DNA from: an uncultured Thermoleophilia bacterium
GTDB taxonomy: Bacteria; Actinomycetota; Thermoleophilia; UBA2241
DNA length: 64,000 bases
Direction: 5' to 3'
NCBI GenBank assembly: GCA_963814545.1
Contig: CAWFDC010000015.1
Coordinates: 75,565-139,564 of the forward strand
The position numbers were made by a program, and so were the translations under genes. Position 1 is the first letter of the stretch; each line of letters opens with the position of its first letter. The notes below the pieces were generated by a model that saw only the letters and a list, made by a program, of their open reading frames with translations, searched no databases and was not told the origin of the DNA. Of the stretch, positions 1-64,000 are shown one piece after another.

Positions 1-1611
1 CGACGGTCTCGCCACCGGCTGGACGACCAGCGACGACGGCCTCGTCTGGACCTTCACCCTGCGCCAGAACGCGAAGTGGAACGACGGCGAGCCGCTGACC
101 GCCGACGACGTCGCCTTCACCTACAACTACATCATCCAGAACGACATGGAGAACTTCACCGCGTACACCAACCTCATCGAGGAGGCCGTGGTGATCGACG
201 ACTACACGGTGGAGTTCCGCTGCTCGAAGCCCAAGCCCGACATGATCCGCCACTGGGTGCCGATCCTGCCCGAGCACGTCTGGGGCGAGATGAGCCCCAC
301 GGACGCGGGCAAGAACTTCCAGAACCCGCCGCCGATCGTGGGCTCCGGCCCCTTCAAGTGCAGGAGTGGAAGAAGAACGCGCTACATCAAGATGGTGAAG
401 AACCCCACCTGGTGGGGCGCCGAGCCGACGATCGACGAGATCTACTTCATGTACTTCACCAACGCCGACACGATGGTGCAGGACCTCAAGGCCGGCAACA
501 TCGACGGCTCGTCGACCTCGACGGCGTCGCAGATGGGGCTGTTCGAGAACAACCCCGAGATCGAGGCCCGGGCGATCGCCATCGACGGCTTCAACGAGCT
601 CGGCTTCAACTGCTACGACGGGAGCCCAGCAGGGCTCACCCGGCGATCAAGGACTGGAAGTTCAGGCAGGCGCTCAACTGGGCCTGCGACCTGCAGAAGG
701 GCGTCGACCTCACGTGGGTCGGCTACACCGTCCCGGGCACGACCATCATCCCGCCCGACTACTACAGCGACCCCGACTGGCACTGGGAGCCGCCGGCCGA
801 CGTCAAGTACACCTACGACCCCGAGATGGCGAAGCAGAAGCTCGACGAGGCCGGGTACCCCGACTCCGACGGCGACGGCGGTGCGTGAGTACGACGGCGA
901 GCCGATCGAGCTGGGCCTGATCGCACGCGTCGAGTCGACGGAGAGCCAGCAGCTCGCGAAGCTCATCGCCGGCTGGTTCAAGGACGTCGGCATCACGGTC
1001 AAGGTCGAGACGATGGACGAAGGCGCCCTCATGGACCAGATGTACAACTACGAGGGCGACACGTTCACTCCCGAACTACGACATGTTCCTCTGGGGCTGG
1101 TACCTCGACTACGACCCCGGCTCGATGCTGAGCTACTTCACCAAGGACCAGATCGAGAGCTGGAGCGACTGCAACTGGTCGGACGCCGAGTACGAGGAGC
1201 TGTACGAGCTGCAAGGGCCAGGAGCTCGATCCTGGCCAAGCGCAAGGAGTACATCGACCGCATGCAGCAGATCCTCTACGAGCAGACGCCCTACATCGTC
1301 ACCGACTACGGCCCCGACTTCGAGGCGTTCAACACCGAGAAGTGGGAGGGCTACATCTTCATCCCCGACCCGAACGGCAACGCGCTGATCCCGCCGTTCG
1401 GCAACGGTGGCTACGCCAACTTCCTGAGCATCCAGCCGAAGACGGCCGAGCCGCGGCCGAGGAGGGCGGCTCCAACACGGCGCTCATCGTCGGCATCATC
1501 GCCGCGGTGGTCGTGATCGTCGTCCTCATCGTCGTGTTCGTGCTCCGCGCGCGCAAGCCGCAGGCGATGGAGGAGTACCCGGACCTGAGCGACACGTCCG
1601 TGCCCTTCTGA
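1..1611 (+). pseudogene. ABC transporter substrate-binding protein, family 5 (Opp/Dpp/Nik type); 5' end lies outside the window and the reading frame changes about five times
   Basis: Fragments in three frames join into one family-5 SBP. They are DGLATGWTTSDDGLVWTFTLRQNAKWNDGEPLTADDV and the ORF 146..1516 frame, HPAIKDWKFRQALNWACD (ORF 76..888), and MFLWGWYLDYDPGSMLSYF (ORF 1083..1388). The C-terminal hydrophobic anchor IVGIIAAVVVIVVLIVVFVL is in ORF 1342..1611. The break near 625-627 resolves as a 1-nt change in a C run. Confidence 0.75.
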
Positions 1612-1619
1612 GGGCGATC

Positions 1620-1660
1620 GGGGGCGCCGCCGCCCGGCTCAGCCGGGCGCCGGCGCCCCC
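1620..1660 (+). terminator. GC-rich hairpin downstream of the SBP gene
   Basis: GGGGGCGCCG..CGGCGCCCCC outer stem with inner GCCCGGC-TCA-GCCGGGC stem, starting 9 nt after the stop and followed by TTCGTG. There is no long U tract. Confidence 0.4.
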
Positions 1661-1838
1661 TTCGTGCGCCCCGCGACGGGGCGCCCCTCCGTTCGCTCCG
1701 CGTCAGGGCGGCACTCCGTTCTGCCGGACACGGCGGTACCTCGGCCCGGCGTGGCCCAGCCGCTTCGTTGCCGGGGGCCCGGGGCGGGCGTAGGCTGGGC
1801 GCGAGGGGGCGGACACGTCCGACCAGAGGGGGGACCAC

Positions 1839-2975
1839 ATGATCGTTCGGCTTCGTACCACGGCCCGTCACGCGGGCATCGCGCTGCTCGTCCTGGCCGC
1901 GGGGCTGCTGCTGCCCGCCGGCGCGCTCGCCGGGGCAACGCGGCGGACCCTGCTGCGGCCTTGGCGGGCACGACCGAGCCGGTGTCGCTCGCCGGCTACG
2001 GCGTCTACTTCGGCGAGCTGCACGCCCACTGCGAGTTCTCCGACGGCACGGGTTCGGCCGCCGGCGCCTACTGGTCGGGTCGCGCCGCCGGCCTCGACTT
2101 CTTCACGCTGAGCGACCACCACAACATGATCGCCCCGTGGGAGTGGGCCGCGACCCAGGCGGCGGCCGACGCGGCCGACGAGCCGGGCGTCTTCGTGGCC
2201 CTCGCCGCCTACGAGTTCGGCTGGTGGTACCACATCAACGTGTTCCGGCCCGCCGTACCTCCTGCGCCCGCCGGACACGCAAGGGGGCGCGAAGGAGACG
2301 GTGGCCGCGGACGAGGACGTCGTCGCGGCGCTCCCCGGGGCGATGGGCATGTTCAACCACCCGACCTGGTCGGAGACCGGCGACTTCGACGACTTCGCCG
2401 GCCTGACTCCCGAGCGCGACGCCGCCATGGAGCTGATCGAGGTGTACAACCACGGGGACGGCGCCGCGGAGTGGTACGAGCCCAGCTACGTGAAGTGTCT
2501 CGACGCCGGCTGGCACGTGATGCCCACGGCGGTCGGCGACACGCACTACGTCGACTGGGACACCGAGGTCATGCCGTACCAGATGCGCACCGCGCTGCTG
2601 GCGCCCGAACTCACGCGCGCCGCCCTCTACGACGCGATCCGCTCTCACCGGGGGTACGCGACGCTCGACCCGGACCTGCGCATCTCGTTCACGGTGAACG
2701 GCGCGGTCATGGGTTCACGGGTGGCGCGGACTGCGCGAGTGCTCGTCGTGAACGTGCACGGCCGACGACCCCGACGTCATGGTCGCCGGCGACGCGGTCG
2801 AGAGGCTCGACCTCGTCGGCGCGGCGGCTCCGTGCTGGCGAGTGCCGAGGCGCGTGGCCACAGCGTGACGTGGTCGGTCGAGCTGCGCCGGCCGGCGTCG
2901 GACTGGGTCTACCTGCGCGTCACGACCGGCGACGGCGCGACCGCGTGGACGGCCCCGGTCTGGCTCGAGGACTGA
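1839..2975 (+). pseudogene. Secreted PHP-domain metal-dependent phosphoesterase; frame broken twice
   Basis: Signal-like N-terminus RHAGIALLVLAAGLLLPAGALA (ORF 1839). PHP motifs GELHAHCEFSDGTG and FTLSDHH are in the ORF 1664 frame, and the C-terminal part MFNHPTWSETGDF...GDTHYVDW is in ORF 2301..2975. The second break sits at the CC dinucleotide 2245-2246. Confidence 0.6.
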
Positions 2976-3025
2976 ACCCCGGTCGTCGCTCCGGCCTCGG
3001 CGTCGCTCCGGCTCGTTGCCGCGGC

Positions 3026-5239
3026 CTACGCGGCCCCCGACGCCGTGAGGCCCTCGACAGTCGCGGCGGAGCCGCCGCCGTGCATCGCGCGCCGTGTCGA
3101 GCCCGTCGGTCTCGGCCTCGTCGGCCGGTGCGACGGCCCGGCGCACGCGGTCGACGAGTGCCGCGGCGAGCGCCGGCCGCGCCGCGCCGTCGAGGGCTCG
3201 CCAGGCCGCGCGGGCGTCGCCGCGGCCGAGGTCGAGGACGCCGACGGCGGCGCGGTGACGCTGCAGCCAGCCGTGCACGAGAAGGATCTCGTCGATGCGC
3301 TCGCTGGGGAGCGGCGGCGCCGGCGGCGCGGCGGCCGCCAGCTCGGCGAGAAAGCCCAGCGCCGCCGTCTGGTCGAACCCGGCGACGCGCACCTCGCGCT
3401 CGACGACGACCGCGCCGCCGCGTACCCCCCAGAGCCGCGCCCGACCCCGCGTGCGCGCCGGGTAGACGAGGACGGCCTCCTCGCGGACGGCGGCGGTGAG
3501 GCGCCGGATGGAGCGCAGGGCGCGCTCGGCCAGCTCGCGCTGCTCCTGCACGCGCTGTGCCTGCTCGAAGGCGAGCAGCCCGACGAGGTGCGCCTGACGC
3601 GCGACGAGGCGCGCCTCGAGGTCGGCGCCGTCGCCGCGCAGCACGCGGCGCACCTGTGACACCGCCTCGTCGTACTCCCCGTTCAGCTCTCGACGGCAGG
3701 GGGCGAGGCAGGCGCCGGTGCCGGCGCGCGGGCACGGGTGGTCGCCGTGACGTCCGCTCCTGCCGGCGCGCGTGCGGCCGCCCCCGCTCCGGGCCAGGCC
3801 CGCGCCGCCGCCCGCCCGTCTCCGCACGGTCATCCCACGCCGCCTCCCACGCCATCTCCCTCGCCGACGGCTGTCGCTGTGCGGGCCGCCGCCGGCAGCC
3901 GCACGCAGGTGCGCAGCGGGTAGGCGCTCGTGAGGCAGTCGACGAAGGCGCGCGCCAGGCTCGCCTTGCGGAACGGGCCCGCGTACAGGCCGCCGTCGTC
4001 GCGCAGGTTGGGGGTGGCGTAGAGCCGCGGGTACTCCTCGCTCGTGAGCTTCGCGTAGTGGTAGGCCGGCACCCGCGTGCCGTGCTGGTTGTAGAGCGGG
4101 CGGTGGCGGGCGATGAGGCGCTGCTCGAGCAGGAGGGCGCCGAACTCGGAGCCCGTCTCGACGACGTCGATGCGCTCGAGCAGCTCGAGCGCCTGCCGCG
4201 CCCCGTACGCCTGCCGTTGCAGGAAGTGGTCGCGGGTGCGCCGGCGCAGGTTCTCGGCCTTGCCGATGTAGAGGGCGTGCCCCGCCTGGTCGCGCATGAC
4301 GTACACGCCGGGCCGTGTCGGCAGGCCCTCCGTGAGGGCGATCTTGTGGTAGTTGCGCCGCGCCCCAGGCTCGCAGTAGCGGGCGACCTCCTCGAGGGTC
4401 GTCATCCCCTGCTCCTCGAGCCACGAGAGGAAGAGGAGGAGCAGCTCGGCCGTCGCCTGGGCGTCCTTGAGGGCCCGGTGCCCGGGCTTGACGGCCGTGT
4501 CGAAGCGCTCGGCCAGCGCGGCCAGCGAGCAGCGCTGCTGGGGGCAGAGCTTGCGCGCCAGGCGCAGCGTGTCGAGGACGGGCCGCTGGAAGGACTGGCG
4601 GCAGAGCCGCCCGAGCTCGTAGTCGAGGAAGCCGAGGTCGAAGCGCGCGTTGTGGGCGACGAGTACGGTGCCCTCGGCGAACTCGACGAAGCGCGGGAGG
4701 ACGGTCTCGATCGGCGGCGCGCCGGCGACGGTGCCGTCGTCGATGCCGGTCAGGCGGGTGATCATCGCCGGGATGTGCACGCGCGGGTCGACCAGCGACG
4801 AGAAGGTGGCCGTCTGCGCGCCGCCCTCGACCCGCACGGCCCCGACCTCGGTGATCTTGGCAAGGCCCGGCGTGCCGCCCGTGGTCTCGAGGTCGACCAC
4901 GGTGAAGACGACCTCGCTGAGGTCGCGACGGGTGGCGCGCCAGGCCGCGAGGCCGAGGTGGACGTCGCTCTCCCAGGCGAAGCGCTCGTCGTTGCGCACG
5001 ATGTCGTCGACGAGCGCGCGCACGAGCGCGGGGGAGCAGCCGGCGACGGGGAAGAGGTGCGGCCAGACTTCGCGGTAATCGAGGGCTTCGCCGGCCTGCT
5101 CGAGCAGAGCGAAGAGCTCTTCGACGGTCGTGAAGGCGAGCTGCACGACGTCATGGTACAGGGAGCGCCCGACGGATGCACGGCGTCGTCGCGCCGCGGC
5201 CGGCCGGTCCGCCTCGCGGCGGTCGCCCTGCCCTCGCAC
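3026..5239 (-). pseudogene. DEDD 3'-5' exonuclease (DnaQ-like) fused to a GIY-YIG/UvrC-like nuclease domain; at least one frameshift, both ends uncertain
   Basis: ORF 3830..5239 has exonuclease motifs VVDLETTGG, VLVAHNARFDLGFL and HRALKDAQAT, then GIY-YIG GVYVMRDQAGHALYIGKAENLRRR. It continues in the frame of ORF 2715..4424 (CLAPCRRELNGEYDEAVSQVRRVL). The 3' end is placed at a TAG (3026-3028) in a third frame and is tentative. Confidence 0.6.
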
Positions 5240-5549
5240 GGCCCGCCCCGCCGTCGCCGGCCGGCTGCGATCGCCGCCGCCGCCCGTCTACGCCGGCCGC
5301 CGCCGCCCGTCGTCACCGGGGTGACCGGTTCGTCACTCTCGTGCCGGGTCCCCGGCTGCGGCAGACTGCCGGTGCGCGCTGCGACGGCGGCTCTCCCCCA
5401 GCGGCTCCCGTCGCAGCACGAGGGCGGGAGGTGGGGTCGCGGGGCATCGGTCTCGCGACGAGCGGCGGCTGCGCGCGCCGTGAGCGGCGCGGCCGGCGAG
5501 CCCGGGCGGCGCGGGGCCGGCTGCCGAGGTCAGGGGCCGGCTGCCGAGG

Positions 5550-5996
5550 CTAGGGGCCGGCCCGTCGCAGCGGGGCGACGGCCAGCGCGGCGAGGGTCCC
5601 CGGCAGCAGGAAGAGGGCGAAGAAGAGCAGGAGGCCCGGCCCCCAGACGAACTCGTCGGCTCTCACCACCAGCAGCACGACCAGCGCGGCGAGGTTCGCC
5701 GCCACTGCGACGACGGCGCCGGCGAGCGGCAGCCGCCCGCTGCCGGCGGTGCCCCAGGCGGTGAAGGCGCCGGCCGGCGCGACGAGGGCGTAGAGCACGA
5801 CGAGGGCGACGCCGGGGACGCTCCAGACCGCCGGCGAGCCCGGCTCCCGGCCGCCGCCGAACGAGGCGGCGAGGTAGGCGGCGAGCGGCGAGAGGGCGAG
5901 GGCGGCGATGCCTGCGGCCAGCGCCAGCCGGGCCGCGGTGCGCTGCGGCCCCGCGACCTGTGCGTCGTCGCTCCTCTTCTCCACCCTCGGCGGCAT
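5550..5996 (-). CDS. Hypothetical integral membrane protein
   Basis: 148-aa ORF with four hydrophobic helices (LALAAGIAALALSPLAAYLAA, VALVVLYALVAPAGAF, AVVAVAANLAALVVLLVV, LLLFFALFLLPGTLAALAV). No recognisable family. Confidence 0.5.
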   Translation of the reverse strand: MPPRVEKRSDDAQVAGPQRTAARLALAAGIAALALSPLAAYLAASFGGGREPGSPAVWSVPGVALVVLYALVAPAGAFTAWGTAGSGRLPLAGAVVAVAANLAALVVLLVVRADEFVWGPGLLLFFALFLLPGTLAALAVAPLRRAGP

Positions 5997-6239
5997 GCCG
6001 CGCCGATGCTACCACCCCGGCAGACCGGTCGTCGGCGGCCCGAGGGAGGCTGCCGAAGCACACCTCCGAACGCCCCTCGCGGTGCGGTGCGCCCGGCCGG
6101 CTGCCGACCGGCAGGGCACCGGCCCCGCGGGCCTCGTTACAGGCGTGTCGGCGAGGGGTAGAGTCTGCGGCACAGCAACCAGGAGAGCGCCCGCGGCGGG
6201 CATCGTGCGCCCGCGGGGCGGTGGTCAAGGAGTCCTCCC

Positions 6240-6670
6240 GTGAGCAAAGAGAAGATGCAGAGCGAGGTACTGCGCGCTTTCAACGACTCGTGCGTCGTCA
6301 GCAGCCGCTCGCAGTACCACGGCCGCGGGTTCAAGCCCGCCGCCGACGCCTACTTCGAGGAGGAGACGCGCGAGATCGTCGTGCGCTTCGAGCTGCCCGG
6401 GATGGAGCGCGCCGACATCGGGCTCTACATCGACCGGCGCGAGCTCGTGGTGCGCGGCGAGCGCACGTTCCCGACGGCCGGCGGGCGCGTCTACCAGCAG
6501 GTCGAGATGGACTACGGTCCGTTCGAGCGTCACGTGCGCCTGATGGTCGACGTCGACCCCGAGAGCAGCAGCGCCACCTACGAGGCCGGCATCCTCGAGG
6601 TGCGCCTCGCGCTCGTCGAGCGCGAGGGCGCGCGGCGCATCCAGATCACCTCGACCGACGAGGAGCCGGC

Positions 6671-6674
<4 letters not shown>
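6240..6674 (+). CDS. Hsp20/alpha-crystallin family small heat-shock protein
   Basis: GTG start 7 nt after AAGGAG. Alpha-crystallin core DAYFEEETREIVVRFELPGMERADIGLYIDRRELVVRGER...ATYEAGILEVRL. The stop overlaps the lon start (ATGA). Confidence 0.85.
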
Positions 6675-9514
<2,840 letters not shown>

Positions 9515-9599
9515 GCCGAGGCGTCGCGGCCCCGACCGCCGCGCGCGCACTCCCGCCGCGCTTGCGCCCCCTGCGCCCCGGGACGGAAGATGGGGCGCC

Positions 9600-11060
9600 A
9601 TGCGCCCCCGCCTGACACTGCTCGACGACGCCGGCCTCGAGCGCCTGCGCGCGGCGACGCTCGACGTGCTCGGCAACACGGGCGTCGCCTTCAAGAGCGC
9701 CGCCGCGCGCGCCGTGCTGCGCGACGCGGGGGCGCGGGTCGACGACGAGTCCGGGGTCGTCTGGATCCCGCCCGACCTCGTCGAGGCGACCGTCGCCGCG
9801 GCGCCGCGCGAGATCGTCCTCGGGGCGCGTGACGGCGTCCACGACCTGCGCCTCGACGGCACTGCCACCCACCCGACGCACGACGGCATCGGCGCCTACG
9901 TGCTCGACCACCACACGTTCGAGCGCCGCCAGGCGACCCTCGACGACCTGCGCGCCGCCACGCTCGTGGGCGACGCTCTGGAGGAGGTCGCACTGAGCTG
10001 GTACGCGGTGAACCCGAGCGGCAGCGTCGAGCCCCGCCTCGAGGGCGTGCTCTCCGCGCACACGCTGCTCACGGCGAGCGGCAAGCACGCCCAGGGCGCG
10101 GTGCTCGTGCCGCAGGACGTGCCCTACGTCATGGAGCTGGCCGGGCTCGCCTCGCCGGGCGGGCGCTGGGACCCTGCCCGCCCGGTCTTCTCGGCGATCT
10201 ACTGCCCGGTCTCGCCGCTGCAGCACGAGGCCGACGCGCTCGAGGCGGCGATGGCGCTCGTGCGGCAGCGCGTGCCGCTGAGCGTCTACGCGCTGCCGCT
10301 CGCCGGCGCCACCGCCCCGGCGACCCTTGCCGGGGCCATCGTGCAGACCAACGCCGAGGTGCTCTCCAGCGTCGTCCTCTTCCAGCTGCTCGAGCCCGGC
10401 TGCCCGCTGGTCTACGTCGCCAACGCCGCCCTCATGGACATGCACGCCGCGAGCTACGCGGCGGCCTCGCCTGAGAGCGCGCTCATGAACCTGGCCCTTG
10501 CCGAGCTCGGTCGTTCGTACGAGCTGCCGATTCTCACCGTCGGCTTCTCGACCGACGCCTGGACGCCCGGGCCGCGGCTCGGCGCCGAGTCCGCCTTGAT
10601 GACGGCGACCGGGCTGCTCGCCGGGGCCGACATCCTCATCGGCATGGGGATGGTGAACTCGGCCAACGCCCTCTGCCTGCCCAAGCTGGTCCTCGACGCC
10701 GAGCTCTGGGGCGCGTGCCGGCGCCTGGGCCGGGGGGTCGAGCTCGACGACGAGCACCTCATGCTCGACCTCATCCAGCGCGTGGGCCCGGGCGGGCACT
10801 ACCTGTCGGCCAAGGAGACCTCGGCGACGCTGCGCGCCGGCGAGCACTGGCGCCCCGATCTCTACCGGCGCGTCGCCTACGAGACCTGGCAGGCGAGGCG
10901 CCCGCCGGCTCCGGTGGGGACCCCGGACCCGGAGTGGGACGAGGCGGTCGAACGCGTCGAGGCGCTGCTCGCCACACACACGCCGCCGCCGCTGCCCGAC
11001 GGGGCCGAGGCCGCCATGGCCGACGCCGCCGCCGCCGCGGAGCGCGAGCTGCCCGCCTGA
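9600..11060 (+). CDS. MttB-superfamily (trimethylamine methyltransferase-like) corrinoid-dependent methyltransferase, non-pyrrolysine paralog
   Basis: Uninterrupted 486-aa ORF that aligns by eye with the two other MttB-family genes here (VYCPVSPLQHEADALEAA, ATAPATLAGAIVQTNAEVLS, GPGGHYLSAKET). It has Ser where the Pyl enzyme has UAG (VGF-S-TDAW). Confidence 0.85.
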   Translation: MRPRLTLLDDAGLERLRAATLDVLGNTGVAFKSAAARAVLRDAGARVDDESGVVWIPPDLVEATVAAAPREIVLGARDGVHDLRLDGTATHPTHDGIGAYVLDHHTFERRQATLDDLRAATLVGDALEEVALSWYAVNPSGSVEPRLEGVLSAHTLLTASGKHAQGAVLVPQDVPYVMELAGLASPGGRWDPARPVFSAIYCPVSPLQHEADALEAAMALVRQRVPLSVYALPLAGATAPATLAGAIVQTNAEVLSSVVLFQLLEPGCPLVYVANAALMDMHAASYAAASPESALMNLALAELGRSYELPILTVGFSTDAWTPGPRLGAESALMTATGLLAGADILIGMGMVNSANALCLPKLVLDAELWGACRRLGRGVELDDEHLMLDLIQRVGPGGHYLSAKETSATLRAGEHWRPDLYRRVAYETWQARRPPAPVGTPDPEWDEAVERVEALLATHTPPPLPDGAEAAMADAAAAAERELPA

Positions 11061-11214
11061 GCGGCCGTCGCGGCGGCCCATCGCTCGGCCACCGTCTCGT
11101 GCGCCGCGCGCCGCCGTCGCGCGCGGCCGCGCCGGTCGCCTCTCAGCGCCGCCCGTACCACGCGACGGCGCGCCGCGCCGCCTCCTCTTGGCCAGCCCGT
11201 CCTCCCGCGCCGTG

Positions 11215-11243
11215 TTGCCCTCGATTTGCCCCGGTCTTACGAT
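11215..11243 (+). promoter_or_regulatory. Candidate sigma-70-type promoter of the sdh operon
   Basis: TTGCCC - 17 nt - TACGAT, about 50 nt upstream of the first plausible sdhC start. Confidence 0.25.
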
Positions 11244-11294
11244 TCAGGGCTAACGTACCGTGCGACCGTCTCGACCTCGACTGGGGGTAGCGCA

Positions 11295-11681
11295 GTGGAT
11301 GTGAAGGAGCGCGAGGCGGCCAATGTGGGCTCCGGGCTGTGGAAGGGGCTGGGCATGTGGGCCTGGCTGCTCTTCCGCGTCAGCGGGCTCATCCTGGTCG
11401 TCTATCTGTTCGCCCATATCTGGGTGATCTCGCAGGGGCGGGCGGCGAGCCCCGAGTACCTCGACGATCTCTTCGAGCTCTTCGAGGGGCGGTTCCTCAC
11501 CTTCCTCGACTTCATGCTCGTGGCCGCGGTGCTCTACCACGGGCTCAACGGGGTGCGGATCGTGCTCATGGACATGGGTGTCGGCATCCAGCGCCACAAG
11601 ACGGTGTTCTGGGTCTGCATGGCGGCGGCGGCGGCGACGCTGGCCGTCTTCGCGTGGACCGCGGCCCCGTACATCTTCTGA
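11295..11681 (+). CDS. sdhC: Succinate dehydrogenase/fumarate reductase membrane subunit C (cytochrome b-like); start uncertain
   Basis: Three hydrophobic helices with conserved His (LILVVYLFAHIWV, VAAVLYHGLNGVR). First gene of a C-D-A-B arrangement. The stop overlaps the next start. Confidence 0.7.
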   Translation: MDVKEREAANVGSGLWKGLGMWAWLLFRVSGLILVVYLFAHIWVISQGRAASPEYLDDLFELFEGRFLTFLDFMLVAAVLYHGLNGVRIVLMDMGVGIQRHKTVFWVCMAAAAATLAVFAWTAAPYIF

Positions 11682-12052
11682 TGGAGGGGCTCATGAGAAA
11701 CGAAGTCCTCGCCCGCGAGACGGGCGGCATGTGGCCGTGGCTCGGCCAGCGCGTGACCGCGGTGGTGGTCATCGTCACCATCGGCGTGCACCTCGTGCTC
11801 ACGCACCTCTTCGCCATCGGCGAGCTCAGCTTCGACGACATCGGCGACCGGCTCGCCAACTCCGCGGTACTGGTCAACGACGTGCTGCTGCTGTTCGCGG
11901 TCGTCTTCCACGCCCTCAACGGGGTGCGCATGGTGGTCTTCGACTACGCGCACCTCGGCAAGGGCCGCCGCGCCTTCGACGCCCTCCTCTGGGTGATCGG
12001 CGTGGCGGTCAGCATCTACGGCATCTGGGCCCTCTGGGTCTGGGTCAGCTGA
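11681..12052 (+). CDS. sdhD: Succinate dehydrogenase/fumarate reductase membrane subunit D
   Basis: Small three-helix protein (VVIVTIGVHLVLTHLF, LLLFAVVFHALNGVRMV) between sdhC and sdhA. ATGA overlap with sdhC. Confidence 0.7.
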   Translation: MEGLMRNEVLARETGGMWPWLGQRVTAVVVIVTIGVHLVLTHLFAIGELSFDDIGDRLANSAVLVNDVLLLFAVVFHALNGVRMVVFDYAHLGKGRRAFDALLWVIGVAVSIYGIWALWVWVS

Positions 12053-12064
12053 GGGGGTGACGGG

Positions 12065-13768
12065 ATGCCCTTCCATCAGCTGATCGTCGTCGGCGGCGGT
12101 CTCGCCGGGCTGCGCGCCGCGATCGAGGCGAAGCAGGCCGGCGTCGACGTCGCCATCCTCTCGCAGGTCCACCCCAGCCGCAGCCACTCGGGCGCCGCCC
12201 AGGGCGGCGTCAACGCCGCCCTCGCCAACCACCCCGACGCGGCCGACGACTCGCCGCAGAAGCACGCCTTCGACACGGTCAAGGGCGCCGACTTCCTCGC
12301 CGACCAGCAGGCGGCGCTGCAGATGACGACCGACGCCGTGTCGGCGATCTACGAGCTCGAGCATTGGGGCTGCCCGTTCAGCCGCTTCGACGACGGGCGC
12401 ATCGCCCAGCGGCCGTTCGGCGGCGCCGGCTACCCGCGCACCTGCTACGGCGCCGACAAGACCGGGCTCTACATGCTGCACACCCTCGTGCAGCAGGCCT
12501 ACCGGCTCGCAGGTCAAGATGTACATCGAGCGCTTCGTCTGCCGCCTCATCGTCGAGGACGGCGTCTGCCGCGGGGTCGTCGCCTACGACATGACCAAGG
12601 GCGGCTTCCAGGAGTTCCGCGGCGACGCCGTGGTCGTCGCCATCGGCGGCGCCGGCCGCGCGTACTCCAACACCACCAACGCCGTCATCTCGACCGGCTT
12701 CGTGTCGGCGCTCGCCTACCAGGCGGGCGTGCCTCTCAAGGACATGGAGTTCGTCCAGTTCCACCCGACGGGTCTCTACACGACGCACATCCTCATGACC
12801 GAGGGCTGTCGCGGGGAGGGGGGGTACCTCCTCAACAAGGACGGCGAGCGCTTCATGGCGCGGTACGCCCCCAAGGCGATGGAGCTCGCGCCGCGCGACA
12901 TCACCTCGCGCTCGATCCAGACCGAGATCAACGAGGGGCGCGGCATCGACGGCAAGGACTTCGTCTACCTCGACCTGCGGCACCTCGGGGCCGAGAAGCT
13001 CGCCGAGCGTCTGCCCGGCACCCGCGACCTGGCGATCCACTTCGAGGGCGTCGACCCGGTCTACGAGCCGATCCCCATCGCCCCTGCGCAGCACTACTCG
13101 ATGGGCGGCATCGACACCGACGTCGACGGCGCGACCATCATGGAGGGCCTGTACGCCGCCGGCGAGTGCGGCTGCGTGAGCGTCCACGGCGCCAATCGCC
13201 TGGGCGGCAACTCGCTGCTCGAGACCGTCGTCATCGGCCGCCGGGCCGGCGCCGCCGCCGCCCGCTTCGCGCAGGGCAAGGCGACGGGCGGCGGCGGCGA
13301 AGGGGCGGGCCGTCGCCGCCCTCGAGGCCGAGATCGCCGACCTCGCGGCGCGCGACGGCTCCGAGGACGCCTACGCGATCCGCGAGGAGATGACCGAGAC
13401 CATGCGCATCCACTTCGGCATCTACCGCGAGCGCGAGACGATGCAGCAGGGCCTCGACAAGCTGCTCGCCATGAAGGAGCGCCTCAAGACGCGCCAGGCT
13501 GCGCTTCACCGGTGGGGTCTGGAACATCGACCTGATCCGCACGATCGAGCTCGAGGGCATGCTCGACCTGACGCTGGCCACCGCCTCCGGGGCGCTCGCC
13601 CGCGAGGAGTCCCGGGGCTCGCACTCGCGCCTCGACTTCCTGACGAGAGACGACGAGCACTGGCTCAAGCACACGCTCGCCCACTACCAGCCCGACGGCG
13701 GCGCGCCGCGGCTCGACCACAAGCCGGTCGAGCTCGGCCTCTTCGAGCCCGAGGAGAGGAAGTACTGA
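12065..13768 (+). pseudogene. sdhA: Succinate dehydrogenase/fumarate reductase flavoprotein subunit; frame broken three times (probably sequence errors)
   Basis: FAD motif VVGGGLAGLRAAIEA and SHSGAAQGG (ORF 12065). FVQFHPTG, ECGCVSVHGANRLGGNSLLE (ORF 12519..13535). IHFGIYRERETM (ORF 13390). REESRGSHSRLDF (ORF 13559..13768). Confidence 0.85.
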
Positions 13769-14487
13769 TGCCCGACGTGACCCTCAAGATCCGGCGGTAC
13801 GACCCCGCCGACGGCCGCGAGCCCTGGTGGCAGGAGTTCGTGGTCCCGGTCGGCGCCAGCATGACCGTCCTCGAGGCGCTCTTCTGGATCCAGGAGCACA
13901 CCGACGGCTCCCTCGCCTTCCGCTACTGCTGCCGCTCGTCGATCTGCGGCTCCTGCGCGATGTACATCAACGGCCGCTACCGGCTCGCCTGCCAGACCAA
14001 CCTCAGCCACCTCGGCGTCCCCACCGTCACGGTCGCGCCGCTGCCGCACGTGCCGGTGGTCCGCGACCTGGTCTGGGACATGGACGACTTCTTCGAGAAG
14101 TACGAGGCCATCAAGCCGTGGCTGATCCGCAACTCGCAGACGCCCGACACCGAGGTGCTGCAGTCACCCGAAGAGCGTCACAAGCTCAACATGCCGATCG
14201 ACTGCATCCTCTGCGCCTCGTGCTACAGCTCGTGCCCGTCGGTGTGGGGCGAGCAGAACTTCCTCGGGCCGGCGGCGCTGCTCTGCGCCTACCGTTTCGA
14301 GGTCGACTCGCGCGACGAGGCCGGCAAGGAGCGTCTGCCGAGCTGGGACAACGAGCGCGGCGTCTACCGCTGTCACACGATCACCAACTGCATCGAGGCC
14401 TGCCCCAAGGAGCTCAGCCCGACCGAGGGCATCCAGTGGCTCAAGGGATCGGCCGTGCGGCGGCGGCTGCTCGGGCGCAAGAAGTGA
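13768..14487 (+). CDS. sdhB: Succinate dehydrogenase/fumarate reductase iron-sulfur subunit
   Basis: ATG overlaps the sdhA stop. Cys clusters CRSSICGSCAMYINGRYRLAC, CILCASCYSSCP and CHTITNCIEACP. Confidence 0.9.
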   Translation: MPDVTLKIRRYDPADGREPWWQEFVVPVGASMTVLEALFWIQEHTDGSLAFRYCCRSSICGSCAMYINGRYRLACQTNLSHLGVPTVTVAPLPHVPVVRDLVWDMDDFFEKYEAIKPWLIRNSQTPDTEVLQSPEERHKLNMPIDCILCASCYSSCPSVWGEQNFLGPAALLCAYRFEVDSRDEAGKERLPSWDNERGVYRCHTITNCIEACPKELSPTEGIQWLKGSAVRRRLLGRKK

Positions 14488-14518
14488 GACGCGCGGCGGA
14501 GGCCGCGGGGGGCGAGAC

Positions 14519-14550
14519 GCGAGACGCGCGGCGGGGGCCGCGCGTCTCGC
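14519..14550 (+). terminator. GC-rich hairpin downstream of sdhB
   Basis: GCGAGACGCGCGG - CGGGGG - CCGCGCGTCTCGC, a 13-bp stem about 30 nt after the stop. No U tract. Confidence 0.45.
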
Positions 14551-14653
14551 GTGACGAGCTGACGAGCGCCGCGGCGCGGGCCGCAGGGCGAGGGCCGCGT
14601 CCCGCGAGAGTGGGGGCCGCGGGGCGCGAGAGCGGCCGGCGTGCCGGCCGGCG

Positions 14654-15319
14654 TCAGAGACCGTCGCCGGCCGGCACGCCGGCCCCGTCGCGCGCCTGCT
14701 CGAGCGCGTGCCGGATCAGCCCGGCCCAGTAGCGCAGCACCGGCTCGACGTCGAAGGACTGGTCGGCGGCGTACTGCATGGCGAGCCCGTCGCAGACCGC
14801 GACCGTGAGCGCGGTCAGCAGGCGCAGGCGCTCGCGCAGCTCGTCGTCGGCCTCGGGCTCGAGGGCGTAGATGTCGAGCTCGCGGTACCAGTCGAAGAGC
14901 TCCGCCATGCGCGGCCAGAGGCTCGGGTCGCGGATGAGGTTGGGGAAGAGGTCGAAGAAGAGACGGTACTGGCGCAGATTGGTGACCACGCGCAGGTGCT
15001 GCTCGATGAGGATGTCGACGCGGTCGTGGTCGGCGCCGGCCTTCGAGAGCTCGCGCAGCAGGCGGACGTTCTCGTCGTGCACCACCGAGTCGGCGAGCGC
15101 CCCGACCAGCCCGGCCTTGTTGCCGAAGTGGTAGCGGATCGAGGCCTTGTTCTCGCCGGCCTCGGCGGCGATCGCCTCGAGGGTGAGGCCCTTGAAGCCC
15201 TCGCGGCCGAGCACGCGCCGCGCGGCGGCGAGGATGCGCCGCGCCGTCGGCGACAGCTCGGCCGCCGCGTCGTCGGTGACCAGGCTCGCGCCCCGGACGC
15301 GGATCCCGTTGTCGGTCAT
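14654..15319 (-). CDS. TetR/AcrR family transcriptional regulator
   Basis: N-terminal HTH GFKGLTLEAIAAEAGENKASIRYHFGNKAGL. Start chosen at MTDNGIRV (15319). Divergent from the methylamine operon. Confidence 0.85.
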   Translation of the reverse strand: MTDNGIRVRGASLVTDDAAAELSPTARRILAAARRVLGREGFKGLTLEAIAAEAGENKASIRYHFGNKAGLVGALADSVVHDENVRLLRELSKAGADHDRVDILIEQHLRVVTNLRQYRLFFDLFPNLIRDPSLWPRMAELFDWYRELDIYALEPEADDELRERLRLLTALTVAVCDGLAMQYAADQSFDVEPVLRYWAGLIRHALEQARDGAGVPAGDGL

Positions 15320-15410
15320 CGGTGGTGCTCTCCGTCGGTCGTGGCCCCGGAGCGGCCGCGCCGCAGCGGGCGGCCGTTCTCCGGGTGCAGCCTGCCCCAT
15401 CGGCGCGCTG

Positions 15411-15438
15411 TTGACAACCCCCCGGGGCGACCTAGAAT
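15411..15438 (+). promoter_or_regulatory. Near-consensus sigma-70 promoter driving the SBP-mtbB-mttB operon
   Basis: TTGACA (15411-15416) - 16 nt - TAGAAT (15433-15438) in a locally lower-GC patch, about 195 nt upstream of the SBP start codon. Confidence 0.5.
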
Positions 15439-15449
15439 TGCCCGCGAAG

Positions 15450-15465
15450 TCATCCAACCGGATGA
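15450..15465. promoter_or_regulatory. Inverted repeat, candidate TetR operator
   Basis: TCATCC-AACC-GGATGA, 12 nt downstream of the -10 element, in the tetR / operon divergent region. Confidence 0.3.
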
Positions 15466-15633
15466 ATAGACGGTCGGACGGCTTCGACAGGGGGGCCGGG
15501 CTAAGCCCGGCGGCCTCGACGAGTGCGCGGTGTGGCCATCAGCAGCGGGGCCCGGTCCGTCGTCGCGCGCCTCGCCGGGGCACGTTCCGAGGCGCCCTCG
15601 TGCGCTCGCGCGAGGGCGGGAGAAGGGGGAAGG

Positions 15634-16830
15634 ATGACTATGACCAGCACCAGCAGACCTCCGGGGGGCGGCGTGCGCGACGAGCTCGAGAGGATCACGG
15701 GGGCCGTCGCCCACGGGGAGCTCACGCGACGGCAGTTCATCGAGCGCGGCGTGGCGCTCGGCCTCTCGGTGGGGGCGCTCGGCACGGTCCTCGCCGCCTG
15801 CGGCGACGAGGAGACCGCCCAGGAGACGCCGCAGGCGTGGGACACCACGCTGCCCGAGCAGATCCACATCTACAACTGGTCCGACTACATGTCGCCCGAG
15901 TGCCTCGAGAACTTCGAGGCCGAGTACGGGGTCAAGGTCCGCGAGAGCTACTACGACGGCAACGAGTCGATGTACGCCAAGCTGCAGGCGGGGGCGACCG
16001 GGTACGACGTCATCTTCCCGACCGACATGTGGGTCACGATCCTGCGCAAGAGCGACCTGCTCCAGCCGCTCGACATGGCGCTGATCCCGAACTTCGCCAA
16101 CGTCACCCAGGAGGTCTTCCAGAAGCCGGCCTTCGACAACCCCGACACCCAGGACGGCGAGAAGTACTCGGTGCCGTACATGTTCGGCACGACCGGCTAC
16201 GCGGCGACGCTGGCCAAGGTGCCGGCGCCGCAGGACTCGTGGAACCAGCTCTGGGACCCGGCGTTCGAGCGCCAGATCTCGATGCTCAACGCCCCGCGCG
16301 AGACGCTCGGGGTCGGGCTCATCAAGCTCGGCTACTCGCCGAACACCACGAGCCAGGAGGAGCTCGACCAGGCGGTGCTGCAGCTGACCGACCAGAAGCC
16401 CCTGGTGCTCAAGTACGACTCCACGAACACGCGGCGCAGCATCGTCGAAGGTCTCGCCCTGACGCACTGCTGGGACGGCGACGTCGCTCTGGCCGTCAAG
16501 GCGATCCCGACGGAGAACGTCAGCTACGTGCTGCCCAGCGAGGGCTACATCGTGTGGGCCGACGGCATCGCGATCCCGAAGTCGGCCGCCAATCCGTACG
16601 CCGCCCACCTCTTCCTCAACTTCATGCTCGACCCGAAGAACGTGGGCGCGGCGGCCGACTACATCGGCTACCAGCCGGTCGTGACCGCGGGCATGGACTA
16701 CGTGACCAACGAGACCCAGGTCGCCATGCGCCCGAGCGACGAGGTGATCGAGGCGGGCTATCTCGCCGAGGACGTCGGTGACTTCCAGCGCAATTACGAC
16801 GACGCCTGGCGCGACGTCGTGAGCGCCTGA
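15634..16830 (+). CDS. PotD/PotF-family (polyamine-type) ABC substrate-binding lipoprotein with Tat signal; no permease or ATPase adjacent
   Basis: ATG 15634 after GGGGGAAGG. Twin-arginine signal plus lipobox TRRQFIERGVALGLSVGALGTVLAAC. PotD-like core IHIYNWSDYMSPECLENFEAEYGVKVRESYYDGNESMYAKLQAG, YDVIFPTDMWV. Confidence 0.8.
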   Translation: MTMTSTSRPPGGGVRDELERITGAVAHGELTRRQFIERGVALGLSVGALGTVLAACGDEETAQETPQAWDTTLPEQIHIYNWSDYMSPECLENFEAEYGVKVRESYYDGNESMYAKLQAGATGYDVIFPTDMWVTILRKSDLLQPLDMALIPNFANVTQEVFQKPAFDNPDTQDGEKYSVPYMFGTTGYAATLAKVPAPQDSWNQLWDPAFERQISMLNAPRETLGVGLIKLGYSPNTTSQEELDQAVLQLTDQKPLVLKYDSTNTRRSIVEGLALTHCWDGDVALAVKAIPTENVSYVLPSEGYIVWADGIAIPKSAANPYAAHLFLNFMLDPKNVGAAADYIGYQPVVTAGMDYVTNETQVAMRPSDEVIEAGYLAEDVGDFQRNYDDAWRDVVSA

Positions 16831-16969
16831 CGACGAAACGGCGGCCGGCGCGGCGCGACGTCGTGCGCGCCTGAGGACCATTGGCGGGCCGGCGCGGCAC
16901 TCGTACCCGCCGCGCCGGCCGGCCACGACGGGACGGCAATCCCCGACAGGGAGAGGACGGGAGAGGGGC

Positions 16970-18394
16970 TTGGACGACAGGATACTGACCCGCATGGGTG
17001 ACGGCTCGCTCGTCGAGACGACGCGCGCCCAGCTGCGCGCCGACGTCGAGGACGGCACCCGGCAGGCGGCGCGCCGCGCCAAGGTGCCGCCGCTCGAGCA
17101 GGGCGAGCTCGACCACCTCGAGGACATCTTCTGCTCGAACGCGCGCTTCACCGGCGTCGACCTCGGCGACGAGGTCATCATGAGCTACGACGGGTCGGGC
17201 AACGCCGACCTCGGCTCGCGCATGACCGAGATGCTCGCCTACCAGACGCACCAGGGCGCCGACATGCTCGAGCTCTGGCACATCGACTACTCGTACAAGG
17301 CCATCAAGACGATCCTCTCGTTCGAGGCCCACGAGATGAAGATGAGCCAGCTCAACCTGACGATCCCCATGCAGTACGGGGCGATGCCCGATCTGGGCCG
17401 GTACTCGAAGCCAGACGGCCCCATCCCGAACTGGTCCGAGCTCCTGCCGCTGGGACGCATCGAGGAGGCGCGGGAGGCGCAGCTCGAGGCCGGCGAGATG
17501 GCCACGCACGACATGCTCTTCGTCGCCGATGGCATGGTCGAGGCGGGCACCGACGGCCTCGACTTCGACACCGCCGGCGCCGCCGGCGACGGCGACTTCC
17601 TCGCCACCCTCAACGCGGTCGAGAAGATCCGCGCCAAGCACCCGCACGTGGGCATCGAGGTCGGCATGGCGAGCGAGTTCGTGCTCGGCATGCACGGCGA
17701 GCTCGAGTACAGGGGCGAGCGGCTCGCCGGCATGTGGCCGCACCAGCAGGTCAAGGCGGTGGCGGCGGCCGGCGGCACGATCTTCGGGCCGGCCGTGAAC
17801 GTCAACACGCGCCAGTCGGTGGCCTGGAACGTGAGCCGCGCCTGCACCCTGGTGAAGCGCTGCTGCGAGGAGTCGCCGATCCCCGTGCACATGAACGTCG
17901 GCATGGGCGTCGGCGGCGTGCCGATGACCGCGTACCCGCCGGTCGACGCCGTCTCGCGGGTCTCGAAGGCGCTCGTCGACGTGACCCGGATGGACGGCTT
18001 GTAGGTCGGCGTGGGCGACCCTGTGGGCATGTCGCTGGCCCACACGCTCGCCTCGGGCATGGGCGGGATGCGCGCCGCCGGAGACCTTGTGGCGCGCATG
18101 CAGATGACCCGGGGGATGCGGCTCAGTGAGGCCAAGGCGTACGTCGCCGGGAGGCTCGGCGTCTCGACCCTCGACCTCGTCGACCCCGTCGTCATGCACG
18201 ACGTGCGCGCCGAGCTCGGTCTCGGGCGCATCACCGTGCAGGAGCTGACCTACGCCGACCAGCCCTACGCGATCGAGGCCAAGTTCCGGATCAGCGAGGT
18301 GCTGGACATCCCGATCAACAGCGTCGAGCGCTTCGCCGCGCGCGCCGGGCTGGGGGCGCCGCGCGTGTCCGCCGCCGGCGGCGCGGCGGGCTGA
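16970..18394 (+). CDS. mtbB: Dimethylamine:corrinoid methyltransferase MtbB with in-frame UAG (18002-18004), predicted pyrrolysine
   Basis: ORFs 16970..18004 and 18011..18394 are in the same frame, separated only by TAG. Sequence is MtbB-like throughout (LTRMGDGSLV, HIDYSYKAIK, FDTAGAAGDGDF, GMWPHQQ, NVGMGVGGVPM, ...[41 protein letters not shown]). TTG start after GGGAGAGGGG. Confidence 0.9.
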
Positions 18395-18413
18395 GAGCCC
18401 CGGAGGTGCTTGA

Positions 18414-19883
18414 GTGAAACGCAATCTGCACGCAGGACACCGGCGCAGCGGGGGGTTCAGCCTCAACGTCTTCACCGAGGCCGAGATGGACTCGATCCAC
18501 CTCGCGACCCTCGAAGTGCTCGAGCGCACCGGCGTCTTCGTCGAGGCCGACGAGGCGATCGACATCTTCACCGACGCCGGCTGCCGCGTCGACCGCGAGC
18601 GGCGCGTGGTCCGGATCCCGCCGCACCTGGTCGAGGACGCGATCCGCTCGGCGCCGAGCCGCTTCACGCTCTGCGGGCGCGACCCGAAGAACGACTTCGT
18701 CCTGGAGCCGGGTCGCGTCGCCTTCACCAACTTCAGCGAGGGCATCCGCCTGATCGACCCGTTCAGCGGCGAGTACCGCGACCCGACCAAGAAGGACATC
18801 GGTGACATCGCCCGGCTCAACGACTACCTGAGCGAGATGGACACGCACGAGATCTCGGTCGGGGCCAGCGACGCGCCCGCCGAGACCATCTCCGTGCACA
18901 ACAGCGAGCAGCAGCTCCTCAACACGACCAAGCCGATCGGCATCGGGCCGCTCTCGCGCATGGAGAGCATCGCCGTCTTCCGCATGTGCGCCGAGATCGT
19001 CGGCGGCGAGGACGCGCTGCGCGAGCGCCCCATCGTCTACAACGGCGTCTGCCCGGTGAGCCCGCTCAAGCTGCCGCACGAGGTCACCGAGGTGATCATC
19101 GAGACGGCGCGCTGGGGCCTGCCCTGCAACATCCTCTCGATGGCCATGGCCGGGGGCTCGTCGCCCGTGACCCTGGCCGGCACGATGGTCACGCACAACG
19201 CCGAGGTCCTCGCCGGCATCACGCTCTCGCAGCTCGCCGAGCGCGGCGTCCCGGTGATCTACGGCAGCTCGACCACGGCCATGGACCTGAAGCTCGCCGC
19301 GGCCAGCGTCGGTACGCCGGAGCTCGCCATGGTCAGCGCCGCGGTGGCGCAGATGGCGCGCCGCTACCTCCTCCCGAGCTTCGTGGCGGGGTTGTAGGCT
19401 GACTCCAAGGTCGGTGACGCGCAGACCGGTCACGAGAAGACCCTCACCGGGTTGCTGGCAGCGTTGGCAGGGGCCAACCTGATCTACGGGGCGGGGATGA
19501 TCGAATCGGGCGTCACCTTCGACTGCGGGCAGTTCGTCATGGACAACGAGTTCGCGCGCATGATCAAGCACAGCGTCATGGGCATCCCGGTCGACGACGA
19601 GACCCTGGCGGTGGAGGACATCGCCATGGTCGGGCCGTTCGGGGACTTCCTCAGCCTCGACGCGACGCTCAAGCACATGCGCACCCTCAGCCAGCCTGCC
19701 CACCTCGACCGCCGTGTGCGCGAGGACTGGCAAGACCGCGGCGCCACCGACCTGTATGCTCGCTGTACGGCGGAGGCGCGGCAGATCATCGAGGAGTACC
19801 GGCCTGAACCGCTGCCGGACGACGTGGCGCGGCGTATCCACGCCATCGTCGAGGAGACCGACCGGGCGGCGGGTGTGGCCTGA
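18414..19883 (+). CDS. mttB: Trimethylamine:corrinoid methyltransferase MttB with in-frame UAG (19395-19397), predicted pyrrolysine
   Basis: ORFs 18414..19397 and 19452..19883 share a frame, and the gap has no other stop. MttB-like throughout (FSLNVFTEAEMDSIHLATLEVLERTGV, NILSMAMAGGSSPVTLAGTMVTHNAEVLAG, ...[47 protein letters not shown]). GTG start 5 nt after GGAGGTG. Confidence 0.9.
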
Positions 19884-19947
19884 AAGTGACCGGGCGGCTG
19901 GTGTAGCCTGAGACCCGCAGGGCGGCTGGTGCAGCCTGAGACCCGCC
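19864..19947. repeat. 28-bp tandem repeat x3 that begins inside the last codons of mttB and includes its stop
   Basis: Units at 19864, 19892 and 19920: GGGCGGCGGGTGTGGCCTGAAAGTGACC / GGGCGGCTGGTGTAGCCTGAGACCCGCA / GGGCGGCTGGTGCAGCCTGAGACCCGCC. Confidence 0.75.
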
Positions 19948-19985
19948 GGATGGCGGCGCCCGCGACGGGGCGGGCGCCGCCATCC
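19948..19985 (+). terminator. Strong hairpin between mttB and the corrinoid-protein gene (attenuator/terminator or processing site)
   Basis: GGATGGCGGCGCCCGC - loop - GCGGGCGCCGCCATCC, a perfect 16-bp stem. No U tract. It lies 25 nt upstream of the next start codon. Confidence 0.4.
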
Positions 19986-20010
19986 GAGACCGACGACAAG
20001 GAGACAGGAC

Positions 20011-20646
20011 GTGAGCGACCAGTACGGACCACTGAAGCAGGCCGTGATCGACGGCAACGCCGACCTGACGAACGCGCTGGTCCAGGCGGCGCTGGCCCAG
20101 GGGCAGGCGCCCCGCGACATCCTCGAGGGTGCCCTGCTGCCCGGTATGGAGGTCGTCGGCCAGCGCATGAAGAGCGGCGAGTGCTTCATCCCCGAGGTGC
20201 TGCTCTCGGCGCGGGTCATGCAGGGCGCGCTCGACACCCTGCGGCCCCTCCTCGGCGAGGGCGAGGGCGGCGGCCTCGGCACCGTGGTCATCGGCACGGT
20301 CGAGGGCGACCTGCACGACATCGGCAAGAACCTCGTCGGCATGATGCTGTCGGGCGCCGGCTTCGAGGTCGTCAACCTCGGCACCGGGATCACCCCGGCG
20401 CAGTTCGTCGCCGCCGCCGAGGAGCACGGGGCGGCGATCGTCGGCATGAGCGCTCTGCTCACGACGACGATCCCGCGCATGAAGGAGACCATCGACGCCC
20501 TCGCCGCCGCCGGGCTCAGGGACAAGGTCAAGGTCATGATCGGCGGCGCCCCCGTCACCCAGGCCTTCGCCGACGAGATCGGCGCCGACGGTTACGGCGC
20601 CAACGCCGGCGCCGCCGTCGACCGTGCCAAGGCCCTGGTGAAGTGA
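20011..20646 (+). CDS. Corrinoid (cobalamin-binding) methyl-carrier protein, MttC/MtbC type
   Basis: B12-binding DxHxxG motif GTVEGDLHDIGKNLVG, then GMSALLTTT and MIGGAPVT, with an N-terminal helical cap domain. GTG start after AAGGAGACAGG. Confidence 0.9.
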   Translation: MSDQYGPLKQAVIDGNADLTNALVQAALAQGQAPRDILEGALLPGMEVVGQRMKSGECFIPEVLLSARVMQGALDTLRPLLGEGEGGGLGTVVIGTVEGDLHDIGKNLVGMMLSGAGFEVVNLGTGITPAQFVAAAEEHGAAIVGMSALLTTTIPRMKETIDALAAAGLRDKVKVMIGGAPVTQAFADEIGADGYGANAGAAVDRAKALVK

Positions 20647-22103
20647 TGCCGAAGGCCCCCGCCCCGGGGCGCCTGGCGCCCCGCGTCAGCATGCTCACCG
20701 ACGACGCGTTCGCCTACCTGCACGGGCAGACGCTCGAGCTGCTGGCGACCGTCGGCGTACGCTTCGCGAGCCCCCGTGCCCGCGCGCTGCTGCGCGAGGC
20801 GGGCGCCCGGGTCGACGACGAGAGCCTGGTGGTCCGTCTCCCGGCCGAGCTTGTCGAGCGGGCCGTGGCCGCGGCGCCGCACGACGTGCTGCTGGCTGCC
20901 CGCGACGGCGAGCACGACGCCCTGCTCGACCGCTCGCGTACCTTCGTGGGCCACGACGGCATGGGCGCCATGACGATGGACCACCGCACCGGCGAGCGGC
21001 GGCCGTCCACCGACCAGGACCTCTACGAGGCCTGCGTCGTCGCCGACGCCCTCGACGAGCTCGGCTTCTGCTGGTACGTCGCGACGCCCAACGACGCCGT
21101 GCCCGCCGTGCAGTCGCTGCAGGGCATCGTCACCATGCTGCGCGGCTCGGGCAAACACGCGCAGGGCGATCTGAGCGATCCTCTCCTCGTGCCCTACGCG
21201 CTGGAGGCGGCGGCGGCGGCGAGCCCCGGCGGCGTGTGGGACCCGGCGAGGCCGGTCTTCTCGATCGTGTACTGCCCGGTCTCGCCGCTGCAGCACGACG
21301 CCGAGGCCCTCGACGCCGCCATGCTGCTCGCCGAGCAGGGTGTGCCGATCGTCGTCTACAGCCTCGCGCTCGCGGGGGCGACGGCGCCGGTCACGCTCGC
21401 CGGCACCCTGGTGCAGACCAACGCCGAGGTCCTCAGCGGCCTCGTCGCCCTGCAGCTCGCGGCGCCGGGCAGCCCCTTCGTCTACGTCGGCAACTCGAGC
21501 ATCCTGGACATGAAGACCTGCACCTTCGGCGCCTGCGGGCCCGAGGCGCTGCTCTTCAATCTGGCGCTGACCGAGATGGGGCACCGCTACGGCTTCCCCG
21601 TGCTCTCCGGCGGGCTGTCGAGCGACGCCAAGGAGCTCTGCATGCAGTCGGGGTACGAGGGCGGCACGATGGCGCTCCTCAGCACTCTCGCCCGCGCCGA
21701 CCTCTTCGTCGGCGTCGGCATGCTCGACTCGGCGCAGTTCCTCTACCTGCCGAAGATGGTGCTCGACGCCGAGGTCGTCGCCCAGTGCGCTCACGTGGCG
21801 CGCGGCGTGCAGCTCGACGACGAGAGCGTGATGCTCGAGGTGTCGGCGCGGATCGGCCCGGGCGGCCACTTCCTCGGCGCGCGCGAGACGAGCTCGTTCC
21901 TGCGCCGGGGCGAGCACCACCAGCTCAAGGTCTTCCAGCGCGGCTCGTACGAGGCGTGGCGGGCGCACCCGGTCCCCGAGGCCGAGCGGGCGACGGCCGT
22001 GGTCGACGAGATCCTCGCCGCGCACCGGCCGTCGGCCTTGCCCCCGGGCGGCGAGGAGCGCATGGCCGCCGCCGTGGCCGCCGCCGCGGAGAGGCGCGAC
22101 TAG
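20646..22103 (+). CDS. MttB-superfamily methyltransferase, non-pyrrolysine paralog (quaternary-amine type candidate), translationally coupled to the corrinoid protein
   Basis: ATG overlaps the upstream TGA. 485 aa uninterrupted, paralogous to 9600..11060 (VYCPVSPLQHDAEALDAA, ATAPVTLAGTLVQTNAEVLSG, GPGGHFLGARET). Ser at the Pyl-equivalent position (GGL-S-SDAK). Ends in TAG. Confidence 0.85.
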   Translation: MPKAPAPGRLAPRVSMLTDDAFAYLHGQTLELLATVGVRFASPRARALLREAGARVDDESLVVRLPAELVERAVAAAPHDVLLAARDGEHDALLDRSRTFVGHDGMGAMTMDHRTGERRPSTDQDLYEACVVADALDELGFCWYVATPNDAVPAVQSLQGIVTMLRGSGKHAQGDLSDPLLVPYALEAAAAASPGGVWDPARPVFSIVYCPVSPLQHDAEALDAAMLLAEQGVPIVVYSLALAGATAPVTLAGTLVQTNAEVLSGLVALQLAAPGSPFVYVGNSSILDMKTCTFGACGPEALLFNLALTEMGHRYGFPVLSGGLSSDAKELCMQSGYEGGTMALLSTLARADLFVGVGMLDSAQFLYLPKMVLDAEVVAQCAHVARGVQLDDESVMLEVSARIGPGGHFLGARETSSFLRRGEHHQLKVFQRGSYEAWRAHPVPEAERATAVVDEILAAHRPSALPPGGEERMAAAVAAAAERRD

Positions 22104-22191
22104 AGCGACCCCTCGAGCACGGCGAGCAGCACGCCGGCCAATGTGACTAGAGCGACCCGTCGAGCACGGCGAGCAGCACGCCGGCCAGCGT
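22098..22191. repeat. 47-bp tandem duplication covering the stop codons of two convergent genes
   Basis: GACTAGAGCGACCCCTCGAGCACGGCGAGCAGCACGCCGGCCAATGT / GACTAGAGCGACCCGTCGAGCACGGCGAGCAGCACGCCGGCCAGCGT, with 3 mismatches. Copy 1 holds the TAG of the MttB paralog. Copy 2 holds the 3' end of the EamA gene on the other strand. Confidence 0.8.
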
Positions 22192-23100
22192 GACCAGGGC
22201 GGCGACGACCAGCCGTGCGCGTACGCGCTCGCCGAGGGCGACGAAGCCGAAGGCGATGGCGAAGACCGGCGTCGTCGCCATGATGAGCATGGTGAGCACG
22301 GGGCCGATGTGCTGGACACAGAGGTAGAAGAGCACGGTCACGCAGGTCTCGAGCACGCCGGTGACGGCGATCAGGCGCACGGCGGTGCGGCGCTGCGCGG
22401 GTGACAGGGCGTGCGGCGTCAGCGGCATGCGGCGCACCAGGATGATCGCCCCCAGGATCGCCATGCCGAGCAGCTGGCTCTGGATCATCATCGTCGCCGT
22501 GACGCGCCCGTAGGCCTGGCTCGCGAGGTCGATGAGGATAGGGCCGAGGCCCCAGCCGGCGGCGGTGACCAGCGACAGGACGATGACCACGGCGCGCGGG
22601 GTAGCCGCGCCGCCGGCGGTCGCCGGCGGCGCGGCTACCCCGCGCTCGAACGCCGGCCCGCCGAGGGCGTCGACGGTGACGTCCGGCTCGTCCTCCATCC
22701 AGCGCGAGATCAGGACGACGCCGGTCATGACCACGACCAGGCCGACGAGCGTGGGTGCGCCGATCGCCGCCCCGAGGATCGCGAAGGCGAAGAGCGCGGT
22801 CCAGACCGGGTCCGTGCTGGCGATGGGCGCGACCACACTGACCTTGCCGACGCGCAGCGCGTAGTAGTAGGTGCTGAACGCGATCAGCCAGGTGACGATC
22901 GACGAGACGGCGATGTAGCCGGCCGCAGCCCAGTTGCTGCCGAAGCCGTTGGACCAGAGGCCGAAGACGGTGAGGGGCACGGTGAGCACGGCGATGCCGA
23001 TCGCGGACACGCCGCGCAGGAAGAAGTTGAGGGCCAGCGGACTGATGTACTCGAGGGTCCGCTTGTTGACGATGATGACGACCGCCCAGAGCGCCGTCAT
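22147..23100 (-). CDS. EamA/DMT-family transporter
   Basis: 317 aa, about 10 hydrophobic helices in two EamA-like halves (VIIVNKRTLEYISPLALNFFLRG; LGPILIDLASQAYGRV). Confidence 0.8.
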   Translation of the reverse strand: MTALWAVVIIVNKRTLEYISPLALNFFLRGVSAIGIAVLTVPLTVFGLWSNGFGSNWAAAGYIAVSSIVTWLIAFSTYYYALRVGKVSVVAPIASTDPVWTALFAFAILGAAIGAPTLVGLVVVMTGVVLISRWMEDEPDVTVDALGGPAFERGVAAPPATAGGAATPRAVVIVLSLVTAAGWGLGPILIDLASQAYGRVTATMMIQSQLLGMAILGAIILVRRMPLTPHALSPAQRRTAVRLIAVTGVLETCVTVLFYLCVQHIGPVLTMLIMATTPVFAIAFGFVALGERVRARLVVAALVTLAGVLLAVLDGSL

Positions 23101-23372
23101 GACGAACGCGGCCAGCGTCCAGACGACGTACGTGCTCGAGATCGCCGCACCTCCGGGTCGCGCCGCGCCGGGGTCGCGCGGCCTGCGGATTCTATCGCAG
23201 GCGCGTCGCGTCGCGTCGCGAGGCCGGGGCGCGCGGCGCAGCGTCGCGAGGCCGCCGCGCGCGGCGCATCGCCGCTGCGGCGTGTCGACGCCGGGTGTCT
23301 CCGCGCGTGCCGGCGTCGCGTGCGCGTCGCGAAGGATATAATCCGGGCCGTTGCGTCGGGGGGAGGAGAGGC

Positions 23373-23915
23373 ATGAAGACCACTGTCGGCAGGACCGCGC
23401 TCGAGCTCGTGGTCGGTGACATCACCGAGCTCGCGGTCGATGCCGTGGCGAACGCCGCGAACACCGAGCTGTGGATGGGCGCCGGCGTCGCCGGCGCCCT
23501 CAAGCGGGTCGGGGGCGAGGACGTCGAGAGAGAGGCCATGGCCCAGGGTCCCATCGCGCTGGGCGAGGCGGTCGCGACCCACGGTCACGCGCTCAAGGCG
23601 CCGTGGGTGATCCACGCCGCCGTCATGGGCCCCGACCTGCAGACCGACGCGTCCGCCATCGTCAAGGCGACGACCGCCGCCCTCGAGATGGCCGGCAAGG
23701 TCCGCGCTCGCTCCCTCGCCCTGCCGGCCTTCGGTACGGGGGTCGGCGGCGTCCCGGTCTACCAGTCCGCCAGCCTCATGGTGGGCGAGACGGTGCGCTA
23801 CCTTAAGGCGGAGCCGAAGACGAGCCTGCGGCACGTCATCTTCTCGGTCTACAACGACGCCGCCCGGGCGGCCTTCAAGCACGCCCTCGCCGGCAGCGCG
23901 CGCTTCAACCGCTAG
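23373..23915 (+). CDS. Macro-domain protein (ADP-ribose-binding / O-acetyl-ADP-ribose deacetylase-like)
   Basis: ATG after GGGAGGAGAG. Motifs VVGDITELAVDAVANAANTEL, GAGVAGAL, VIHAAV and LALPAFGTGVGG. A TATAAT hexamer lies at 23337-23342. Confidence 0.85.
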   Translation: MKTTVGRTALELVVGDITELAVDAVANAANTELWMGAGVAGALKRVGGEDVEREAMAQGPIALGEAVATHGHALKAPWVIHAAVMGPDLQTDASAIVKATTAALEMAGKVRARSLALPAFGTGVGGVPVYQSASLMVGETVRYLKAEPKTSLRHVIFSVYNDAARAAFKHALAGSARFNR

Positions 23916-24043
23916 TCGGCGGCCGCTCGCGGTCGTCGCCGCTCAGCGCGGCGACCGAGATGACGCCGCCTCCGGTCCGGCCGCCGCCGCGCGGCCGCGG
24001 CGACGGTCAAGCCTCCCGGGGATCCCGGGACCGTCCGCGACGG

Positions 24044-25228
24044 TCAAGCCTCCTCGGGGATCTCCGGCCCCGGCGGCCGTACCCGCTCGCCGGTGTGCCG
24101 CCCGTAGACCAGCTTGATGAGGTACGGCGAGGTCAGGGTCGTGATCAGCACCATGCCGATGATGGCCGCGTAGACCTTGTCGCCCAAGGCGCCGGACGCC
24201 AGGGCGATGCCTGCCACGACGATGCCGACCTCACCGCGCGGGATCATGCCGACCCCGACCTCGCGTGCGACCCGCCGGCCCTCGCGGCGGGCGCCCAGCC
24301 TGGCCCCGTAGTACTTGGTCACCATGGCCACGGCGGTGAAGGCGAAGATCTCGAGCAGCACGGTGGTGTCGGCGAAGGCGCGCAGGTCGAGGTAGCTGCC
24401 GATGAGCACGAAGAAGAACGGCATGAAGAACCAGGCCAGCGGCTCGACCTTCTCCTCGACCGCGGTGTGCTGCTTGAGCTCGGCGACCACGAGACCGGCG
24501 AGGAAGGCGCCGACGATCGCCGCCAGGCCGATGTACTCGGCGAGCAGCGAGAGCCCGAGCATGAACACGACGGCGACCTCGAAGACCACGGTCGCCGAGA
24601 GGCGCGACGCCAGCCCCGTGAGGCGGGTGATGAGACGCGGGCCGAGCAGGCCGATGCCCACGACGTAGGCGATCGCCTCGACGATCAGCAGCGTGAACTC
24701 GAGCCAGTTACCGGTGCCCAGGGCGTACGCGGTGACGATGCTGAGGACGAGCAGGCCGAGGACGTCGTCGAGCACCGCGGCGCCGAGGATGATGGAGACC
24801 GACTTGCGACGTTCGTAGCCCAGGTCGCGCAGCACGCGCACGGTGATGCCGACCGAGGTGGCGAGCAGGGCCGTGGCCACGAAGAGGGTCTCCGTGGTGT
24901 CGAAGCCGAAGACGGGCCCCAGGATCAGACCGCCGGCGAACGGCATGACGGCGCCGAGGACGGCGACGAGCGCCGACGACACCTTGCTGCGCGTGAGCGC
25001 CGCCATGTGGGTGTCCAGCCCGGCCATGAAGAGCAGCAGGATCACGCCGAGTTCGGCGAGCACCTCGAGGAACTCGGTGTGCTTGACGACGTTCAGCAGG
25101 AAGGGCCCGAGGACGGCGCCGACGAGCAGCTCGCCGATCACGGCGGGCTGCCCGAAGCGCGCGAAGAGGCGCCCCATGATGCGGGCGGCGGCGAAGGCGA
25201 TGAAGATCTGGAGCAGGATGTCGGTCAA
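24044..25228 (-). CDS. Cation:proton antiporter (CPA1/CPA2-type Na+/H+ or K+/H+ exchanger)
   Basis: Multi-helix membrane protein with LFARFGQPAVIGELLVGAVLGP, LLFMAGLDT and IPRGEVGIVVAGIAL. TTG start at 25228 after AAAGGA chosen; the upstream part of ORF 24044..25300 is not hydrophobic. Confidence 0.8.
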   Translation of the reverse strand: MTDILLQIFIAFAAARIMGRLFARFGQPAVIGELLVGAVLGPFLLNVVKHTEFLEVLAELGVILLLFMAGLDTHMAALTRSKVSSALVAVLGAVMPFAGGLILGPVFGFDTTETLFVATALLATSVGITVRVLRDLGYERRKSVSIILGAAVLDDVLGLLVLSIVTAYALGTGNWLEFTLLIVEAIAYVVGIGLLGPRLITRLTGLASRLSATVVFEVAVVFMLGLSLLAEYIGLAAIVGAFLAGLVVAELKQHTAVEEKVEPLAWFFMPFFFVLIGSYLDLRAFADTTVLLEIFAFTAVAMVTKYYGARLGARREGRRVAREVGVGMIPRGEVGIVVAGIALASGALGDKVYAAIIGMVLITTLTSPYLIKLVYGRHTGERVRPPGPEIPEEA

Positions 25229-25278
25229 GGCGGCGTCCTTTCGTGGACGCGAGCCGCGTCCGGTGTAAATTCCATGGC

Positions 25279-26382
25279 ATGAATGAGGTACCGGGCGCAA
25301 GCGGGTGTGGAGTGCCGGGCGGCGGCGGTGACGCCGCGCCGCGCGGCGGCCTGACTGACGTGGGCGGCCTCGCGGTCGGTCACTGGACCGACCGCGAGGC
25401 CGCCACGGGCTGCACCGTCGTGCTCTGCGGCGAAGGCGCGGTCGCCGGCGTCGCCGTGCGCGGCGCCGCCCCCGGCACGCGCGAGACCGACCTCCTCGAC
25501 CCCGTCAACGCTGTGCAGCGCATCCACGCCGTGCTGCTCACCGGGGGCAGCGCCTTCGGGCTCGACGCCGCCGGCGGGGTGATGCGCTGGCTCGAGGAGC
25601 GCGAGCTCGGCTGCGAGGTCGGTCTCTGTCGCGTTCCCATCGTCACGGCGGCCGTGCTCTTCGACCTGCCGGTCGGCCGCGGCGACGTGCGCCCGGGGGC
25701 GGAGGAGGGGTACGCGGCCTGCGACGCGGCGTCGGCGGCGCCGGTGCCCGAGGGCTCGGTCGGCGCCGGCACCGGCGCCACGGTCGGCAAGCTGTACGGC
25801 GTGGCCTCCGCGACCAAGGGCGGTGTCGGCGGCGACGCCGCGCGGCTCGGCAGCGGCGTCGTCGTCGCGGCGCTGGCGGTCGTCAACGCCTTCGGCAACG
25901 TCCGCGACCCCGCGACCGGCGAGGTCCTCGCCGGGGCCCGCGGCGAGGGCGGCGGCTTCGTCGACATGACGGCGTGGCTGGCGGCCAACGACGCCGAAGT
26001 CGCCGACCGGGGGCGGGCGGCGAAGGCCCTCTGGCCCGAGCGGGAGGCGCCGGGAGGGGCCGGCCCCGACGGGCCGGCCCCTCCCGGCGCCTCCACGACC
26101 CTCATCGTCGTCGCCACCGACGCCGTCCTCGACAAGGCCGGCGCCACCGCCGTCGCCGGCATGGCCCACGACGGCATCGCCCGCGCCGTCGATCCGTGCC
26201 ACACGCAGCGCGACGGCGATGCCGTCTTCGCCCTGGCGACGGGTACCGCGGTCCGCGCCGTCGACGTCTCCGCGCTCGGCGCCGTCGCCGCGCGTGTCGT
26301 CGCCGCGGCGATCGTCCGCGCCGTGCGCACGGCGACCGCCGTCGCCGGCATCCCCGCCCTCCGCGACCTCGGCTCACCGTGA
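25279..26382 (+). CDS. Peptidase S58 (DmpA/BapA-type L-aminopeptidase) family protein
   Basis: GLTDVGGLAVGHWTD, TGCTVVL, AVLLTGGSAFGLDAA and the putative self-cleavage/nucleophile region TTLIVVATDA. Confidence 0.8.
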   Translation: MNEVPGASGCGVPGGGGDAAPRGGLTDVGGLAVGHWTDREAATGCTVVLCGEGAVAGVAVRGAAPGTRETDLLDPVNAVQRIHAVLLTGGSAFGLDAAGGVMRWLEERELGCEVGLCRVPIVTAAVLFDLPVGRGDVRPGAEEGYAACDAASAAPVPEGSVGAGTGATVGKLYGVASATKGGVGGDAARLGSGVVVAALAVVNAFGNVRDPATGEVLAGARGEGGGFVDMTAWLAANDAEVADRGRAAKALWPEREAPGGAGPDGPAPPGASTTLIVVATDAVLDKAGATAVAGMAHDGIARAVDPCHTQRDGDAVFALATGTAVRAVDVSALGAVAARVVAAAIVRAVRTATAVAGIPALRDLGSP

Positions 26383-26527
26383 GCGGTAGTCGTCATGAGG
26401 CGTGCGCGGCGCGACCTTCGATGGCCGGCATCCCCGCTCTCCGCGGCCTCGTCCAGCCGCGAGCCACGGCCCCGGCATGCCCCGAGCCACGCCCCCGGCA
26501 CGTGGCGAGCGACGACCTTCTCGGACC

Positions 26528-27514
26528 ATGAGCGGCGACAGCCTCCTCTACCTCACACGGACCGAGATCGAAGGGCTCGGCATCGGCGCCGGCGAGGTCG
26601 TGGACGCCCTCGATGCCGGCCTGGGCGAGAAGGGCCGCGGGGCGGTCGTGATGCCGCCCAAGACATCCTTGCAAGGCCCGGACCGCGCCTTCTGTCAGGT
26701 GCTGTCGGCCTGGCTGCCGCGCTCGGGCGCGCTCGGGGTCAAGTGGGTGACGATCTTCCCTGCGAACGCGGCGAAGGGCCTGCCGGCCGTCGGCGGCCTC
26801 GTCGTGCTCAGCGACGCCTCCACGGGGAGGCCCCAGGCGATCCTCGACGGCGGCGTCATCACCGCCTGGCGCACCGGCGCGAGCGCGGCGCTCGCGGCAC
26901 GCTACCTGGCCCGCCCCGAGGTCGACTGCGTCGGCCTGCTCGGCTGTGGGGTCCAGGGCAGGGCAAGCGTCGACGCCCTCGCCGCCGAGCTGCCCGGCCT
27001 GCGTAGCGTGCGCTGCCACGACGCCGTCGCGGCGGCGGCCGCGGCCTTCGTCGCCGAGGCGGCGGTCCGGCTGCCCGGCATCGACGTGGTGGTCTGCGAC
27101 CGGGCCGCGGCGGTCGCGCGCGGCGCCGGCGTCGTCGTGACCGCGATCACCATGAGCGACGATGTGGCGCCACCGCTCGCCGCCGGCCGCCTCGAGCCCG
27201 GCGCCCTCGCGGTCGCGCTCGACTACGACGCCGCCTGGAGCGCGGCGGCCATGGCCGAGTGCGAGCGCTTCTACTGCGACGACACCGCGCAGGTGCTCGC
27301 GACCCGGGCGCACGGCCCGCGCCTGCAGGACATCCCCGAGACCATCGCCGGCGACCTCGGTGAGCTCGCCGCCGGCCTGGTCGAGGGCCGTCGCGACCGG
27401 GGCGAGCGCCTCTTCTGCCTGAATCTCGGGCTCGCGGTCGAGGACGTCGTCACGGCCCGCCTCGTGCTCGCGCGCGCCCGCGAGCGCGGCGTGGGCACCC
27501 CGCTACCGATCTGA
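26528..27514 (+). CDS. Ornithine cyclodeaminase/mu-crystallin family protein
   Basis: LLYLTRTEIEGL, GVKWVTIFPAN, ITAWRTGASAALAARYLA and Rossmann VGLLGCGVQGRASV. Confidence 0.8.
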   Translation: MSGDSLLYLTRTEIEGLGIGAGEVVDALDAGLGEKGRGAVVMPPKTSLQGPDRAFCQVLSAWLPRSGALGVKWVTIFPANAAKGLPAVGGLVVLSDASTGRPQAILDGGVITAWRTGASAALAARYLARPEVDCVGLLGCGVQGRASVDALAAELPGLRSVRCHDAVAAAAAAFVAEAAVRLPGIDVVVCDRAAAVARGAGVVVTAITMSDDVAPPLAAGRLEPGALAVALDYDAAWSAAAMAECERFYCDDTAQVLATRAHGPRLQDIPETIAGDLGELAAGLVEGRRDRGERLFCLNLGLAVEDVVTARLVLARARERGVGTPLPI

Positions 27515-27550
27515 GAGAGCGAGGCCGGCGGCCAACGGCGATCGGCCGTC

Positions 27551-27628
27551 ACGCCCGGCGCCCCTCGTCAGCGCTGACGCCCGGCGCTCCTCGTCAGCGC
27601 TGACGCCTGGCGCTCCTCGTCAGCGCTG
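27551..27628. repeat. 26-bp tandem repeat x3 ending on the stop codon of the minus-strand DUF1786-like gene
   Basis: ACGCCCGGCGCCCCTCGTCAGCGCTG / ACGCCCGGCGCTCCTCGTCAGCGCTG / ACGCCTGGCGCTCCTCGTCAGCGCTG. Each unit carries the palindrome TCAGCGCTGA, which gives a stop triplet on both strands. Confidence 0.85.
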
Positions 27629-28777
27629 AAGGCCGGCCCGCTCCTCCAGCGCGCGCAGCAGGCCGAAGCACCCGGTGAGCATCATGTCGCCATGCGGCGC
27701 CGCGAACTCGAAGGGGAGAGGAGAGCCCTCGAGCATGGCGCGGCGGGGGCCGGTCGCGATCAGCGGCACCCCGTCGGGGACGGACCCGGCGAGCACGGCG
27801 CCGTGACCCCCGTCGTCGCGCACCTCATCGTTCGCCAGGCCCCCGGCGAGGAAGCGCCGCAGGCGCGCGACGAGGCCTGGGCCGTCGAGCAGGCGGGTGT
27901 GGTGCTCGAAGACTCCCGCGAGGCGCCCCTCGCGGGCCACGGCGCAGACCGTGTGCCCGTTGCCGACATTGACGAGCACGGCGTCGTCGTGGCCCTCGGG
28001 CAGGGCGCCGTAGAGGGCCGCCGGCCCGGTGTCCGCGACGAGGAGGCGGGCGGGTGCCCCGCCCGCCTCCTCGTCGCCGGCGCGCCCCGCGGCGAGCCGT
28101 CGTGCGGCCCCCAGCGCCGCCCGGAGGCGCGTGAGCTCCGCCGGCAGCGTGCCGTCGTCGTAGAAGAGCGCGCCCAGGGGCCGCCGTTCGGCGACCGCAC
28201 GCTCCCAGAGGCCGAAACGGAAGACGCGGTTCGAGCCCCCGGGGCTGAACCCGTGGTCCTGCACGGCGACGGCCACGGCGTCGAGACCCGGATCCACGCC
28301 CAGGCGGGCGAAGGCCTCGAGCAGGGCCTCGACGTCGAGGTCGCCCGTACTGATCTCGACGAGGCCGTCGCCCGCCGCGGCGAGCAGCGCGCCGGCCTCT
28401 TCATCACCGACGACCTGCACCCCCAGGCGCCGCGCCCGCTCCGGGTCGTCGGCGAACGTGAGTACGGCCTCCTCGGTCGCGACGAACCCGCCGCCGGCGG
28501 CGAGGTGGCGTTTCATCGCCGCCGTCGAAGCACCGCCACCCATCACCGGCCCGCGCAGCACGACCGTCGCCCCACGGGCCGTCGCCGTCGCGATACGCCG
28601 CCCCACGACCTGCGTCGCCGCGGGTACGACGAGCTTGAAGGCGTTCTCGAGCGCTTCGCCGGGCCGCGTGAGGAGGATGTCGGTGGTGCCGGCGCCGACG
28701 TCGATGCAGAGGGCGCGACCTGCCGATGAGACGTCGCGCCCGGCATCCGCCCGGGACGCGCCGACTTGCCGGTCCAC
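27620..28777 (-). CDS. ASKHA (actin/sugar-kinase-like) fold protein, DUF1786-like; start uncertain
   Basis: Phosphate-1-like motif LCIDVGAGTTDILL, later VLVNVGNGHTVCAV. Family assignment is from memory of DUF1786 architecture. GTG 28777 is the first start downstream of the neighbouring gene. Confidence 0.5.
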   Translation of the reverse strand: MDRQVGASRADAGRDVSSAGRALCIDVGAGTTDILLTRPGEALENAFKLVVPAATQVVGRRIATATARGATVVLRGPVMGGGASTAAMKRHLAAGGGFVATEEAVLTFADDPERARRLGVQVVGDEEAGALLAAAGDGLVEISTGDLDVEALLEAFARLGVDPGLDAVAVAVQDHGFSPGGSNRVFRFGLWERAVAERRPLGALFYDDGTLPAELTRLRAALGAARRLAAGRAGDEEAGGAPARLLVADTGPAALYGALPEGHDDAVLVNVGNGHTVCAVAREGRLAGVFEHHTRLLDGPGLVARLRRFLAGGLANDEVRDDGGHGAVLAGSVPDGVPLIATGPRRAMLEGSPLPFEFAAPHGDMMLTGCFGLLRALEERAGLQR

Positions 28778-28824
28778 GCCGGCCCGCCCGCCGGCGTCCG
28801 GCGCCGCGGAGCCGCCGCAGCAGC

Positions 28825-29565
28825 TCACGCGCCGCGCTCCGGCGCGCGCTGCGCCGGGGCGCTGAAGCGGAGCTTCCAGACGCTCTTCATCGCCTCGACG
28901 ACGATGTCGTTGGTCATCTTCGACTGGCCGACCTTGCGGTCGACGAAGACGATCGGCAGCTCGACGACGCGGAAGCCGAGCTGGTGGACGCGGTAGGTGA
29001 GCTCGATCTGGAAGCCGTACCCCCGCGCGTCGACGGCGTCGAGGTCGAGGGTCTCGAGCACCTCGCGGCGGAAGCACTTGTAGCCCCCGGTGAGGTCGTG
29101 GTAGGGGAGACCGAGGATGGTCTGCGCGTACAGGCAGCCGCCGCGGCTGATGACGCGGCGCGGCAGCGTCCAGTTCTCGACCCCGCCGCCGCGCACGTAG
29201 CGCGAGCCGAGGACGAGGTCGGCCCCGTGCTCGATCAGGCGCAGGAAGTCGGGGATGTAGGAGGCGTCGTGCGAGAGGTCGGCGTCCATCTCGAAGACGC
29301 GCTCGGCCCCCATCGCCAGCGCGTGGCGGAAGCCGTCGATGTAGGCGCGCCCCAGCCCCTCCTTGCCGGGCCGGTGCAGCACCGAGACGTCGGGCAGCTG
29401 CGCGGCGAGCTCGTCGGCGAGCTCGCCGGTGCCGTCGGGCGAGTCGTCGTCGACGATCATCGTGTGCAGGGGGAGGCCGTGGCCGTCGGCGACCTCGCGG
29501 ATGCGGGCCAGCGCGTGCCGCAGATTGGGCCGCTCGTTGTACGTGGGGAGGACGATGACGTTCAC
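28825..29565 (-). CDS. Polyprenol-monophosphomannose synthase / dolichyl-phosphate mannosyltransferase-like GT2 glycosyltransferase
   Basis: VIVLPTYNERPNL, MIVDDDSPDGTG, FEMDADLSHD and GSRYVRGGG. GTG start 29565 chosen because the family normally begins just before the PTYNE motif. Confidence 0.8.
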   Translation of the reverse strand: MNVIVLPTYNERPNLRHALARIREVADGHGLPLHTMIVDDDSPDGTGELADELAAQLPDVSVLHRPGKEGLGRAYIDGFRHALAMGAERVFEMDADLSHDASYIPDFLRLIEHGADLVLGSRYVRGGGVENWTLPRRVISRGGCLYAQTILGLPYHDLTGGYKCFRREVLETLDLDAVDARGYGFQIELTYRVHQLGFRVVELPIVFVDRKVGQSKMTNDIVVEAMKSVWKLRFSAPAQRAPERGA

Positions 29566-29807
29566 GCGCGTAGTATATCCGCCCCGCGGCGTGGTCCTCG
29601 GTGCTCTGAACGGTGACCGTAACGCTGTGAGCGGGGGTTCCGCGACGGCTCTCCAGCGCCGCCCGAGGGTGCCTTCAGGCGGCGCTCGAAGGAGCCGTCG
29701 CGCGGCCCGACCGACGACCCTCCGGAGTGTAAGTATCACCCTCGACTAGACAGTGAGGCTTTTCTTTCGCCTGCGGGCGGAAGGAGGGGTTGCGCGGGGG
29801 GTCGAAT

Positions 29808-29855
29808 GCACTATATTGGTGTCCCTACTTGCCGGGGGCACCACATGTTGTGGTG
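29808..29855 (+). promoter_or_regulatory. Two NrdR-box-like palindromes upstream of nrdR-nrdJ
   Basis: GCACTATATTGGTGT (29808-29822) and CACCACATGTTGTGGTG (29839-29855), centres about 32 bp apart and 30-80 nt upstream of the nrdR start. They resemble the acaCwAtATaTwGtgt consensus. Confidence 0.6.
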
Positions 29856-29884
29856 ATGGCGAGTCCGCTGCAGGGTGAGGTCCG

Positions 29885-30454
29885 ATGCGCTGTCCCTACT
29901 GCGGGAGCGACGAGAGCCGCGTCGTCGACTCCCGCGACTCTGAGTCCGGCGACGCCGTGCGTCGCCGGCGCGAGTGCCTGGAGTGCGACCGTCGCTACAC
30001 CACCTACGAGCGCGTCGAAGACGTCCCGCTCGTGGTGGTCAAGCGCGACGGCCGCGAGGAGATGTTCGCCCGCGCCAAGCTGCTCAACGGGCTGCTGCGC
30101 GCCTGCGAGAAGAGGAGCGTCGACCGCGAGCGCCTCGAGCGCGCGGTCGACGAGATCGAGACCGAGGTACGGCAGGGCGGGCGCGACCGGGTGAGCACGC
30201 AGGAGGTCGGTGAGCGCGCGCTGCGGGCGCTGCGCGAGATCGACAAGGTCGCCTACGTGCGCTTCGCCTCGGTGTACCGCCAGTTCGACGATCTCGAGCA
30301 GTTCCAGCGCGAGCTCGCCCGCCTGGAGGAGGCGGGCGCCGACCCCCTGCCGGGGGAGGAGCCGCTGCCGGGGCTCGACGGCACCAGGCTCGACGGCGAG
30401 CTCGAGGCGCTCGTCACCGAGCGCCGCCACAACGTGACACGACAGACTCCCTGA
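29885..30454 (+). CDS. nrdR: Transcriptional repressor NrdR (zinc ribbon + ATP-cone)
   Basis: [19 protein letters not shown]...[20 protein letters not shown] followed by an ATP-cone ([11 protein letters not shown]...[14 protein letters not shown]). Confidence 0.95.
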
Positions 30455-30486
30455 CGGGGACAAGCAGAAAGAGGGGCAGAGGCCAG

Positions 30487-32718
30487 ATGTCGAACGCAGT
30501 GATAGAACTCACGCCCAACGCGCTGCGCGTGCTGCAGCGGCGGTACCTCAAGAAGGGGGAGAACGGGGAGCTCCTCGAGACCCCCGAGGAGATGTTCCGC
30601 CGCGTCGCGCACGCGATCGCCCAGGCCGAGCGGCTCTACAACCCGGCCGCGCCGGTCGAGGAGTGGGAGGAGACCTTCTACGAGCTCATGACCGGGCTCG
30701 AGTTCCTCCCCAACAGCCCGACCCTCATGAACGCCGGCCGCGAGCTCGGGCAGCTCTCGGCCTGCTTCGTGCTGCCCGTCGGCGACTCCATGGACTCGAT
30801 CTTCGAGGCGGTCAAGAACACCGCCCTCATCCACAAGAGCGGCGGCGGCACCGGCTTCAGCTTCTCGCGCGTGCGCCCCAAGAACGACCTCGTGCTCAGC
30901 ACCAAGGGCGTGTCGTCGGGGCCGCTCTCCTTCATGAGCGTCTTCGACGCCGCCACCGAGACCATCAAGCAGGGCGGCACGCGGCGCGGCGCCAACATGG
31001 GCATCATGCGCGTCGACCACCCCGACATCCTCGACTTCATCACCGCCAAGCAGGACGACGCCAAGCTCAACAACTTCAACATCTCGGTCGCCGTCACCGA
31101 CTCCTTCATGCGCGCCGTCGAGCACGACGAGGAGTACGCCCTCGTCAACCCGCGCTCCGGCGACGTCGTGAAGAAGCTCAACGCACGCAAGGTCTTCAAG
31201 ACCATGGTCACCCTGGCGTGGAAGAACGGCGACCCCGGCATCGTCTTCATCGACCGCATCAACGCCGACAACCCCACGCCGCAGCTCGGCGACATCGAGA
31301 GCACAAATCCTTGCGGTGAACAGCCATTACTGCCGTACGAGTCGTGCAACCTGGGCTCGATCAACCTGTCGCGGGTGGCCGACAAGGGGCACGTCGACTA
31401 CGGCCGTCTCGGGCGCGTCGTCAAGACGGCCGTCCGCTTCCTCGACGACGTCATCGACGTCAATCGCTACCCGCTGCCCGAGATCGAGCAGATGACCAAG
31501 GGCAACCGCAAGATCGGTCTCGGCGTGATGGGCTTCGCCGACCTGCTCCTCAGGCTCGGCGTGCCCTACGACTCCGACGAGGCCTGCACCATCGCCGGCG
31601 AGCTCATGGCCTTCGTCCACCAGGAGGCCCGGGCGGCCAGCGAAGAGCTCGCCGCCGAGCGCGGCGTCTTCCCCAACTTCGAGGGCTCGGTCTACGACCG
31701 GCCGGAGATGCCGCGCGTGCGCAACGCGACCACGACGACCATCGCCCCCACGGGCACGATCAGCATCATCGCCGGCTGCTCGAGCGGCATCGAGCCGCTG
31801 TTCGCGCTCTCCTACGTGCGCGCCAACGTCCTCGACGACGAGCGCATGGTCGAGGTCGACCCGTACTTCGAGCAGGTGGCGAAGGAGCGCGGCTTCCACA
31901 GCGCCGATCTCATGGCGCGCATCGCCGAGCAGGGCACCGTGCGCGGCCTCGACGAGGCGCCGGTCGACGTGCAGACGACCTTCGCCACGGCGCACGACAT
32001 CACGCCCGAGTGGCACATCAAGCTGCAGTCGGCCTTCCAGTCCCACACCGACAACGCCGTGTCCAAGACCGTCAACTTCGCCAACTCGGCGACCAGCGAC
32101 GACGTCGAGAAGGTCTACCTGCTGGCCTACAAGTCGGGCTGCAAGGGCGTCACGATCTACCGCGACGGCAGCCGCGAGGAGCAGGTGCTCAACGTCGGGC
32201 AGAGCCTCAAGAGGAAGGACCCCGGCCACGGCATCGCCACCACGCGGCCGTCGCGGCCCCGGCTTCTCACCGGGCAGACCGAGCGCATGGAGACGGGCTG
32301 CGGGCACCTGTTCATCATCATGAACGAGGACGAATACGGCCCGCGCGAGGTCTTCGCCAACATGGGCAAGGCCGGCGGGTGCGCCTCGTCCAACACCGAG
32401 GCACTCGGGCGCCTCATCTCGCTCGCCCTCAAGAAGGGCGCCGAGCCGAGCGAGGTCGTCGAGCACCTCAAGGGCATCCGCTGCCACGTGCCGTACGGCA
32501 TCGGTCCCAACGCGACGCTGAGCTGCGCCGACGCCATCGGCAAGGCGATCGAGCGCCGCTGGGTGACCGGCGCCGCCGCGGCGGCGCACGGCGCGCCCGA
32601 GCCCCAGTTGTCACTGGTCGAGGTCGCGCAGGGCGCCTGCCCCGACTGCGGCGGGGTGATCGAGCACGAGGGCGGGTGCGTGGTGTGCCGGCTGTGCGGG
32701 TTCTCCAAGTGCGGGTAG
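30487..32718 (+). CDS. nrdJ: Class II (adenosylcobalamin-dependent) ribonucleotide reductase
   Basis: 743 aa. [56 protein letters not shown], and a C-terminal Cys-rich tail [26 protein letters not shown]. Ends in TAG. Confidence 0.95.
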
Positions 32719-32922
32719 TGCGCCCGGCGGCACTGCGTGCGCCGGGCATGCTTCCGCGGGTCTCGCTGTGCTCGACCTGCGGGTAGTGCGCCCGGCGGCA
32801 CTGCGTGCGCCGGGCATGCTTCCGCGGGTCTCGCTGTGCTCGACCTGCGGGTAGTGCGCCCGGCGGCACTGCGTGCGCCGGGCATGCTCCCGCGGTCCTC
32901 GCTGCGCTCGGACTGCGGGTAG
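32716..32922. repeat. 68-bp tandem repeat x3 starting at the nrdJ stop codon; each unit carries a TAG and a GC hairpin
   Basis: TAG at 32716, 32784, 32852 and 32920 (period 68). Unit is TAGTGCGCCCGGCGGCACTGCGTGCGCCGGGCATGCTTCCGCGGGTCTCGCTGTGCTCGACCTGCGGG. The inner stem GCCCGGCG/CGCCGGGC is present in every copy. The third copy is slightly diverged. Confidence 0.9.
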
Positions 32923-33072
32923 GCCGCTCGGTCCGGCTTCGCCGACCGAGGCGGATCCCGCCGGTCGCGCTGCCGCCGGCGGCCTGTTGACGCACCTCGC
33001 CCCGCGCGGGGTAGAGTGAGGGGCGCGGGCCGGCAGGCGCAGTGCCGCCGGCCGACGAACGAGGAGGAGCGC

Positions 33073-33456
33073 ATGTCCGAGACCCCCAAGCCGGAGGCGC
33101 CCGGCGAGAGCGGCGGCGTGCAGATCTCAGACGCCGTCGTCGCCAAGATCGCCCATCAGGCTCTGCTGCAGGTCGAGGGCGTCCACGGGTTGGGTGCGTC
33201 GGCTCTCGGCGTCTTCTCGGGGCTGCGCGGCGACAAGGGCGCGCAGGGGGTCTCGGTCGACCTCCGTGACGACCTCGTCGACATCGACGCCCACATCGTG
33301 GTCGAGTACGGCGCCAACATCCCCGAGGTCGGCGAGACGTGCCGGGCGGCGGTCAAGCAGCAGGTCGAGGTCGCCACCGGCATGACGGTCCGCGCTGTCA
33401 ACGTCGTGGTCACCGACATCCACTTCCCGGAGCAGGCACCTGGCGACGACGGCTGA
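33073..33456 (+). CDS. Asp23/Gls24-family envelope stress protein
   Basis: ATG after GAGGAGGAG. VQISDAVVAKIAHQALLQVEGVHGL, DIDAHIVVEYGANIPEVGETCRAAVKQQVEVATGMTV. Confidence 0.85.
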   Translation: MSETPKPEAPGESGGVQISDAVVAKIAHQALLQVEGVHGLGASALGVFSGLRGDKGAQGVSVDLRDDLVDIDAHIVVEYGANIPEVGETCRAAVKQQVEVATGMTVRAVNVVVTDIHFPEQAPGDDG

Positions 33457-33541
33457 CAGCCGTCGCGGTCGCCGCCCGACGACCGACCCCCTGGCCCGTG
33501 CCGCGGCCGTCGCCCTGCTGGCGCTCGCCGCGGTCGTCGCC

Positions 33542-34033
33542 GTGCTCGCCGCCGCGCGTCTCGTGGCCGTCACCGCCGGCTGCGGCTTCTCGCCGGTGGC
33601 CGACCTGCCCTGGCCGGAGGGCTACGGCGAGCGCGCCGCGCTCGCCGTAGCCGCCGCAGCCGTGGTCACGGCGCTTCTGGTGTTGCTCGTCCGTGACGAC
33701 GCGCCGCGACTCTGGCTCTGCGGCCCGGCCGGCGAGGGGCTCCCCGGCGGCGTGCTGCTGCCGGCGTCCGCCCTCGAGAGTGCAGCGGAGGAGGCCGTCG
33801 CCGGCCATCCCGACGTCCTGCGTGCGACGGGCGCGGCGCGCGGCGACGCACGCCGCCTGCGGCTCGACCTGCGCATCGTCGCGCGCCCGCTCGTCGACGA
33901 GCAGCGCCTGGGTCGCGAGCTCGAGCGGCGCGTCGAGGGTGCCGTGCGCCCGCTCCTCACCGCCGGCATGATCGAGGTCCGGGCCCGCGTTCGCGGTGTA
34001 CGGGTGAGGCGTCTGCCGAGGTACCTCCCGTGA
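33542..34033 (+). CDS. Asp23-operon membrane-anchor-like protein (AmaP-like); true start probably upstream
   Basis: Position directly after asp23. A hydrophobic segment AAAVALLALAAVVAVLAAARLVAV extends in-frame upstream of the first ATG/GTG/TTG. The C-terminal part has a basic tail. Confidence 0.4.
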   Translation: MLAAARLVAVTAGCGFSPVADLPWPEGYGERAALAVAAAAVVTALLVLLVRDDAPRLWLCGPAGEGLPGGVLLPASALESAAEEAVAGHPDVLRATGAARGDARRLRLDLRIVARPLVDEQRLGRELERRVEGAVRPLLTAGMIEVRARVRGVRVRRLPRYLP

Positions 34034-34572
34034 GGGGCGCCCGCGCCGCGGCTGCCGCAGCCGGTCTCGTCCTGCTCGCGTTGCTGGGCGCCGTCGTGGT
34101 CCGCCAGGTGGCACTGGCCGCCGACGAGACGCTGGAGTGGAGCGTCCCGCTTTGGGATGATTTCACGAACGCCGGTGCGACCTGGACGGCCCTGGCCGCC
34201 GCCGCCTTCGCGGCGCTGGGCGCGATGCTGCTCGTCGCGGCCATCCGCGTGGCGCTGCCACCCTCGCCGCCGGTCGTCGAGTTCGGCGTGGGCGGCGCCA
34301 GCACGCGGGTCGACGTCGCGACGCTGCAGTCCATGCTGGCCCGGCAGCTCGCCGCCGCGGCGCCGGGTCTCCGGGTCGAGCGCGTCTGGCTCGATCGCGG
34401 GCCCGACGGCTGGCGGGTGTGGGTGCGTGTCGACGTGCCGCGCGTCGAGCTCGAGACGGTGCGCCGCCGTGCGGCGGCCGTCGCCGCCGACGAGCTGCGC
34501 CGGGCCGGCGGCCTGCCCCTGACACGGCTCGACCTCGAGGTCCGCCGTGTGACCGTGCGATCGGGAGGATGA
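34030..34572 (+). CDS. Second Asp23-operon membrane protein (DUF6286/AmaP-like)
   Basis: GTGA overlap with the upstream gene. Two hydrophobic helices (AAGLVLLALLGAVVV, ALAAAAFAALGAMLLVAAI), then a soluble domain. Confidence 0.4.
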   Translation: MRGARAAAAAAGLVLLALLGAVVVRQVALAADETLEWSVPLWDDFTNAGATWTALAAAAFAALGAMLLVAAIRVALPPSPPVVEFGVGGASTRVDVATLQSMLARQLAAAAPGLRVERVWLDRGPDGWRVWVRVDVPRVELETVRRRAAAVAADELRRAGGLPLTRLDLEVRRVTVRSGG

Positions 34573-34754
34573 GGATGAGAGCCGCACACGTCGGTCTGCT
34601 GGTCGGTCTGGCCGCCGGCATCGTCTGGGCCTGGCTCGGCTTCGCCGCGCTGGTCCTGACGCTGGTCTGCGGGGCGATCGGCTGGGTCGCCGGCCTCGCC
34701 CTCGACGGCGACCTCGACCTGCAGAGCCTCATCGACGGGCTGCGCCGGCGGTGA
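34569..34754 (+). CDS. Small two-helix membrane protein (DUF2273-like), Asp23 operon
   Basis: ATGA overlap with the upstream gene. 61 aa: MRMRAAHVGLLVGLAAGIVWAWLGFAALVLTLVCGAIGWVAGLALDG. Confidence 0.5.
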   Translation: MRMRAAHVGLLVGLAAGIVWAWLGFAALVLTLVCGAIGWVAGLALDGDLDLQSLIDGLRRR

Positions 34755-34785
34755 CCGTGCGTTCGGGCCCGGCGAGGGCCGGCCG

Positions 34786-34843
34786 GTGACGGCCGGCTTG
34801 CCGGTGGCCGTACGGTGAGGGCCGGCCTGCCGGTGGCCGTACG
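34786..34843. repeat. 29-bp tandem duplication spanning the start codon of the HAD hydrolase gene
   Basis: GTGACGGCCGGCTTGCCGGTGGCCGTACG / GTGAGGGCCGGCCTGCCGGTGGCCGTACG. The second copy provides the GTG start at 34815. Confidence 0.75.
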
Positions 34844-35636
34844 GCCGTCCCTGGTCGCCTCCGACCTCGACGGCACGCTGCTGCCGCCCGACCTCACGAT
34901 CGACCCCGATCTCGTCGCCGCGATCGGCGACCTCCGCGCGGCGGGTGTGACCTTCGTCGTCTGCACCGGGCGCATGGTCGGGAGCGGCGCCGCCGTGGCC
35001 GAGTGTCTCGGCGCCGGCGGGGGGCTCATCGTCTCCTACTCGGGCGGGGTGGTCGCCGACCTCGCCACCGGCGAGTGGCTCGTCCACCTGCCGCTCGAGA
35101 GCGCCGCGGCGGTCGACGTGGTGCGCCACGCGCGGCGTCTCGGCCGCCACCTCAACGTGTTCGTCGACGACCAGCTCTACGTCGAGCAAGACGACCGCTG
35201 GACGGAGTGGACGACGTCGTACCTCGGGATCGACGTGCGCCGCGTCGACGACCTTCTCGAGCTCGTCGACGGGCGAGCGCCGACGAAGATCGTGCTCGCC
35301 GCCGACCCCGCGGACATCGTGCGGCTGCTGCCCGGCCTGCGCGCCCGCTGGGCCGGCACCCTCAACGTGAGCCGCTCGCAGCCGCACTTCATCGAGATCA
35401 ACGACCGCCGGGCGAGCAAGAGCGGGGCGCTCGAGTGGCTGCGCGCGAGGCTCGAGGGCGATGGTCCGGCCGTCGCCTGTGGCGACGGCCTGAACGACCT
35501 CGACATGCTGCGCTGGGCCGACCTCGGCGTGGCGGTAGCGGAGGGCGACGAGGAGGTGCGCGCGGTCGCCGACCTCGTTGTGCCGCGCGCCGGCCTGCCC
35601 GACCTCTTCCGCCGTCTCGCCGCGCTGCCGGCTTGA
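34815..35636 (+). CDS. HAD-superfamily hydrolase, Cof/subfamily IIB-like phosphatase
   Basis: Motif I VASDLDGTLL, motif II VVCTGR, and the motif III/IV region KSGALEWL...ACGDGLNDLDML. Confidence 0.8.
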   Translation: MRAGLPVAVRPSLVASDLDGTLLPPDLTIDPDLVAAIGDLRAAGVTFVVCTGRMVGSGAAVAECLGAGGGLIVSYSGGVVADLATGEWLVHLPLESAAAVDVVRHARRLGRHLNVFVDDQLYVEQDDRWTEWTTSYLGIDVRRVDDLLELVDGRAPTKIVLAADPADIVRLLPGLRARWAGTLNVSRSQPHFIEINDRRASKSGALEWLRARLEGDGPAVACGDGLNDLDMLRWADLGVAVAEGDEEVRAVADLVVPRAGLPDLFRRLAALPA

Positions 35637-35667
35637 GCTCGCCGGCCTGCCGGGTCTCTTCCCCGCG

Positions 35668-35805
35668 CCCGAGCGCGGCGCCTGCCGGCCCGAGCGCGGC
35701 GCCCTGACCACGATGAGGAGACGGAGCCCCGACGACGAGGAGACGGCGCCCCGACGGAGAGGGGACGGCGCCCCGACGACGAGGAGAAGGCGGCGCCTGG
35801 AGGGT
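35668..35805. repeat. Degenerate 21-22-bp tandem repeats in a gene-free convergent intergenic region
   Basis: GCCCGAGCGCGGCGCCTGCCG / GCCCGAGCGCGGCGCCCTGACC, then about 4 units related to GAGGAGACGGCGCCCCGACGAC. Confidence 0.6.
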
Positions 35806-36041
35806 CGGCGCCGCCTTCCTGGGGATGGGCACCCTGGTGGGTGGGGCGCCGCTTGAATCCCCTGACGGGTCGCGTGGCACAGGTTACGACTGTACACACG
35901 CACCAATGATGATAGGCGCGCGCCGGGGCCGAATCAAGGCTGTGAAGGTCCCCTTCGGGTGAAGAATTGTTGCGGCCTTCGGCGCCGTCAGGCGCCGGCC
36001 GGCGGCCCCGGCAGCCAGGCCCGCGCGGGGATGGCGTCACG

Positions 36042-36091
36042 TCCGGCGTGTTCCCTCCGGCGTGTTCCCTCCGGCGTGTTCCCTCCGGCGC
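36042..36091. repeat. 14-bp tandem repeat, about 3.6 copies
   Basis: TCCGGCGTGTTCCC x3 followed by the partial copy TCCGGCGCG. Confidence 0.85.
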
Positions 36092-36143
36092 GTCGTTTCC
36101 AGCCCGCCCGTCGCTCGCCGCCTTCCGCAGGCGGGGCGGCGCT

Positions 36144-36974
36144 TCAGCCTGCCGGCCGGCGGGCGCGCAGCGAGAAGCTCAGGGGGTAGTCCTCCTCGCG
36201 GCCGGGGATGCGCTGCCAGCCGTCCGCGCCCTTCTCGAGGTAGGCGAAGGCGAGACCGTGTGTGAAGGGGAACTCGTGCAGGTGCTCGATCTCGAGGCCG
36301 GCTTCGATAAGTCGCGTGACGACCTCGCCGAGAGGGTGGTTCCACTCATAGGTCACCGTGTTGCGCGTCGCGGCGTCGGGGTCGGCGTACGACCCGGGCT
36401 CGTCGAACCGGTGCGGCTCCGGCCCCTGGAAGTAGGGGTAGCCGAGACGGAGGTCGTCGGGGCGCGCCGCGTCGTCGAGGATGAAGGCCAGCGGGTGGAA
36501 CTCGGCGATGTAGAAGGTGCCGCCGGGGCGGACGTAGTGCGCCGCGACCTGCGCCCAGCGGCGCAGGTCGCCGAGCCAGGTGAGGACGCCCCAGGAGGTG
36601 AAGACGACATCGAACTGCTCGTCGAGGATCTCCGGCAGCTCGTAGACGTTGCTGCGCAGGAAGCGGGCCCGGCTCGAGAGGCCGACCTCGTCGGCCAGGC
36701 GCCGCGCCAGCCCGACCGCCTCCTCGGAGAAGTCGATGCCCGTCACGGTGGCCCCGTGCCGGGCCCAGCTCAGCGTGTCGAGCCCGAAGTGGCACTGCAG
36801 GTGCAGCAACCGGGTGCCTTCGCCCACGTCGGGGCCGAGCTCCTCGAGCTCGATCGACGTCAGCGTCTCGGCGCCGTTCTTGAAGCCCTCCACGTCGTAG
36901 AACGTCGAGGCGGCGTGCACCCCGGTGAGCTCGTCCCACACGGCCATGTTGGCGCGCAGCCACTCCTCGAGCAT
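36144..36974 (-). CDS. Class I SAM-dependent methyltransferase
   Basis: SAM motif LLHLQCHFGLDTLSWARHGATVTGIDFSEEAV, then DVVFTSWGVLTWL and VRPGGTFYIAEFHP. Confidence 0.8.
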   Translation of the reverse strand: MLEEWLRANMAVWDELTGVHAASTFYDVEGFKNGAETLTSIELEELGPDVGEGTRLLHLQCHFGLDTLSWARHGATVTGIDFSEEAVGLARRLADEVGLSSRARFLRSNVYELPEILDEQFDVVFTSWGVLTWLGDLRRWAQVAAHYVRPGGTFYIAEFHPLAFILDDAARPDDLRLGYPYFQGPEPHRFDEPGSYADPDAATRNTVTYEWNHPLGEVVTRLIEAGLEIEHLHEFPFTHGLAFAYLEKGADGWQRIPGREEDYPLSFSLRARRPAG

Positions 36975-36976
36975 CG

Positions 36977-37930
36977 TCACTCCTCGTCGTCGGTACGGGG
37001 GCCACGGGCGGCGTCCGCGTCGGCAGCGCCGGTGCCGGTCTCGGTGGTCTCGACGGCGGGGCGGCGGAGGCCCGACTCGCCATCGCGCTCCGGCATCACG
37101 GCCATCAAGCTGTAGCTGAACGGCAGGTCGGCGCGCCGGCCGCCGCGACCGTCGGGCAGCCACCACCAGCGCTGCGCATCCTTCTCCATGAATTCGAACA
37201 CCGGCGACACCGAGAACGGTGCCTCGTGGAGGAACTCGAGACGCAGCCCAGCCCCCAGCAGCGCGCCGACGACCTCGGCGAAGCTGTGGCCCCAGCTGTA
37301 CGAGACGTGCCCTGCGGTGTCCGCCGACGGGTCGGCGTACGAGCCCTCGATGGGGTCGACGACGGGATGGTCGGGTGCGGGCAGGTAGCGGTAGCGTAGG
37401 CGCAGCTCCGCGGGCCCGGTCGTCTCGTCGAGGCAGTAGGCGAGCGGGTGGAGCTCGGCCATGTAGAAGCGGCCGCCGGGCTTGAGGTGCGCTGCGCAGA
37501 GGCGCGCCCAGGCCTCGAGGTCGGGCAGCCACTCGATCGCCCCCCAGCTCACGAAGACGATGTCGAAGCGGCGCCCGCCGAGGTGACGGGCGGCGTCGTA
37601 GACGTCGGACTCGATGAACGTGGCGCGGCCGGCGAGGCCGACCTCGTCGGCCAGGCGCCGCGCCAGCGCGATCGCGGTGCCCGAGAAGTCGACGCCGACC
37701 ACCTCGGCCCCGCGCCGCGCCCAGCTCAGCGTGTCGAGGCCGAAGTGGCACTGCAGGTGGAGCAGGCTCGTGCCATCGCTTACGTAGGGCCCGAGCTCCT
37801 CGGTCTCGAGCGGCCAGAGCGAGCTGCGCCCGGCCTTGAACCCGTCGACGTCGTAGAACTCGGTGCCTTCGTGGATCCTGGCCCACTCGTTCCAGAGCGC
37901 GAGGTTGGCGCGCCGCGCCTCGTCGGGCAG
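36977..37930 (-). CDS. Class I SAM-dependent methyltransferase, tandem paralog; no canonical start codon where the paralog starts
   Basis: My in-frame translation upstream of ORF 36977..37702 gives ANLALWNEWARIHEGTEFYDVDGFKAGRSSLWPLETEELGPYVSDGTSLLHLQCHFGLDTLSWARRGAEVVGVDFSG, matching the neighbour. There is no ATG/GTG/TTG between the upstream stop (38057) and 37702. The 5' end is placed at a CTG. Confidence 0.6.
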   Translation of the reverse strand: MPDEARRANLALWNEWARIHEGTEFYDVDGFKAGRSSLWPLETEELGPYVSDGTSLLHLQCHFGLDTLSWARRGAEVVGVDFSGTAIALARRLADEVGLAGRATFIESDVYDAARHLGGRRFDIVFVSWGAIEWLPDLEAWARLCAAHLKPGGRFYMAELHPLAYCLDETTGPAELRLRYRYLPAPDHPVVDPIEGSYADPSADTAGHVSYSWGHSFAEVVGALLGAGLRLEFLHEAPFSVSPVFEFMEKDAQRWWWLPDGRGGRRADLPFSYSLMAVMPERDGESGLRRPAVETTETGTGAADADAARGPRTDDEE

Positions 37931-38056
37931 CGGGCTGCCCGAGCCCGGCGCCTCGCGCCCCGTCGCGGCGTCCTCTCTGTGGCCGTCGTCGCTCAGTCCT
38001 CGCCGTCCCTGGAGCCGCCTTCGCTCAATCCTCGGGCCTCGTCTGCCCGGTGTCGC

Positions 38057-38266
38057 TCAGTCCTCGTCCTCGACCTCGTAGACGACCGTGCGTACGAGGC
38101 CGATGGTCTCACCCTCGGCGCCGGTCGTCGCCGTGTCGCTGATACCGTACACCGCCTCCGCTTCCTCCGCGTTCAGGAAGTCGGCGACGAGGGCGTCCAG
38201 CTCCTCGAGCTCGCGCACGGTCTCGAAGATGCGTATCGGGGTGGCGAAGGTCTTCACCTTGATCAT
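38057..38266 (-). CDS. Small acidic protein, Cse60/DUF2758-like
   Basis: ATG 7 nt after AGGAGG. MIKVKTFATPIRIFETVRELEELDALVADFLN resembles the Cse60 N-terminus (from memory). Confidence 0.45.
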   Translation of the reverse strand: MIKVKTFATPIRIFETVRELEELDALVADFLNAEEAEAVYGISDTATTGAEGETIGLVRTVVYEVEDED

Positions 38267-38549
38267 GACGGTCCTCCTGGGGTCGCTCGCGTGGCGGCGT
38301 CGGTGCCGGTGTGGATGGATACCCGGGGCGGCGGCCGGTGACGCGCGGCGCCGTCAAGGACGGCCTCGCGCGCCGTGTGTGCGCCGCGTCACCGTGTGTG
38401 CGCCGCGCCATCGCGGGGGCGCCGGCGCGTCTCACGTGCGCCGCGTGTTGTCAACGACCGTGACGTATCTACTCCAGAACTCTTCTCATTGGTGCGACAT
38501 CGGTGTAAAGTGCGCGGGGGGGTCAATACGCATACGAGGGGGTCGCACG

Positions 38550-39239
38550 GTGACAGTCCAGAGTGACACCAGCGCCCGGAGTCTGGGCAAGCTGGCCGAC
38601 GCCTTCGGCGACCCGACACGACGAGCGATCCTGCACCACGTCCTCGAGGCCGACACGCCCGTCTCGGCGGGCGAGGTGGGTGACGTGTTCGGCGTCCATC
38701 GCACCGTCGCCCGCGCACATCTCGAGAAGCTCGTCGAGACCGGTCTCCTCGAGACCGCCACGCGCCGGCGTGCAACCGGCGGTCGCCCCGCCAAGACCTA
38801 CACCTCGAGCGGCGAGCGCCTCGAGGTCATGCTGCCGCCGAGGCGCTACGAGCCCCTCGCGCGCCTGCTGCTCGACGTGGTCGACCGCCTCGCGCCGGCC
38901 GACATGGCCGCCGATCATGCGCACGCCGTCGGTCACGACTACGGCACCAGGGTGCGCCACGAGATCACCGGCAACGGGCAGAGCGGGCTGCGGCCCGAGG
39001 CGGTCTGCTCCTGGCTCAACCAGGCAGGCTACAGCGCGCACTGCGATCGCGGCTCCGACTGCGACGCCTACACCTTCGACAACTGCGTCTACCGCGAGGT
39101 CGCCGTCGAGCACCCCGAGATCATCTGCGCCTTCGACCGCGGCATGCTCTGCGGCCTCACCGGCGCGTCGCCCGAGAAGCACTCCCAGACGCACAACCTG
39201 CTCGACGACGGCTTCTGCCGCTGCGAAGTCAAGCACTAG
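38550..39239 (+). CDS. Winged-helix (ArsR-like) transcriptional regulator with a Cys/His-rich C-terminal domain
   Basis: GTG after GAGGGGG. wHTH LADAFGDPTRRAILHHVLEADTPVSAGEVGDVFGVHRTVARAHLEKLVETGLLE. C-terminal CDRGSDCDAYTFDNCVYREV...CAFDRGMLCG...CRCEV. Confidence 0.7.
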   Translation: MTVQSDTSARSLGKLADAFGDPTRRAILHHVLEADTPVSAGEVGDVFGVHRTVARAHLEKLVETGLLETATRRRATGGRPAKTYTSSGERLEVMLPPRRYEPLARLLLDVVDRLAPADMAADHAHAVGHDYGTRVRHEITGNGQSGLRPEAVCSWLNQAGYSAHCDRGSDCDAYTFDNCVYREVAVEHPEIICAFDRGMLCGLTGASPEKHSQTHNLLDDGFCRCEVKH

Positions 39240-39333
39240 CCGAACGATAGCCGCCGCGGGCGCCACGCCCGCTCAGCGCGCTCGCCGGGTCCAGACGCTG
39301 GCGCCCTCCACGTCCCCGCACCGCCTCGACTTC

Positions 39334-39744
39334 TCACCGGCAGCGCCACCTCACCAGCCGGGCAGCGCCTGCTCGCCCTGCGAGGGCGCGCTCGGCGTCG
39401 AGCCGCTGGTTGACCTCGAGGATGCCCTTGTAGGCGCCGTCGTCGTCGCGGACGGCGAAGTAGCGGGTCAGCTTGAAGGCGCCGTCGTCGAGGCCCCAGC
39501 CCCAGGCCTCGTCCTTCGTCCCGTCCTTGAAGGCGCGGAGGATGGTCTCGAGCCCCTCGAGGCTGCTCTCGGGGTGGCAGTCGCGCACGTCGCGCCCGAT
39601 GTAGCGCCCGTCGCAGGTCTTGTACGTCTCGCCCTGCCAGTAGACCAGTACATCACGCTCGTCGGCGAAGCTGATGTCGCAGGGGAGGGTGCGGATCACG
39701 AGCTCGACTTGCTCGGGGGTGAGGGCGCCGCGCTGCCAGTGCAT
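39334..39744 (-). CDS. Stand-alone PAS-domain protein (DUF438-associated PAS_10-like)
   Basis: LPCDISFADERDVLVYWQGE...YIGRDVRDCHPESS...ILRAFKDGTKDEAW...YFAVRDDDGAYKGILEVNQ. ATG after AAAGGA. Confidence 0.55.
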   Translation of the reverse strand: MHWQRGALTPEQVELVIRTLPCDISFADERDVLVYWQGETYKTCDGRYIGRDVRDCHPESSLEGLETILRAFKDGTKDEAWGWGLDDGAFKLTRYFAVRDDDGAYKGILEVNQRLDAERALAGRAGAARLVRWRCR

Positions 39745-39902
39745 GGGACCGTCCTTTCGCCGTCTGAGTGCCGCGTGCATCGTAGCGGATGCAGGAGAGC
39801 GGCGGACGGGCGGGACCAGCGGCGGGCGACACCGACGGCGGCGGGCGGGACCGGCGGCGGCAGAGCGATCGGCGGTGGTCGGGCGGCGGAGCCCCGCCGC
39901 CC

Positions 39903-40601
39903 TCACCAGTACATCGGCACGGGCGGCGCCGCGAGGGCATCCTCGAGTGCGCGGCGCCCGCCGCGGAGGACCGGCGCCCCGTGCGTCACGAGCACGCGCT
40001 CGACGTCGAGCGCGGCGAGCGGCTTCAGCGTCGGCAGCAGGCGGCGCTCGTACCAGTCCGGCGAGCCGCCGCTCTGGTCCCAGACGCGCAGCTCGCCGCT
40101 CTCGAGGGCGACGACCGCGTCGCCGAAGGCGACCGCCCGCAGGTCGGGGAAGTAGAGGGGGGTCTCGTAGCGCCGCGGGTTGCCGATCGCCCACGCTTGA
40201 GCGATGCCGCCGGCGATCTCGACGCTCTGTCCTGCCTTGGCCTTGGGGATCTCGTTGAGCGGCGTGTCCCAGGCGAAGCGCTTGCGCACGGCGGCGTGGC
40301 CCCAGACCCGCGTCGCCAGCCGGCCCCAGTAGCGCTCGAAGAGGAGCTCCGTGCTGCGCGCGTGGTAAGGGATCGTCACGAGCAGCTCGAGGCGCGAGGC
40401 GCCGAGGACGAGACGGTCGAGCCCCGCGAGCACGGCGTCGTGTTCGGGGTCCTGCTCGGGGGGCACGAGCGGGTCGACGAGGGCGGCGACGTGGCCGACG
40501 AGGAGGGCGTAGCTCACGACCTCCTCGGCCGCCGTACGGTACTCGGGGTGGGGCGTCGTCCACGAGTGGATGCCGGGGACGAGCTCTGCGGGGACGGTCA
40601 T
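39903..40601 (-). CDS. Hypothetical protein, possibly a degenerate metallo-beta-lactamase fold
   Basis: ATG after AAAGGAGG. 232 aa. The layout resembles MBL-fold proteins (…LVDP…, TIPYHARS in place of HxHxDH, VLVTHG) but the metal ligands are incomplete. Confidence 0.35.
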   Translation of the reverse strand: MTVPAELVPGIHSWTTPHPEYRTAAEEVVSYALLVGHVAALVDPLVPPEQDPEHDAVLAGLDRLVLGASRLELLVTIPYHARSTELLFERYWGRLATRVWGHAAVRKRFAWDTPLNEIPKAKAGQSVEIAGGIAQAWAIGNPRRYETPLYFPDLRAVAFGDAVVALESGELRVWDQSGGSPDWYERRLLPTLKPLAALDVERVLVTHGAPVLRGGRRALEDALAAPPVPMYW

Positions 40602-40665
40602 GGTCGGTCCTCCTTTCGACGTAGAGCGTTCCCCGACGTCGCGGAGGTGAAGCAGCCGGCGGCGC

Positions 40666-40824
40666 CTACCGGCGCCGCCGCCCGCCCTTCCGCTCCTTGA
40701 CCGCCTCGCGCAGCACCCACTCGACCTGGGCGTTGACGCTGCGGAGCTCGTCGGCGGCCCACTTCTCGAGCTCCTTCCAGAGCTCGGGGTCGACGCGCAG
40801 GAGGAACTGCTTGCGCGCGGCCAT
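40666..40824 (-). CDS. Arc/CopG-type ribbon-helix-helix DNA-binding protein (52 aa; not in the supplied ORF track)
   Basis: My translation of the minus strand: MAARKQFLLRVDPELWKELEKWAADELRSVNAQVEWVLREAVKERKGGRRRR, ending in TAG. This is the typical RHH pattern (beta strand FLLRV, then two helices). Confidence 0.5.
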   Translation of the reverse strand: MAARKQFLLRVDPELWKELEKWAADELRSVNAQVEWVLREAVKERKGGRRRR

Positions 40825-40883
40825 CAGGCGCGCTCCGGCTTCATCGGTCCGTCCTCGCCGGTCTCACGCACCCGCCGTCGGCC

Positions 40884-41897
40884 TCACTGGTACAGCGTGC
40901 CGGCGTTGACGATCGGGTGCACCTCGCTCTCGCCGCAGAGGACGACCATGAGGTTGCTGACCATCGCCGCCTTGCGCTCCTCGTCGAGCTCGACGACGCC
41001 CTGCTCGGCGAGCTGCGCCAGGGCCATGTCGACCATGCCCACGGCGCCGGCCACGATCTTGCGCCGCGCGGCGATGATCGCCTCGGCCTGCTGGCGGCGG
41101 AGCATCGCCTGGGCGATCTCGGGTGCGTAGGCGAGGTGGGTGAGGCGCGCCTCGTCGACGAGGACGCCGGCCTTGGCGAGCCGTTCCTCGAGCTCGGTCT
41201 TGAGCGCCGCCGAGACGTCGAGGACGTTGCTGCGCAGGGTGATCTCGTCGGCCTCGCCGTCCTCGCCGTGGTCGTACGCGTAGGAGCTCGCGACGTGACG
41301 CAGGGCCGACTCGCTCTGCATCGAGACGTATTGCTCGTAGTCGTCGACGTCGAACACGGCCTGGGCCGTGTCCTGCACGCGCCAGACGACCACGGCGGCG
41401 ATCTCGACCGGGTTGCCGCGCATGTCGTTGACCTTGAGGTGCTCGCCGGTGAGGGTGCGGGCGCGCAGCGAGACCTTGTAGCGGCCAAGGGTGCGCGGCT
41501 TGGCCTGCCCCTTCTTCTTGCTCGCCGACTCGACGATCTGCTCCGCCGCCTTGCTCAGCGCGCCGCTCCCGCCGGTCGCGCTGCCGTTGGCGTAGAACGG
41601 GTTGCCCCAGCGGAAGCCGGTCTCGCGGCTGGTGCCCTTGTAGTCGCCGAAGAGGATGAGCACGCGCGCCTCGTTGGGCTGCAGGGTGAAGAAGCCCGGC
41701 GAGACGACGATCGCCGCAGCGAGCACGACGCAACCGGTGATGAGCATCCACCAGATCGGGATCGCCGTGCCGTTGGCGTTCTCGCCGCCCTCGAGGAACG
41801 AGTAGACGATGAGCGCCGTCGCGGCGGCATAGAGGGCGATGTCGACCCCGAGCATCGCCCACCCGTTCAACGTCCTGGCCGTACGTTCGACCGTCAT
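40884..41897 (-). CDS. SPFH/band-7 (stomatin/prohibitin-like) domain membrane protein
   Basis: ATG 41897 follows GGAGGTGAAGG. Two N-terminal helices, then the SPFH core ([66 protein letters not shown]). Confidence 0.85.
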
Positions 41898-42056
41898 GGC
41901 CTTCACCTCCACGCTCCCCGCCCGGCCCTCCGGGCGACTGATATGAAGATGATATCACAATGAGAGCGCATGTCCAGTGTGAGGGGCCTGTTGGCGGGAA
42001 GAATCGCGGCGCGCCGGGGTGAAGCGGCATGACGGCGGCCAGGGCAGCGCGGGAAC

Positions 42057-42095
42057 GAGGGCGGCCCGGTCCGTCCCTGCGACCGGGCCGCCCTC
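42057..42095 (-). terminator. GC-rich hairpin just downstream of the plsY-fusion ORF
   Basis: GAGGGCGGCCCGGTC - 9 nt - GACCGGGCCGCCCTC, a 15-bp perfect stem 12 nt beyond the stop. No U tract. Confidence 0.45.
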
Positions 42096-42106
42096 GCGGA
42101 GTCAGG

Positions 42107-43492
42107 TCAGTAGAGCAGAGCCCTGACCTTGGGCGTCACCTTCTTGAGGGTCTTGACCATCTGGGCGAGGCGCTCGTCGAGCAGCACGACCTGGGCGTCG
42201 CGCACCTCGGTGAGGCTCGCCTTCGCGCCGGCGTAGTCGCCGGCGTAGATCTGGTCGTACTCGGCGACCAGGTCGTGGTAGGGCGCGAGCTGGCCCTGAC
42301 CGCCCCAGGCGATGCGGTAGTACGACGGGTCGTGCCGCTGCTGGTCGTCGACGAAGGCGTCGTAGCTGAACATCAGGCCGTAGTACATCTGGCTGATGTC
42401 CCAGATCGGGCCCGCCGCCGCGTCGGGGTCGACCGGGTCCATCTCGAGTTCAGCGATCGCCGCGTTCAGCAGCTCGAGATCCCAGAAGACCTGCTCGTGC
42501 GGGTAGATCGTGTAGTCCCAGGCGCTCAGCGCGATGAAGTCGTCGTGCACCATGCGCACGATCTTGAGGAGCTTGTTGTTGGCGCGCTTGAGCTTGGTGG
42601 CCTTGGTGATGCAGTCCTTGCCCGCCTCGTAGGTGTCGCAGGCGGCCGTGAAGGCCTCGATGCGGCAGACAAGGTCGTCGACGAGGGCGCAATCGGCGCC
42701 GGCCGCCTTGAGGGCGTCGCCGTCCACGCTCGCGGCCAGGCTCGCCGCCCGGGCCGGGAGGTCGTAGGGCAGCAGGCCGCAGTCGAGGGACCGCTGGGTG
42801 CGGAAGAGGAACTTACCGACCTTGGCGAGGTAGTCGTAGCTCACCAGGTCGATGGTCTCGTAGTTCGTGTGGTACAGGCTCTGGTACATCGCGTTCGAGG
42901 TGCCCAGCCGGATGCCGGGGATGCCCTCGGCGGCGAACGGCCACTGGTCGTTCCAGCAGTACACCGGCGAGTAGAAGGAGGTGCCGTAGGGGACGAGCTC
43001 GGGGTTGTCAGCGGCGACCTTGTCGAGCACCGAGACGAGCTCTTCACTGCAGGCCGAGCCCAGCGGGGCGCCCTCGAGGGCCATGAGCTCGAGCCCGAGG
43101 AAGGCGCGCATCTTGCCGGGCCAGTTCTTGTGCGTCTTGGTCGCCGCGTACCAGGCGCCGAAGGTCACGGCCACGCCCTTGCCGCCCCTGAAGCGTAGCA
43201 GGGGCGAGAAGTCGTGGCCGACGATCGGCGCCAGGGCGACGGGGACGAGCGCCCACCCCGAGATGCCGAGGGCGAGGCGCGCGACGGCGATCGGCACGGC
43301 GGCCTTGGCGATGTCGAGCACGGCCGCCGCGATCCCCAGCGCCGGCCCTCCGGCGCGCCAGACGTTGCCGGCGCCGGGGTTGCGGTCGGGGCCGAAGTCG
43401 CGGATGTCGACGCCCAGCGCCAGGCGACCGAGCCACAACGATAGCGGCAGCGACCCGGCGGCGAAGCCGATCACCGTCATCGCGAGGACCAC
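42107..43492 (-). CDS. Chimeric ORF: N-terminal part of PlsY (acyl-phosphate:glycerol-3-phosphate acyltransferase) fused in frame to the C-terminal half of an M28B (glutamate carboxypeptidase II/transferrin-receptor-like) peptidase
   Basis: Residues 1 to about 113 are PlsY-like (GSLPLSLWLG, RNPGAGNVWRAGG, DIAKAAVP, GHDFSPLLRFRGGKGVAVTFG). The rest is soluble: NDQWPFAAEGIPGIRLG, LYHTNYETIDLV, LPYDL and a long helical dimerisation-like tail. Confidence 0.6.
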   Translation of the reverse strand: MVLAMTVIGFAAGSLPLSLWLGRLALGVDIRDFGPDRNPGAGNVWRAGGPALGIAAAVLDIAKAAVPIAVARLALGISGWALVPVALAPIVGHDFSPLLRFRGGKGVAVTFGAWYAATKTHKNWPGKMRAFLGLELMALEGAPLGSACSEELVSVLDKVAADNPELVPYGTSFYSPVYCWNDQWPFAAEGIPGIRLGTSNAMYQSLYHTNYETIDLVSYDYLAKVGKFLFRTQRSLDCGLLPYDLPARAASLAASVDGDALKAAGADCALVDDLVCRIEAFTAACDTYEAGKDCITKATKLKRANNKLLKIVRMVHDDFIALSAWDYTIYPHEQVFWDLELLNAAIAELEMDPVDPDAAAGPIWDISQMYYGLMFSYDAFVDDQQRHDPSYYRIAWGGQGQLAPYHDLVAEYDQIYAGDYAGAKASLTEVRDAQVVLLDERLAQMVKTLKKVTPKVRALLY

Positions 43493-43599
43493 GCTCGTCC
43501 CTTCGCGTTCGCGTCCTCCCGGCCGCGGCCCGAGCCGGCCGGCGTGACCGTGCGTAGGCCGCGGCGTCCCGTGCTTCTCTTTCCCCGCCGGCGGTGGTG

Positions 43600-43983
43600 C
43601 TAGTTCTTCGTCCAGACGATGCTCTCGAACTCGAGCCGGTCGCCGTTGACGGTGCCGGCCTCGGACTCCTCGCCGTCCATGACGAGCGAGATGTTGTCTC
43701 CGTCGACGGTGTAGGTCCCCTTGAACTCGATGTCCTCGCCGCCCATGGGGTTGGGCCCGGCGAGGGTGAACTCGCCGCCGTCCAAGGTGAGCGTGAAGTC
43801 CTTCATCGCGTCCTCGCCCTCGGTCATCGTGTACGAGCCGTCGACGCCGCCGCTGCCGCAGGCGGTGAGCGCGGCGGCGAGCAGCACGGTCAGCGCGAGG
43901 AGCACGAGGAGTGCGAGGAGCGGCGAGCGGGCGCGGTCACGCGAGCGGCCGGCGTGCGCGGGGCGGGGGTGGGCGTTGGACAT
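43600..43983 (-). CDS. Small secreted lipoprotein, unknown function
   Basis: Signal plus lipobox LLALLVLLALTVLLAAALTAC-GSGG. Only the 3' part of supplied ORF 43600..45123 is credible; ATG at 43983. Confidence 0.6.
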   Translation of the reverse strand: MSNAHPRPAHAGRSRDRARSPLLALLVLLALTVLLAAALTACGSGGVDGSYTMTEGEDAMKDFTLTLDGGEFTLAGPNPMGGEDIEFKGTYTVDGDNISLVMDGEESEAGTVNGDRLEFESIVWTKN

Positions 43984-44090
43984 GGGGCCTCCTGTCGTGG
44001 TCGACGCCGCCGCTGTGGTGGGCCGGCGGTCACGTGTGCAGTGAGTTACGGGTTCGCCCCGGGCGGCGTCTGACCTTCCAGGGTAAAGGG

Positions 44091-44162
44091 AGCGGGCCGC
44101 ACCAGTCGTCGCGGGGTGGGCCGCACCAGTCGTCGCGGAGCGGGCCGCACCAGTCGCCGCGG
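44091..44162. repeat. 24-bp tandem repeat x3 between hdrB and the lipoprotein gene
   Basis: AGCGGGCCGCACCAGTCGTCGCGG / GGTGGGCCGCACCAGTCGTCGCGG / AGCGGGCCGCACCAGTCGCCGCGG. Confidence 0.85.
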
Positions 44163-44252
44163 GAGTGAGGACGGACGAGCCGAGGGGCGGCGGGCCGTAC
44201 GGCCCGCCGCCCCTCGGCGACATCCAGGCGATCAGCGCCGCGGGGGAGCCCG

Positions 44253-45116
44253 TTACGCCATCACCGCGTGCGCGTCGATGAGGTGCTTGCTGACGCCGAT
44301 CGTCTTCTCGTCGAGGCCGATGGCGCGGCCGACGAGCTGGCTGAGGAAGAGCACGGGCACGCCGGCCCACGAGCTGTCCTTGCGCGCGATCTCGCTCTGG
44401 CGGCCGTCGAGGTTGACCTGGCAGAGCGGGCAGGCGACGGCGATCGCCTCGGCGCCGCAGTCGCGCGCGTCGCTCACGATGCGCCCCACGAGCCCGTCGA
44501 CGATCTCCTGCTCGGTGAGCGCCAGCGCGGCGCCGCAGCAGTCGGTCTTGTAGTTCCAGTCGACCGCCTCGCAGCCGAGGGCCTCGACGACGGCGTCCAT
44601 GTGCGTCGGGTACTCGGGGTCCTCGGCGAGGGTGACCTCGGGCGGGCGTGTGAGCAGGCAGCCGTAGTAGCAGGCCACCTTGAGGCCCTTGAACGGGCGC
44701 TTCACCTTGGCGGCGAGCGCCTCGAGGCCGACCGCGTCGTGATAGACGTCGACCAGGTTCTGCACGGTGACGCCGCCCTCGTAGCCGCGCCCGACGACCG
44801 AGCGCACGTCGTCGGCGACCGCCGGGTCGCGGGCGACCTCGTGCGCGCCGGTCTTGAAACGGCTGAAGCAGGCGGCGCAGGGCACGGCCACGGCGTCGAG
44901 CTTCAGGTCCTTCTCGACCTTGACCAGCTCGTTCACTGGCAGCGCCGTGGCGAGCAGGCGGTTGATCGAGTGCGCCGCGGTGTTGCCGCAGCACTCCCAG
45001 CCGGGGATCTCGACGAGGTCGAGGTCGAGCGTCCGCGCCGTGGCCCTGAAGCTGGCGTCGAACTCGCCCGAGGTGCCGTGCAGCGAGCAGCCGGGGTAGT
45101 AGGCGATACTCGTCAC
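44253..45116 (-). CDS. hdrB: Heterodisulfide reductase subunit B-like (two CCG domains)
   Basis: YYPGCSLHG, WECCGNTAAH, VPCAACF, YYGCLLTRP, TDCCGAALAL and VACPLCQVNLD. The GTG start overlaps the hdrC stop (GTGA). TAA stop. Confidence 0.9.
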   Translation of the reverse strand: MTSIAYYPGCSLHGTSGEFDASFRATARTLDLDLVEIPGWECCGNTAAHSINRLLATALPVNELVKVEKDLKLDAVAVPCAACFSRFKTGAHEVARDPAVADDVRSVVGRGYEGGVTVQNLVDVYHDAVGLEALAAKVKRPFKGLKVACYYGCLLTRPPEVTLAEDPEYPTHMDAVVEALGCEAVDWNYKTDCCGAALALTEQEIVDGLVGRIVSDARDCGAEAIAVACPLCQVNLDGRQSEIARKDSSWAGVPVLFLSQLVGRAIGLDEKTIGVSKHLIDAHAVMA

Positions 45117-45763
45117 GACGCACCTCCGCCCTCGTCGCCGGACGGCGCGGCCGCGCCCTTGCCGGACGGTGGGGCCGCGTCCTTGCCGGCCCGCGCCGCG
45201 CTCTTGGCCTCGCGGGCCCGGGTGAGACTCTCGGCGGTCTTGACCATGCGCTTCATGGCGTCGGTGTCGCCCTTCTTGAGCGTGGGGTTGATCTTGCCCT
45301 TGAGCAGCATCTTGGGCCCGAGCGAGAGCCACTCGAGGGCGCCCTTGGGCCGGCGCAGGGCGTCGCGCGCGATGAGCTCGACCTCCCACATGCGGCCCCA
45401 GCGGACGAACGAGTTGTAGTTGAGCTTGAGCATGGCCGCCGACGGGGCGTCCGGGTGCACCTTGCCCTCGCGCCAGGCGATGATCTTGAGCTCGTCCATG
45501 ATCGCCGCGATGTCGATGCCCTGCGGGCAGCGCGTGGTGCAGGTCTGGCACCCGGTGCACAGCCAGATGAACTTGTCGTCGAAGATCATGTCGTACTGTC
45601 CGAGCTGGACGGCACGCATGATCTGCGCCGGGTGCATGCCGGCGTGCTCGGCCACCGGGCACCCGGCCGTGCAGCGCTTGCACTGGTAGCAGAGGTAGGG
45701 GTTCTCGGCGCAGCCGGCCCCCACCTTGGTGGCGAGGACGCCGCTCGGTGTGCAGGTCGTCAT
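45113..45763 (-). CDS. hdrC: Heterodisulfide reductase subunit C-like (2x[4Fe-4S])
   Basis: CYQCKRCTAGCP and CTGCQTCTTRCP. ATG 45763 lies 5 nt after AGGAGGTG. Lys/Ala/Gly-rich C-terminal tail. Confidence 0.9.
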   Translation of the reverse strand: MTTCTPSGVLATKVGAGCAENPYLCYQCKRCTAGCPVAEHAGMHPAQIMRAVQLGQYDMIFDDKFIWLCTGCQTCTTRCPQGIDIAAIMDELKIIAWREGKVHPDAPSAAMLKLNYNSFVRWGRMWEVELIARDALRRPKGALEWLSLGPKMLLKGKINPTLKKGDTDAMKRMVKTAESLTRAREAKSAARAGKDAAPPSGKGAAAPSGDEGGGAS

Positions 45764-45772
45764 CCCCACCTC

Positions 45773-46717
45773 CTAGGCCACTGCCGGCCGCGGCATGAGG
45801 CCCGCGGCCTCGACGATCTCGGGCACCGCGGACTCCCACTCGATGGCCATGATGTGGACGCCGGCGACACCCTCGATCTCGGTGAACTCCTTGATCATCT
45901 CGACGGCGATCTTCTTGCCCTCGGCCTGCTGCGGGGCGCCCTTCTCGGGGACGGCCATGCGATCGACGATGTCCTGCGGGACGTCGATGCCGGGAACGAA
46001 CTTCTGCATGTAGCGCGCCCCGCCGACGCCCTTCAGCGGCGTGATGCCGGCGAGGATCTTGATCTCCTTGTGCAGGCCCAGGGCGCGCACCTCCTCCATC
46101 CACTTCTTGAACTTGGGGACGTTGAAGATGCACTGGGTCTGCATGAAGTCGGCGCCGGCCTCGATCTTCTTCTTGAGGCGCAGGGCGCGGAGGTCGAAGG
46201 GGTCGGCGAAGGGGTTCTCGGCGCAGCCGATGTAGAGCGGCGGCGCGACCGTCATCTCCTCGCCGCACTGGAACTTCTTCTCGTCGCGCATGTCCTTGTA
46301 CATCTTGATGAGGTTGATGGCGTCGAGGTCGTGCACGCCCCTGGCCTCGGGGTGGTTGCCGAAGCTCAGGTGGTCGCCGGTGAGGCAGAGGATGTTCTTG
46401 ATGCCCAGTGTGGCGGCGCCGAGGATGTCGGCCTGCATCGCCAGACGGTTGCGGTCGCGGCAGGTCATCTGCATGATCGCCTCGAGCCCGTTCTGCTGGG
46501 CGGTGTGGCCCGACGCCAGGGAGCACACGCGGACCACGGCGGTCTGGTTGTCGGTGATGTTGACGGCGTCGACGTAGCCCTTGAGGATCTTGGCCTTCTC
46601 CTCGATGACGGTGACGTCGGCGCCCTTGGGCGGGCCGCACTCGCCGGTGACGGCGAACTTGCCTTCGGCGAGGATCTTCTCGAGGTTGGAGCCGGCCTTG
46701 TATCCGTTGTCCCTCAT
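45773..46717 (-). CDS. metF: Methylenetetrahydrofolate reductase, acetogen-type MetF
   Basis: KFAVTGECGPPKGAD, VDAVNITDNQ, MTCRDRN, ILCLTGDH, FMQTQCIFN. The start overlaps the metV stop (ATGA). Stop is TAG. Confidence 0.9.
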   Translation of the reverse strand: MRDNGYKAGSNLEKILAEGKFAVTGECGPPKGADVTVIEEKAKILKGYVDAVNITDNQTAVVRVCSLASGHTAQQNGLEAIMQMTCRDRNRLAMQADILGAATLGIKNILCLTGDHLSFGNHPEARGVHDLDAINLIKMYKDMRDEKKFQCGEEMTVAPPLYIGCAENPFADPFDLRALRLKKKIEAGADFMQTQCIFNVPKFKKWMEEVRALGLHKEIKILAGITPLKGVGGARYMQKFVPGIDVPQDIVDRMAVPEKGAPQQAEGKKIAVEMIKEFTEIEGVAGVHIMAIEWESAVPEIVEAAGLMPRPAVA

Positions 46718-47397
46718 ACCGGCTTCGCCTCCTCGCGCACCATCTTGCGGGGGCCGCCGGAGCTGCTCTTGCTCCAGTTCTTCGGCGGCCGGTCGGTGAA
46801 CATGAGCTCTTCGCGGCCCTGTGCCTTGAGGCGCTCCCAGATGAGGGCCCAGGCGCACTCGATCTCTTCCTTGTCGGGCCCGGTGACTTCGCACAGGCCG
46901 TCGTGCGAACCGCCGCAAGGGCCGTTCATGAGGCTCTTGCTGCAGCGCACGACGGGGCAGATGCCGCCGGTCAGGCCGATGCGGCACTCGCCGCAGGCGA
47001 CGCAGCGCTCGAGCCACACGGCGTGCTCCTGCGGCATGCCCAGCATGTTGGTGTCGACGGCCGGCACGACGAGCCTGGGGGCGAACTTCTCGGCCATGCT
47101 CTGGATGCCGATGCCGCAGGCCATGCTGAGGACGACGTCGGCCTCCTCGACCTTGGCGGCGATCATGTCGAGGTACTCCCACTCGCACTGCCTGATGGCG
47201 GCGGTGTGCTCGACCTCGATCTCGCGGCCGTCGGCCTGTGCCTTCATGCGCAGCTCGCTGGCGAGGATCTCGGCCTCTTTCTCGCCTCCGGTGAGGCAGA
47301 TGGCGACGCAGGTGTCGCAGCCGGCGACGAGGATCTTCTTGTGTCCGGCGACGAGGTCCAGGATCTCGTCGAACGGCTTGCGTTCAGCGGTGATCAT
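46714..47397 (-). CDS. metV: MetV, zinc-ribbon/MTHFR-C-terminal-like small subunit of methylene-THF reductase
   Basis: ILVAGCDTCVAICLTGG, SMACGIGIQ and CVACGECRIGLTGGICPVVRCSKSLMNGPCGG. ATGA overlap with mvhD. Confidence 0.85.
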   Translation of the reverse strand: MITAERKPFDEILDLVAGHKKILVAGCDTCVAICLTGGEKEAEILASELRMKAQADGREIEVEHTAAIRQCEWEYLDMIAAKVEEADVVLSMACGIGIQSMAEKFAPRLVVPAVDTNMLGMPQEHAVWLERCVACGECRIGLTGGICPVVRCSKSLMNGPCGGSHDGLCEVTGPDKEEIECAWALIWERLKAQGREELMFTDRPPKNWSKSSSGGPRKMVREEAKPV

Positions 47398-48086
47398 TCG
47401 GCGGGTCCCTTCTCGGTGGTGGCGGAGGCGGTGTCGGGCGCCGGCGCGGCGGCGCCGGCCGGCGCCCCCTCGGGCATGGCCACGTCGCCGGCGGCCTCAC
47501 GGGCCGCGGCATGCGGCGACACGTCGTGGCGCCGCAGCGGGTTCGGCCCGAGGGCCTTGATCCGGTCGGTGAACTCGGTCGCGACGCGGGCGAACTCGGC
47601 GCCCATCGCCGACGACATGTTGTACATCTCCACGCGCTCGGGCTCGATGCCCACCTCGGCGAGGAGGGCCTTGACGTGGTCGACGCGCTTGCGCGCCCAG
47701 AGGTTGCCCTTGAGGTAGTGACACTCACCCTCGAGGCAGCCGGCGGCGTAGACGCCGTCGGCGCCGGCCTCGATCGCGCGCATGAGGTGGATGACCTCGA
47801 GCTTGCCCGTGCAGGGCAGCTTGATCATGCGGATGTTCGACGGGTATTGCAGGCGCATGCTGCCCGCCAGGTCGGCGGCGGCGTAGGCGCAGTAGTGACA
47901 GGCGAACACGATGATCTCGGGCTCGAAGTCGGGGTCGACGGGCTTCTTCGGCGCCTCGGTCTCGGCGGCCTCGGCGCCCTCGGGTGCGTCGGCGACGGCG
48001 GTCGGGGCGGAGGCCCCCGCCGTCGCCTGAGCCGTCGTGGCTGCCTGCGCCGTCGTGGCCGCGGTCACCTTCGGCTCCTCGGCCAT
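47394..48086 (-). CDS. mvhD: MvhD/FlpD-like (methyl-viologen-reducing hydrogenase delta subunit) electron-transfer protein with Ala/Thr-rich N- and C-terminal extensions
   Basis: IIVFACHYCAYAAADLAG, IKLPCTGKLEVIHLMRAIEAGADGVYAAGCLEGECHY. ATG 1 nt after the hdrA stop, preceded by GGAGGTGA. Confidence 0.85.
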   Translation of the reverse strand: MAEEPKVTAATTAQAATTAQATAGASAPTAVADAPEGAEAAETEAPKKPVDPDFEPEIIVFACHYCAYAAADLAGSMRLQYPSNIRMIKLPCTGKLEVIHLMRAIEAGADGVYAAGCLEGECHYLKGNLWARKRVDHVKALLAEVGIEPERVEMYNMSSAMGAEFARVATEFTDRIKALGPNPLRRHDVSPHAAAREAAGDVAMPEGAPAGAAAPAPDTASATTEKGPAE

Positions 48087-48087
48087 C

Positions 48088-51000
48088 TCAGCTCACCTCC
48101 ATGAAGAGCGCCTCTTCCTTGGCGAAGACCTGCGCGTCGGTGTAGTGGTGCAGGGTGATCGCCTTGACGGGGCACTCGCTGACGCACACGCCGCAGCCCT
48201 GGCAGGCGGCCGCCTCGATCTTGGCCTTCTTCGTGTCGGCCTCGATGATCGGCACCTCGTACGGGCAGATGCGCACGCAGGTGAGACACGCGGCGCACTT
48301 CTCCTGGTCGACCTCAGCGACGACGCCGCCGGCTTTGAGGGCCGGCTTGGCCAGGATGGCCGCGGCCCTCCCGGCGGCGGCGTAGGCCTGGCTGATCGTC
48401 TCGTCGATGCTCTTCGGGTAGTGCGCCGCCCCGGCGAGGAAGAGGCCCTCGCTGGAGAAGTCGACGGGCCGCAGCTTGACGTGCGCCTCGAGGTAGAAGC
48501 CGTCGGCGGTGAGCGGCACCTTGAGGAGTTTGGAGAGCGCTTCGCCGCCCTCGGCCGGGACCGCCGGCGTGGCGAGCACGAGCAAGTCGACCGGCAGCGT
48601 GATGTCGCGCCGCAGGAAGGGGTCGCGGTAGGCGACCTCGACCCTGCCGTTGGCGCTGACCACCGGCTTCGAGTCGTCGTCGTAGCGCGTGAAGACGACG
48701 CCGAGCTCGCGCGCCCGGGTGTAGTACTCCTCGAGGAGGCCGAAGGTGCGGACCTCCTTGAACCACACGTAGACGGGACGATCGGGGTCCTTCTCCTTGA
48801 GGGCGATGGCGTTCTTGATGCTCTGCTGGCAGCAGGTGCGCGAGCAGTAGGGTTTGTGCTCGTCGAGGGAGCCGGCGCAGAGGACGAAGCCGACGGCGCC
48901 GGCCGCGTGGAGCGCGGGATCCTCGTCCTTGAGCATGCGCTCGAGCTCCATGCCGGTCACGACCTTGGGGCTCGTGCCCAGACCGAAGAGCTCGGGCCGG
49001 TCCTCGTGGGAGCCGGTGGCGACGACGACGACGCCATGGTCGACCGGCGTGCGGGCGCCGTCCTTGGCTTTGACGACGCTCGAGAAGTTGCCGATGAAGC
49101 CGTGGAAGTCGACGAGTTCGCTCTCGAGGTGGATCCTGACGTTGGGGTTGTCGATGAGGCGCTGCTCGAGCTGCGCGACGAGCGCCGTCGGGTCGCCGCC
49201 GCGGATCGTGCGCCCGAGCTCGAGGACGTGGCCGCCGAGGCGCGGCGAGCGCTCCACGAGGTGTACCTCGTGGCCCATCTCGCCGAGCGCGGCGGCGGCC
49301 GTCATGCCGGCCACGCCGCCGCCGATCACGAGGGCGGCGTGGGTGAGCGGCACGTCGACCTTGTAGAGCGGCTCGAGCATGCGCGCCCGGGCGACCGACA
49401 TCCTGACGAGGTCTTTCGCCTTGTCGGTCGCCTTCTCGGGCTCGTTCGCGTGCACCCACGACGCCTGGTCGCGGATGTTGGCCATCTCGAAGAGGAACGG
49501 GTTGAGCCCGGCCTCGCGGAGCGTGTCCTGGAAGATGGGCTCGTGGGTGCGCGGCGTGCAGCTCGCGACCACGACGCGGTTGAGCTGGTGCTCCTCGATC
49601 TTCTCCTTGATCAGCGAGAGCGAGTCGCTCGAGCATGTGTACAGCGTGTCGGTGGCGAACTCGACGCCCGGAAGCTGCTGGGCGTAGTCGGCGACGCTCT
49701 CGACCCCGATCACGCCGGCGATGTTGGAGCCGCAGTGACAGACGAAGACGCCGATGCGCGGCTCCTCTTCGGAGACCGCGCGCTCGGCCGGGTACTCCCT
49801 CTCGACCGTGAGCGTGTCGCGCGAGTCGGCGAGGCCGGTCATCACCTGGGCGGCCGCGGCCGAGGCCTGGGCGACCGAGTCGGGGATGTCCTTGGGCTCG
49901 CCGAACGGCCCGGCCACGAAGACGCCCTTGCGGCTCGTCGCCAGCGGCTCGAATTCGTCCAGCTCGCAGAAGCCGTGGCGGTTGAGGGCGATGCCGAGGT
50001 GGCCGGCCGCCTCCTGCGCCTTGCGTGCGGGCTCGAGGCCGACCGAGAGCACGACCATGTCGAACCGGCTGGTCCGCATGTCGCCGCTCTCGTCCTCCCA
50101 GGTGATCAGGAGGTCGCCGGTCTTCGGGTCTTCCTTGATGGTCGAGGGCCGCGAACGCAGGAACTTGACCCCGCGGTCGACGGCGCGCTGGTAGAAGTCG
50201 TCGAAACCCTTGCCCTGGGCGCGCATGTCCATGAGGAAGACGGTGGGCTCGCAGTCGGCCACGTGGTCCATGGTGAGCATGGCCTGCTTGTTGGCGAACA
50301 TGCAGCAGACGCTCGAGCAGTACTCGTGCTCCTGGTCGCGCGAGCCGACGCACTGGATGAAGGCGACCTTCTTCGGGTGCCCGCCGTCGCTCGGGCGCTT
50401 CACGTCACCGACGGTCGGGCCTGAGGCGCTCAGCATGCGCTCGTACTCGAGCGCCGAGAGGACGTTGGGGTAGCGTCGGTAACCGTACTCGCTCTTCGCG
50501 CCGGGATCGTGAGCGTCGTAACCGGTCGCCAGGACGACGGCGCCGACGTCGATCTCGAGCTCGCGGTCACGCTCTTCATGGAGGAGGGCGCCGGGCCCGC
50601 AGGCGCGCACGCACTCCAGGCACTCCGAGCAGACTGCGCACTGGAGGCAGCGCTTCGCCTCGGCGATCGCTTGCGCCTCGGTGTAGCCCCGGCGCACCTC
50701 GACCCAGCTGCGGCGGCGCTCGGCGCCGTCGTGCTCGGGCATGCGCACGCGCGGCGCGGGGGCCGTCGCGGCCAGCGTCTCGTCGTCGGGGCGAGCCTCG
50801 GGGAGCGGGTCTTCCCACAGCGCCACGAGCTTCTCGCCGCGGAGGTGGTTGTGGATGGCCGCCGCGCCTTTGCGGCCGGCGGCGATCGCCTCGATCGCGG
50901 TGAGCGGGCCGGTCGGCGCGACGTCGCCGCCGGCGAAGACCCCGGGGCGGCCCGTGGCCATGGTCGCGGGGTCGGTCTTGACCGTGCCGCGCTCTATCTC

Positions 51001-52533
51001 GACCCCGTCGAGCTCCGCAGCGAAGTCGTCGACGATCGCCTGACCGATGGCGAAGATGACGGTGTCGCAGGCCAGTTCGACGAAGGCGTCCGGGATCGGC
51101 TCTGGGCGCCGACGGCCCTTCTCGTCGGGCTCGCCGAGACGCATGCGCTGGAGCTTGATGCCGCTGACCTTGCCGTCGCGGCCGAGGATCTCTTCGGGGG
51201 CGACCAGGTACTCGATGGCGAGCTGCTCGTCGACGCCCTCCTCGACCTCCTCGGGGCTGGCGGGCATCTCGTCTCGCGTGCGCCGGTAAGCGATGGTCAC
51301 GGCGGGGACCTTGCCCGACACTGACGTGAGACGCAACGCGGTCCGCGCGGTGTCGAAGGCCACGTCGCCGCCGCCGATGACGACCACGCGATCGCCGACC
51401 GACAGCGGGTCGTCGAGGTTCGCGTGGCGCAGGAACTCGACCGCGCTGAGGCAGCCCTCGAGGTCGTCGCCCCTGACCGGCGACGGCGCGTTCGTCTGCA
51501 GGCCGGCGGCGAGGTAGACGGCCTGGTAGCCGTCGTCGAGCAGGCCGTCGACGGTGAAGTCCACGCCGGCGCGCTGGCTGAGGCGCAGATCGACGCCGAG
51601 TGCCACGATCTGGTCGATCTCGCGCTGCAGGACCTCGCGCGGCAGGCGGTGGTCGGGGATGCCGACGCGCAGCATGCCTCCGGCCACCGGCAGGGCCTCG
51701 AAGACGGTGGTCGCGTAGCCCAGTTTGGCGAGGTCGCGGGCGCAGGAGAGCCCGGACGGCCCGCCGCCGACGATGGCGACCTTCTCGTCGTAGGTGACGG
51801 GCAGCTTCTCGGGCAGCTCCGTCGGGCCGGCGACGTCACAGACGAAGCGCTTGAGGCTGGCGATCGAGATGGGGTCGTCGACCGAGCCGCGCGTGCAGGC
51901 CGTCTCGCAGGGGTGCGCGCAGACTCGGCCGCAGACCGACGGGAACGGGTTGGGCTCGGCGGCGACACGGTAGGCGTCTGCGAAGCGACCCTCGGCGATG
52001 AGGGCGATGTAGCCCTGGGCCGAGGTCTCGACCGGGCAGGTGCTCTTGCAGGGCGCGTACCCCTTCTTGTCGACCACGTAAGTGGCGGGGATCGCCTGCG
52101 GGTAGAGCTTGTAGATCGCCGTGCGCTCGCCGAGCTCCTCGTTGTACTGGTCCTTGACCGTGACCGGGCACACCGGCACGCACTCGCCGCAGCTCGTGCA
52201 CTTGTCGGGGTCGACGAAACGGGCGTGGTGGTAGACCTTGGCGGTGAAGTGGCCGGGCTCGCCTTCGAGCCCGATCAGCTCCGAGTTGGTGACGATATCG
52301 ATGTTGAGGTGGCGGCCGGCCTCGACGAGCTTCGGCGCCAGGGTGCACATGGAGCAGTCGTTGGTGGGGAACGTCTTGTCGAGCTGGGCCATGTGCCCGC
52401 CCAGGGCCGGAGCCTTCTCGACGAGGTGCACCTTGTACCCGCCTTCGGCGAGGTCGAGAGCACACTGGATGCCCGCGACACCGCCACCGCAGACGAGGGC
52501 AGCACCGGTGGTCTTGGGGGGTGGACCCGGCAT
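48088..52533 (-). CDS. hdrA: Giant HdrA-family flavoprotein (1481 aa): HdrA interrupted by a GltD/NfnB-like NAD(P)H module, followed by a second HdrA-like unit (HdrL-type architecture)
   Basis: N-terminal HdrA LVCGGGVAGIQCALDLAEGG, NDCSMCTL, CTSCGECVPVCP. Insert CKSTCPVETSAQGYI, CGRVCAHPCETAC, VAIVGGGPSGLSCA, VVVIGGGDVAFD, GVFAGGDV. Return to HdrA CLQCAVCSECLECVRAC, FIQCVGSRD, VFVCHCGSNIAG. Second unit LVIGGGVAGMTAA, FVLCAGSLDEHKPYCSRTCC, CAACLTCVRICP, CQGCGVCVSECP. Confidence 0.9.
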   Translation of the reverse strand: MPGPPPKTTGAALVCGGGVAGIQCALDLAEGGYKVHLVEKAPALGGHMAQLDKTFPTNDCSMCTLAPKLVEAGRHLNIDIVTNSELIGLEGEPGHFTAKVYHHARFVDPDKCTSCGECVPVCPVTVKDQYNEELGERTAIYKLYPQAIPATYVVDKKGYAPCKSTCPVETSAQGYIALIAEGRFADAYRVAAEPNPFPSVCGRVCAHPCETACTRGSVDDPISIASLKRFVCDVAGPTELPEKLPVTYDEKVAIVGGGPSGLSCARDLAKLGYATTVFEALPVAGGMLRVGIPDHRLPREVLQREIDQIVALGVDLRLSQRAGVDFTVDGLLDDGYQAVYLAAGLQTNAPSPVRGDDLEGCLSAVEFLRHANLDDPLSVGDRVVVIGGGDVAFDTARTALRLTSVSGKVPAVTIAYRRTRDEMPASPEEVEEGVDEQLAIEYLVAPEEILGRDGKVSGIKLQRMRLGEPDEKGRRRPEPIPDAFVELACDTVIFAIGQAIVDDFAAELDGVEIERGTVKTDPATMATGRPGVFAGGDVAPTGPLTAIEAIAAGRKGAAAIHNHLRGEKLVALWEDPLPEARPDDETLAATAPAPRVRMPEHDGAERRRSWVEVRRGYTEAQAIAEAKRCLQCAVCSECLECVRACGPGALLHEERDRELEIDVGAVVLATGYDAHDPGAKSEYGYRRYPNVLSALEYERMLSASGPTVGDVKRPSDGGHPKKVAFIQCVGSRDQEHEYCSSVCCMFANKQAMLTMDHVADCEPTVFLMDMRAQGKGFDDFYQRAVDRGVKFLRSRPSTIKEDPKTGDLLITWEDESGDMRTSRFDMVVLSVGLEPARKAQEAAGHLGIALNRHGFCELDEFEPLATSRKGVFVAGPFGEPKDIPDSVAQASAAAAQVMTGLADSRDTLTVEREYPAERAVSEEEPRIGVFVCHCGSNIAGVIGVESVADYAQQLPGVEFATDTLYTCSSDSLSLIKEKIEEHQLNRVVVASCTPRTHEPIFQDTLREAGLNPFLFEMANIRDQASWVHANEPEKATDKAKDLVRMSVARARMLEPLYKVDVPLTHAALVIGGGVAGMTAAAALGEMGHEVHLVERSPRLGGHVLELGRTIRGGDPTALVAQLEQRLIDNPNVRIHLESELVDFHGFIGNFSSVVKAKDGARTPVDHGVVVVATGSHEDRPELFGLGTSPKVVTGMELERMLKDEDPALHAAGAVGFVLCAGSLDEHKPYCSRTCCQQSIKNAIALKEKDPDRPVYVWFKEVRTFGLLEEYYTRARELGVVFTRYDDDSKPVVSANGRVEVAYRDPFLRRDITLPVDLLVLATPAVPAEGGEALSKLLKVPLTADGFYLEAHVKLRPVDFSSEGLFLAGAAHYPKSIDETISQAYAAAGRAAAILAKPALKAGGVVAEVDQEKCAACLTCVRICPYEVPIIEADTKKAKIEAAACQGCGVCVSECPVKAITLHHYTDAQVFAKEEALFMEVS

Positions 52534-52814
52534 AGGCGAACTCCTTCGACGAGCGAGCGGCTGGCCAAGAAACGTGGGTGATCGCAGACTCCGCGACCCA
52601 CTGGGATGTGGCTCAAGTATAGCCGAGCGCTCGCGCCTTCGTCCACAAGCGGACCGAGTTTCTGAGGAGCCTCGTCAAGGGGGTTGAGTGTACGGGGACG
52701 CTCCGACGAATCCGGGCCTCCGCCGGGCTCCGGGAGCACCTATGATTGAGCCGCGAAGGGCGCCCGGCGCCCGGCGGCGGCCGCACGAGCAAGAGACCGA
52801 AAGGCAGGCCCTTG

Positions 52815-54360
52815 ATGACGACTCCAGCCACGCCCGGCCCTCCGGCCGAAGGGGTGGACCCGCCTCGGCCCGGCCCGGCCGGAGACGCCGACCCGCCGGC
52901 ACTCGGCCCGGCCAGATCAGCCGACCCGCTCGGGTTCGACCCGGCCGGATCAGCCGACCCGCTCGGGTTCGACCCGGCCGGATCAGCCGACCCGCTTGGG
53001 TTCGACCCGGCCGAGATGCGCCGCCTGGGTCACTGGGTGGTCGACCGCGTGATCGAGCACCTCGAGGGCCTGCCTCAGCAGCCGGCGGTGCGGACCGGCG
53101 CGCCCGCCGAGCTGGAGGCGGCCCTCGGCGGCCCGCCGCCGGAGAAGGGCGGCGACGCGCGCGAGGCGCTCGAGCTGCTGACCGAGGTCGCGCTCGCACA
53201 CATGCAGCACGGCGACCACCCGCGGTACTTCGCCCGCGTGCCCAGCCCAGCGTCTTTTCGCCGCCGTGCTCGGCGACTGGCTGGGTACGGGGTTCAACGC
53301 GATCGCCGCCTCGTGGAGCGGGGGCTCCGGGCCGACGACCGTCGAGCTCGTCGCGCTGGAGTGGCTGCGCGAGCTGACGGGTCTGCCCCCGGGCACGGAG
53401 GGGATCATGACGAGCGGCGGCTCGGCGGCGAACCTGACGGCGCTGGCCGCGGCGCGGGCGATCGAGGGGCCGGGGGTCTGCTATCTCTCCGACCAGACCC
53501 ACGCGTCGATCGCCCGCGGGCTGCGGGTGCTGGGCTTCCCGCCCGAGCACATCCGCGTGCTGCCCTCCGACGAGGGCCTACGCCTGCCGCTCGAGCCCCT
53601 CGCCGCCGCGGTGCGCGCCGATGCGGCCGCCGGCCGCCGGCCGGGCTTCGTCGTCGCCACGGCCGGTACCACGAACACCGGCGCCGTCGACCCCCTGCCG
53701 GAGCTCGCCGGACTCTGCCGGTCAGAGGGGCTGTGGCTGCACGTCGATGGGGCCTACGGCGCCGCGGCCGTCCTCTGCGACGCCGGCCGACGTCGGCTCG
53801 CCGGCGTCGAGCGCGCCGACTCGCTGGTGCTCGACCCGCACAAGTGGCTCTTCCAGCCGTACGACCTCGGCTGCGTCTTCGTGTCGCGCCCGGGCGTGCT
53901 CGAGCGCGCCTTCACGATGACACCCGAGTATCTCGCCGACGTGACGGGGTCGGGGGGCGAGGTCGACCTGCGCGACCGCGGCCTCGAGTTGTCGCGCCGC
54001 GCACGCGGGCTCAAGCTCTGGCTGACCTTCCGCGTGTACGGGGTGGCGCGGCTGCGCGCCGCCGTCGCGCACGGGATCGCCCTCGCCGAGCACGCCGAGC
54101 GGCTGCTGGCGGCCGACCCGCGCTGGGAGGTGGTGACGCCGGCGTCGCTCGGTATCGTCACCTTCGCCCTGCGTGGAGCGGGGCCCGAGGAGCACCAGGC
54201 TCGCGCCGCCGAGCTCGCGCGCGGCGGGTACGCGGCGGTGACCAGCACGCGCGTGCAGGGTCGCCCGGTGGTGCGGCTCTGCACCATCAACCCGCGCACG
54301 ACGCCCGACGACATCGCGGGGACGCTGGCCCGCCTGGGGGTGAGCCTCGGGGACGTCTGA
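52815..54360 (+). pseudogene. Group II PLP-dependent amino-acid decarboxylase (aromatic-amino-acid/diaminobutyrate decarboxylase family); one frameshift at a T4 run, tandem repeat in the N-terminus
   Basis: N-terminal part in the ORF 52746 frame (DPAEMRRLGHWVVDRVIEHLEGL, HPRYFARVPSP). The rest is in ORF 53266..54360 (MTSGGSAANLTALAAAR, HVDGAYGAAA, DPHKWLFQPYDLG with the PLP lysine). The frames join if TTTT at 53255-53258 is read as TTT. Confidence 0.8.
52915..53013 (+). repeat. In-frame 33-bp tandem repeat x3 inside the decarboxylase N-terminus
   Basis: GATCAGCCGACCCGCTCGGGTTCGACCCGGCCG x3 (one mismatch in copy 3), encoding (G)SADPLGFDPA three times. Confidence 0.9.
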
Positions 54361-54489
54361 GCGACGGCGTGCGAGGGGGTGTCCGGCCCCGAGCCGGCCC
54401 GGCGCGGCCGCCTCGGCGACGCGCGAGCGGCTGGCCGGCCCAGCAGTGGCCCGGCGCGGCCGCACCGGCAGCGGCCCGGCGCGGCCGGG

Positions 54490-55284
54490 TCAGCGGCGGT
54501 CCGGTGCCCGGCCCAGCGTCGTCAGGTAGAGGACCGGCTCCTCGGGCGCGCCGACACCGACCAGCGCGTCGGCCTCGTCGTCGTAGATCGCCGCGATGTG
54601 ACAGCTCTCGAGCCCGAGTGCGGTGGCGGCCAGGGCGAGGTTCTCGGCGATGTGGCCGACGTCGATGTACACGTAGCGGTGGCCGCGCTGCCCGTACTTC
54701 CACATGGTGCGCGGCAGCACGGCGGACCACACCACGAGGCAGTCGCAGAGGCCGGCGATGTCCTGGTCGAGCGCGGCCGCGACGGCGCGACGGCGGAGCT
54801 CGGGCGCCGGCGCCGTCTCGAGCTGCTCGAGGGCGTGGTCGAGGACGGCGTAGTGGTAGACCCCCGTCTCGAGGCCCTCGGCCCGATGCGCGACGAGGTA
54901 GGTCTCGATGGGGTAGAGGCCACCGGCGGAGGGCGCCGTGCGGAAGGCAAAGCCGTCGGCTACCCGGCTGACGCCGCAGGCCGCCCAGAGCACGGCGCCG
55001 AGCTCGGCGAGAGTGAGCGGCGCCCCTCCGTAGCTGCGACCGCTGTGGCGGTCGCGGAGCGCCCGCCACAGCGAGGCCTCCGGGTACTCGGGCGCCGGCG
55101 TCGCCGCGCCGGCGGTCTTCGCCGCGCCGGCGCGCGCGCCGGGAGGCGGCGGCAGCGTGACGCGCGGCGCCCCCGGGTAGACCTTGAACGGTTCCGGTCG
55201 CGCCGCCCAGTCCAGCCATCCGCCGGGCAGCGCGTCGCGGCGGTACCGCGTCTGCCGCTGGAATTCGTCGCCGATGCCGGCCAC
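54490..55284 (-). CDS. SagB/ThcOx-type dehydrogenase (nitroreductase superfamily)
   Basis: RSYGGAPLTLAELGAVLWAACG, TAPSAGGLYPIETYL, and VYIDVGHIAENLALAATALGL at the C-terminus. Confidence 0.7.
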   Translation of the reverse strand: MAGIGDEFQRQTRYRRDALPGGWLDWAARPEPFKVYPGAPRVTLPPPPGARAGAAKTAGAATPAPEYPEASLWRALRDRHSGRSYGGAPLTLAELGAVLWAACGVSRVADGFAFRTAPSAGGLYPIETYLVAHRAEGLETGVYHYAVLDHALEQLETAPAPELRRRAVAAALDQDIAGLCDCLVVWSAVLPRTMWKYGQRGHRYVYIDVGHIAENLALAATALGLESCHIAAIYDDEADALVGVGAPEEPVLYLTTLGRAPDRR

Positions 55285-55537
55285 GTCGCCTCCTCGTCGC
55301 CTGCGCGTCAGCTACCCGCGGCGCGCCGATGTCAGTCACGCGCCGAGAGACGCCAGCCGCCGCCGGCCGCGGCGGGGTCCGCGGCGGCCGTGACAGTGCG
55401 GCCAACGACGGCTGCCGATTTGGCCGCGGGGCGCAGTACGGCCGGCACGCCCCTCCCACACTCATCTGATACGCTTCTGCGCCGCACCCCGTAGTCCCAT
55501 TGTCTACATCAGCGTGAGCCGAAGGGTGGTCGATAGC

Positions 55538-56821
55538 ATGGGTGTGAAGGAACAGTATCGCGACTACGTCATGACCGGGTTCGTCAAACGGGTCGAGCCG
55601 GTGGTCGCGGACCGCGGCGACGGGGCCCTGCTCTACGACGCCGACGGCACCGAGTACATCGACTGCTTCGCCGGCATCAGCGTCACCAACGCCGGCCACC
55701 GCAACGCGAAGGTGCTCGAGGCCGCCAAGGCCCAGGCCGACAAGCTGGTCCACGCCTGCTCGTACGTGTACCACGTGCCCAGCGTCGGCGCCCTGGCCGA
55801 GAAGCTCGCCGAGATCACCCCCGGCGCGCTGCAGAAGAGCTTCTTCGGCAACGGCGGCGCCGAGGCCATCGAGGGCGCCTTCCGCCTGGCCAAGCGCTAC
55901 AGCGGCAAGCGCGAGTTCCTGGCCATCGAGTCGAGCTTCCACGGCCGCTCGTTCGCGACGCTGTCGGTGACCGGCAACTCGGGGCGCAAGAAGGGCGGCG
56001 GCCCCTACATGCCGGGCGTCGCCTACGTGCCCACCCCGTACTGCTACCGCTGCTTCGCCGAGACCACGCCCGACAAGTGCGACCTGCTCTGCGCGCGTCG
56101 CGTCGCCGAGGTCTCGCGGCTGCACCTCTCGGGCGACGTCTGCGCCTTCATCGCCGAGCCGGTGATGGGCGAGGGCGGCATCATCACCCCGCCCGACGGC
56201 TACTTCAAGCGCGTCAAGGAGTATCTCGACGAGGACGGCATCCTGTTCATCGCCGACGAGGTCCAGAGCGGCTTCGGCCGTACGGGCAAGATGTTCGCCA
56301 TCGAGCACTACGGCGTCGAGCCCGACATCATGACCATGGCCAAGGGCATCGCCGACGGCTGGCCGCTCTCGGCCTTCATCGCCAGGCCCGAGATCGCCGA
56401 CGCCTTCCAGATCGGCGACCACCTCTCGACCTTCGGCGGCAACCCGGTGTCGTGTGCCGCCTCCCTGGCCAACATCGAGTTCCTGCAGGACGGCGTCGTC
56501 GAGGCGTCGGCCAAGAAGGGCGAGGCTCTCATGGCCCGCTTCCGTGAGCTGCAGAAGACGCAGCCGCTGATCGGCGACGTGCGCGGCAAGGGCCTCATGA
56601 TCGGCGTCGAGCTGATCGCCGACCCGCAGACCAAGGCGTACGGCACGGCCGCGGCGGCGTTCACACGCCAGTACTGCCTCGACCACAACGTGCTCATCGG
56701 CGTCGGCGGCAACTTCGGCAGCGTGCTGCGCGTGCAGCCGCCGCTGGTCATCGACGAGGCGCAGATCGACACCGTGTTCGCGACCATCGCCGAGGCCCTG
56801 GAGGCCTACGCGAAGCAGTGA
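55538..56821 (+). CDS. Class III PLP-dependent aminotransferase (acetylornithine/GABA/diaminobutyrate aminotransferase family)
   Basis: DADGTEYIDCFAGISVTNAGH, FFGNGGAEAIEGAFRLA, FHGRS, FIAEPVMGEGG, FIADEVQSGFGRTGKMF, DIMTMAKGI and STFGGNP. Confidence 0.9.
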   Translation: MGVKEQYRDYVMTGFVKRVEPVVADRGDGALLYDADGTEYIDCFAGISVTNAGHRNAKVLEAAKAQADKLVHACSYVYHVPSVGALAEKLAEITPGALQKSFFGNGGAEAIEGAFRLAKRYSGKREFLAIESSFHGRSFATLSVTGNSGRKKGGGPYMPGVAYVPTPYCYRCFAETTPDKCDLLCARRVAEVSRLHLSGDVCAFIAEPVMGEGGIITPPDGYFKRVKEYLDEDGILFIADEVQSGFGRTGKMFAIEHYGVEPDIMTMAKGIADGWPLSAFIARPEIADAFQIGDHLSTFGGNPVSCAASLANIEFLQDGVVEASAKKGEALMARFRELQKTQPLIGDVRGKGLMIGVELIADPQTKAYGTAAAAFTRQYCLDHNVLIGVGGNFGSVLRVQPPLVIDEAQIDTVFATIAEALEAYAKQ

Positions 56822-56862
56822 GACGGGGGCGCGGCCGCCGGCACGGCGGCGGCGCCTGACGA

Positions 56863-56912
56863 GAGACGCGGCGGGGGCCGGGCGCGGGAGCGCCCGGCCC
56901 CCGCCGCGTCTC
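56863..56912. terminator. Long GC hairpin between convergent genes (bidirectional terminator candidate)
   Basis: GAGACGCGGCGGGGGCCGGGCG - CGGGAG - CGCCCGGCCCCCGCCGCGTCTC, a perfect 22-bp stem. Confidence 0.5.
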
Positions 56913-57010
56913 GTCTCCGTGACGCCCGGCGGCGGCTCGTGCGGCCGCTTGGGCGATAGGTCCCGGCGGGCGGATGGCTTCACCTCACGCGACCGCCGGG
57001 CCGCGACGCC

Positions 57011-57337
57011 TCAGGCGGCCGCCGTGCGCGGGGCGTCCTCCTCCTCGTACACGAACGCCGCGCCGAGTTCGCGGAGCGAGAAGTTGAGGAAGATGCGGTG
57101 GCCGTCGAAATCGAGCACGCGCATGTCGTCGCTCGTCTCCAGGTCGGCGACGATGTCGCGGTAGGTGGAGCCGTACAGGTCTTTGCAGCGGTCGATGGGG
57201 ATCTCGTAGGCGATGAACTTGCGCAGCCCCTTGGCGCGAAGCTTGGCGACGAGCTCCGGGTGGTCGACGGTCGGGTAGGAGCTGAGGATCAGCAACGGAC
57301 CGGTGCCCGAGAACACGAGCACGCCTCTCATGGTCAT
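57011..57337 (-). CDS. Hypothetical cytosolic protein (108 aa)
   Basis: Only the 3' third of supplied ORF 57011..57859 looks coding. ATG 57337 follows GGGAGGGGG. MTMRGVLVFSGTGPLLILSSYPTVDHPELVAKLRAKGLRKFIAYEIPIDRCKDLYG. Confidence 0.5.
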   Translation of the reverse strand: MTMRGVLVFSGTGPLLILSSYPTVDHPELVAKLRAKGLRKFIAYEIPIDRCKDLYGSTYRDIVADLETSDDMRVLDFDGHRIFLNFSLRELGAAFVYEEEDAPRTAAA

Positions 57338-57547
57338 CACCCCCTCCCGTGGACGGGCTCGTACCGGAGCGTTCCCGGCGCGGGGGCAGGCGCAACCGTG
57401 GCGCGCCCGCCGGGACTGCGCTTGGCACCGCAGGGGAGCGGGGAAGAATGGCGAACGAGACGCCGGGCGGCGTCGCCGGCCGTCCGGGCCGGAGTCGCGG
57501 GCCGCGCCCCGGCGGCGGTCACCGAGAGCGTCGAAGAAAGGGGTCCC

Positions 57548-57784
57548 ATGACCGAACGCTCCGAGCGCAGGCCGCGTACGCACGTGCAGTACGGCAGGTT
57601 GATCGCGGTCGCCGTGGTCGTCGTGCTGGTCCTGATCTTCGTCTTCCAGAACACCGAGTCGGCGGAGTTCACCTTCCTCTTCTGGAGCTTCTCGCTGTCC
57701 CTCTGGCTCATGCTCGTCCTCGTCCTCGCCATCGGGATCGCCGCGGGCTGGACGCTCTCGGTCTCGCGGCGCCGCCGGCGCTGA
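57548..57784 (+). CDS. LapA/DUF1049-like small two-helix membrane protein
   Basis: 78 aa: YGRLIAVAVVVVLVLIFVFQNTESAEFTFLFWSFSLSLWLMLVLVLAIGIAAGW, basic C-terminus. Confidence 0.55.
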   Translation: MTERSERRPRTHVQYGRLIAVAVVVVLVLIFVFQNTESAEFTFLFWSFSLSLWLMLVLVLAIGIAAGWTLSVSRRRRR

Positions 57785-57967
57785 GGCGCGAGGGGCGTCG
57801 CACCGACGGCGGCGGGGGCGGGCTCCCGCATGGGAGCCCGCCCCCGCCGCCGTCGTCATCGAGGAAGCCTCCGCGGCCGTGGCCGCTCGGACGCCGCTCG
57901 CCTCGGGCCGCCGCGCGGCCTCAGACCGGCTCGCGTCCGACCGCCGGCCTCCGTCACGCCGCTCGGC

Positions 57968-58543
57968 TCAGACCGCCGCGTCCCGCTCTCCTCCGCGGCT
58001 CATGCGCCGCAGGGCGAACGCCTCGAAGACGGCGAAGACCCCCCAGATCAGCGCGTTGATGCCGAGCATGACGGCCAGGGCGAAGACGGTGAGCCCCGGA
58101 TACACCAGCGCGATCGCCCCGACGACGGCGATGGCGGCGCCGGCCACGAGCTGCCACACCCACCCCTCGCCGCGGAAGCGCAGGGCCAGCAGCAGGCGCG
58201 CCACGCCCCAGACGATGAACGAGACGCCGAGCACCCAGGCGAGCACGCGCAGGGTGGCGCCGGGCCAGGCGAGGGCGGCGATGCCGCCGGCGATGGCGAC
58301 GATCCCCATGAGGGCGGAGAGCCACCGCGGGTGGATGACCGAGGCGCTGGTCAGGTCGATGATCCCGGCGTACAGCAGGTAGAAGCCGGTCAGCCAGACG
58401 AGGGCGGCGAGCCCGGCGAAGACGTTGCTCAGGACGATGACGCCGAAGACGATCGCTATCAGGCCGGCGATCAGGTAGGCGTACCAGACGCGACCGGCGA
58501 GCTGTCGCGCCGAGCCGTCGCCGCCGCGGGCGGTGTCGTTCAT
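57968..58543 (-). CDS. HdeD/DUF308-family membrane protein
   Basis: Six regularly spaced helices with the repeated pattern typical of DUF308 (YLIAGLIAIVFGVIVL, LVWLTGFYLLYAGIIDL, LMGIVAIAGGIAALAWP, VLGVSFIVWGVARL). Confidence 0.7.
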   Translation of the reverse strand: MNDTARGGDGSARQLAGRVWYAYLIAGLIAIVFGVIVLSNVFAGLAALVWLTGFYLLYAGIIDLTSASVIHPRWLSALMGIVAIAGGIAALAWPGATLRVLAWVLGVSFIVWGVARLLLALRFRGEGWVWQLVAGAAIAVVGAIALVYPGLTVFALAVMLGINALIWGVFAVFEAFALRRMSRGGERDAAV

Positions 58544-58611
58544 GGAGTCCCTCCTGTGCAGGTGTTCGCCGTGGTCCCGGTGTCACTACCATCGTGGTAG
58601 CGGCGGCAAAC

Positions 58612-58689
58612 CTCGGCCCGGGTGACGGTGCTCGGCCCGGGTGACGGCGCTCGGCCCTCGGTGACGACGCTCGGCCCTCGGTGACGGCG
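58612..58689. repeat. 19-20-bp tandem repeat x4 in a divergent promoter region
   Basis: CTCGGCCCGGGTGACGGTG / CTCGGCCCGGGTGACGGCG / CTCGGCCCTCGGTGACGACG / CTCGGCCCTCGGTGACGGCG. Confidence 0.85.
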
Positions 58690-58720
58690 CCGTGCCCCGG
58701 GCTCGCGTATCATCCGCGCC

Positions 58721-59434
58721 ATGGACGCGAGCAGGGACCGGTCGTTCGTCGCGCAGCCGCAGCCTGGCGGCGGCGACAGCTCACGCGGGTGGTGGCGCTG
58801 CTCGACGACGCCTACGGGCGCCCGTTGCTCGACGCCGCGCCTGCCGCCGGTGGACGAGCTCGTCTACACGGTCCTCTCGCAGAACACCGCCGACGTCAAC
58901 ACCGACCGTACCTTCGCCGCGCTGCGACGGCGCTTCCCCACGTGGAGCGCCGTCCGCGACGCCCCGGTCGGCGAGGTCGAGGCGGCCATCAGCCTGGGCG
59001 GACTGGCCGCCACCAAGGCGCCGCGGATCAAGGCGATCCTCGCCGCGCTGAGCGCGCCGGGCGAGGCCGCCGAGCCCGACCTCGGCGCGCTCGACGGCCT
59101 CGACGACGAGGCCGCCGCGGCCTGGCTCGAGGCGCTGCCCGGGGTGGGCCCGAAGACGGCCGCCTGCGTCCTGCTCTTCTCCCTCGGGCGGCCGGTCATG
59201 CCGGTCGACACGCACGTGCACCGTCTGGCGCGGCGCCTCGGGCTGATCGACGAGGGCGTCACCGCCGAGCAGGCGCACCCGCTGCTCACCGCGCTGGCGG
59301 GGCCGGAGCCGGCGCAGATCTACGCCGCGCACGTGGACCTGGTGCGTCACGGACGCCGCGTCTGCCACGCGCGCCGGCCGCGCTGCGGCGAGTGCGTGCT
59401 CGCCGGCCTCTGCCCGAGCGCGGGCACCGGCTGA
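58721..59434 (+). pseudogene. nth: Endonuclease III-like HhH-GPD DNA glycosylase with [4Fe-4S] cluster loop; N-terminal region frameshifted
   Basis: VDELVYTVLSQNT, HhH LPGVGPKTAACVLLF, VDTHVHRLARRLGL and CHARRPRCGECVLAGLC. The expected N-terminal helix (RVVALLDDAYGRPLLDAAP) sits in the ORF 58681 frame and joins at the GG at 58849-58850. Confidence 0.75.
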
Positions 59435-59545
59435 GAGGACGGCGGTGCAGCACGGGCGGCAGACGACGACCGGCGGGAGCCGACGGCGGGCGGCGCGCAG
59501 CGCCGCCCGCCGACGCCTCAGAGCGGCAGCCGCCTCGCCGCCGCC

Positions 59546-62534
59546 TCAGAGCGGCAGCCGCTCCGGCCGCCGCCGGGCGGCCCGGCCGTCGCCGTCGAGC
59601 GGTCCCAGCCAGCGGTCGAGCAGCCCGCTGCGCCAGATCCAGCGCACGAGCATCAGCCAGCCGAAGGCCGCCGCGCCGAGCGCCGCGTACTGGTAGAGCG
59701 GCAGCGGCGTGAGCTCGAAGAGCGTCCGGCCGCCCGCGGTCGCGACGCTGACGACGAGCACGACGAAGAGCAGCACCGTGAGCGCGGCGAAGCGCCAGTC
59801 GCGGCGCAGCGGGGCGCCGCCGACCCACCACTCGCTCGGCGGCGCCAGCAGCGGCACCACGAGGATCCCGCAGAGGGCGGCGAAGATCGTGGTCGCGGTC
59901 TGCACCGGCGGGAGCGCGTTGAGGAGCAGGTCGGCCTCGCTGGCGCCGGGGTGATCGGCCAGGTAGAGGCTCTCGTGCACCGCCGCCCAGATGTAGTAGA
60001 CGGTCATGGTCATGAGCCACTGCGCGACCGCCGCCGGCAGCACGAAGCGCGCCAGCCGGCGGAAGAGGCTGGTCTTGGGGACGGGGCCGGGCTTGGCCCA
60101 GACGGCGAAGGCGACGGCGGGGATGCCGGCGCCGATGAAGCTCAGCATCGACGCCTGGCGCGGCGCGAAGGGGAAGCCGCCGGCGGCGGCGACCACGCCG
60201 ACCACCCCCGCCTTGGCGAGGATGCTGCACCATGAACATGCGCAGGATGTCGTTCATGCCGTTGAGGATGCGCTGTCCCTCGCGGAAGGCGTAGGGCAGC
60301 ACGTCGAAGGAGTCGTTGAGCAGCACGAGGTCGGCGACGCCGCGCGCCGCCTGGGCGCCGCCGTTCATGGCGACGCTCACGTTGGCCTCCTTGAGGGCGA
60401 CGACGTCGTTGACGCCGTCGCCGATCATCGCCACGTGGCGGCCGCGGCGGCGCAGCGCCTGGAGCAGGCGCTGCTTCTGCTCGGGGGTGACGCGGCCGAA
60501 GATGCGCGTGCGTGCGGCGGCCGCGTCGAACTCGTCGCGCGAGAGGGCGTCGAGGTCGGCGCCCGAGAGCGTGGCGAAGCCGGTGACGTCGGTCGTCTCG
60601 GCTGCGCCCTCGGGGACGACGCGGATGCGCTCGTCGGCCGCGCCGGCTCCGGCCGGCGACTCGCCGGGCTGGAGGCCGGCCTGCAGGGCGATGGCCGCGA
60701 CGGTGCGCGGGTCGTCGCCGGAGATGACCTTGACCTCGATGCCCGGCCTGGCCGAACTCCTCGAGCGTCGTCTGCACGTGCGGGCGCAGCTCGTCGCGGA
60801 GGCTGACGACGGCGAGGGGGCGCAGGCCCGGCGGCAGCTCGGGCTCGTCGGCGAAGGCCACCGGCTCGGGCGCGGCGGCGAAGAGGAGGACGCGGTAGCC
60901 GGCGGCGGCGAGGCGCGCGGCGTGCTCGCGCCAGTGCGCGCCGCGCGCCTCGCCGCCCGGTCGCGTCGCCGGCCGCGACGAAGGCCTCGTCGCCGAAGAG
61001 CGCCGGCTGCGCGGGGCCGCGGCTCCGGCCGCCGCGTCGCCGGCGGCGTCTCGTCGCCCCCGGCGCCGGCCCGGCCGGGCGCCGCCGCCTCGTCCGCCGC
61101 GCCGTCCTCGCCGGCCGCGCCGCTCCGCCGCGCCCGTGCCGCCGGCGCGGCCACGGCCACAGGTCCCAGCGCGAGGGCTCCTGCCAGGCCGGCACCGCGG
61201 CCGGGTCGACGGGCCGCTCGACGCCCGCGGCCGGCTCGGGTCGCCGGGCGCGTCCCCGGCCGCCTCCCCGGGCGCGACGAAGCCGGCGCCGTCGGGGCAG
61301 AGCCGCGCCCACGACCTCGGGCGCCCCGAGCACGTAGGTGCCGCGCAGGGCGCCCTCCTCGAAAGTCGAGGCCGCTCCACTTGCGCCGCGACGAGAACAG
61401 CGCCTCGCTCGACGGCCGCCGGCGGATGCCGTGGTAGGCCCTCGCGAGGGCCTCGACGGTGCGGTTCACGTCGGTCGTGGTGGCGGCGTAGTCGCCGAGC
61501 AGGGTCTCGAGGTCCTCGTCGGCGTCGTCGAGCGGCGTCATCTCGTGCAGGCTGATCACGTTGGAGGTCAGCGTCCCCGTCTTGTCGGTGCAGAGGACGT
61601 CGACGTTGGAGAGCGACTCCACGGCGTTGGCCTGCTGGATCAGCATCCCCTTGCCCAGCATGCGGACGGCGCCGAGGGCGTAGGCGAGGGCGATCGAGAG
61701 CACGAGGCCGTTGGGGATGAGGGCGACGACGACGGTCGACATGCGCACGCCCTCGACGAACGGCAGGTGCTCGCTGATGCTGCGGCTCCAGACGAGGACG
61801 GTGAAGGCGAGCACGACGATGAGCAGCGTGCGGATGATGAGGTAGACCTCGCGCTGCAGGGGCGTCAGCTCGCGGCGGTAGCTGGTCGCCTTGGCGGTGA
61901 GCTTGTTGGCGAAGCTCTCGAGCCCGACCTTCTCGGCCTCGTAGTGGCCGCCGCCGGTGGCGCAGAAGCTGCCCGAGAGCAGGGCGTCGCCGTCGGTCTT
62001 GAGGACGAGGTCGGACTCACCGGTGAGGAGCGACTCGTCGACCTCGAGCCGGCCCTCGCCGCGCACGCGCCCGTCGACGACTATCTGGTCGCCGGGGCGC
62101 AGGCGGAGCAGGTCGCCGACCACGATCTCCGAGGGGTCGACCTCGCGCTCGGCGCCGTCGCGCACGACCGTCGCCTTGGGGCGCGTCAGGATCGCGATGC
62201 GGTCGATGGTGCGCTTGGCGCGGATCTCCTGAAAGAGGCTGACGAGCGTGTTGGCCAGGATCACGCCGACGGCGACGAAGGCGTCGAGGTAGCGGCCGAG
62301 GACGACGAGGAGGATCCCGAGGCCGAAGTAGAGGTTGTTGATGAAGTTGAAGACGTTGGCGCGGACGATCTGCTTGTAGGTGCGGCCGGCGTGCACCTGG
62401 ACGTCGTTGCCCTGGCCGGCGGCGCGGCGGCGCGCCGCTTCGGCGTCGCTGAGACCGCGCGCCGGGGCGCCGCCGGCCCCCGCTCCGGGGGTCGCGCCGA
62501 CGGGCTGCTCTGTGCCGTTGGGGGACGGGCTCAC
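59546..62534 (-). pseudogene. Cation-translocating P-type ATPase (P2/unclassified type); frame broken several times within the N-domain region
   Basis: TGES loop LLTGESDLVL and phosphorylation site LCTDKTGTLT (ORF 59286..62957 frame). LGAPEVV (ORF 60425 frame). GYRVLLFAAA...LRDELRP (ORF 60142 frame). VKVISGDD, MIGDGVNDVVALKEANVSVAM. C-terminal helices in ORF 59546..60205. A very GC-rich low-complexity stretch lies at about 60950-61330. Confidence 0.8.
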
Positions 62535-62859
62535 GCGGTCGTTGCGCTCCTCACCGGGGACGGGACTCAGGATACCCGAGCGCGCCGCGGCGAGCAGCCG
62601 CCGGGCACCGCCGCGACCAGTGGCCGGCCGGCGCCGCGACCAGGGTGGCCGACGCGGAGCCGGCTTCCACGAGCGGCGGCGAGGCACCGCTGGACGGGAC
62701 GGCCCGGGCGGGCGCTGCCGGGTGGCCCGGCGTGAGATTGACATCGCCCGCCGGGGCCGGTTTACTGCAGGACGAGGCGGCGCGCGGCGCCGCCTTCGCC
62801 AGTCCAACGCAGACGATGAGGATGCCCACGGTGCGTTCGCCGACTGAGACACTTCCGCC

Positions 62860-64000
62860 ATGCCGGCGGCGGGCATGACCGCCCCGGCCCGGCCCGCCTC
62901 CCCCGACACCAGAGGACCCTCCGCCGACGCCCGTCGCTCCTCCTTCCCGAGCAGCACCGGCTCCCGGCCGCGCCCGGCGATCGCCGACCTGCACGCCTAC
63001 ATCAACGGCGGTCTCTCGCCGGCGGCGCGCGACTGCCCCGCGGCCACGCGGGCGATGGCCGTCGCCCTCGAGGCCGCCGTCGCCGCGCTGCACGACGACG
63101 GTGCGCCGGCACTCGCCTCGCTGCCCGACCGGCTGGTCACCGACGCGTCCCTGCGCCGCGAGGCCGAGCGCGACCAGAACGTGTACCTGGGGGCGCCGTT
63201 CACGGCGTGGCTGACCCGCGCCCGCCCCGACCTCGTCTTCCTGCCGCTCTCGGCGCCCGAGGTCGAGGTCGCCTTCGCCTGGGCGCGCGAGCACGGGGTG
63301 CCGGTCACGATCCGCGGCGCCGCCTCCGGCGCGCTCGGCGGCGCCGTCCCCAACGACGGCGGTCTCGTGCTCGACCTCTCGCGCCTCGACCACATCGACG
63401 TGAACCCCGACGACGACGTCTGCGTGATCGGCGGCGGGGCGCGCTTCCGCGAGATCCACCGCCGCCTCGCCGAGCACGGCCTCGCCCTGCCCGTCTACTC
63501 GTCCAACCTGGGCGGCACGTTCGCCGGCTGGCTCGTGAGCGGCGCCTCGGGGCTCAACGGTTTCGGGCCCGGCGACGCCATCGACGTCGTGCGCGCCGCC
63601 GACGTCGTCCTGCCCGGCGGCGACTTCGTGCGTTTCCACGCCGACGGCCGTCTCGACGTGCCGGCCGAGGCGCCCCGTCGCGGCCACCGCGAAGTGGGGG
63701 CCGACGCCGCCGAGGCATGGTTCCGCGGCCGCGGCCTCGAGCCCTTCGGCCTCGCCGACCTCGTCGGCAGCGAGGGCACGCTGGGAGCCGTCGTGCAGCT
63801 CGTCGTCGCCGTGGGGCGGCGGCCGAAGATCGGCGCCCTGCTCCTGCCGTTCGACTCGCTCCGCGACGCCTTCGCCGCCGTCGAGTGGGTGCGCCTCGGG
63901 GCCGGTCGCGGCCTGCCGCGACCGGCCAACCTCAAGCTCGTCTTCCGCCCCTTCGTGCGCCACGTGCGGCGCGTGTGGGCCGACGAGGACGTGCGCGCCT
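62860..64000 (+). CDS. FAD-binding (PCMH-type) oxidoreductase, GlcD/FAD-linked oxidase family; 3' end outside the window
   Basis: Open to the window edge, so absent from the ORF track. My translation gives PDLVFLPLSAPEVEVAFAWAREHGVPVTIRGAASGALGGAVPNDGGLVLDLSRLDHI, VIGGGARFREIHRRLAEHGLALPVY, GSEGTLGAVVQLVV. Confidence 0.7.
   Translation, partial: MPAAGMTAPARPASPDTRGPSADARRSSFPSSTGSRPRPAIADLHAYINGGLSPAARDCPAATRAMAVALEAAVAALHDDGAPALASLPDRLVTDASLRREAERDQNVYLGAPFTAWLTRARPDLVFLPLSAPEVEVAFAWAREHGVPVTIRGAASGALGGAVPNDGGLVLDLSRLDHIDVNPDDDVCVIGGGARFREIHRRLAEHGLALPVYSSNLGGTFAGWLVSGASGLNGFGPGDAIDVVRAADVVLPGGDFVRFHADGRLDVPAEAPRRGHREVGADAAEAWFRGRGLEPFGLADLVGSEGTLGAVVQLVVAVGRRPKIGALLLPFDSLRDAFAAVEWVRLGAGRGLPRPANLKLVFRPFVRHVRRVWADEDVRA

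What the first reader, a model, noticed from the sequence alone, without database searches (positions are those of the whole stretch)
44253..52533. MetFV-HdrCB-MvhD cluster headed by a 1481-aa HdrA with a built-in NAD(P)H module
Six minus-strand genes are packed with 1-nt gaps or overlapping start/stop codons: giant hdrA, mvhD, metV, metF, hdrC and hdrB. The gene set matches the methylene-THF reductase/heterodisulfide-reductase complex described for acetogens such as Moorella thermoacetica. Here HdrA is not the usual roughly 650-aa protein. Its N-terminal FAD domain is interrupted by a GltD/NfnB-like unit with two Cys clusters and two GxGxxG dinucleotide sites. It then resumes and is followed by a second complete HdrA-like unit. 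This resembles the HdrL proteins noted in some sulfate reducers. The architecture would hard-wire an NAD(P)(H) site into a putative electron-bifurcating MTHFR. It lies 22 kb from the Pyl methylamine operon, so the complex could run in reverse to oxidise methyl-THF derived from methylamines.
Basis: partly seen in the sequence, partly recalled or inferred. Interest (0 to 1): 0.75.

Follow-up and report, generated by a model that had tools for sequence, protein, structure and literature searches.

The report
Moorella-type Hdr-linked methylene-THF reductase operon
The six genes are real and encode a methylene-tetrahydrofolate reductase joined to heterodisulfide-reductase-like subunits, but the giant NAD(P)H-binding HdrA that looked unusual is the same design already described for the purified Moorella thermoacetica enzyme, so this is an ordinary new member from an uncultured actinobacterium.

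Summary
Window 44253-52533 (minus strand) holds hdrA (1481 aa), mvhD, metV, metF, hdrC and hdrB, tightly packed between a promoter-like site and a strong hairpin. In HdrA, a GltD/NfnB-like FAD/NAD(P)H/2x[4Fe-4S] module (residues ~155-634) sits exactly between the two Cys motifs of the "inserted ferredoxin" domain of a first HdrA unit. A second, complementary HdrA unit follows (922-1481).

This is not a departure from the Moorella complex. Kremp et al. 2022 describe M. thermoacetica HdrA as 1487 aa with the same GltD-interrupted N-terminal unit, a C-terminal unit starting at residue 922, and E/K flavin signatures at near-identical positions. The same gene order is published for Hakuba Actinobacteria. 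Full-length collinear homologues occur in cultured Desulfotomaculia and in MAGs of more than ten phyla, usually next to metVF.

New details are minor. The module is StnC-like (Lys ligand) and carries a YRR (NADPH-type) motif, while sister Thermoleophilia carry an acidic motif. The link to methylamine use is plausible but untested: no Wood-Ljungdahl or methyl-corrinoid:THF methyltransferase genes lie in the window. Verdict: new member of a known kind, low interest.

The parts
52616..52645 (-). sigma-70-like promoter candidate (TGGACG-18-TATACT), about 85 nt upstream of the hdrA ATG
   Evidence: the only promoter-like match in 43900-53400 (0.4 expected in shuffles). This is a consensus match only.
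48088..52533 (-). hdrA, 1481 aa: tandem HdrA with an inserted GltD-like NAD(P)H module (Moorella/HdrL type)
52222..52533 (-). HdrA unit 1, first part of the thioredoxin-reductase-like FAD domain (aa 1-104). FAD GxGxxG at 16-21. C63 is the equivalent of Cys197 of M. thermolithotrophicus HdrA.
   Evidence: aa 9-160 align with 5odc_A 143-294. Invariant residues.
52072..52221 (-). first half of the HdrA 'inserted ferredoxin' domain (aa 105-154; C112, C115, C118, C122)
   Evidence: these Cys are invariant
50632..52071 (-). GltD/StnC/NfnB-like module (aa 155-634). Eight Cys for two [4Fe-4S] clusters (C162, C166, C201, C205, C209, C213, C629, C632) plus K228. FAD site G256-G261. NAD(P)H site G387-A392 with Y416-R417-R418.
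   Evidence: 9bov_A 2.3e-120, StnC 8oh5_C 3.3e-104, NfnL 5jca_L 3.9e-88, NfnB 4ylf_B 1.7e-86. NF009410 above its cut-off. Foldseek ranks the same proteins first.
50584..50631 (-). second half of the inserted ferredoxin domain (aa 635-650; C635, C638, C641, C645)
   Evidence: aa 635 aligns with 5odc_A residue 293, so the module is inserted exactly between the two cluster motifs
49819..50583 (-). HdrA unit 1, remainder of the FAD domain (aa 651-905). [4Fe-4S] motif C728-VGSRD...C739-x3-C743-C744. E698/K749 flavin signature.
   Evidence: 5odc_A 304-567; signature definition from PMC9430772
48091..49770 (-). HdrA unit 2 (aa 922-1481). N-terminal cluster domain (C932, C934, C967, C992), FAD domain (G1071; C1219, C1230, C1234, C1235; E1198/K1240) and C-terminal 2x[4Fe-4S] ferredoxin domain (C1413-C1454). 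No inserted Fd domain and no Cys197 equivalent.
   Evidence: aligns with 5odc_A 2-234 and 338-652, E 2.8e-129
47394..48086 (-). mvhD, 230 aa: FlpD domain at aa 58-180 with 5 Cys, flanked by Ala/Thr/Pro/Glu-rich tails
46714..47397 (-). metV, 227 aa (MTHFR C-terminal-like, Cys-rich)
45773..46717 (-). metF, 314 aa (MTHFR TIM barrel, acetogen/MetV-dependent type)
   Evidence: below the cut-off of the NAD(P)H-type MTHFR equivalog (84.8 vs 293.7 bits).
45113..45769 (-). hdrC, 218 aa, two CxxCxxCxxxC motifs (C27-C37, C71-C81)
44253..45116 (-). hdrB, 287 aa, two complete CCG motifs (C10...C42C43...C80xxC83; C153...C193C194...C229xxC232)
44179..44218 (-). perfect 18-bp G+C hairpin about 35 nt after the hdrB stop; probable 3' end of the operon (no U-tract)
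   Evidence: -65.9 kcal/mol for the 93-nt stretch, z = -5.95, 0 of 200 shuffles as stable

Best explanation
The cluster encodes an orthologue of the Hdr-type ('type IV') methylene-tetrahydrofolate reductase MetFV-HdrCBA-MvhD first purified from Moorella thermoacetica, here in an uncultured, 72% G+C Thermoleophilia-like actinobacterium. HdrA is a single-chain pseudo-heterodimer. Unit 1 supplies the Cys197-type ligand and the inserted ferredoxin domain. Unit 2 supplies the N-terminal cluster domain and the C-terminal ferredoxin domain that docks MvhD. Proposed electron path (inferred by homology): NAD(P)H donates a hydride to the FAD of the GltD-like module. Electrons then pass singly through its two [4Fe-4S] clusters into the two clusters of the split inserted ferredoxin domain, and on to the HdrA flavin(s), which carry the E/K signature of bifurcating HdrA. 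One branch runs HdrC -> HdrB -> MetV -> MetF(flavin) -> methylene-THF (E0' -200 mV). The other runs through unit 2/MvhD to a low-potential acceptor, ferredoxin or flavodoxin, which has not been identified in any organism. The GltD-like module is most like that of StnC/NfnABC (Lys228 in place of the NfnB Glu ligand). It is therefore more likely a plain NAD(P)H entry/exit port than a second bifurcation site. Its YRR motif suggests NADPH rather than NADH. The reaction is reversible in principle, so in a methyl-oxidising organism the same complex would confurcate. Shown: genes, domains, ligand conservation, synteny. Inferred: complex formation, electron path, bifurcation, nucleotide preference, direction.
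For: Gene content and packing.
Domain map against solved HdrA and GltD-like structures.
Conservation: all 38 cluster-ligand Cys, K228, R296, E698/K749 and E1198/K1240 are invariant in homologues down to 54% identity.
Literature description of Moorella HdrA: 1487 aa, GltD domain interrupting the N-terminal TrxR/Fd unit, C-terminal unit 922-1487, E696/K750 and E1204/K1246, 3 FAD, one NAD(P)H site (PMC9430772). The Moorella complex reduces methylene-THF with reduced benzyl viologen and reduces benzyl viologen with NADH (PMC5861303).
Same gene order hdrA-mvhD-metVF-hdrCB in Hakuba Actinobacteria (PMC7325909), whose HdrA (P0125, 1469 aa) is collinear with the window protein at 45% identity.
Synteny: 25 of 80 genome loci share the exact gene order, and about 57 of 80, from more than 10 phyla, have metV and/or metF within 10 kb of the giant hdrA.
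StnC role and Lys ligand: PMC10482914.
YRR motif shared with NADPH-binding StnC, NfnL, NfnB and Bfu-NfnA.
Against: No enzyme of this type has been shown to bifurcate. The second acceptor of the Moorella complex is unknown, and NADH-driven methylene-THF reduction needed a viologen mediator. In Sporomusa ovata the Hdr subunits did not co-purify with MetVF, and a membrane-linked, non-ferredoxin model was proposed. The Moorella enzyme uses NADH, whereas the window motif looks NADPH-type. I could not obtain the Moorella sequence to calibrate the motif. The AlphaFold model of residues 1-921 was low-confidence (pLDDT 63, pTM 0.38), so inter-domain distances are untested.
Confidence: 0.85

Rival explanations
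1. Same enzyme, but its physiological direction here is oxidative. Methyl groups stripped from tri-/dimethylamine and quaternary amines by the Pyl and non-Pyl MttB-family methyltransferases reach methyl-THF. The complex then oxidises methyl-THF to methylene-THF, confurcating with reduced ferredoxin to make NAD(P)H. It is compatible with the best explanation for what the enzyme is.
For: The window holds TAG-containing mtbB and mttB with PYLIS elements, a corrinoid protein and two uninterrupted MttB-family genes. In the Thermoleophilia relative L048, hdrB is followed on the same strand by genes for a flavodoxin-like protein, a corrinoid protein and an MtmB-family protein. Two Bacillota loci have corrinoid-protein genes within 10 kb.
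Against: There are 22 kb and about 20 unrelated genes between the operons. Only 1 of about 17 Thermoleophilia loci shows adjacency. No methyl-corrinoid:THF methyltransferase, folD, fhs, fdh or acs genes are in the window. The same complex occurs in acetogens and in sulfate reducers that use the pathway reductively or bidirectionally.
Confidence: 0.3
2. A non-bifurcating NAD(P)H:methylene-THF oxidoreductase. The Hdr-like subunits only wire the GltD-like flavin to MetFV, and there is no second acceptor and no energy coupling.
For: No second acceptor has ever been found for the Moorella complex. The StnC-type GltD module is non-bifurcating. Non-bifurcating HdrA-containing complexes exist.
Against: Both HdrA flavin sites keep the E/K signature used to separate bifurcating from non-bifurcating HdrA. 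Nine clusters, three flavins and MvhD are conserved across phyla, which is far more than a simple wire needs.
Confidence: 0.2
3. A structurally new HdrA variant that distinguishes this cluster from the Moorella-type enzyme.
For: It is much larger than methanogen HdrA (654 aa) and than Sporomusa ovata HdrA (101 kDa, no GltD).
Against: The published description of Moorella HdrA matches domain by domain and almost residue by residue. Collinear 1464-1483-aa homologues occur in cultured Desulfotomaculum, Desulforamulus, Desulfoscipio, Desulfallas and Desulfofalx and in Ca. Hakubella.
Confidence: 0.03
4. The long ORF is an assembly artefact fusing separate genes.
For: Other long genes in the window are frame-broken: sdhA and a P-type ATPase. 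The assembly therefore contains indels or pseudogenes.
Against: More than 100 independent clusters have the same length and 100% coverage. There are 80 genome loci from many phyla. The coding frame is continuous. The insertion point falls precisely between two cluster motifs.
Confidence: 0.01

Closest known systems
MetFV-HdrCBA-MvhD methylene-THF reductase of Moorella thermoacetica (Mock et al. 2014; HdrA architecture in Kremp et al. 2022, PMC9430772)
   Same: Same six subunits. HdrA is about 1480 aa, with a GltD domain interrupting the N-terminal TrxR/Fd unit, a C-terminal unit from residue 922 lacking the inserted Fd domain, and E/K signatures in both units.
   Different: Gene order: hdrCBA-mvhD-metVF in Moorella, hdrA-mvhD-metVF-hdrCB here. 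The host is an actinobacterium, not a firmicute acetogen. The NAD(P)H motif here is YRR (NADPH-like), while the Moorella enzyme was assayed with NADH. No direct sequence comparison was possible.
hdrA-mvhD-metVF-hdrCB cluster of Hakuba Actinobacteria / Ca. Hakubella thermalkaliphila (PMC7325909)
   Same: Identical gene order and the same phylum. HdrA is 1469 aa and collinear with the window protein (45% identity).
   Different: Different class. That genome has a documented Wood-Ljungdahl pathway; here its presence is unknown.
HdrL of Desulfobacterium autotrophicum and Syntrophobacter fumaroxidans (PMC2702500, PMC5947623)
   Same: A large HdrA/glutamate-synthase-small-subunit fusion with an NAD(P)H site, followed by mvhD.
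   Different: HdrL loci are linked to dsr, fdh or hdrABC genes, and some contain selenocysteine. Here the partners are metVF/hdrCB and all ligands are Cys.
HdrA9-11 of ANME-1 archaea (PMC9012536)
   Same: An NfnB-like insertion of about 500 aa in the inserted ferredoxin domain of HdrA.
   Different: Archaeal, not clustered with metF, and not described there as a tandem fusion.
GltD-like domain of StnC (Sporomusa ovata StnABC, 8OH5) and NfnA of Bfu-type NfnABC (9BOV, 9N5U)
   Same: Best structural and sequence match of the insert. The C-terminal placement of the RCLQC segment, the Lys cluster ligand (K228 = StnC K170) and the YRR NADPH motif are shared.
   Different: In those enzymes the module is fused to NuoG/FdhF-like domains and feeds a HydBC-type bifurcating core, not HdrA.
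Sporomusa ovata HdrA of its MetVF-Hdr cluster (PMC9430772)
   Same: A tandem HdrA associated with MetVF.
   Different: 101 kDa, no GltD module, and only one unit has the E/K signature.

Membership tests
Hdr-type (type IV) MTHFR, MetFV-HdrCBA-MvhD (Moorella type) | metF, metV, hdrA, hdrB, hdrC and mvhD encoded together in one transcription unit | tested here: met
   six co-directional genes with gaps of 9 nt or less or overlaps, one promoter-like site upstream, one hairpin downstream
Hdr-type (type IV) MTHFR, MetFV-HdrCBA-MvhD (Moorella type) | HdrA of about 1480 aa: an N-terminal TrxR-like plus Fd unit interrupted by a GltD (FAD, NAD(P)H, [4Fe-4S]) domain, and a C-terminal HdrA unit from about residue 922 without an inserted Fd domain | tested here: met
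   compared with the published description
Hdr-type (type IV) MTHFR, MetFV-HdrCBA-MvhD (Moorella type) | E356/K409-type flavin signature in both TrxR-like domains | tested here: met
   E698/K749 and E1198/K1240, invariant in homologues. Moorella has E696/K750 and E1204/K1246.
Hdr-type (type IV) MTHFR, MetFV-HdrCBA-MvhD (Moorella type) | MetF of the MetV-dependent type rather than the NAD(P)H-binding E. coli type | tested here: met
   PF02219 with an adjacent PF12225 MetV. NCBIfam NAD(P)H-MTHFR equivalog scores 84.8 bits against a cut-off of 293.7.
Hdr-type (type IV) MTHFR, MetFV-HdrCBA-MvhD (Moorella type) | direct sequence orthology to Moth_1191-1196 | not tested
   The Moorella sequences could not be retrieved: the Mock 2014 paper is not held, and Moorella is not among the best 120 hits of a Bacillota query.
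Hdr-type (type IV) MTHFR, MetFV-HdrCBA-MvhD (Moorella type) | hexameric complex with NADH:viologen and viologen:methylene-THF activities | not testable with these tools
   biochemical
HdrL (HdrA/GltD fusion of sulfate reducers) | large HdrA carrying a GltD-like NAD(P)H-binding domain, followed by mvhD | tested here: met
   definition
Methanogen-type CoB-CoM heterodisulfide reductase HdrABC | scores above the curated equivalog cut-offs for HdrA, HdrB and HdrC | tested here: not met
   HdrA2 981.8 vs 1100, HdrA 673 vs 1400, HdrC 76.8 vs 160, HdrB 144 vs 345. These are Hdr-like proteins, not a CoM-S-S-CoB reductase.
NfnAB transhydrogenase (NfnB subunit) | Glu ligand at the proximal cluster, N-terminal CLQC segment, NfnA partner | tested here: not met
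   Lys228 occupies the position of the Glu, and the RCLQC segment lies C-terminal of the Rossmann domains. No NfnA-like gene is in the operon.
Stn/Bfu-type NADPH module (StnC, NfnA of NfnABC) | GltD-like domain with a Lys ligand, fused to a NuoG/FdhF-like domain and partnered with HydBC-like subunits | tested here: not met
   Module-level similarity only. No NuoG-, NuoF- or NuoE-like genes are present.

The most novel reading that the evidence does not exclude
In this Thermoleophilia lineage the complex could be an NADPH-linked, ferredoxin-confurcating methyl-THF dehydrogenase. It would channel methyl groups from pyrrolysine-dependent methylamine methyltransferases and non-Pyl MttB-family enzymes into catabolism. 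That would be a methylotrophic, non-acetogenic use of the Hdr-MTHFR in Actinomycetota. The YRR-versus-acidic motif switch among close relatives, and between paralogues in Desulfotomaculum nigrificans and Desulfofalx alkaliphila, would mark NADPH- and NADH-specific versions of the enzyme.
Probability: 0.2. Interest if true: 0.55.

Novelty: new member of a known kind. Interest (0 to 1): 0.25.

Why it matters
Methylene-THF reduction is the most exergonic step of the Wood-Ljungdahl pathway. Whether and how it is coupled to energy conservation is still an open question. This locus does not make that question more testable than Moorella or the cultured Desulfotomaculia already do.

Its value is mainly in annotation. 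Proteins of this family are labelled 'FAD-dependent oxidoreductase', 'NAD(P)-binding protein' or 'glutamate synthase' in databases, although they are the HdrA of an Hdr-type MTHFR.

Three side observations could guide experiments on the known enzymes:
- the family is spread over more than ten phyla and almost always sits next to metVF;
- its NAD(P)H port is StnC-like;
- its nucleotide-specificity motif comes in two forms.

Tried and rejected
1. Walking along the window's own contig to look for Wood-Ljungdahl genes failed. Neither a window protein nor P0001 is on record in the gene-position index.
2. The Mock et al. 2014 paper (PMC4135698) is not held. The supplement of Kremp et al. holds no alignment.
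3. A second protein search, with a Bacillota homologue (L038), aimed to retrieve the Moorella HdrA. Moorella was not among the best 120 hits, but cultured Desulfotomaculia and Ca. Hakubella were.
4. The AlphaFold2 model of HdrA residues 1-921 had mean pLDDT 63 and pTM 0.38, with cluster-binding regions below 50. I used it only qualitatively: Foldseek ranks the NfnABC/StnC/NfnL modules first, then HdrA.
5. An Rfam scan found no riboswitch upstream of hdrA; the only hits were the two PYLIS elements.
6. Literature searches for Thermoleophilia combined with pyrrolysine, MttB or Wood-Ljungdahl found nothing relevant.
7. The ORF 52983-53408 (minus strand) upstream of hdrA is rejected as an operon member. 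It has no Pfam hit, is not conserved in relatives and overlaps the divergent PLP-decarboxylase gene.

Full report
**Observation.** The window is about 72% G+C, so long spurious ORFs are common. I therefore used third-position G+C and Pfam to call genes. On the minus strand between 44253 and 52533 there are six real genes:
- hdrA, 48088-52533, 1481 aa
- mvhD, 47394-48086, FlpD domain, E 1.4e-48
- metV, 46714-47397, PF12225, 4.2e-31
- metF, 45773-46717, PF02219, 4.3e-45
- hdrC, 45113-45769, two 4Fe-4S motifs
- hdrB, 44253-45116, two complete CCG motifs

The junctions are a 1-nt gap, ATGA, ATGA, a 3-9-nt gap and GTGA. One promoter-like site lies about 85 nt upstream of hdrA. A perfect 18-bp G+C hairpin follows hdrB (z = -5.95).

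**Anatomy of HdrA.** I aligned the protein to solved structures.
- Residues 9-160 match Methanothermococcus thermolithotrophicus HdrA (5ODC) residues 143-294, and residues 635-903 match 293-567. The first HdrA unit therefore starts directly with the FAD domain and has no N-terminal cluster domain. It keeps the Cys197 equivalent (C63).
- Its "inserted ferredoxin" domain is split exactly between its two CxxCxxCxxxC motifs (C112-C122 and C635-C645) by about 480 residues.
- That insert is a GltD-like module: eight Cys, an FAD site at G256 and an NAD(P)H site at G387.
- Its best matches are the GltD-like domains of C. saccharolyticus NfnABC (9BOV, 2.3e-120), StnC (8OH5, 3.3e-104) and T. sibiricus NfnA. 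NfnL and NfnB (about 1e-87) and glutamate synthase small subunits follow.
- As in StnC, the RCLQC segment lies after the Rossmann domains. The cluster ligand that is Glu in NfnB is Lys here (K228 = StnC K170).
- Residues 922-1481 match 5ODC 2-234 and 338-652. This gives an N-terminal cluster domain, an FAD domain and a C-terminal ferredoxin domain, but no inserted ferredoxin domain and no Cys197 equivalent.
- The two units are therefore complementary halves of a pseudo-heterodimer, not two complete copies.
- All cluster Cys, K228, R296 and the E/K pairs E698/K749 and E1198/K1240 are invariant in homologues down to 54% identity.
- None of the curated methanogen Hdr equivalog cut-offs is reached. 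These are Hdr-like proteins, not a CoM-S-S-CoB reductase.

**Is it an artefact?** No. More than 100 protein clusters of 1478-1510 aa cover 100% of the ORF at 68-85% identity, most from Thermoleophilia/Actinomycetota MAGs. A scan of one genome per species gave at least 426 related loci. The best 80 all match residues ~1-1480. This holds although two other long genes in the window are frame-broken: sdhA and a P-type ATPase.

**What is already known.** Kremp, Roth and Müller (2022, PMC9430772) describe the HdrA of the Moorella thermoacetica metVF-hdrCBA-mvhD cluster. It is 162.8 kDa. Its C-terminal part, aa 922-1487, resembles methanogen HdrA without the inserted Fd domain. [quoted passage not shown] The authors predict eight clusters, three FAD and one NAD(P)H site, and give E696/K750 and E1204/K1246. 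The window protein matches this nearly residue for residue.

Other published precedents:
- The HdrA/GltD fusion was named HdrL in 2009 and was detected in the Syntrophobacter proteome.
- NfnB-like insertions in the inserted Fd domain are described for ANME-1 HdrA.
- The exact gene order hdrA-mvhD-metVF-hdrCB is published for Hakuba Actinobacteria. Their HdrA (P0125, 1469 aa) is collinear with the window protein.
- Collinear homologues (45-49% identity over about 1480 positions) also occur in cultured Desulfotomaculum, Desulforamulus, Desulfoscipio, Desulfallas, Desulfofalx and Desulfohalotomaculum.

**Comparative context.** Of the 80 genome loci, 25 have exactly the window's gene order. About 57 have metV and/or metF within 10 kb, in at least five arrangements. 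They come from Thermoleophilia, Chloroflexota, Desulfobacterota, Planctomycetota, Acidobacteriota, Myxococcota, Gammaproteobacteria, Bacillota, Spirochaetes and others. One Syntrophorhabdaceae locus has the Moorella order. A neighbour-joining tree puts the window with L001, L002, L003 and L010 inside a Thermoleophilia clade. The association of the giant HdrA with MetFV is thus old and conserved, which supports a single functional complex.

**Mechanism.** The best-supported reading is the Moorella-type NAD(P)H-dependent, putatively electron-bifurcating methylene-THF reductase. The reaction is 2 NAD(P)H + methylene-THF + Fd(ox) -> 2 NAD(P)+ + methyl-THF + Fd(red).

I infer the GltD-like module is the NAD(P)H port, by analogy with StnC, which "shuttles electrons from NADPH" to a separate bifurcating core and is itself non-bifurcating. 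The module is wired into the very domain that hands electrons to ferredoxin in methanogen HdrA. The HdrA flavins keep the bifurcation signature. HdrC/HdrB would pass the high-potential electron to MetV/MetF. Unit 2 and MvhD would serve the low-potential branch.

None of this has been shown for this protein. Even for Moorella the second acceptor is unknown, and for Sporomusa ovata a different, membrane-linked model exists.

**Nucleotide preference.** The window has VTIAYRRTRDEMPA, the motif of the NADPH-binding StnC, NfnL, NfnB and Bfu-NfnA. A sister Thermoleophilia subclade (L004-L009, L013, L016, L039, L040, L048, L052, L058) has VTINCIEDD. Planctomycetes and Bryobacterales have CLE(S/E)-type motifs. 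Desulfotomaculum nigrificans and Desulfofalx alkaliphila each carry one paralogue of each type. By the general rule for Rossmann folds, Arg-Arg points to NADPH and an acidic residue to NADH. That is my inference.

**Physiological direction.** The Pyl operon is real. In-frame TAG codons at 18002 and 19395 are each followed by an Rfam PYLIS element. The window also holds two uninterrupted MttB-family genes. In one relative (L048) the hdr-met operon is directly followed by genes for a flavodoxin-like protein, a corrinoid protein and an MtmB-family protein.

This makes a link to methyl-group metabolism plausible, but it is thin. It is one of about 17 Thermoleophilia loci. The separation here is 22 kb. 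The window has no methyl-corrinoid:THF methyltransferase and no Wood-Ljungdahl genes. The rest of the genome could not be examined.

**Verdict.** The methylamine link remains open. The locus is a new, uncharacterised member of a known enzyme family, in a lineage (Thermoleophilia) for which I found no published description. Interest is low (0.25). The modest new points are the StnC-like nature of the NAD(P)H module, the two-state nucleotide motif and the breadth of the family.

Noticed in passing
window 16970-18394 and 18414-19883 (+): mtbB and mttB each carry one in-frame TAG (18002-18004, 19395-19397). Each TAG is followed immediately by an Rfam PYLIS element (RF02509 77 bits; RF02510 76 bits). 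A corrinoid-protein gene lies at 20011-20646 and a solute-binding protein gene at 15532-16830. No pylSBCD genes were seen in the window. I found no paper describing pyrrolysine use in Thermoleophilia.
   Followed up: partly
window 9600-11060 (+) and 20643-22103 (+): Two uninterrupted (non-Pyl) MttB-superfamily genes of 486 aa each. They are candidates for quaternary-amine:corrinoid methyltransferases.
   Followed up: no
window 11301-14487 (+): A succinate dehydrogenase/fumarate reductase operon (sdhC, sdhD, sdhA, sdhB). The flavoprotein gene is split over three reading frames: FAD_binding_2 profile 2-166 in ORF 12065-, profile 161-414 in ORF 12519-13535, and the C-terminal domain in 13559-13768. 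This is either indel errors or a pseudogene.
   Followed up: partly
window 59558-62456 (-): A P-type cation ATPase, syntenic with the intact 916-aa gene in relative L081. Here it is broken over three frames, with about 400 nt covering only about 27 residues of the homologue.
   Followed up: partly
homologues of window HdrA aa 383-430; loci L004-L009, L013, L016, L039, L040, L048, L052, L058; proteins P0145/P0147, P0163/P0164: The NAD(P)H-site motif of the giant HdrA family comes in two forms: YRR(T/S), as in NADPH-binding GltD-like modules, and an acidic CIEDD/CLESR/SLEAEG form. Both occur among close Thermoleophilia relatives, and as paralogue pairs within Desulfotomaculum nigrificans and Desulfofalx alkaliphila. 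This may be an NADPH/NADH specificity switch.
   Followed up: partly
L082 1432-15665 (also L018, L041, L042, L044, L045, L054, L061, L063, L068, L076, L077): A second cluster type holds mvhD, a 287-aa metF and three glutamate-synthase-large-subunit-like genes (PF01645, PF01645, PF01493/GATase). These are followed by hdrC, hdrB, the giant hdrA, mvhD and metV. It is found in Bryobacteraceae, Anaeromyxobacter, Myxococcales and Gaiellales MAGs. In that context the GltD-like insert sits beside GltB-like partners.
   Followed up: no
L048 18266-22959: In a Thermoleophilia relative (HdrA 73% identical), hdrB is followed on the same strand by genes for a flavodoxin-like protein, a corrinoid protein and an uninterrupted 459-aa MtmB-family protein. 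A DUF1638 gene lies on the opposite strand.
   Followed up: partly
L026, L027, L031, L051, L053, L057, L069, L073: Eight loci (Anaerolineae, Planctomycetota, Clostridia, a termite-gut spirochaete) have the order metV-metF-hdrC-hdrA-mvhD, with no detectable hdrB and only a short hdrC match.
   Followed up: no
window 47394-48086 (-): MvhD has Ala/Thr/Pro/Glu-rich low-complexity tails of about 55 aa (N-terminal) and about 50 aa (C-terminal) around the 123-aa FlpD domain. The relative L081 has a 195-aa version.
   Followed up: no
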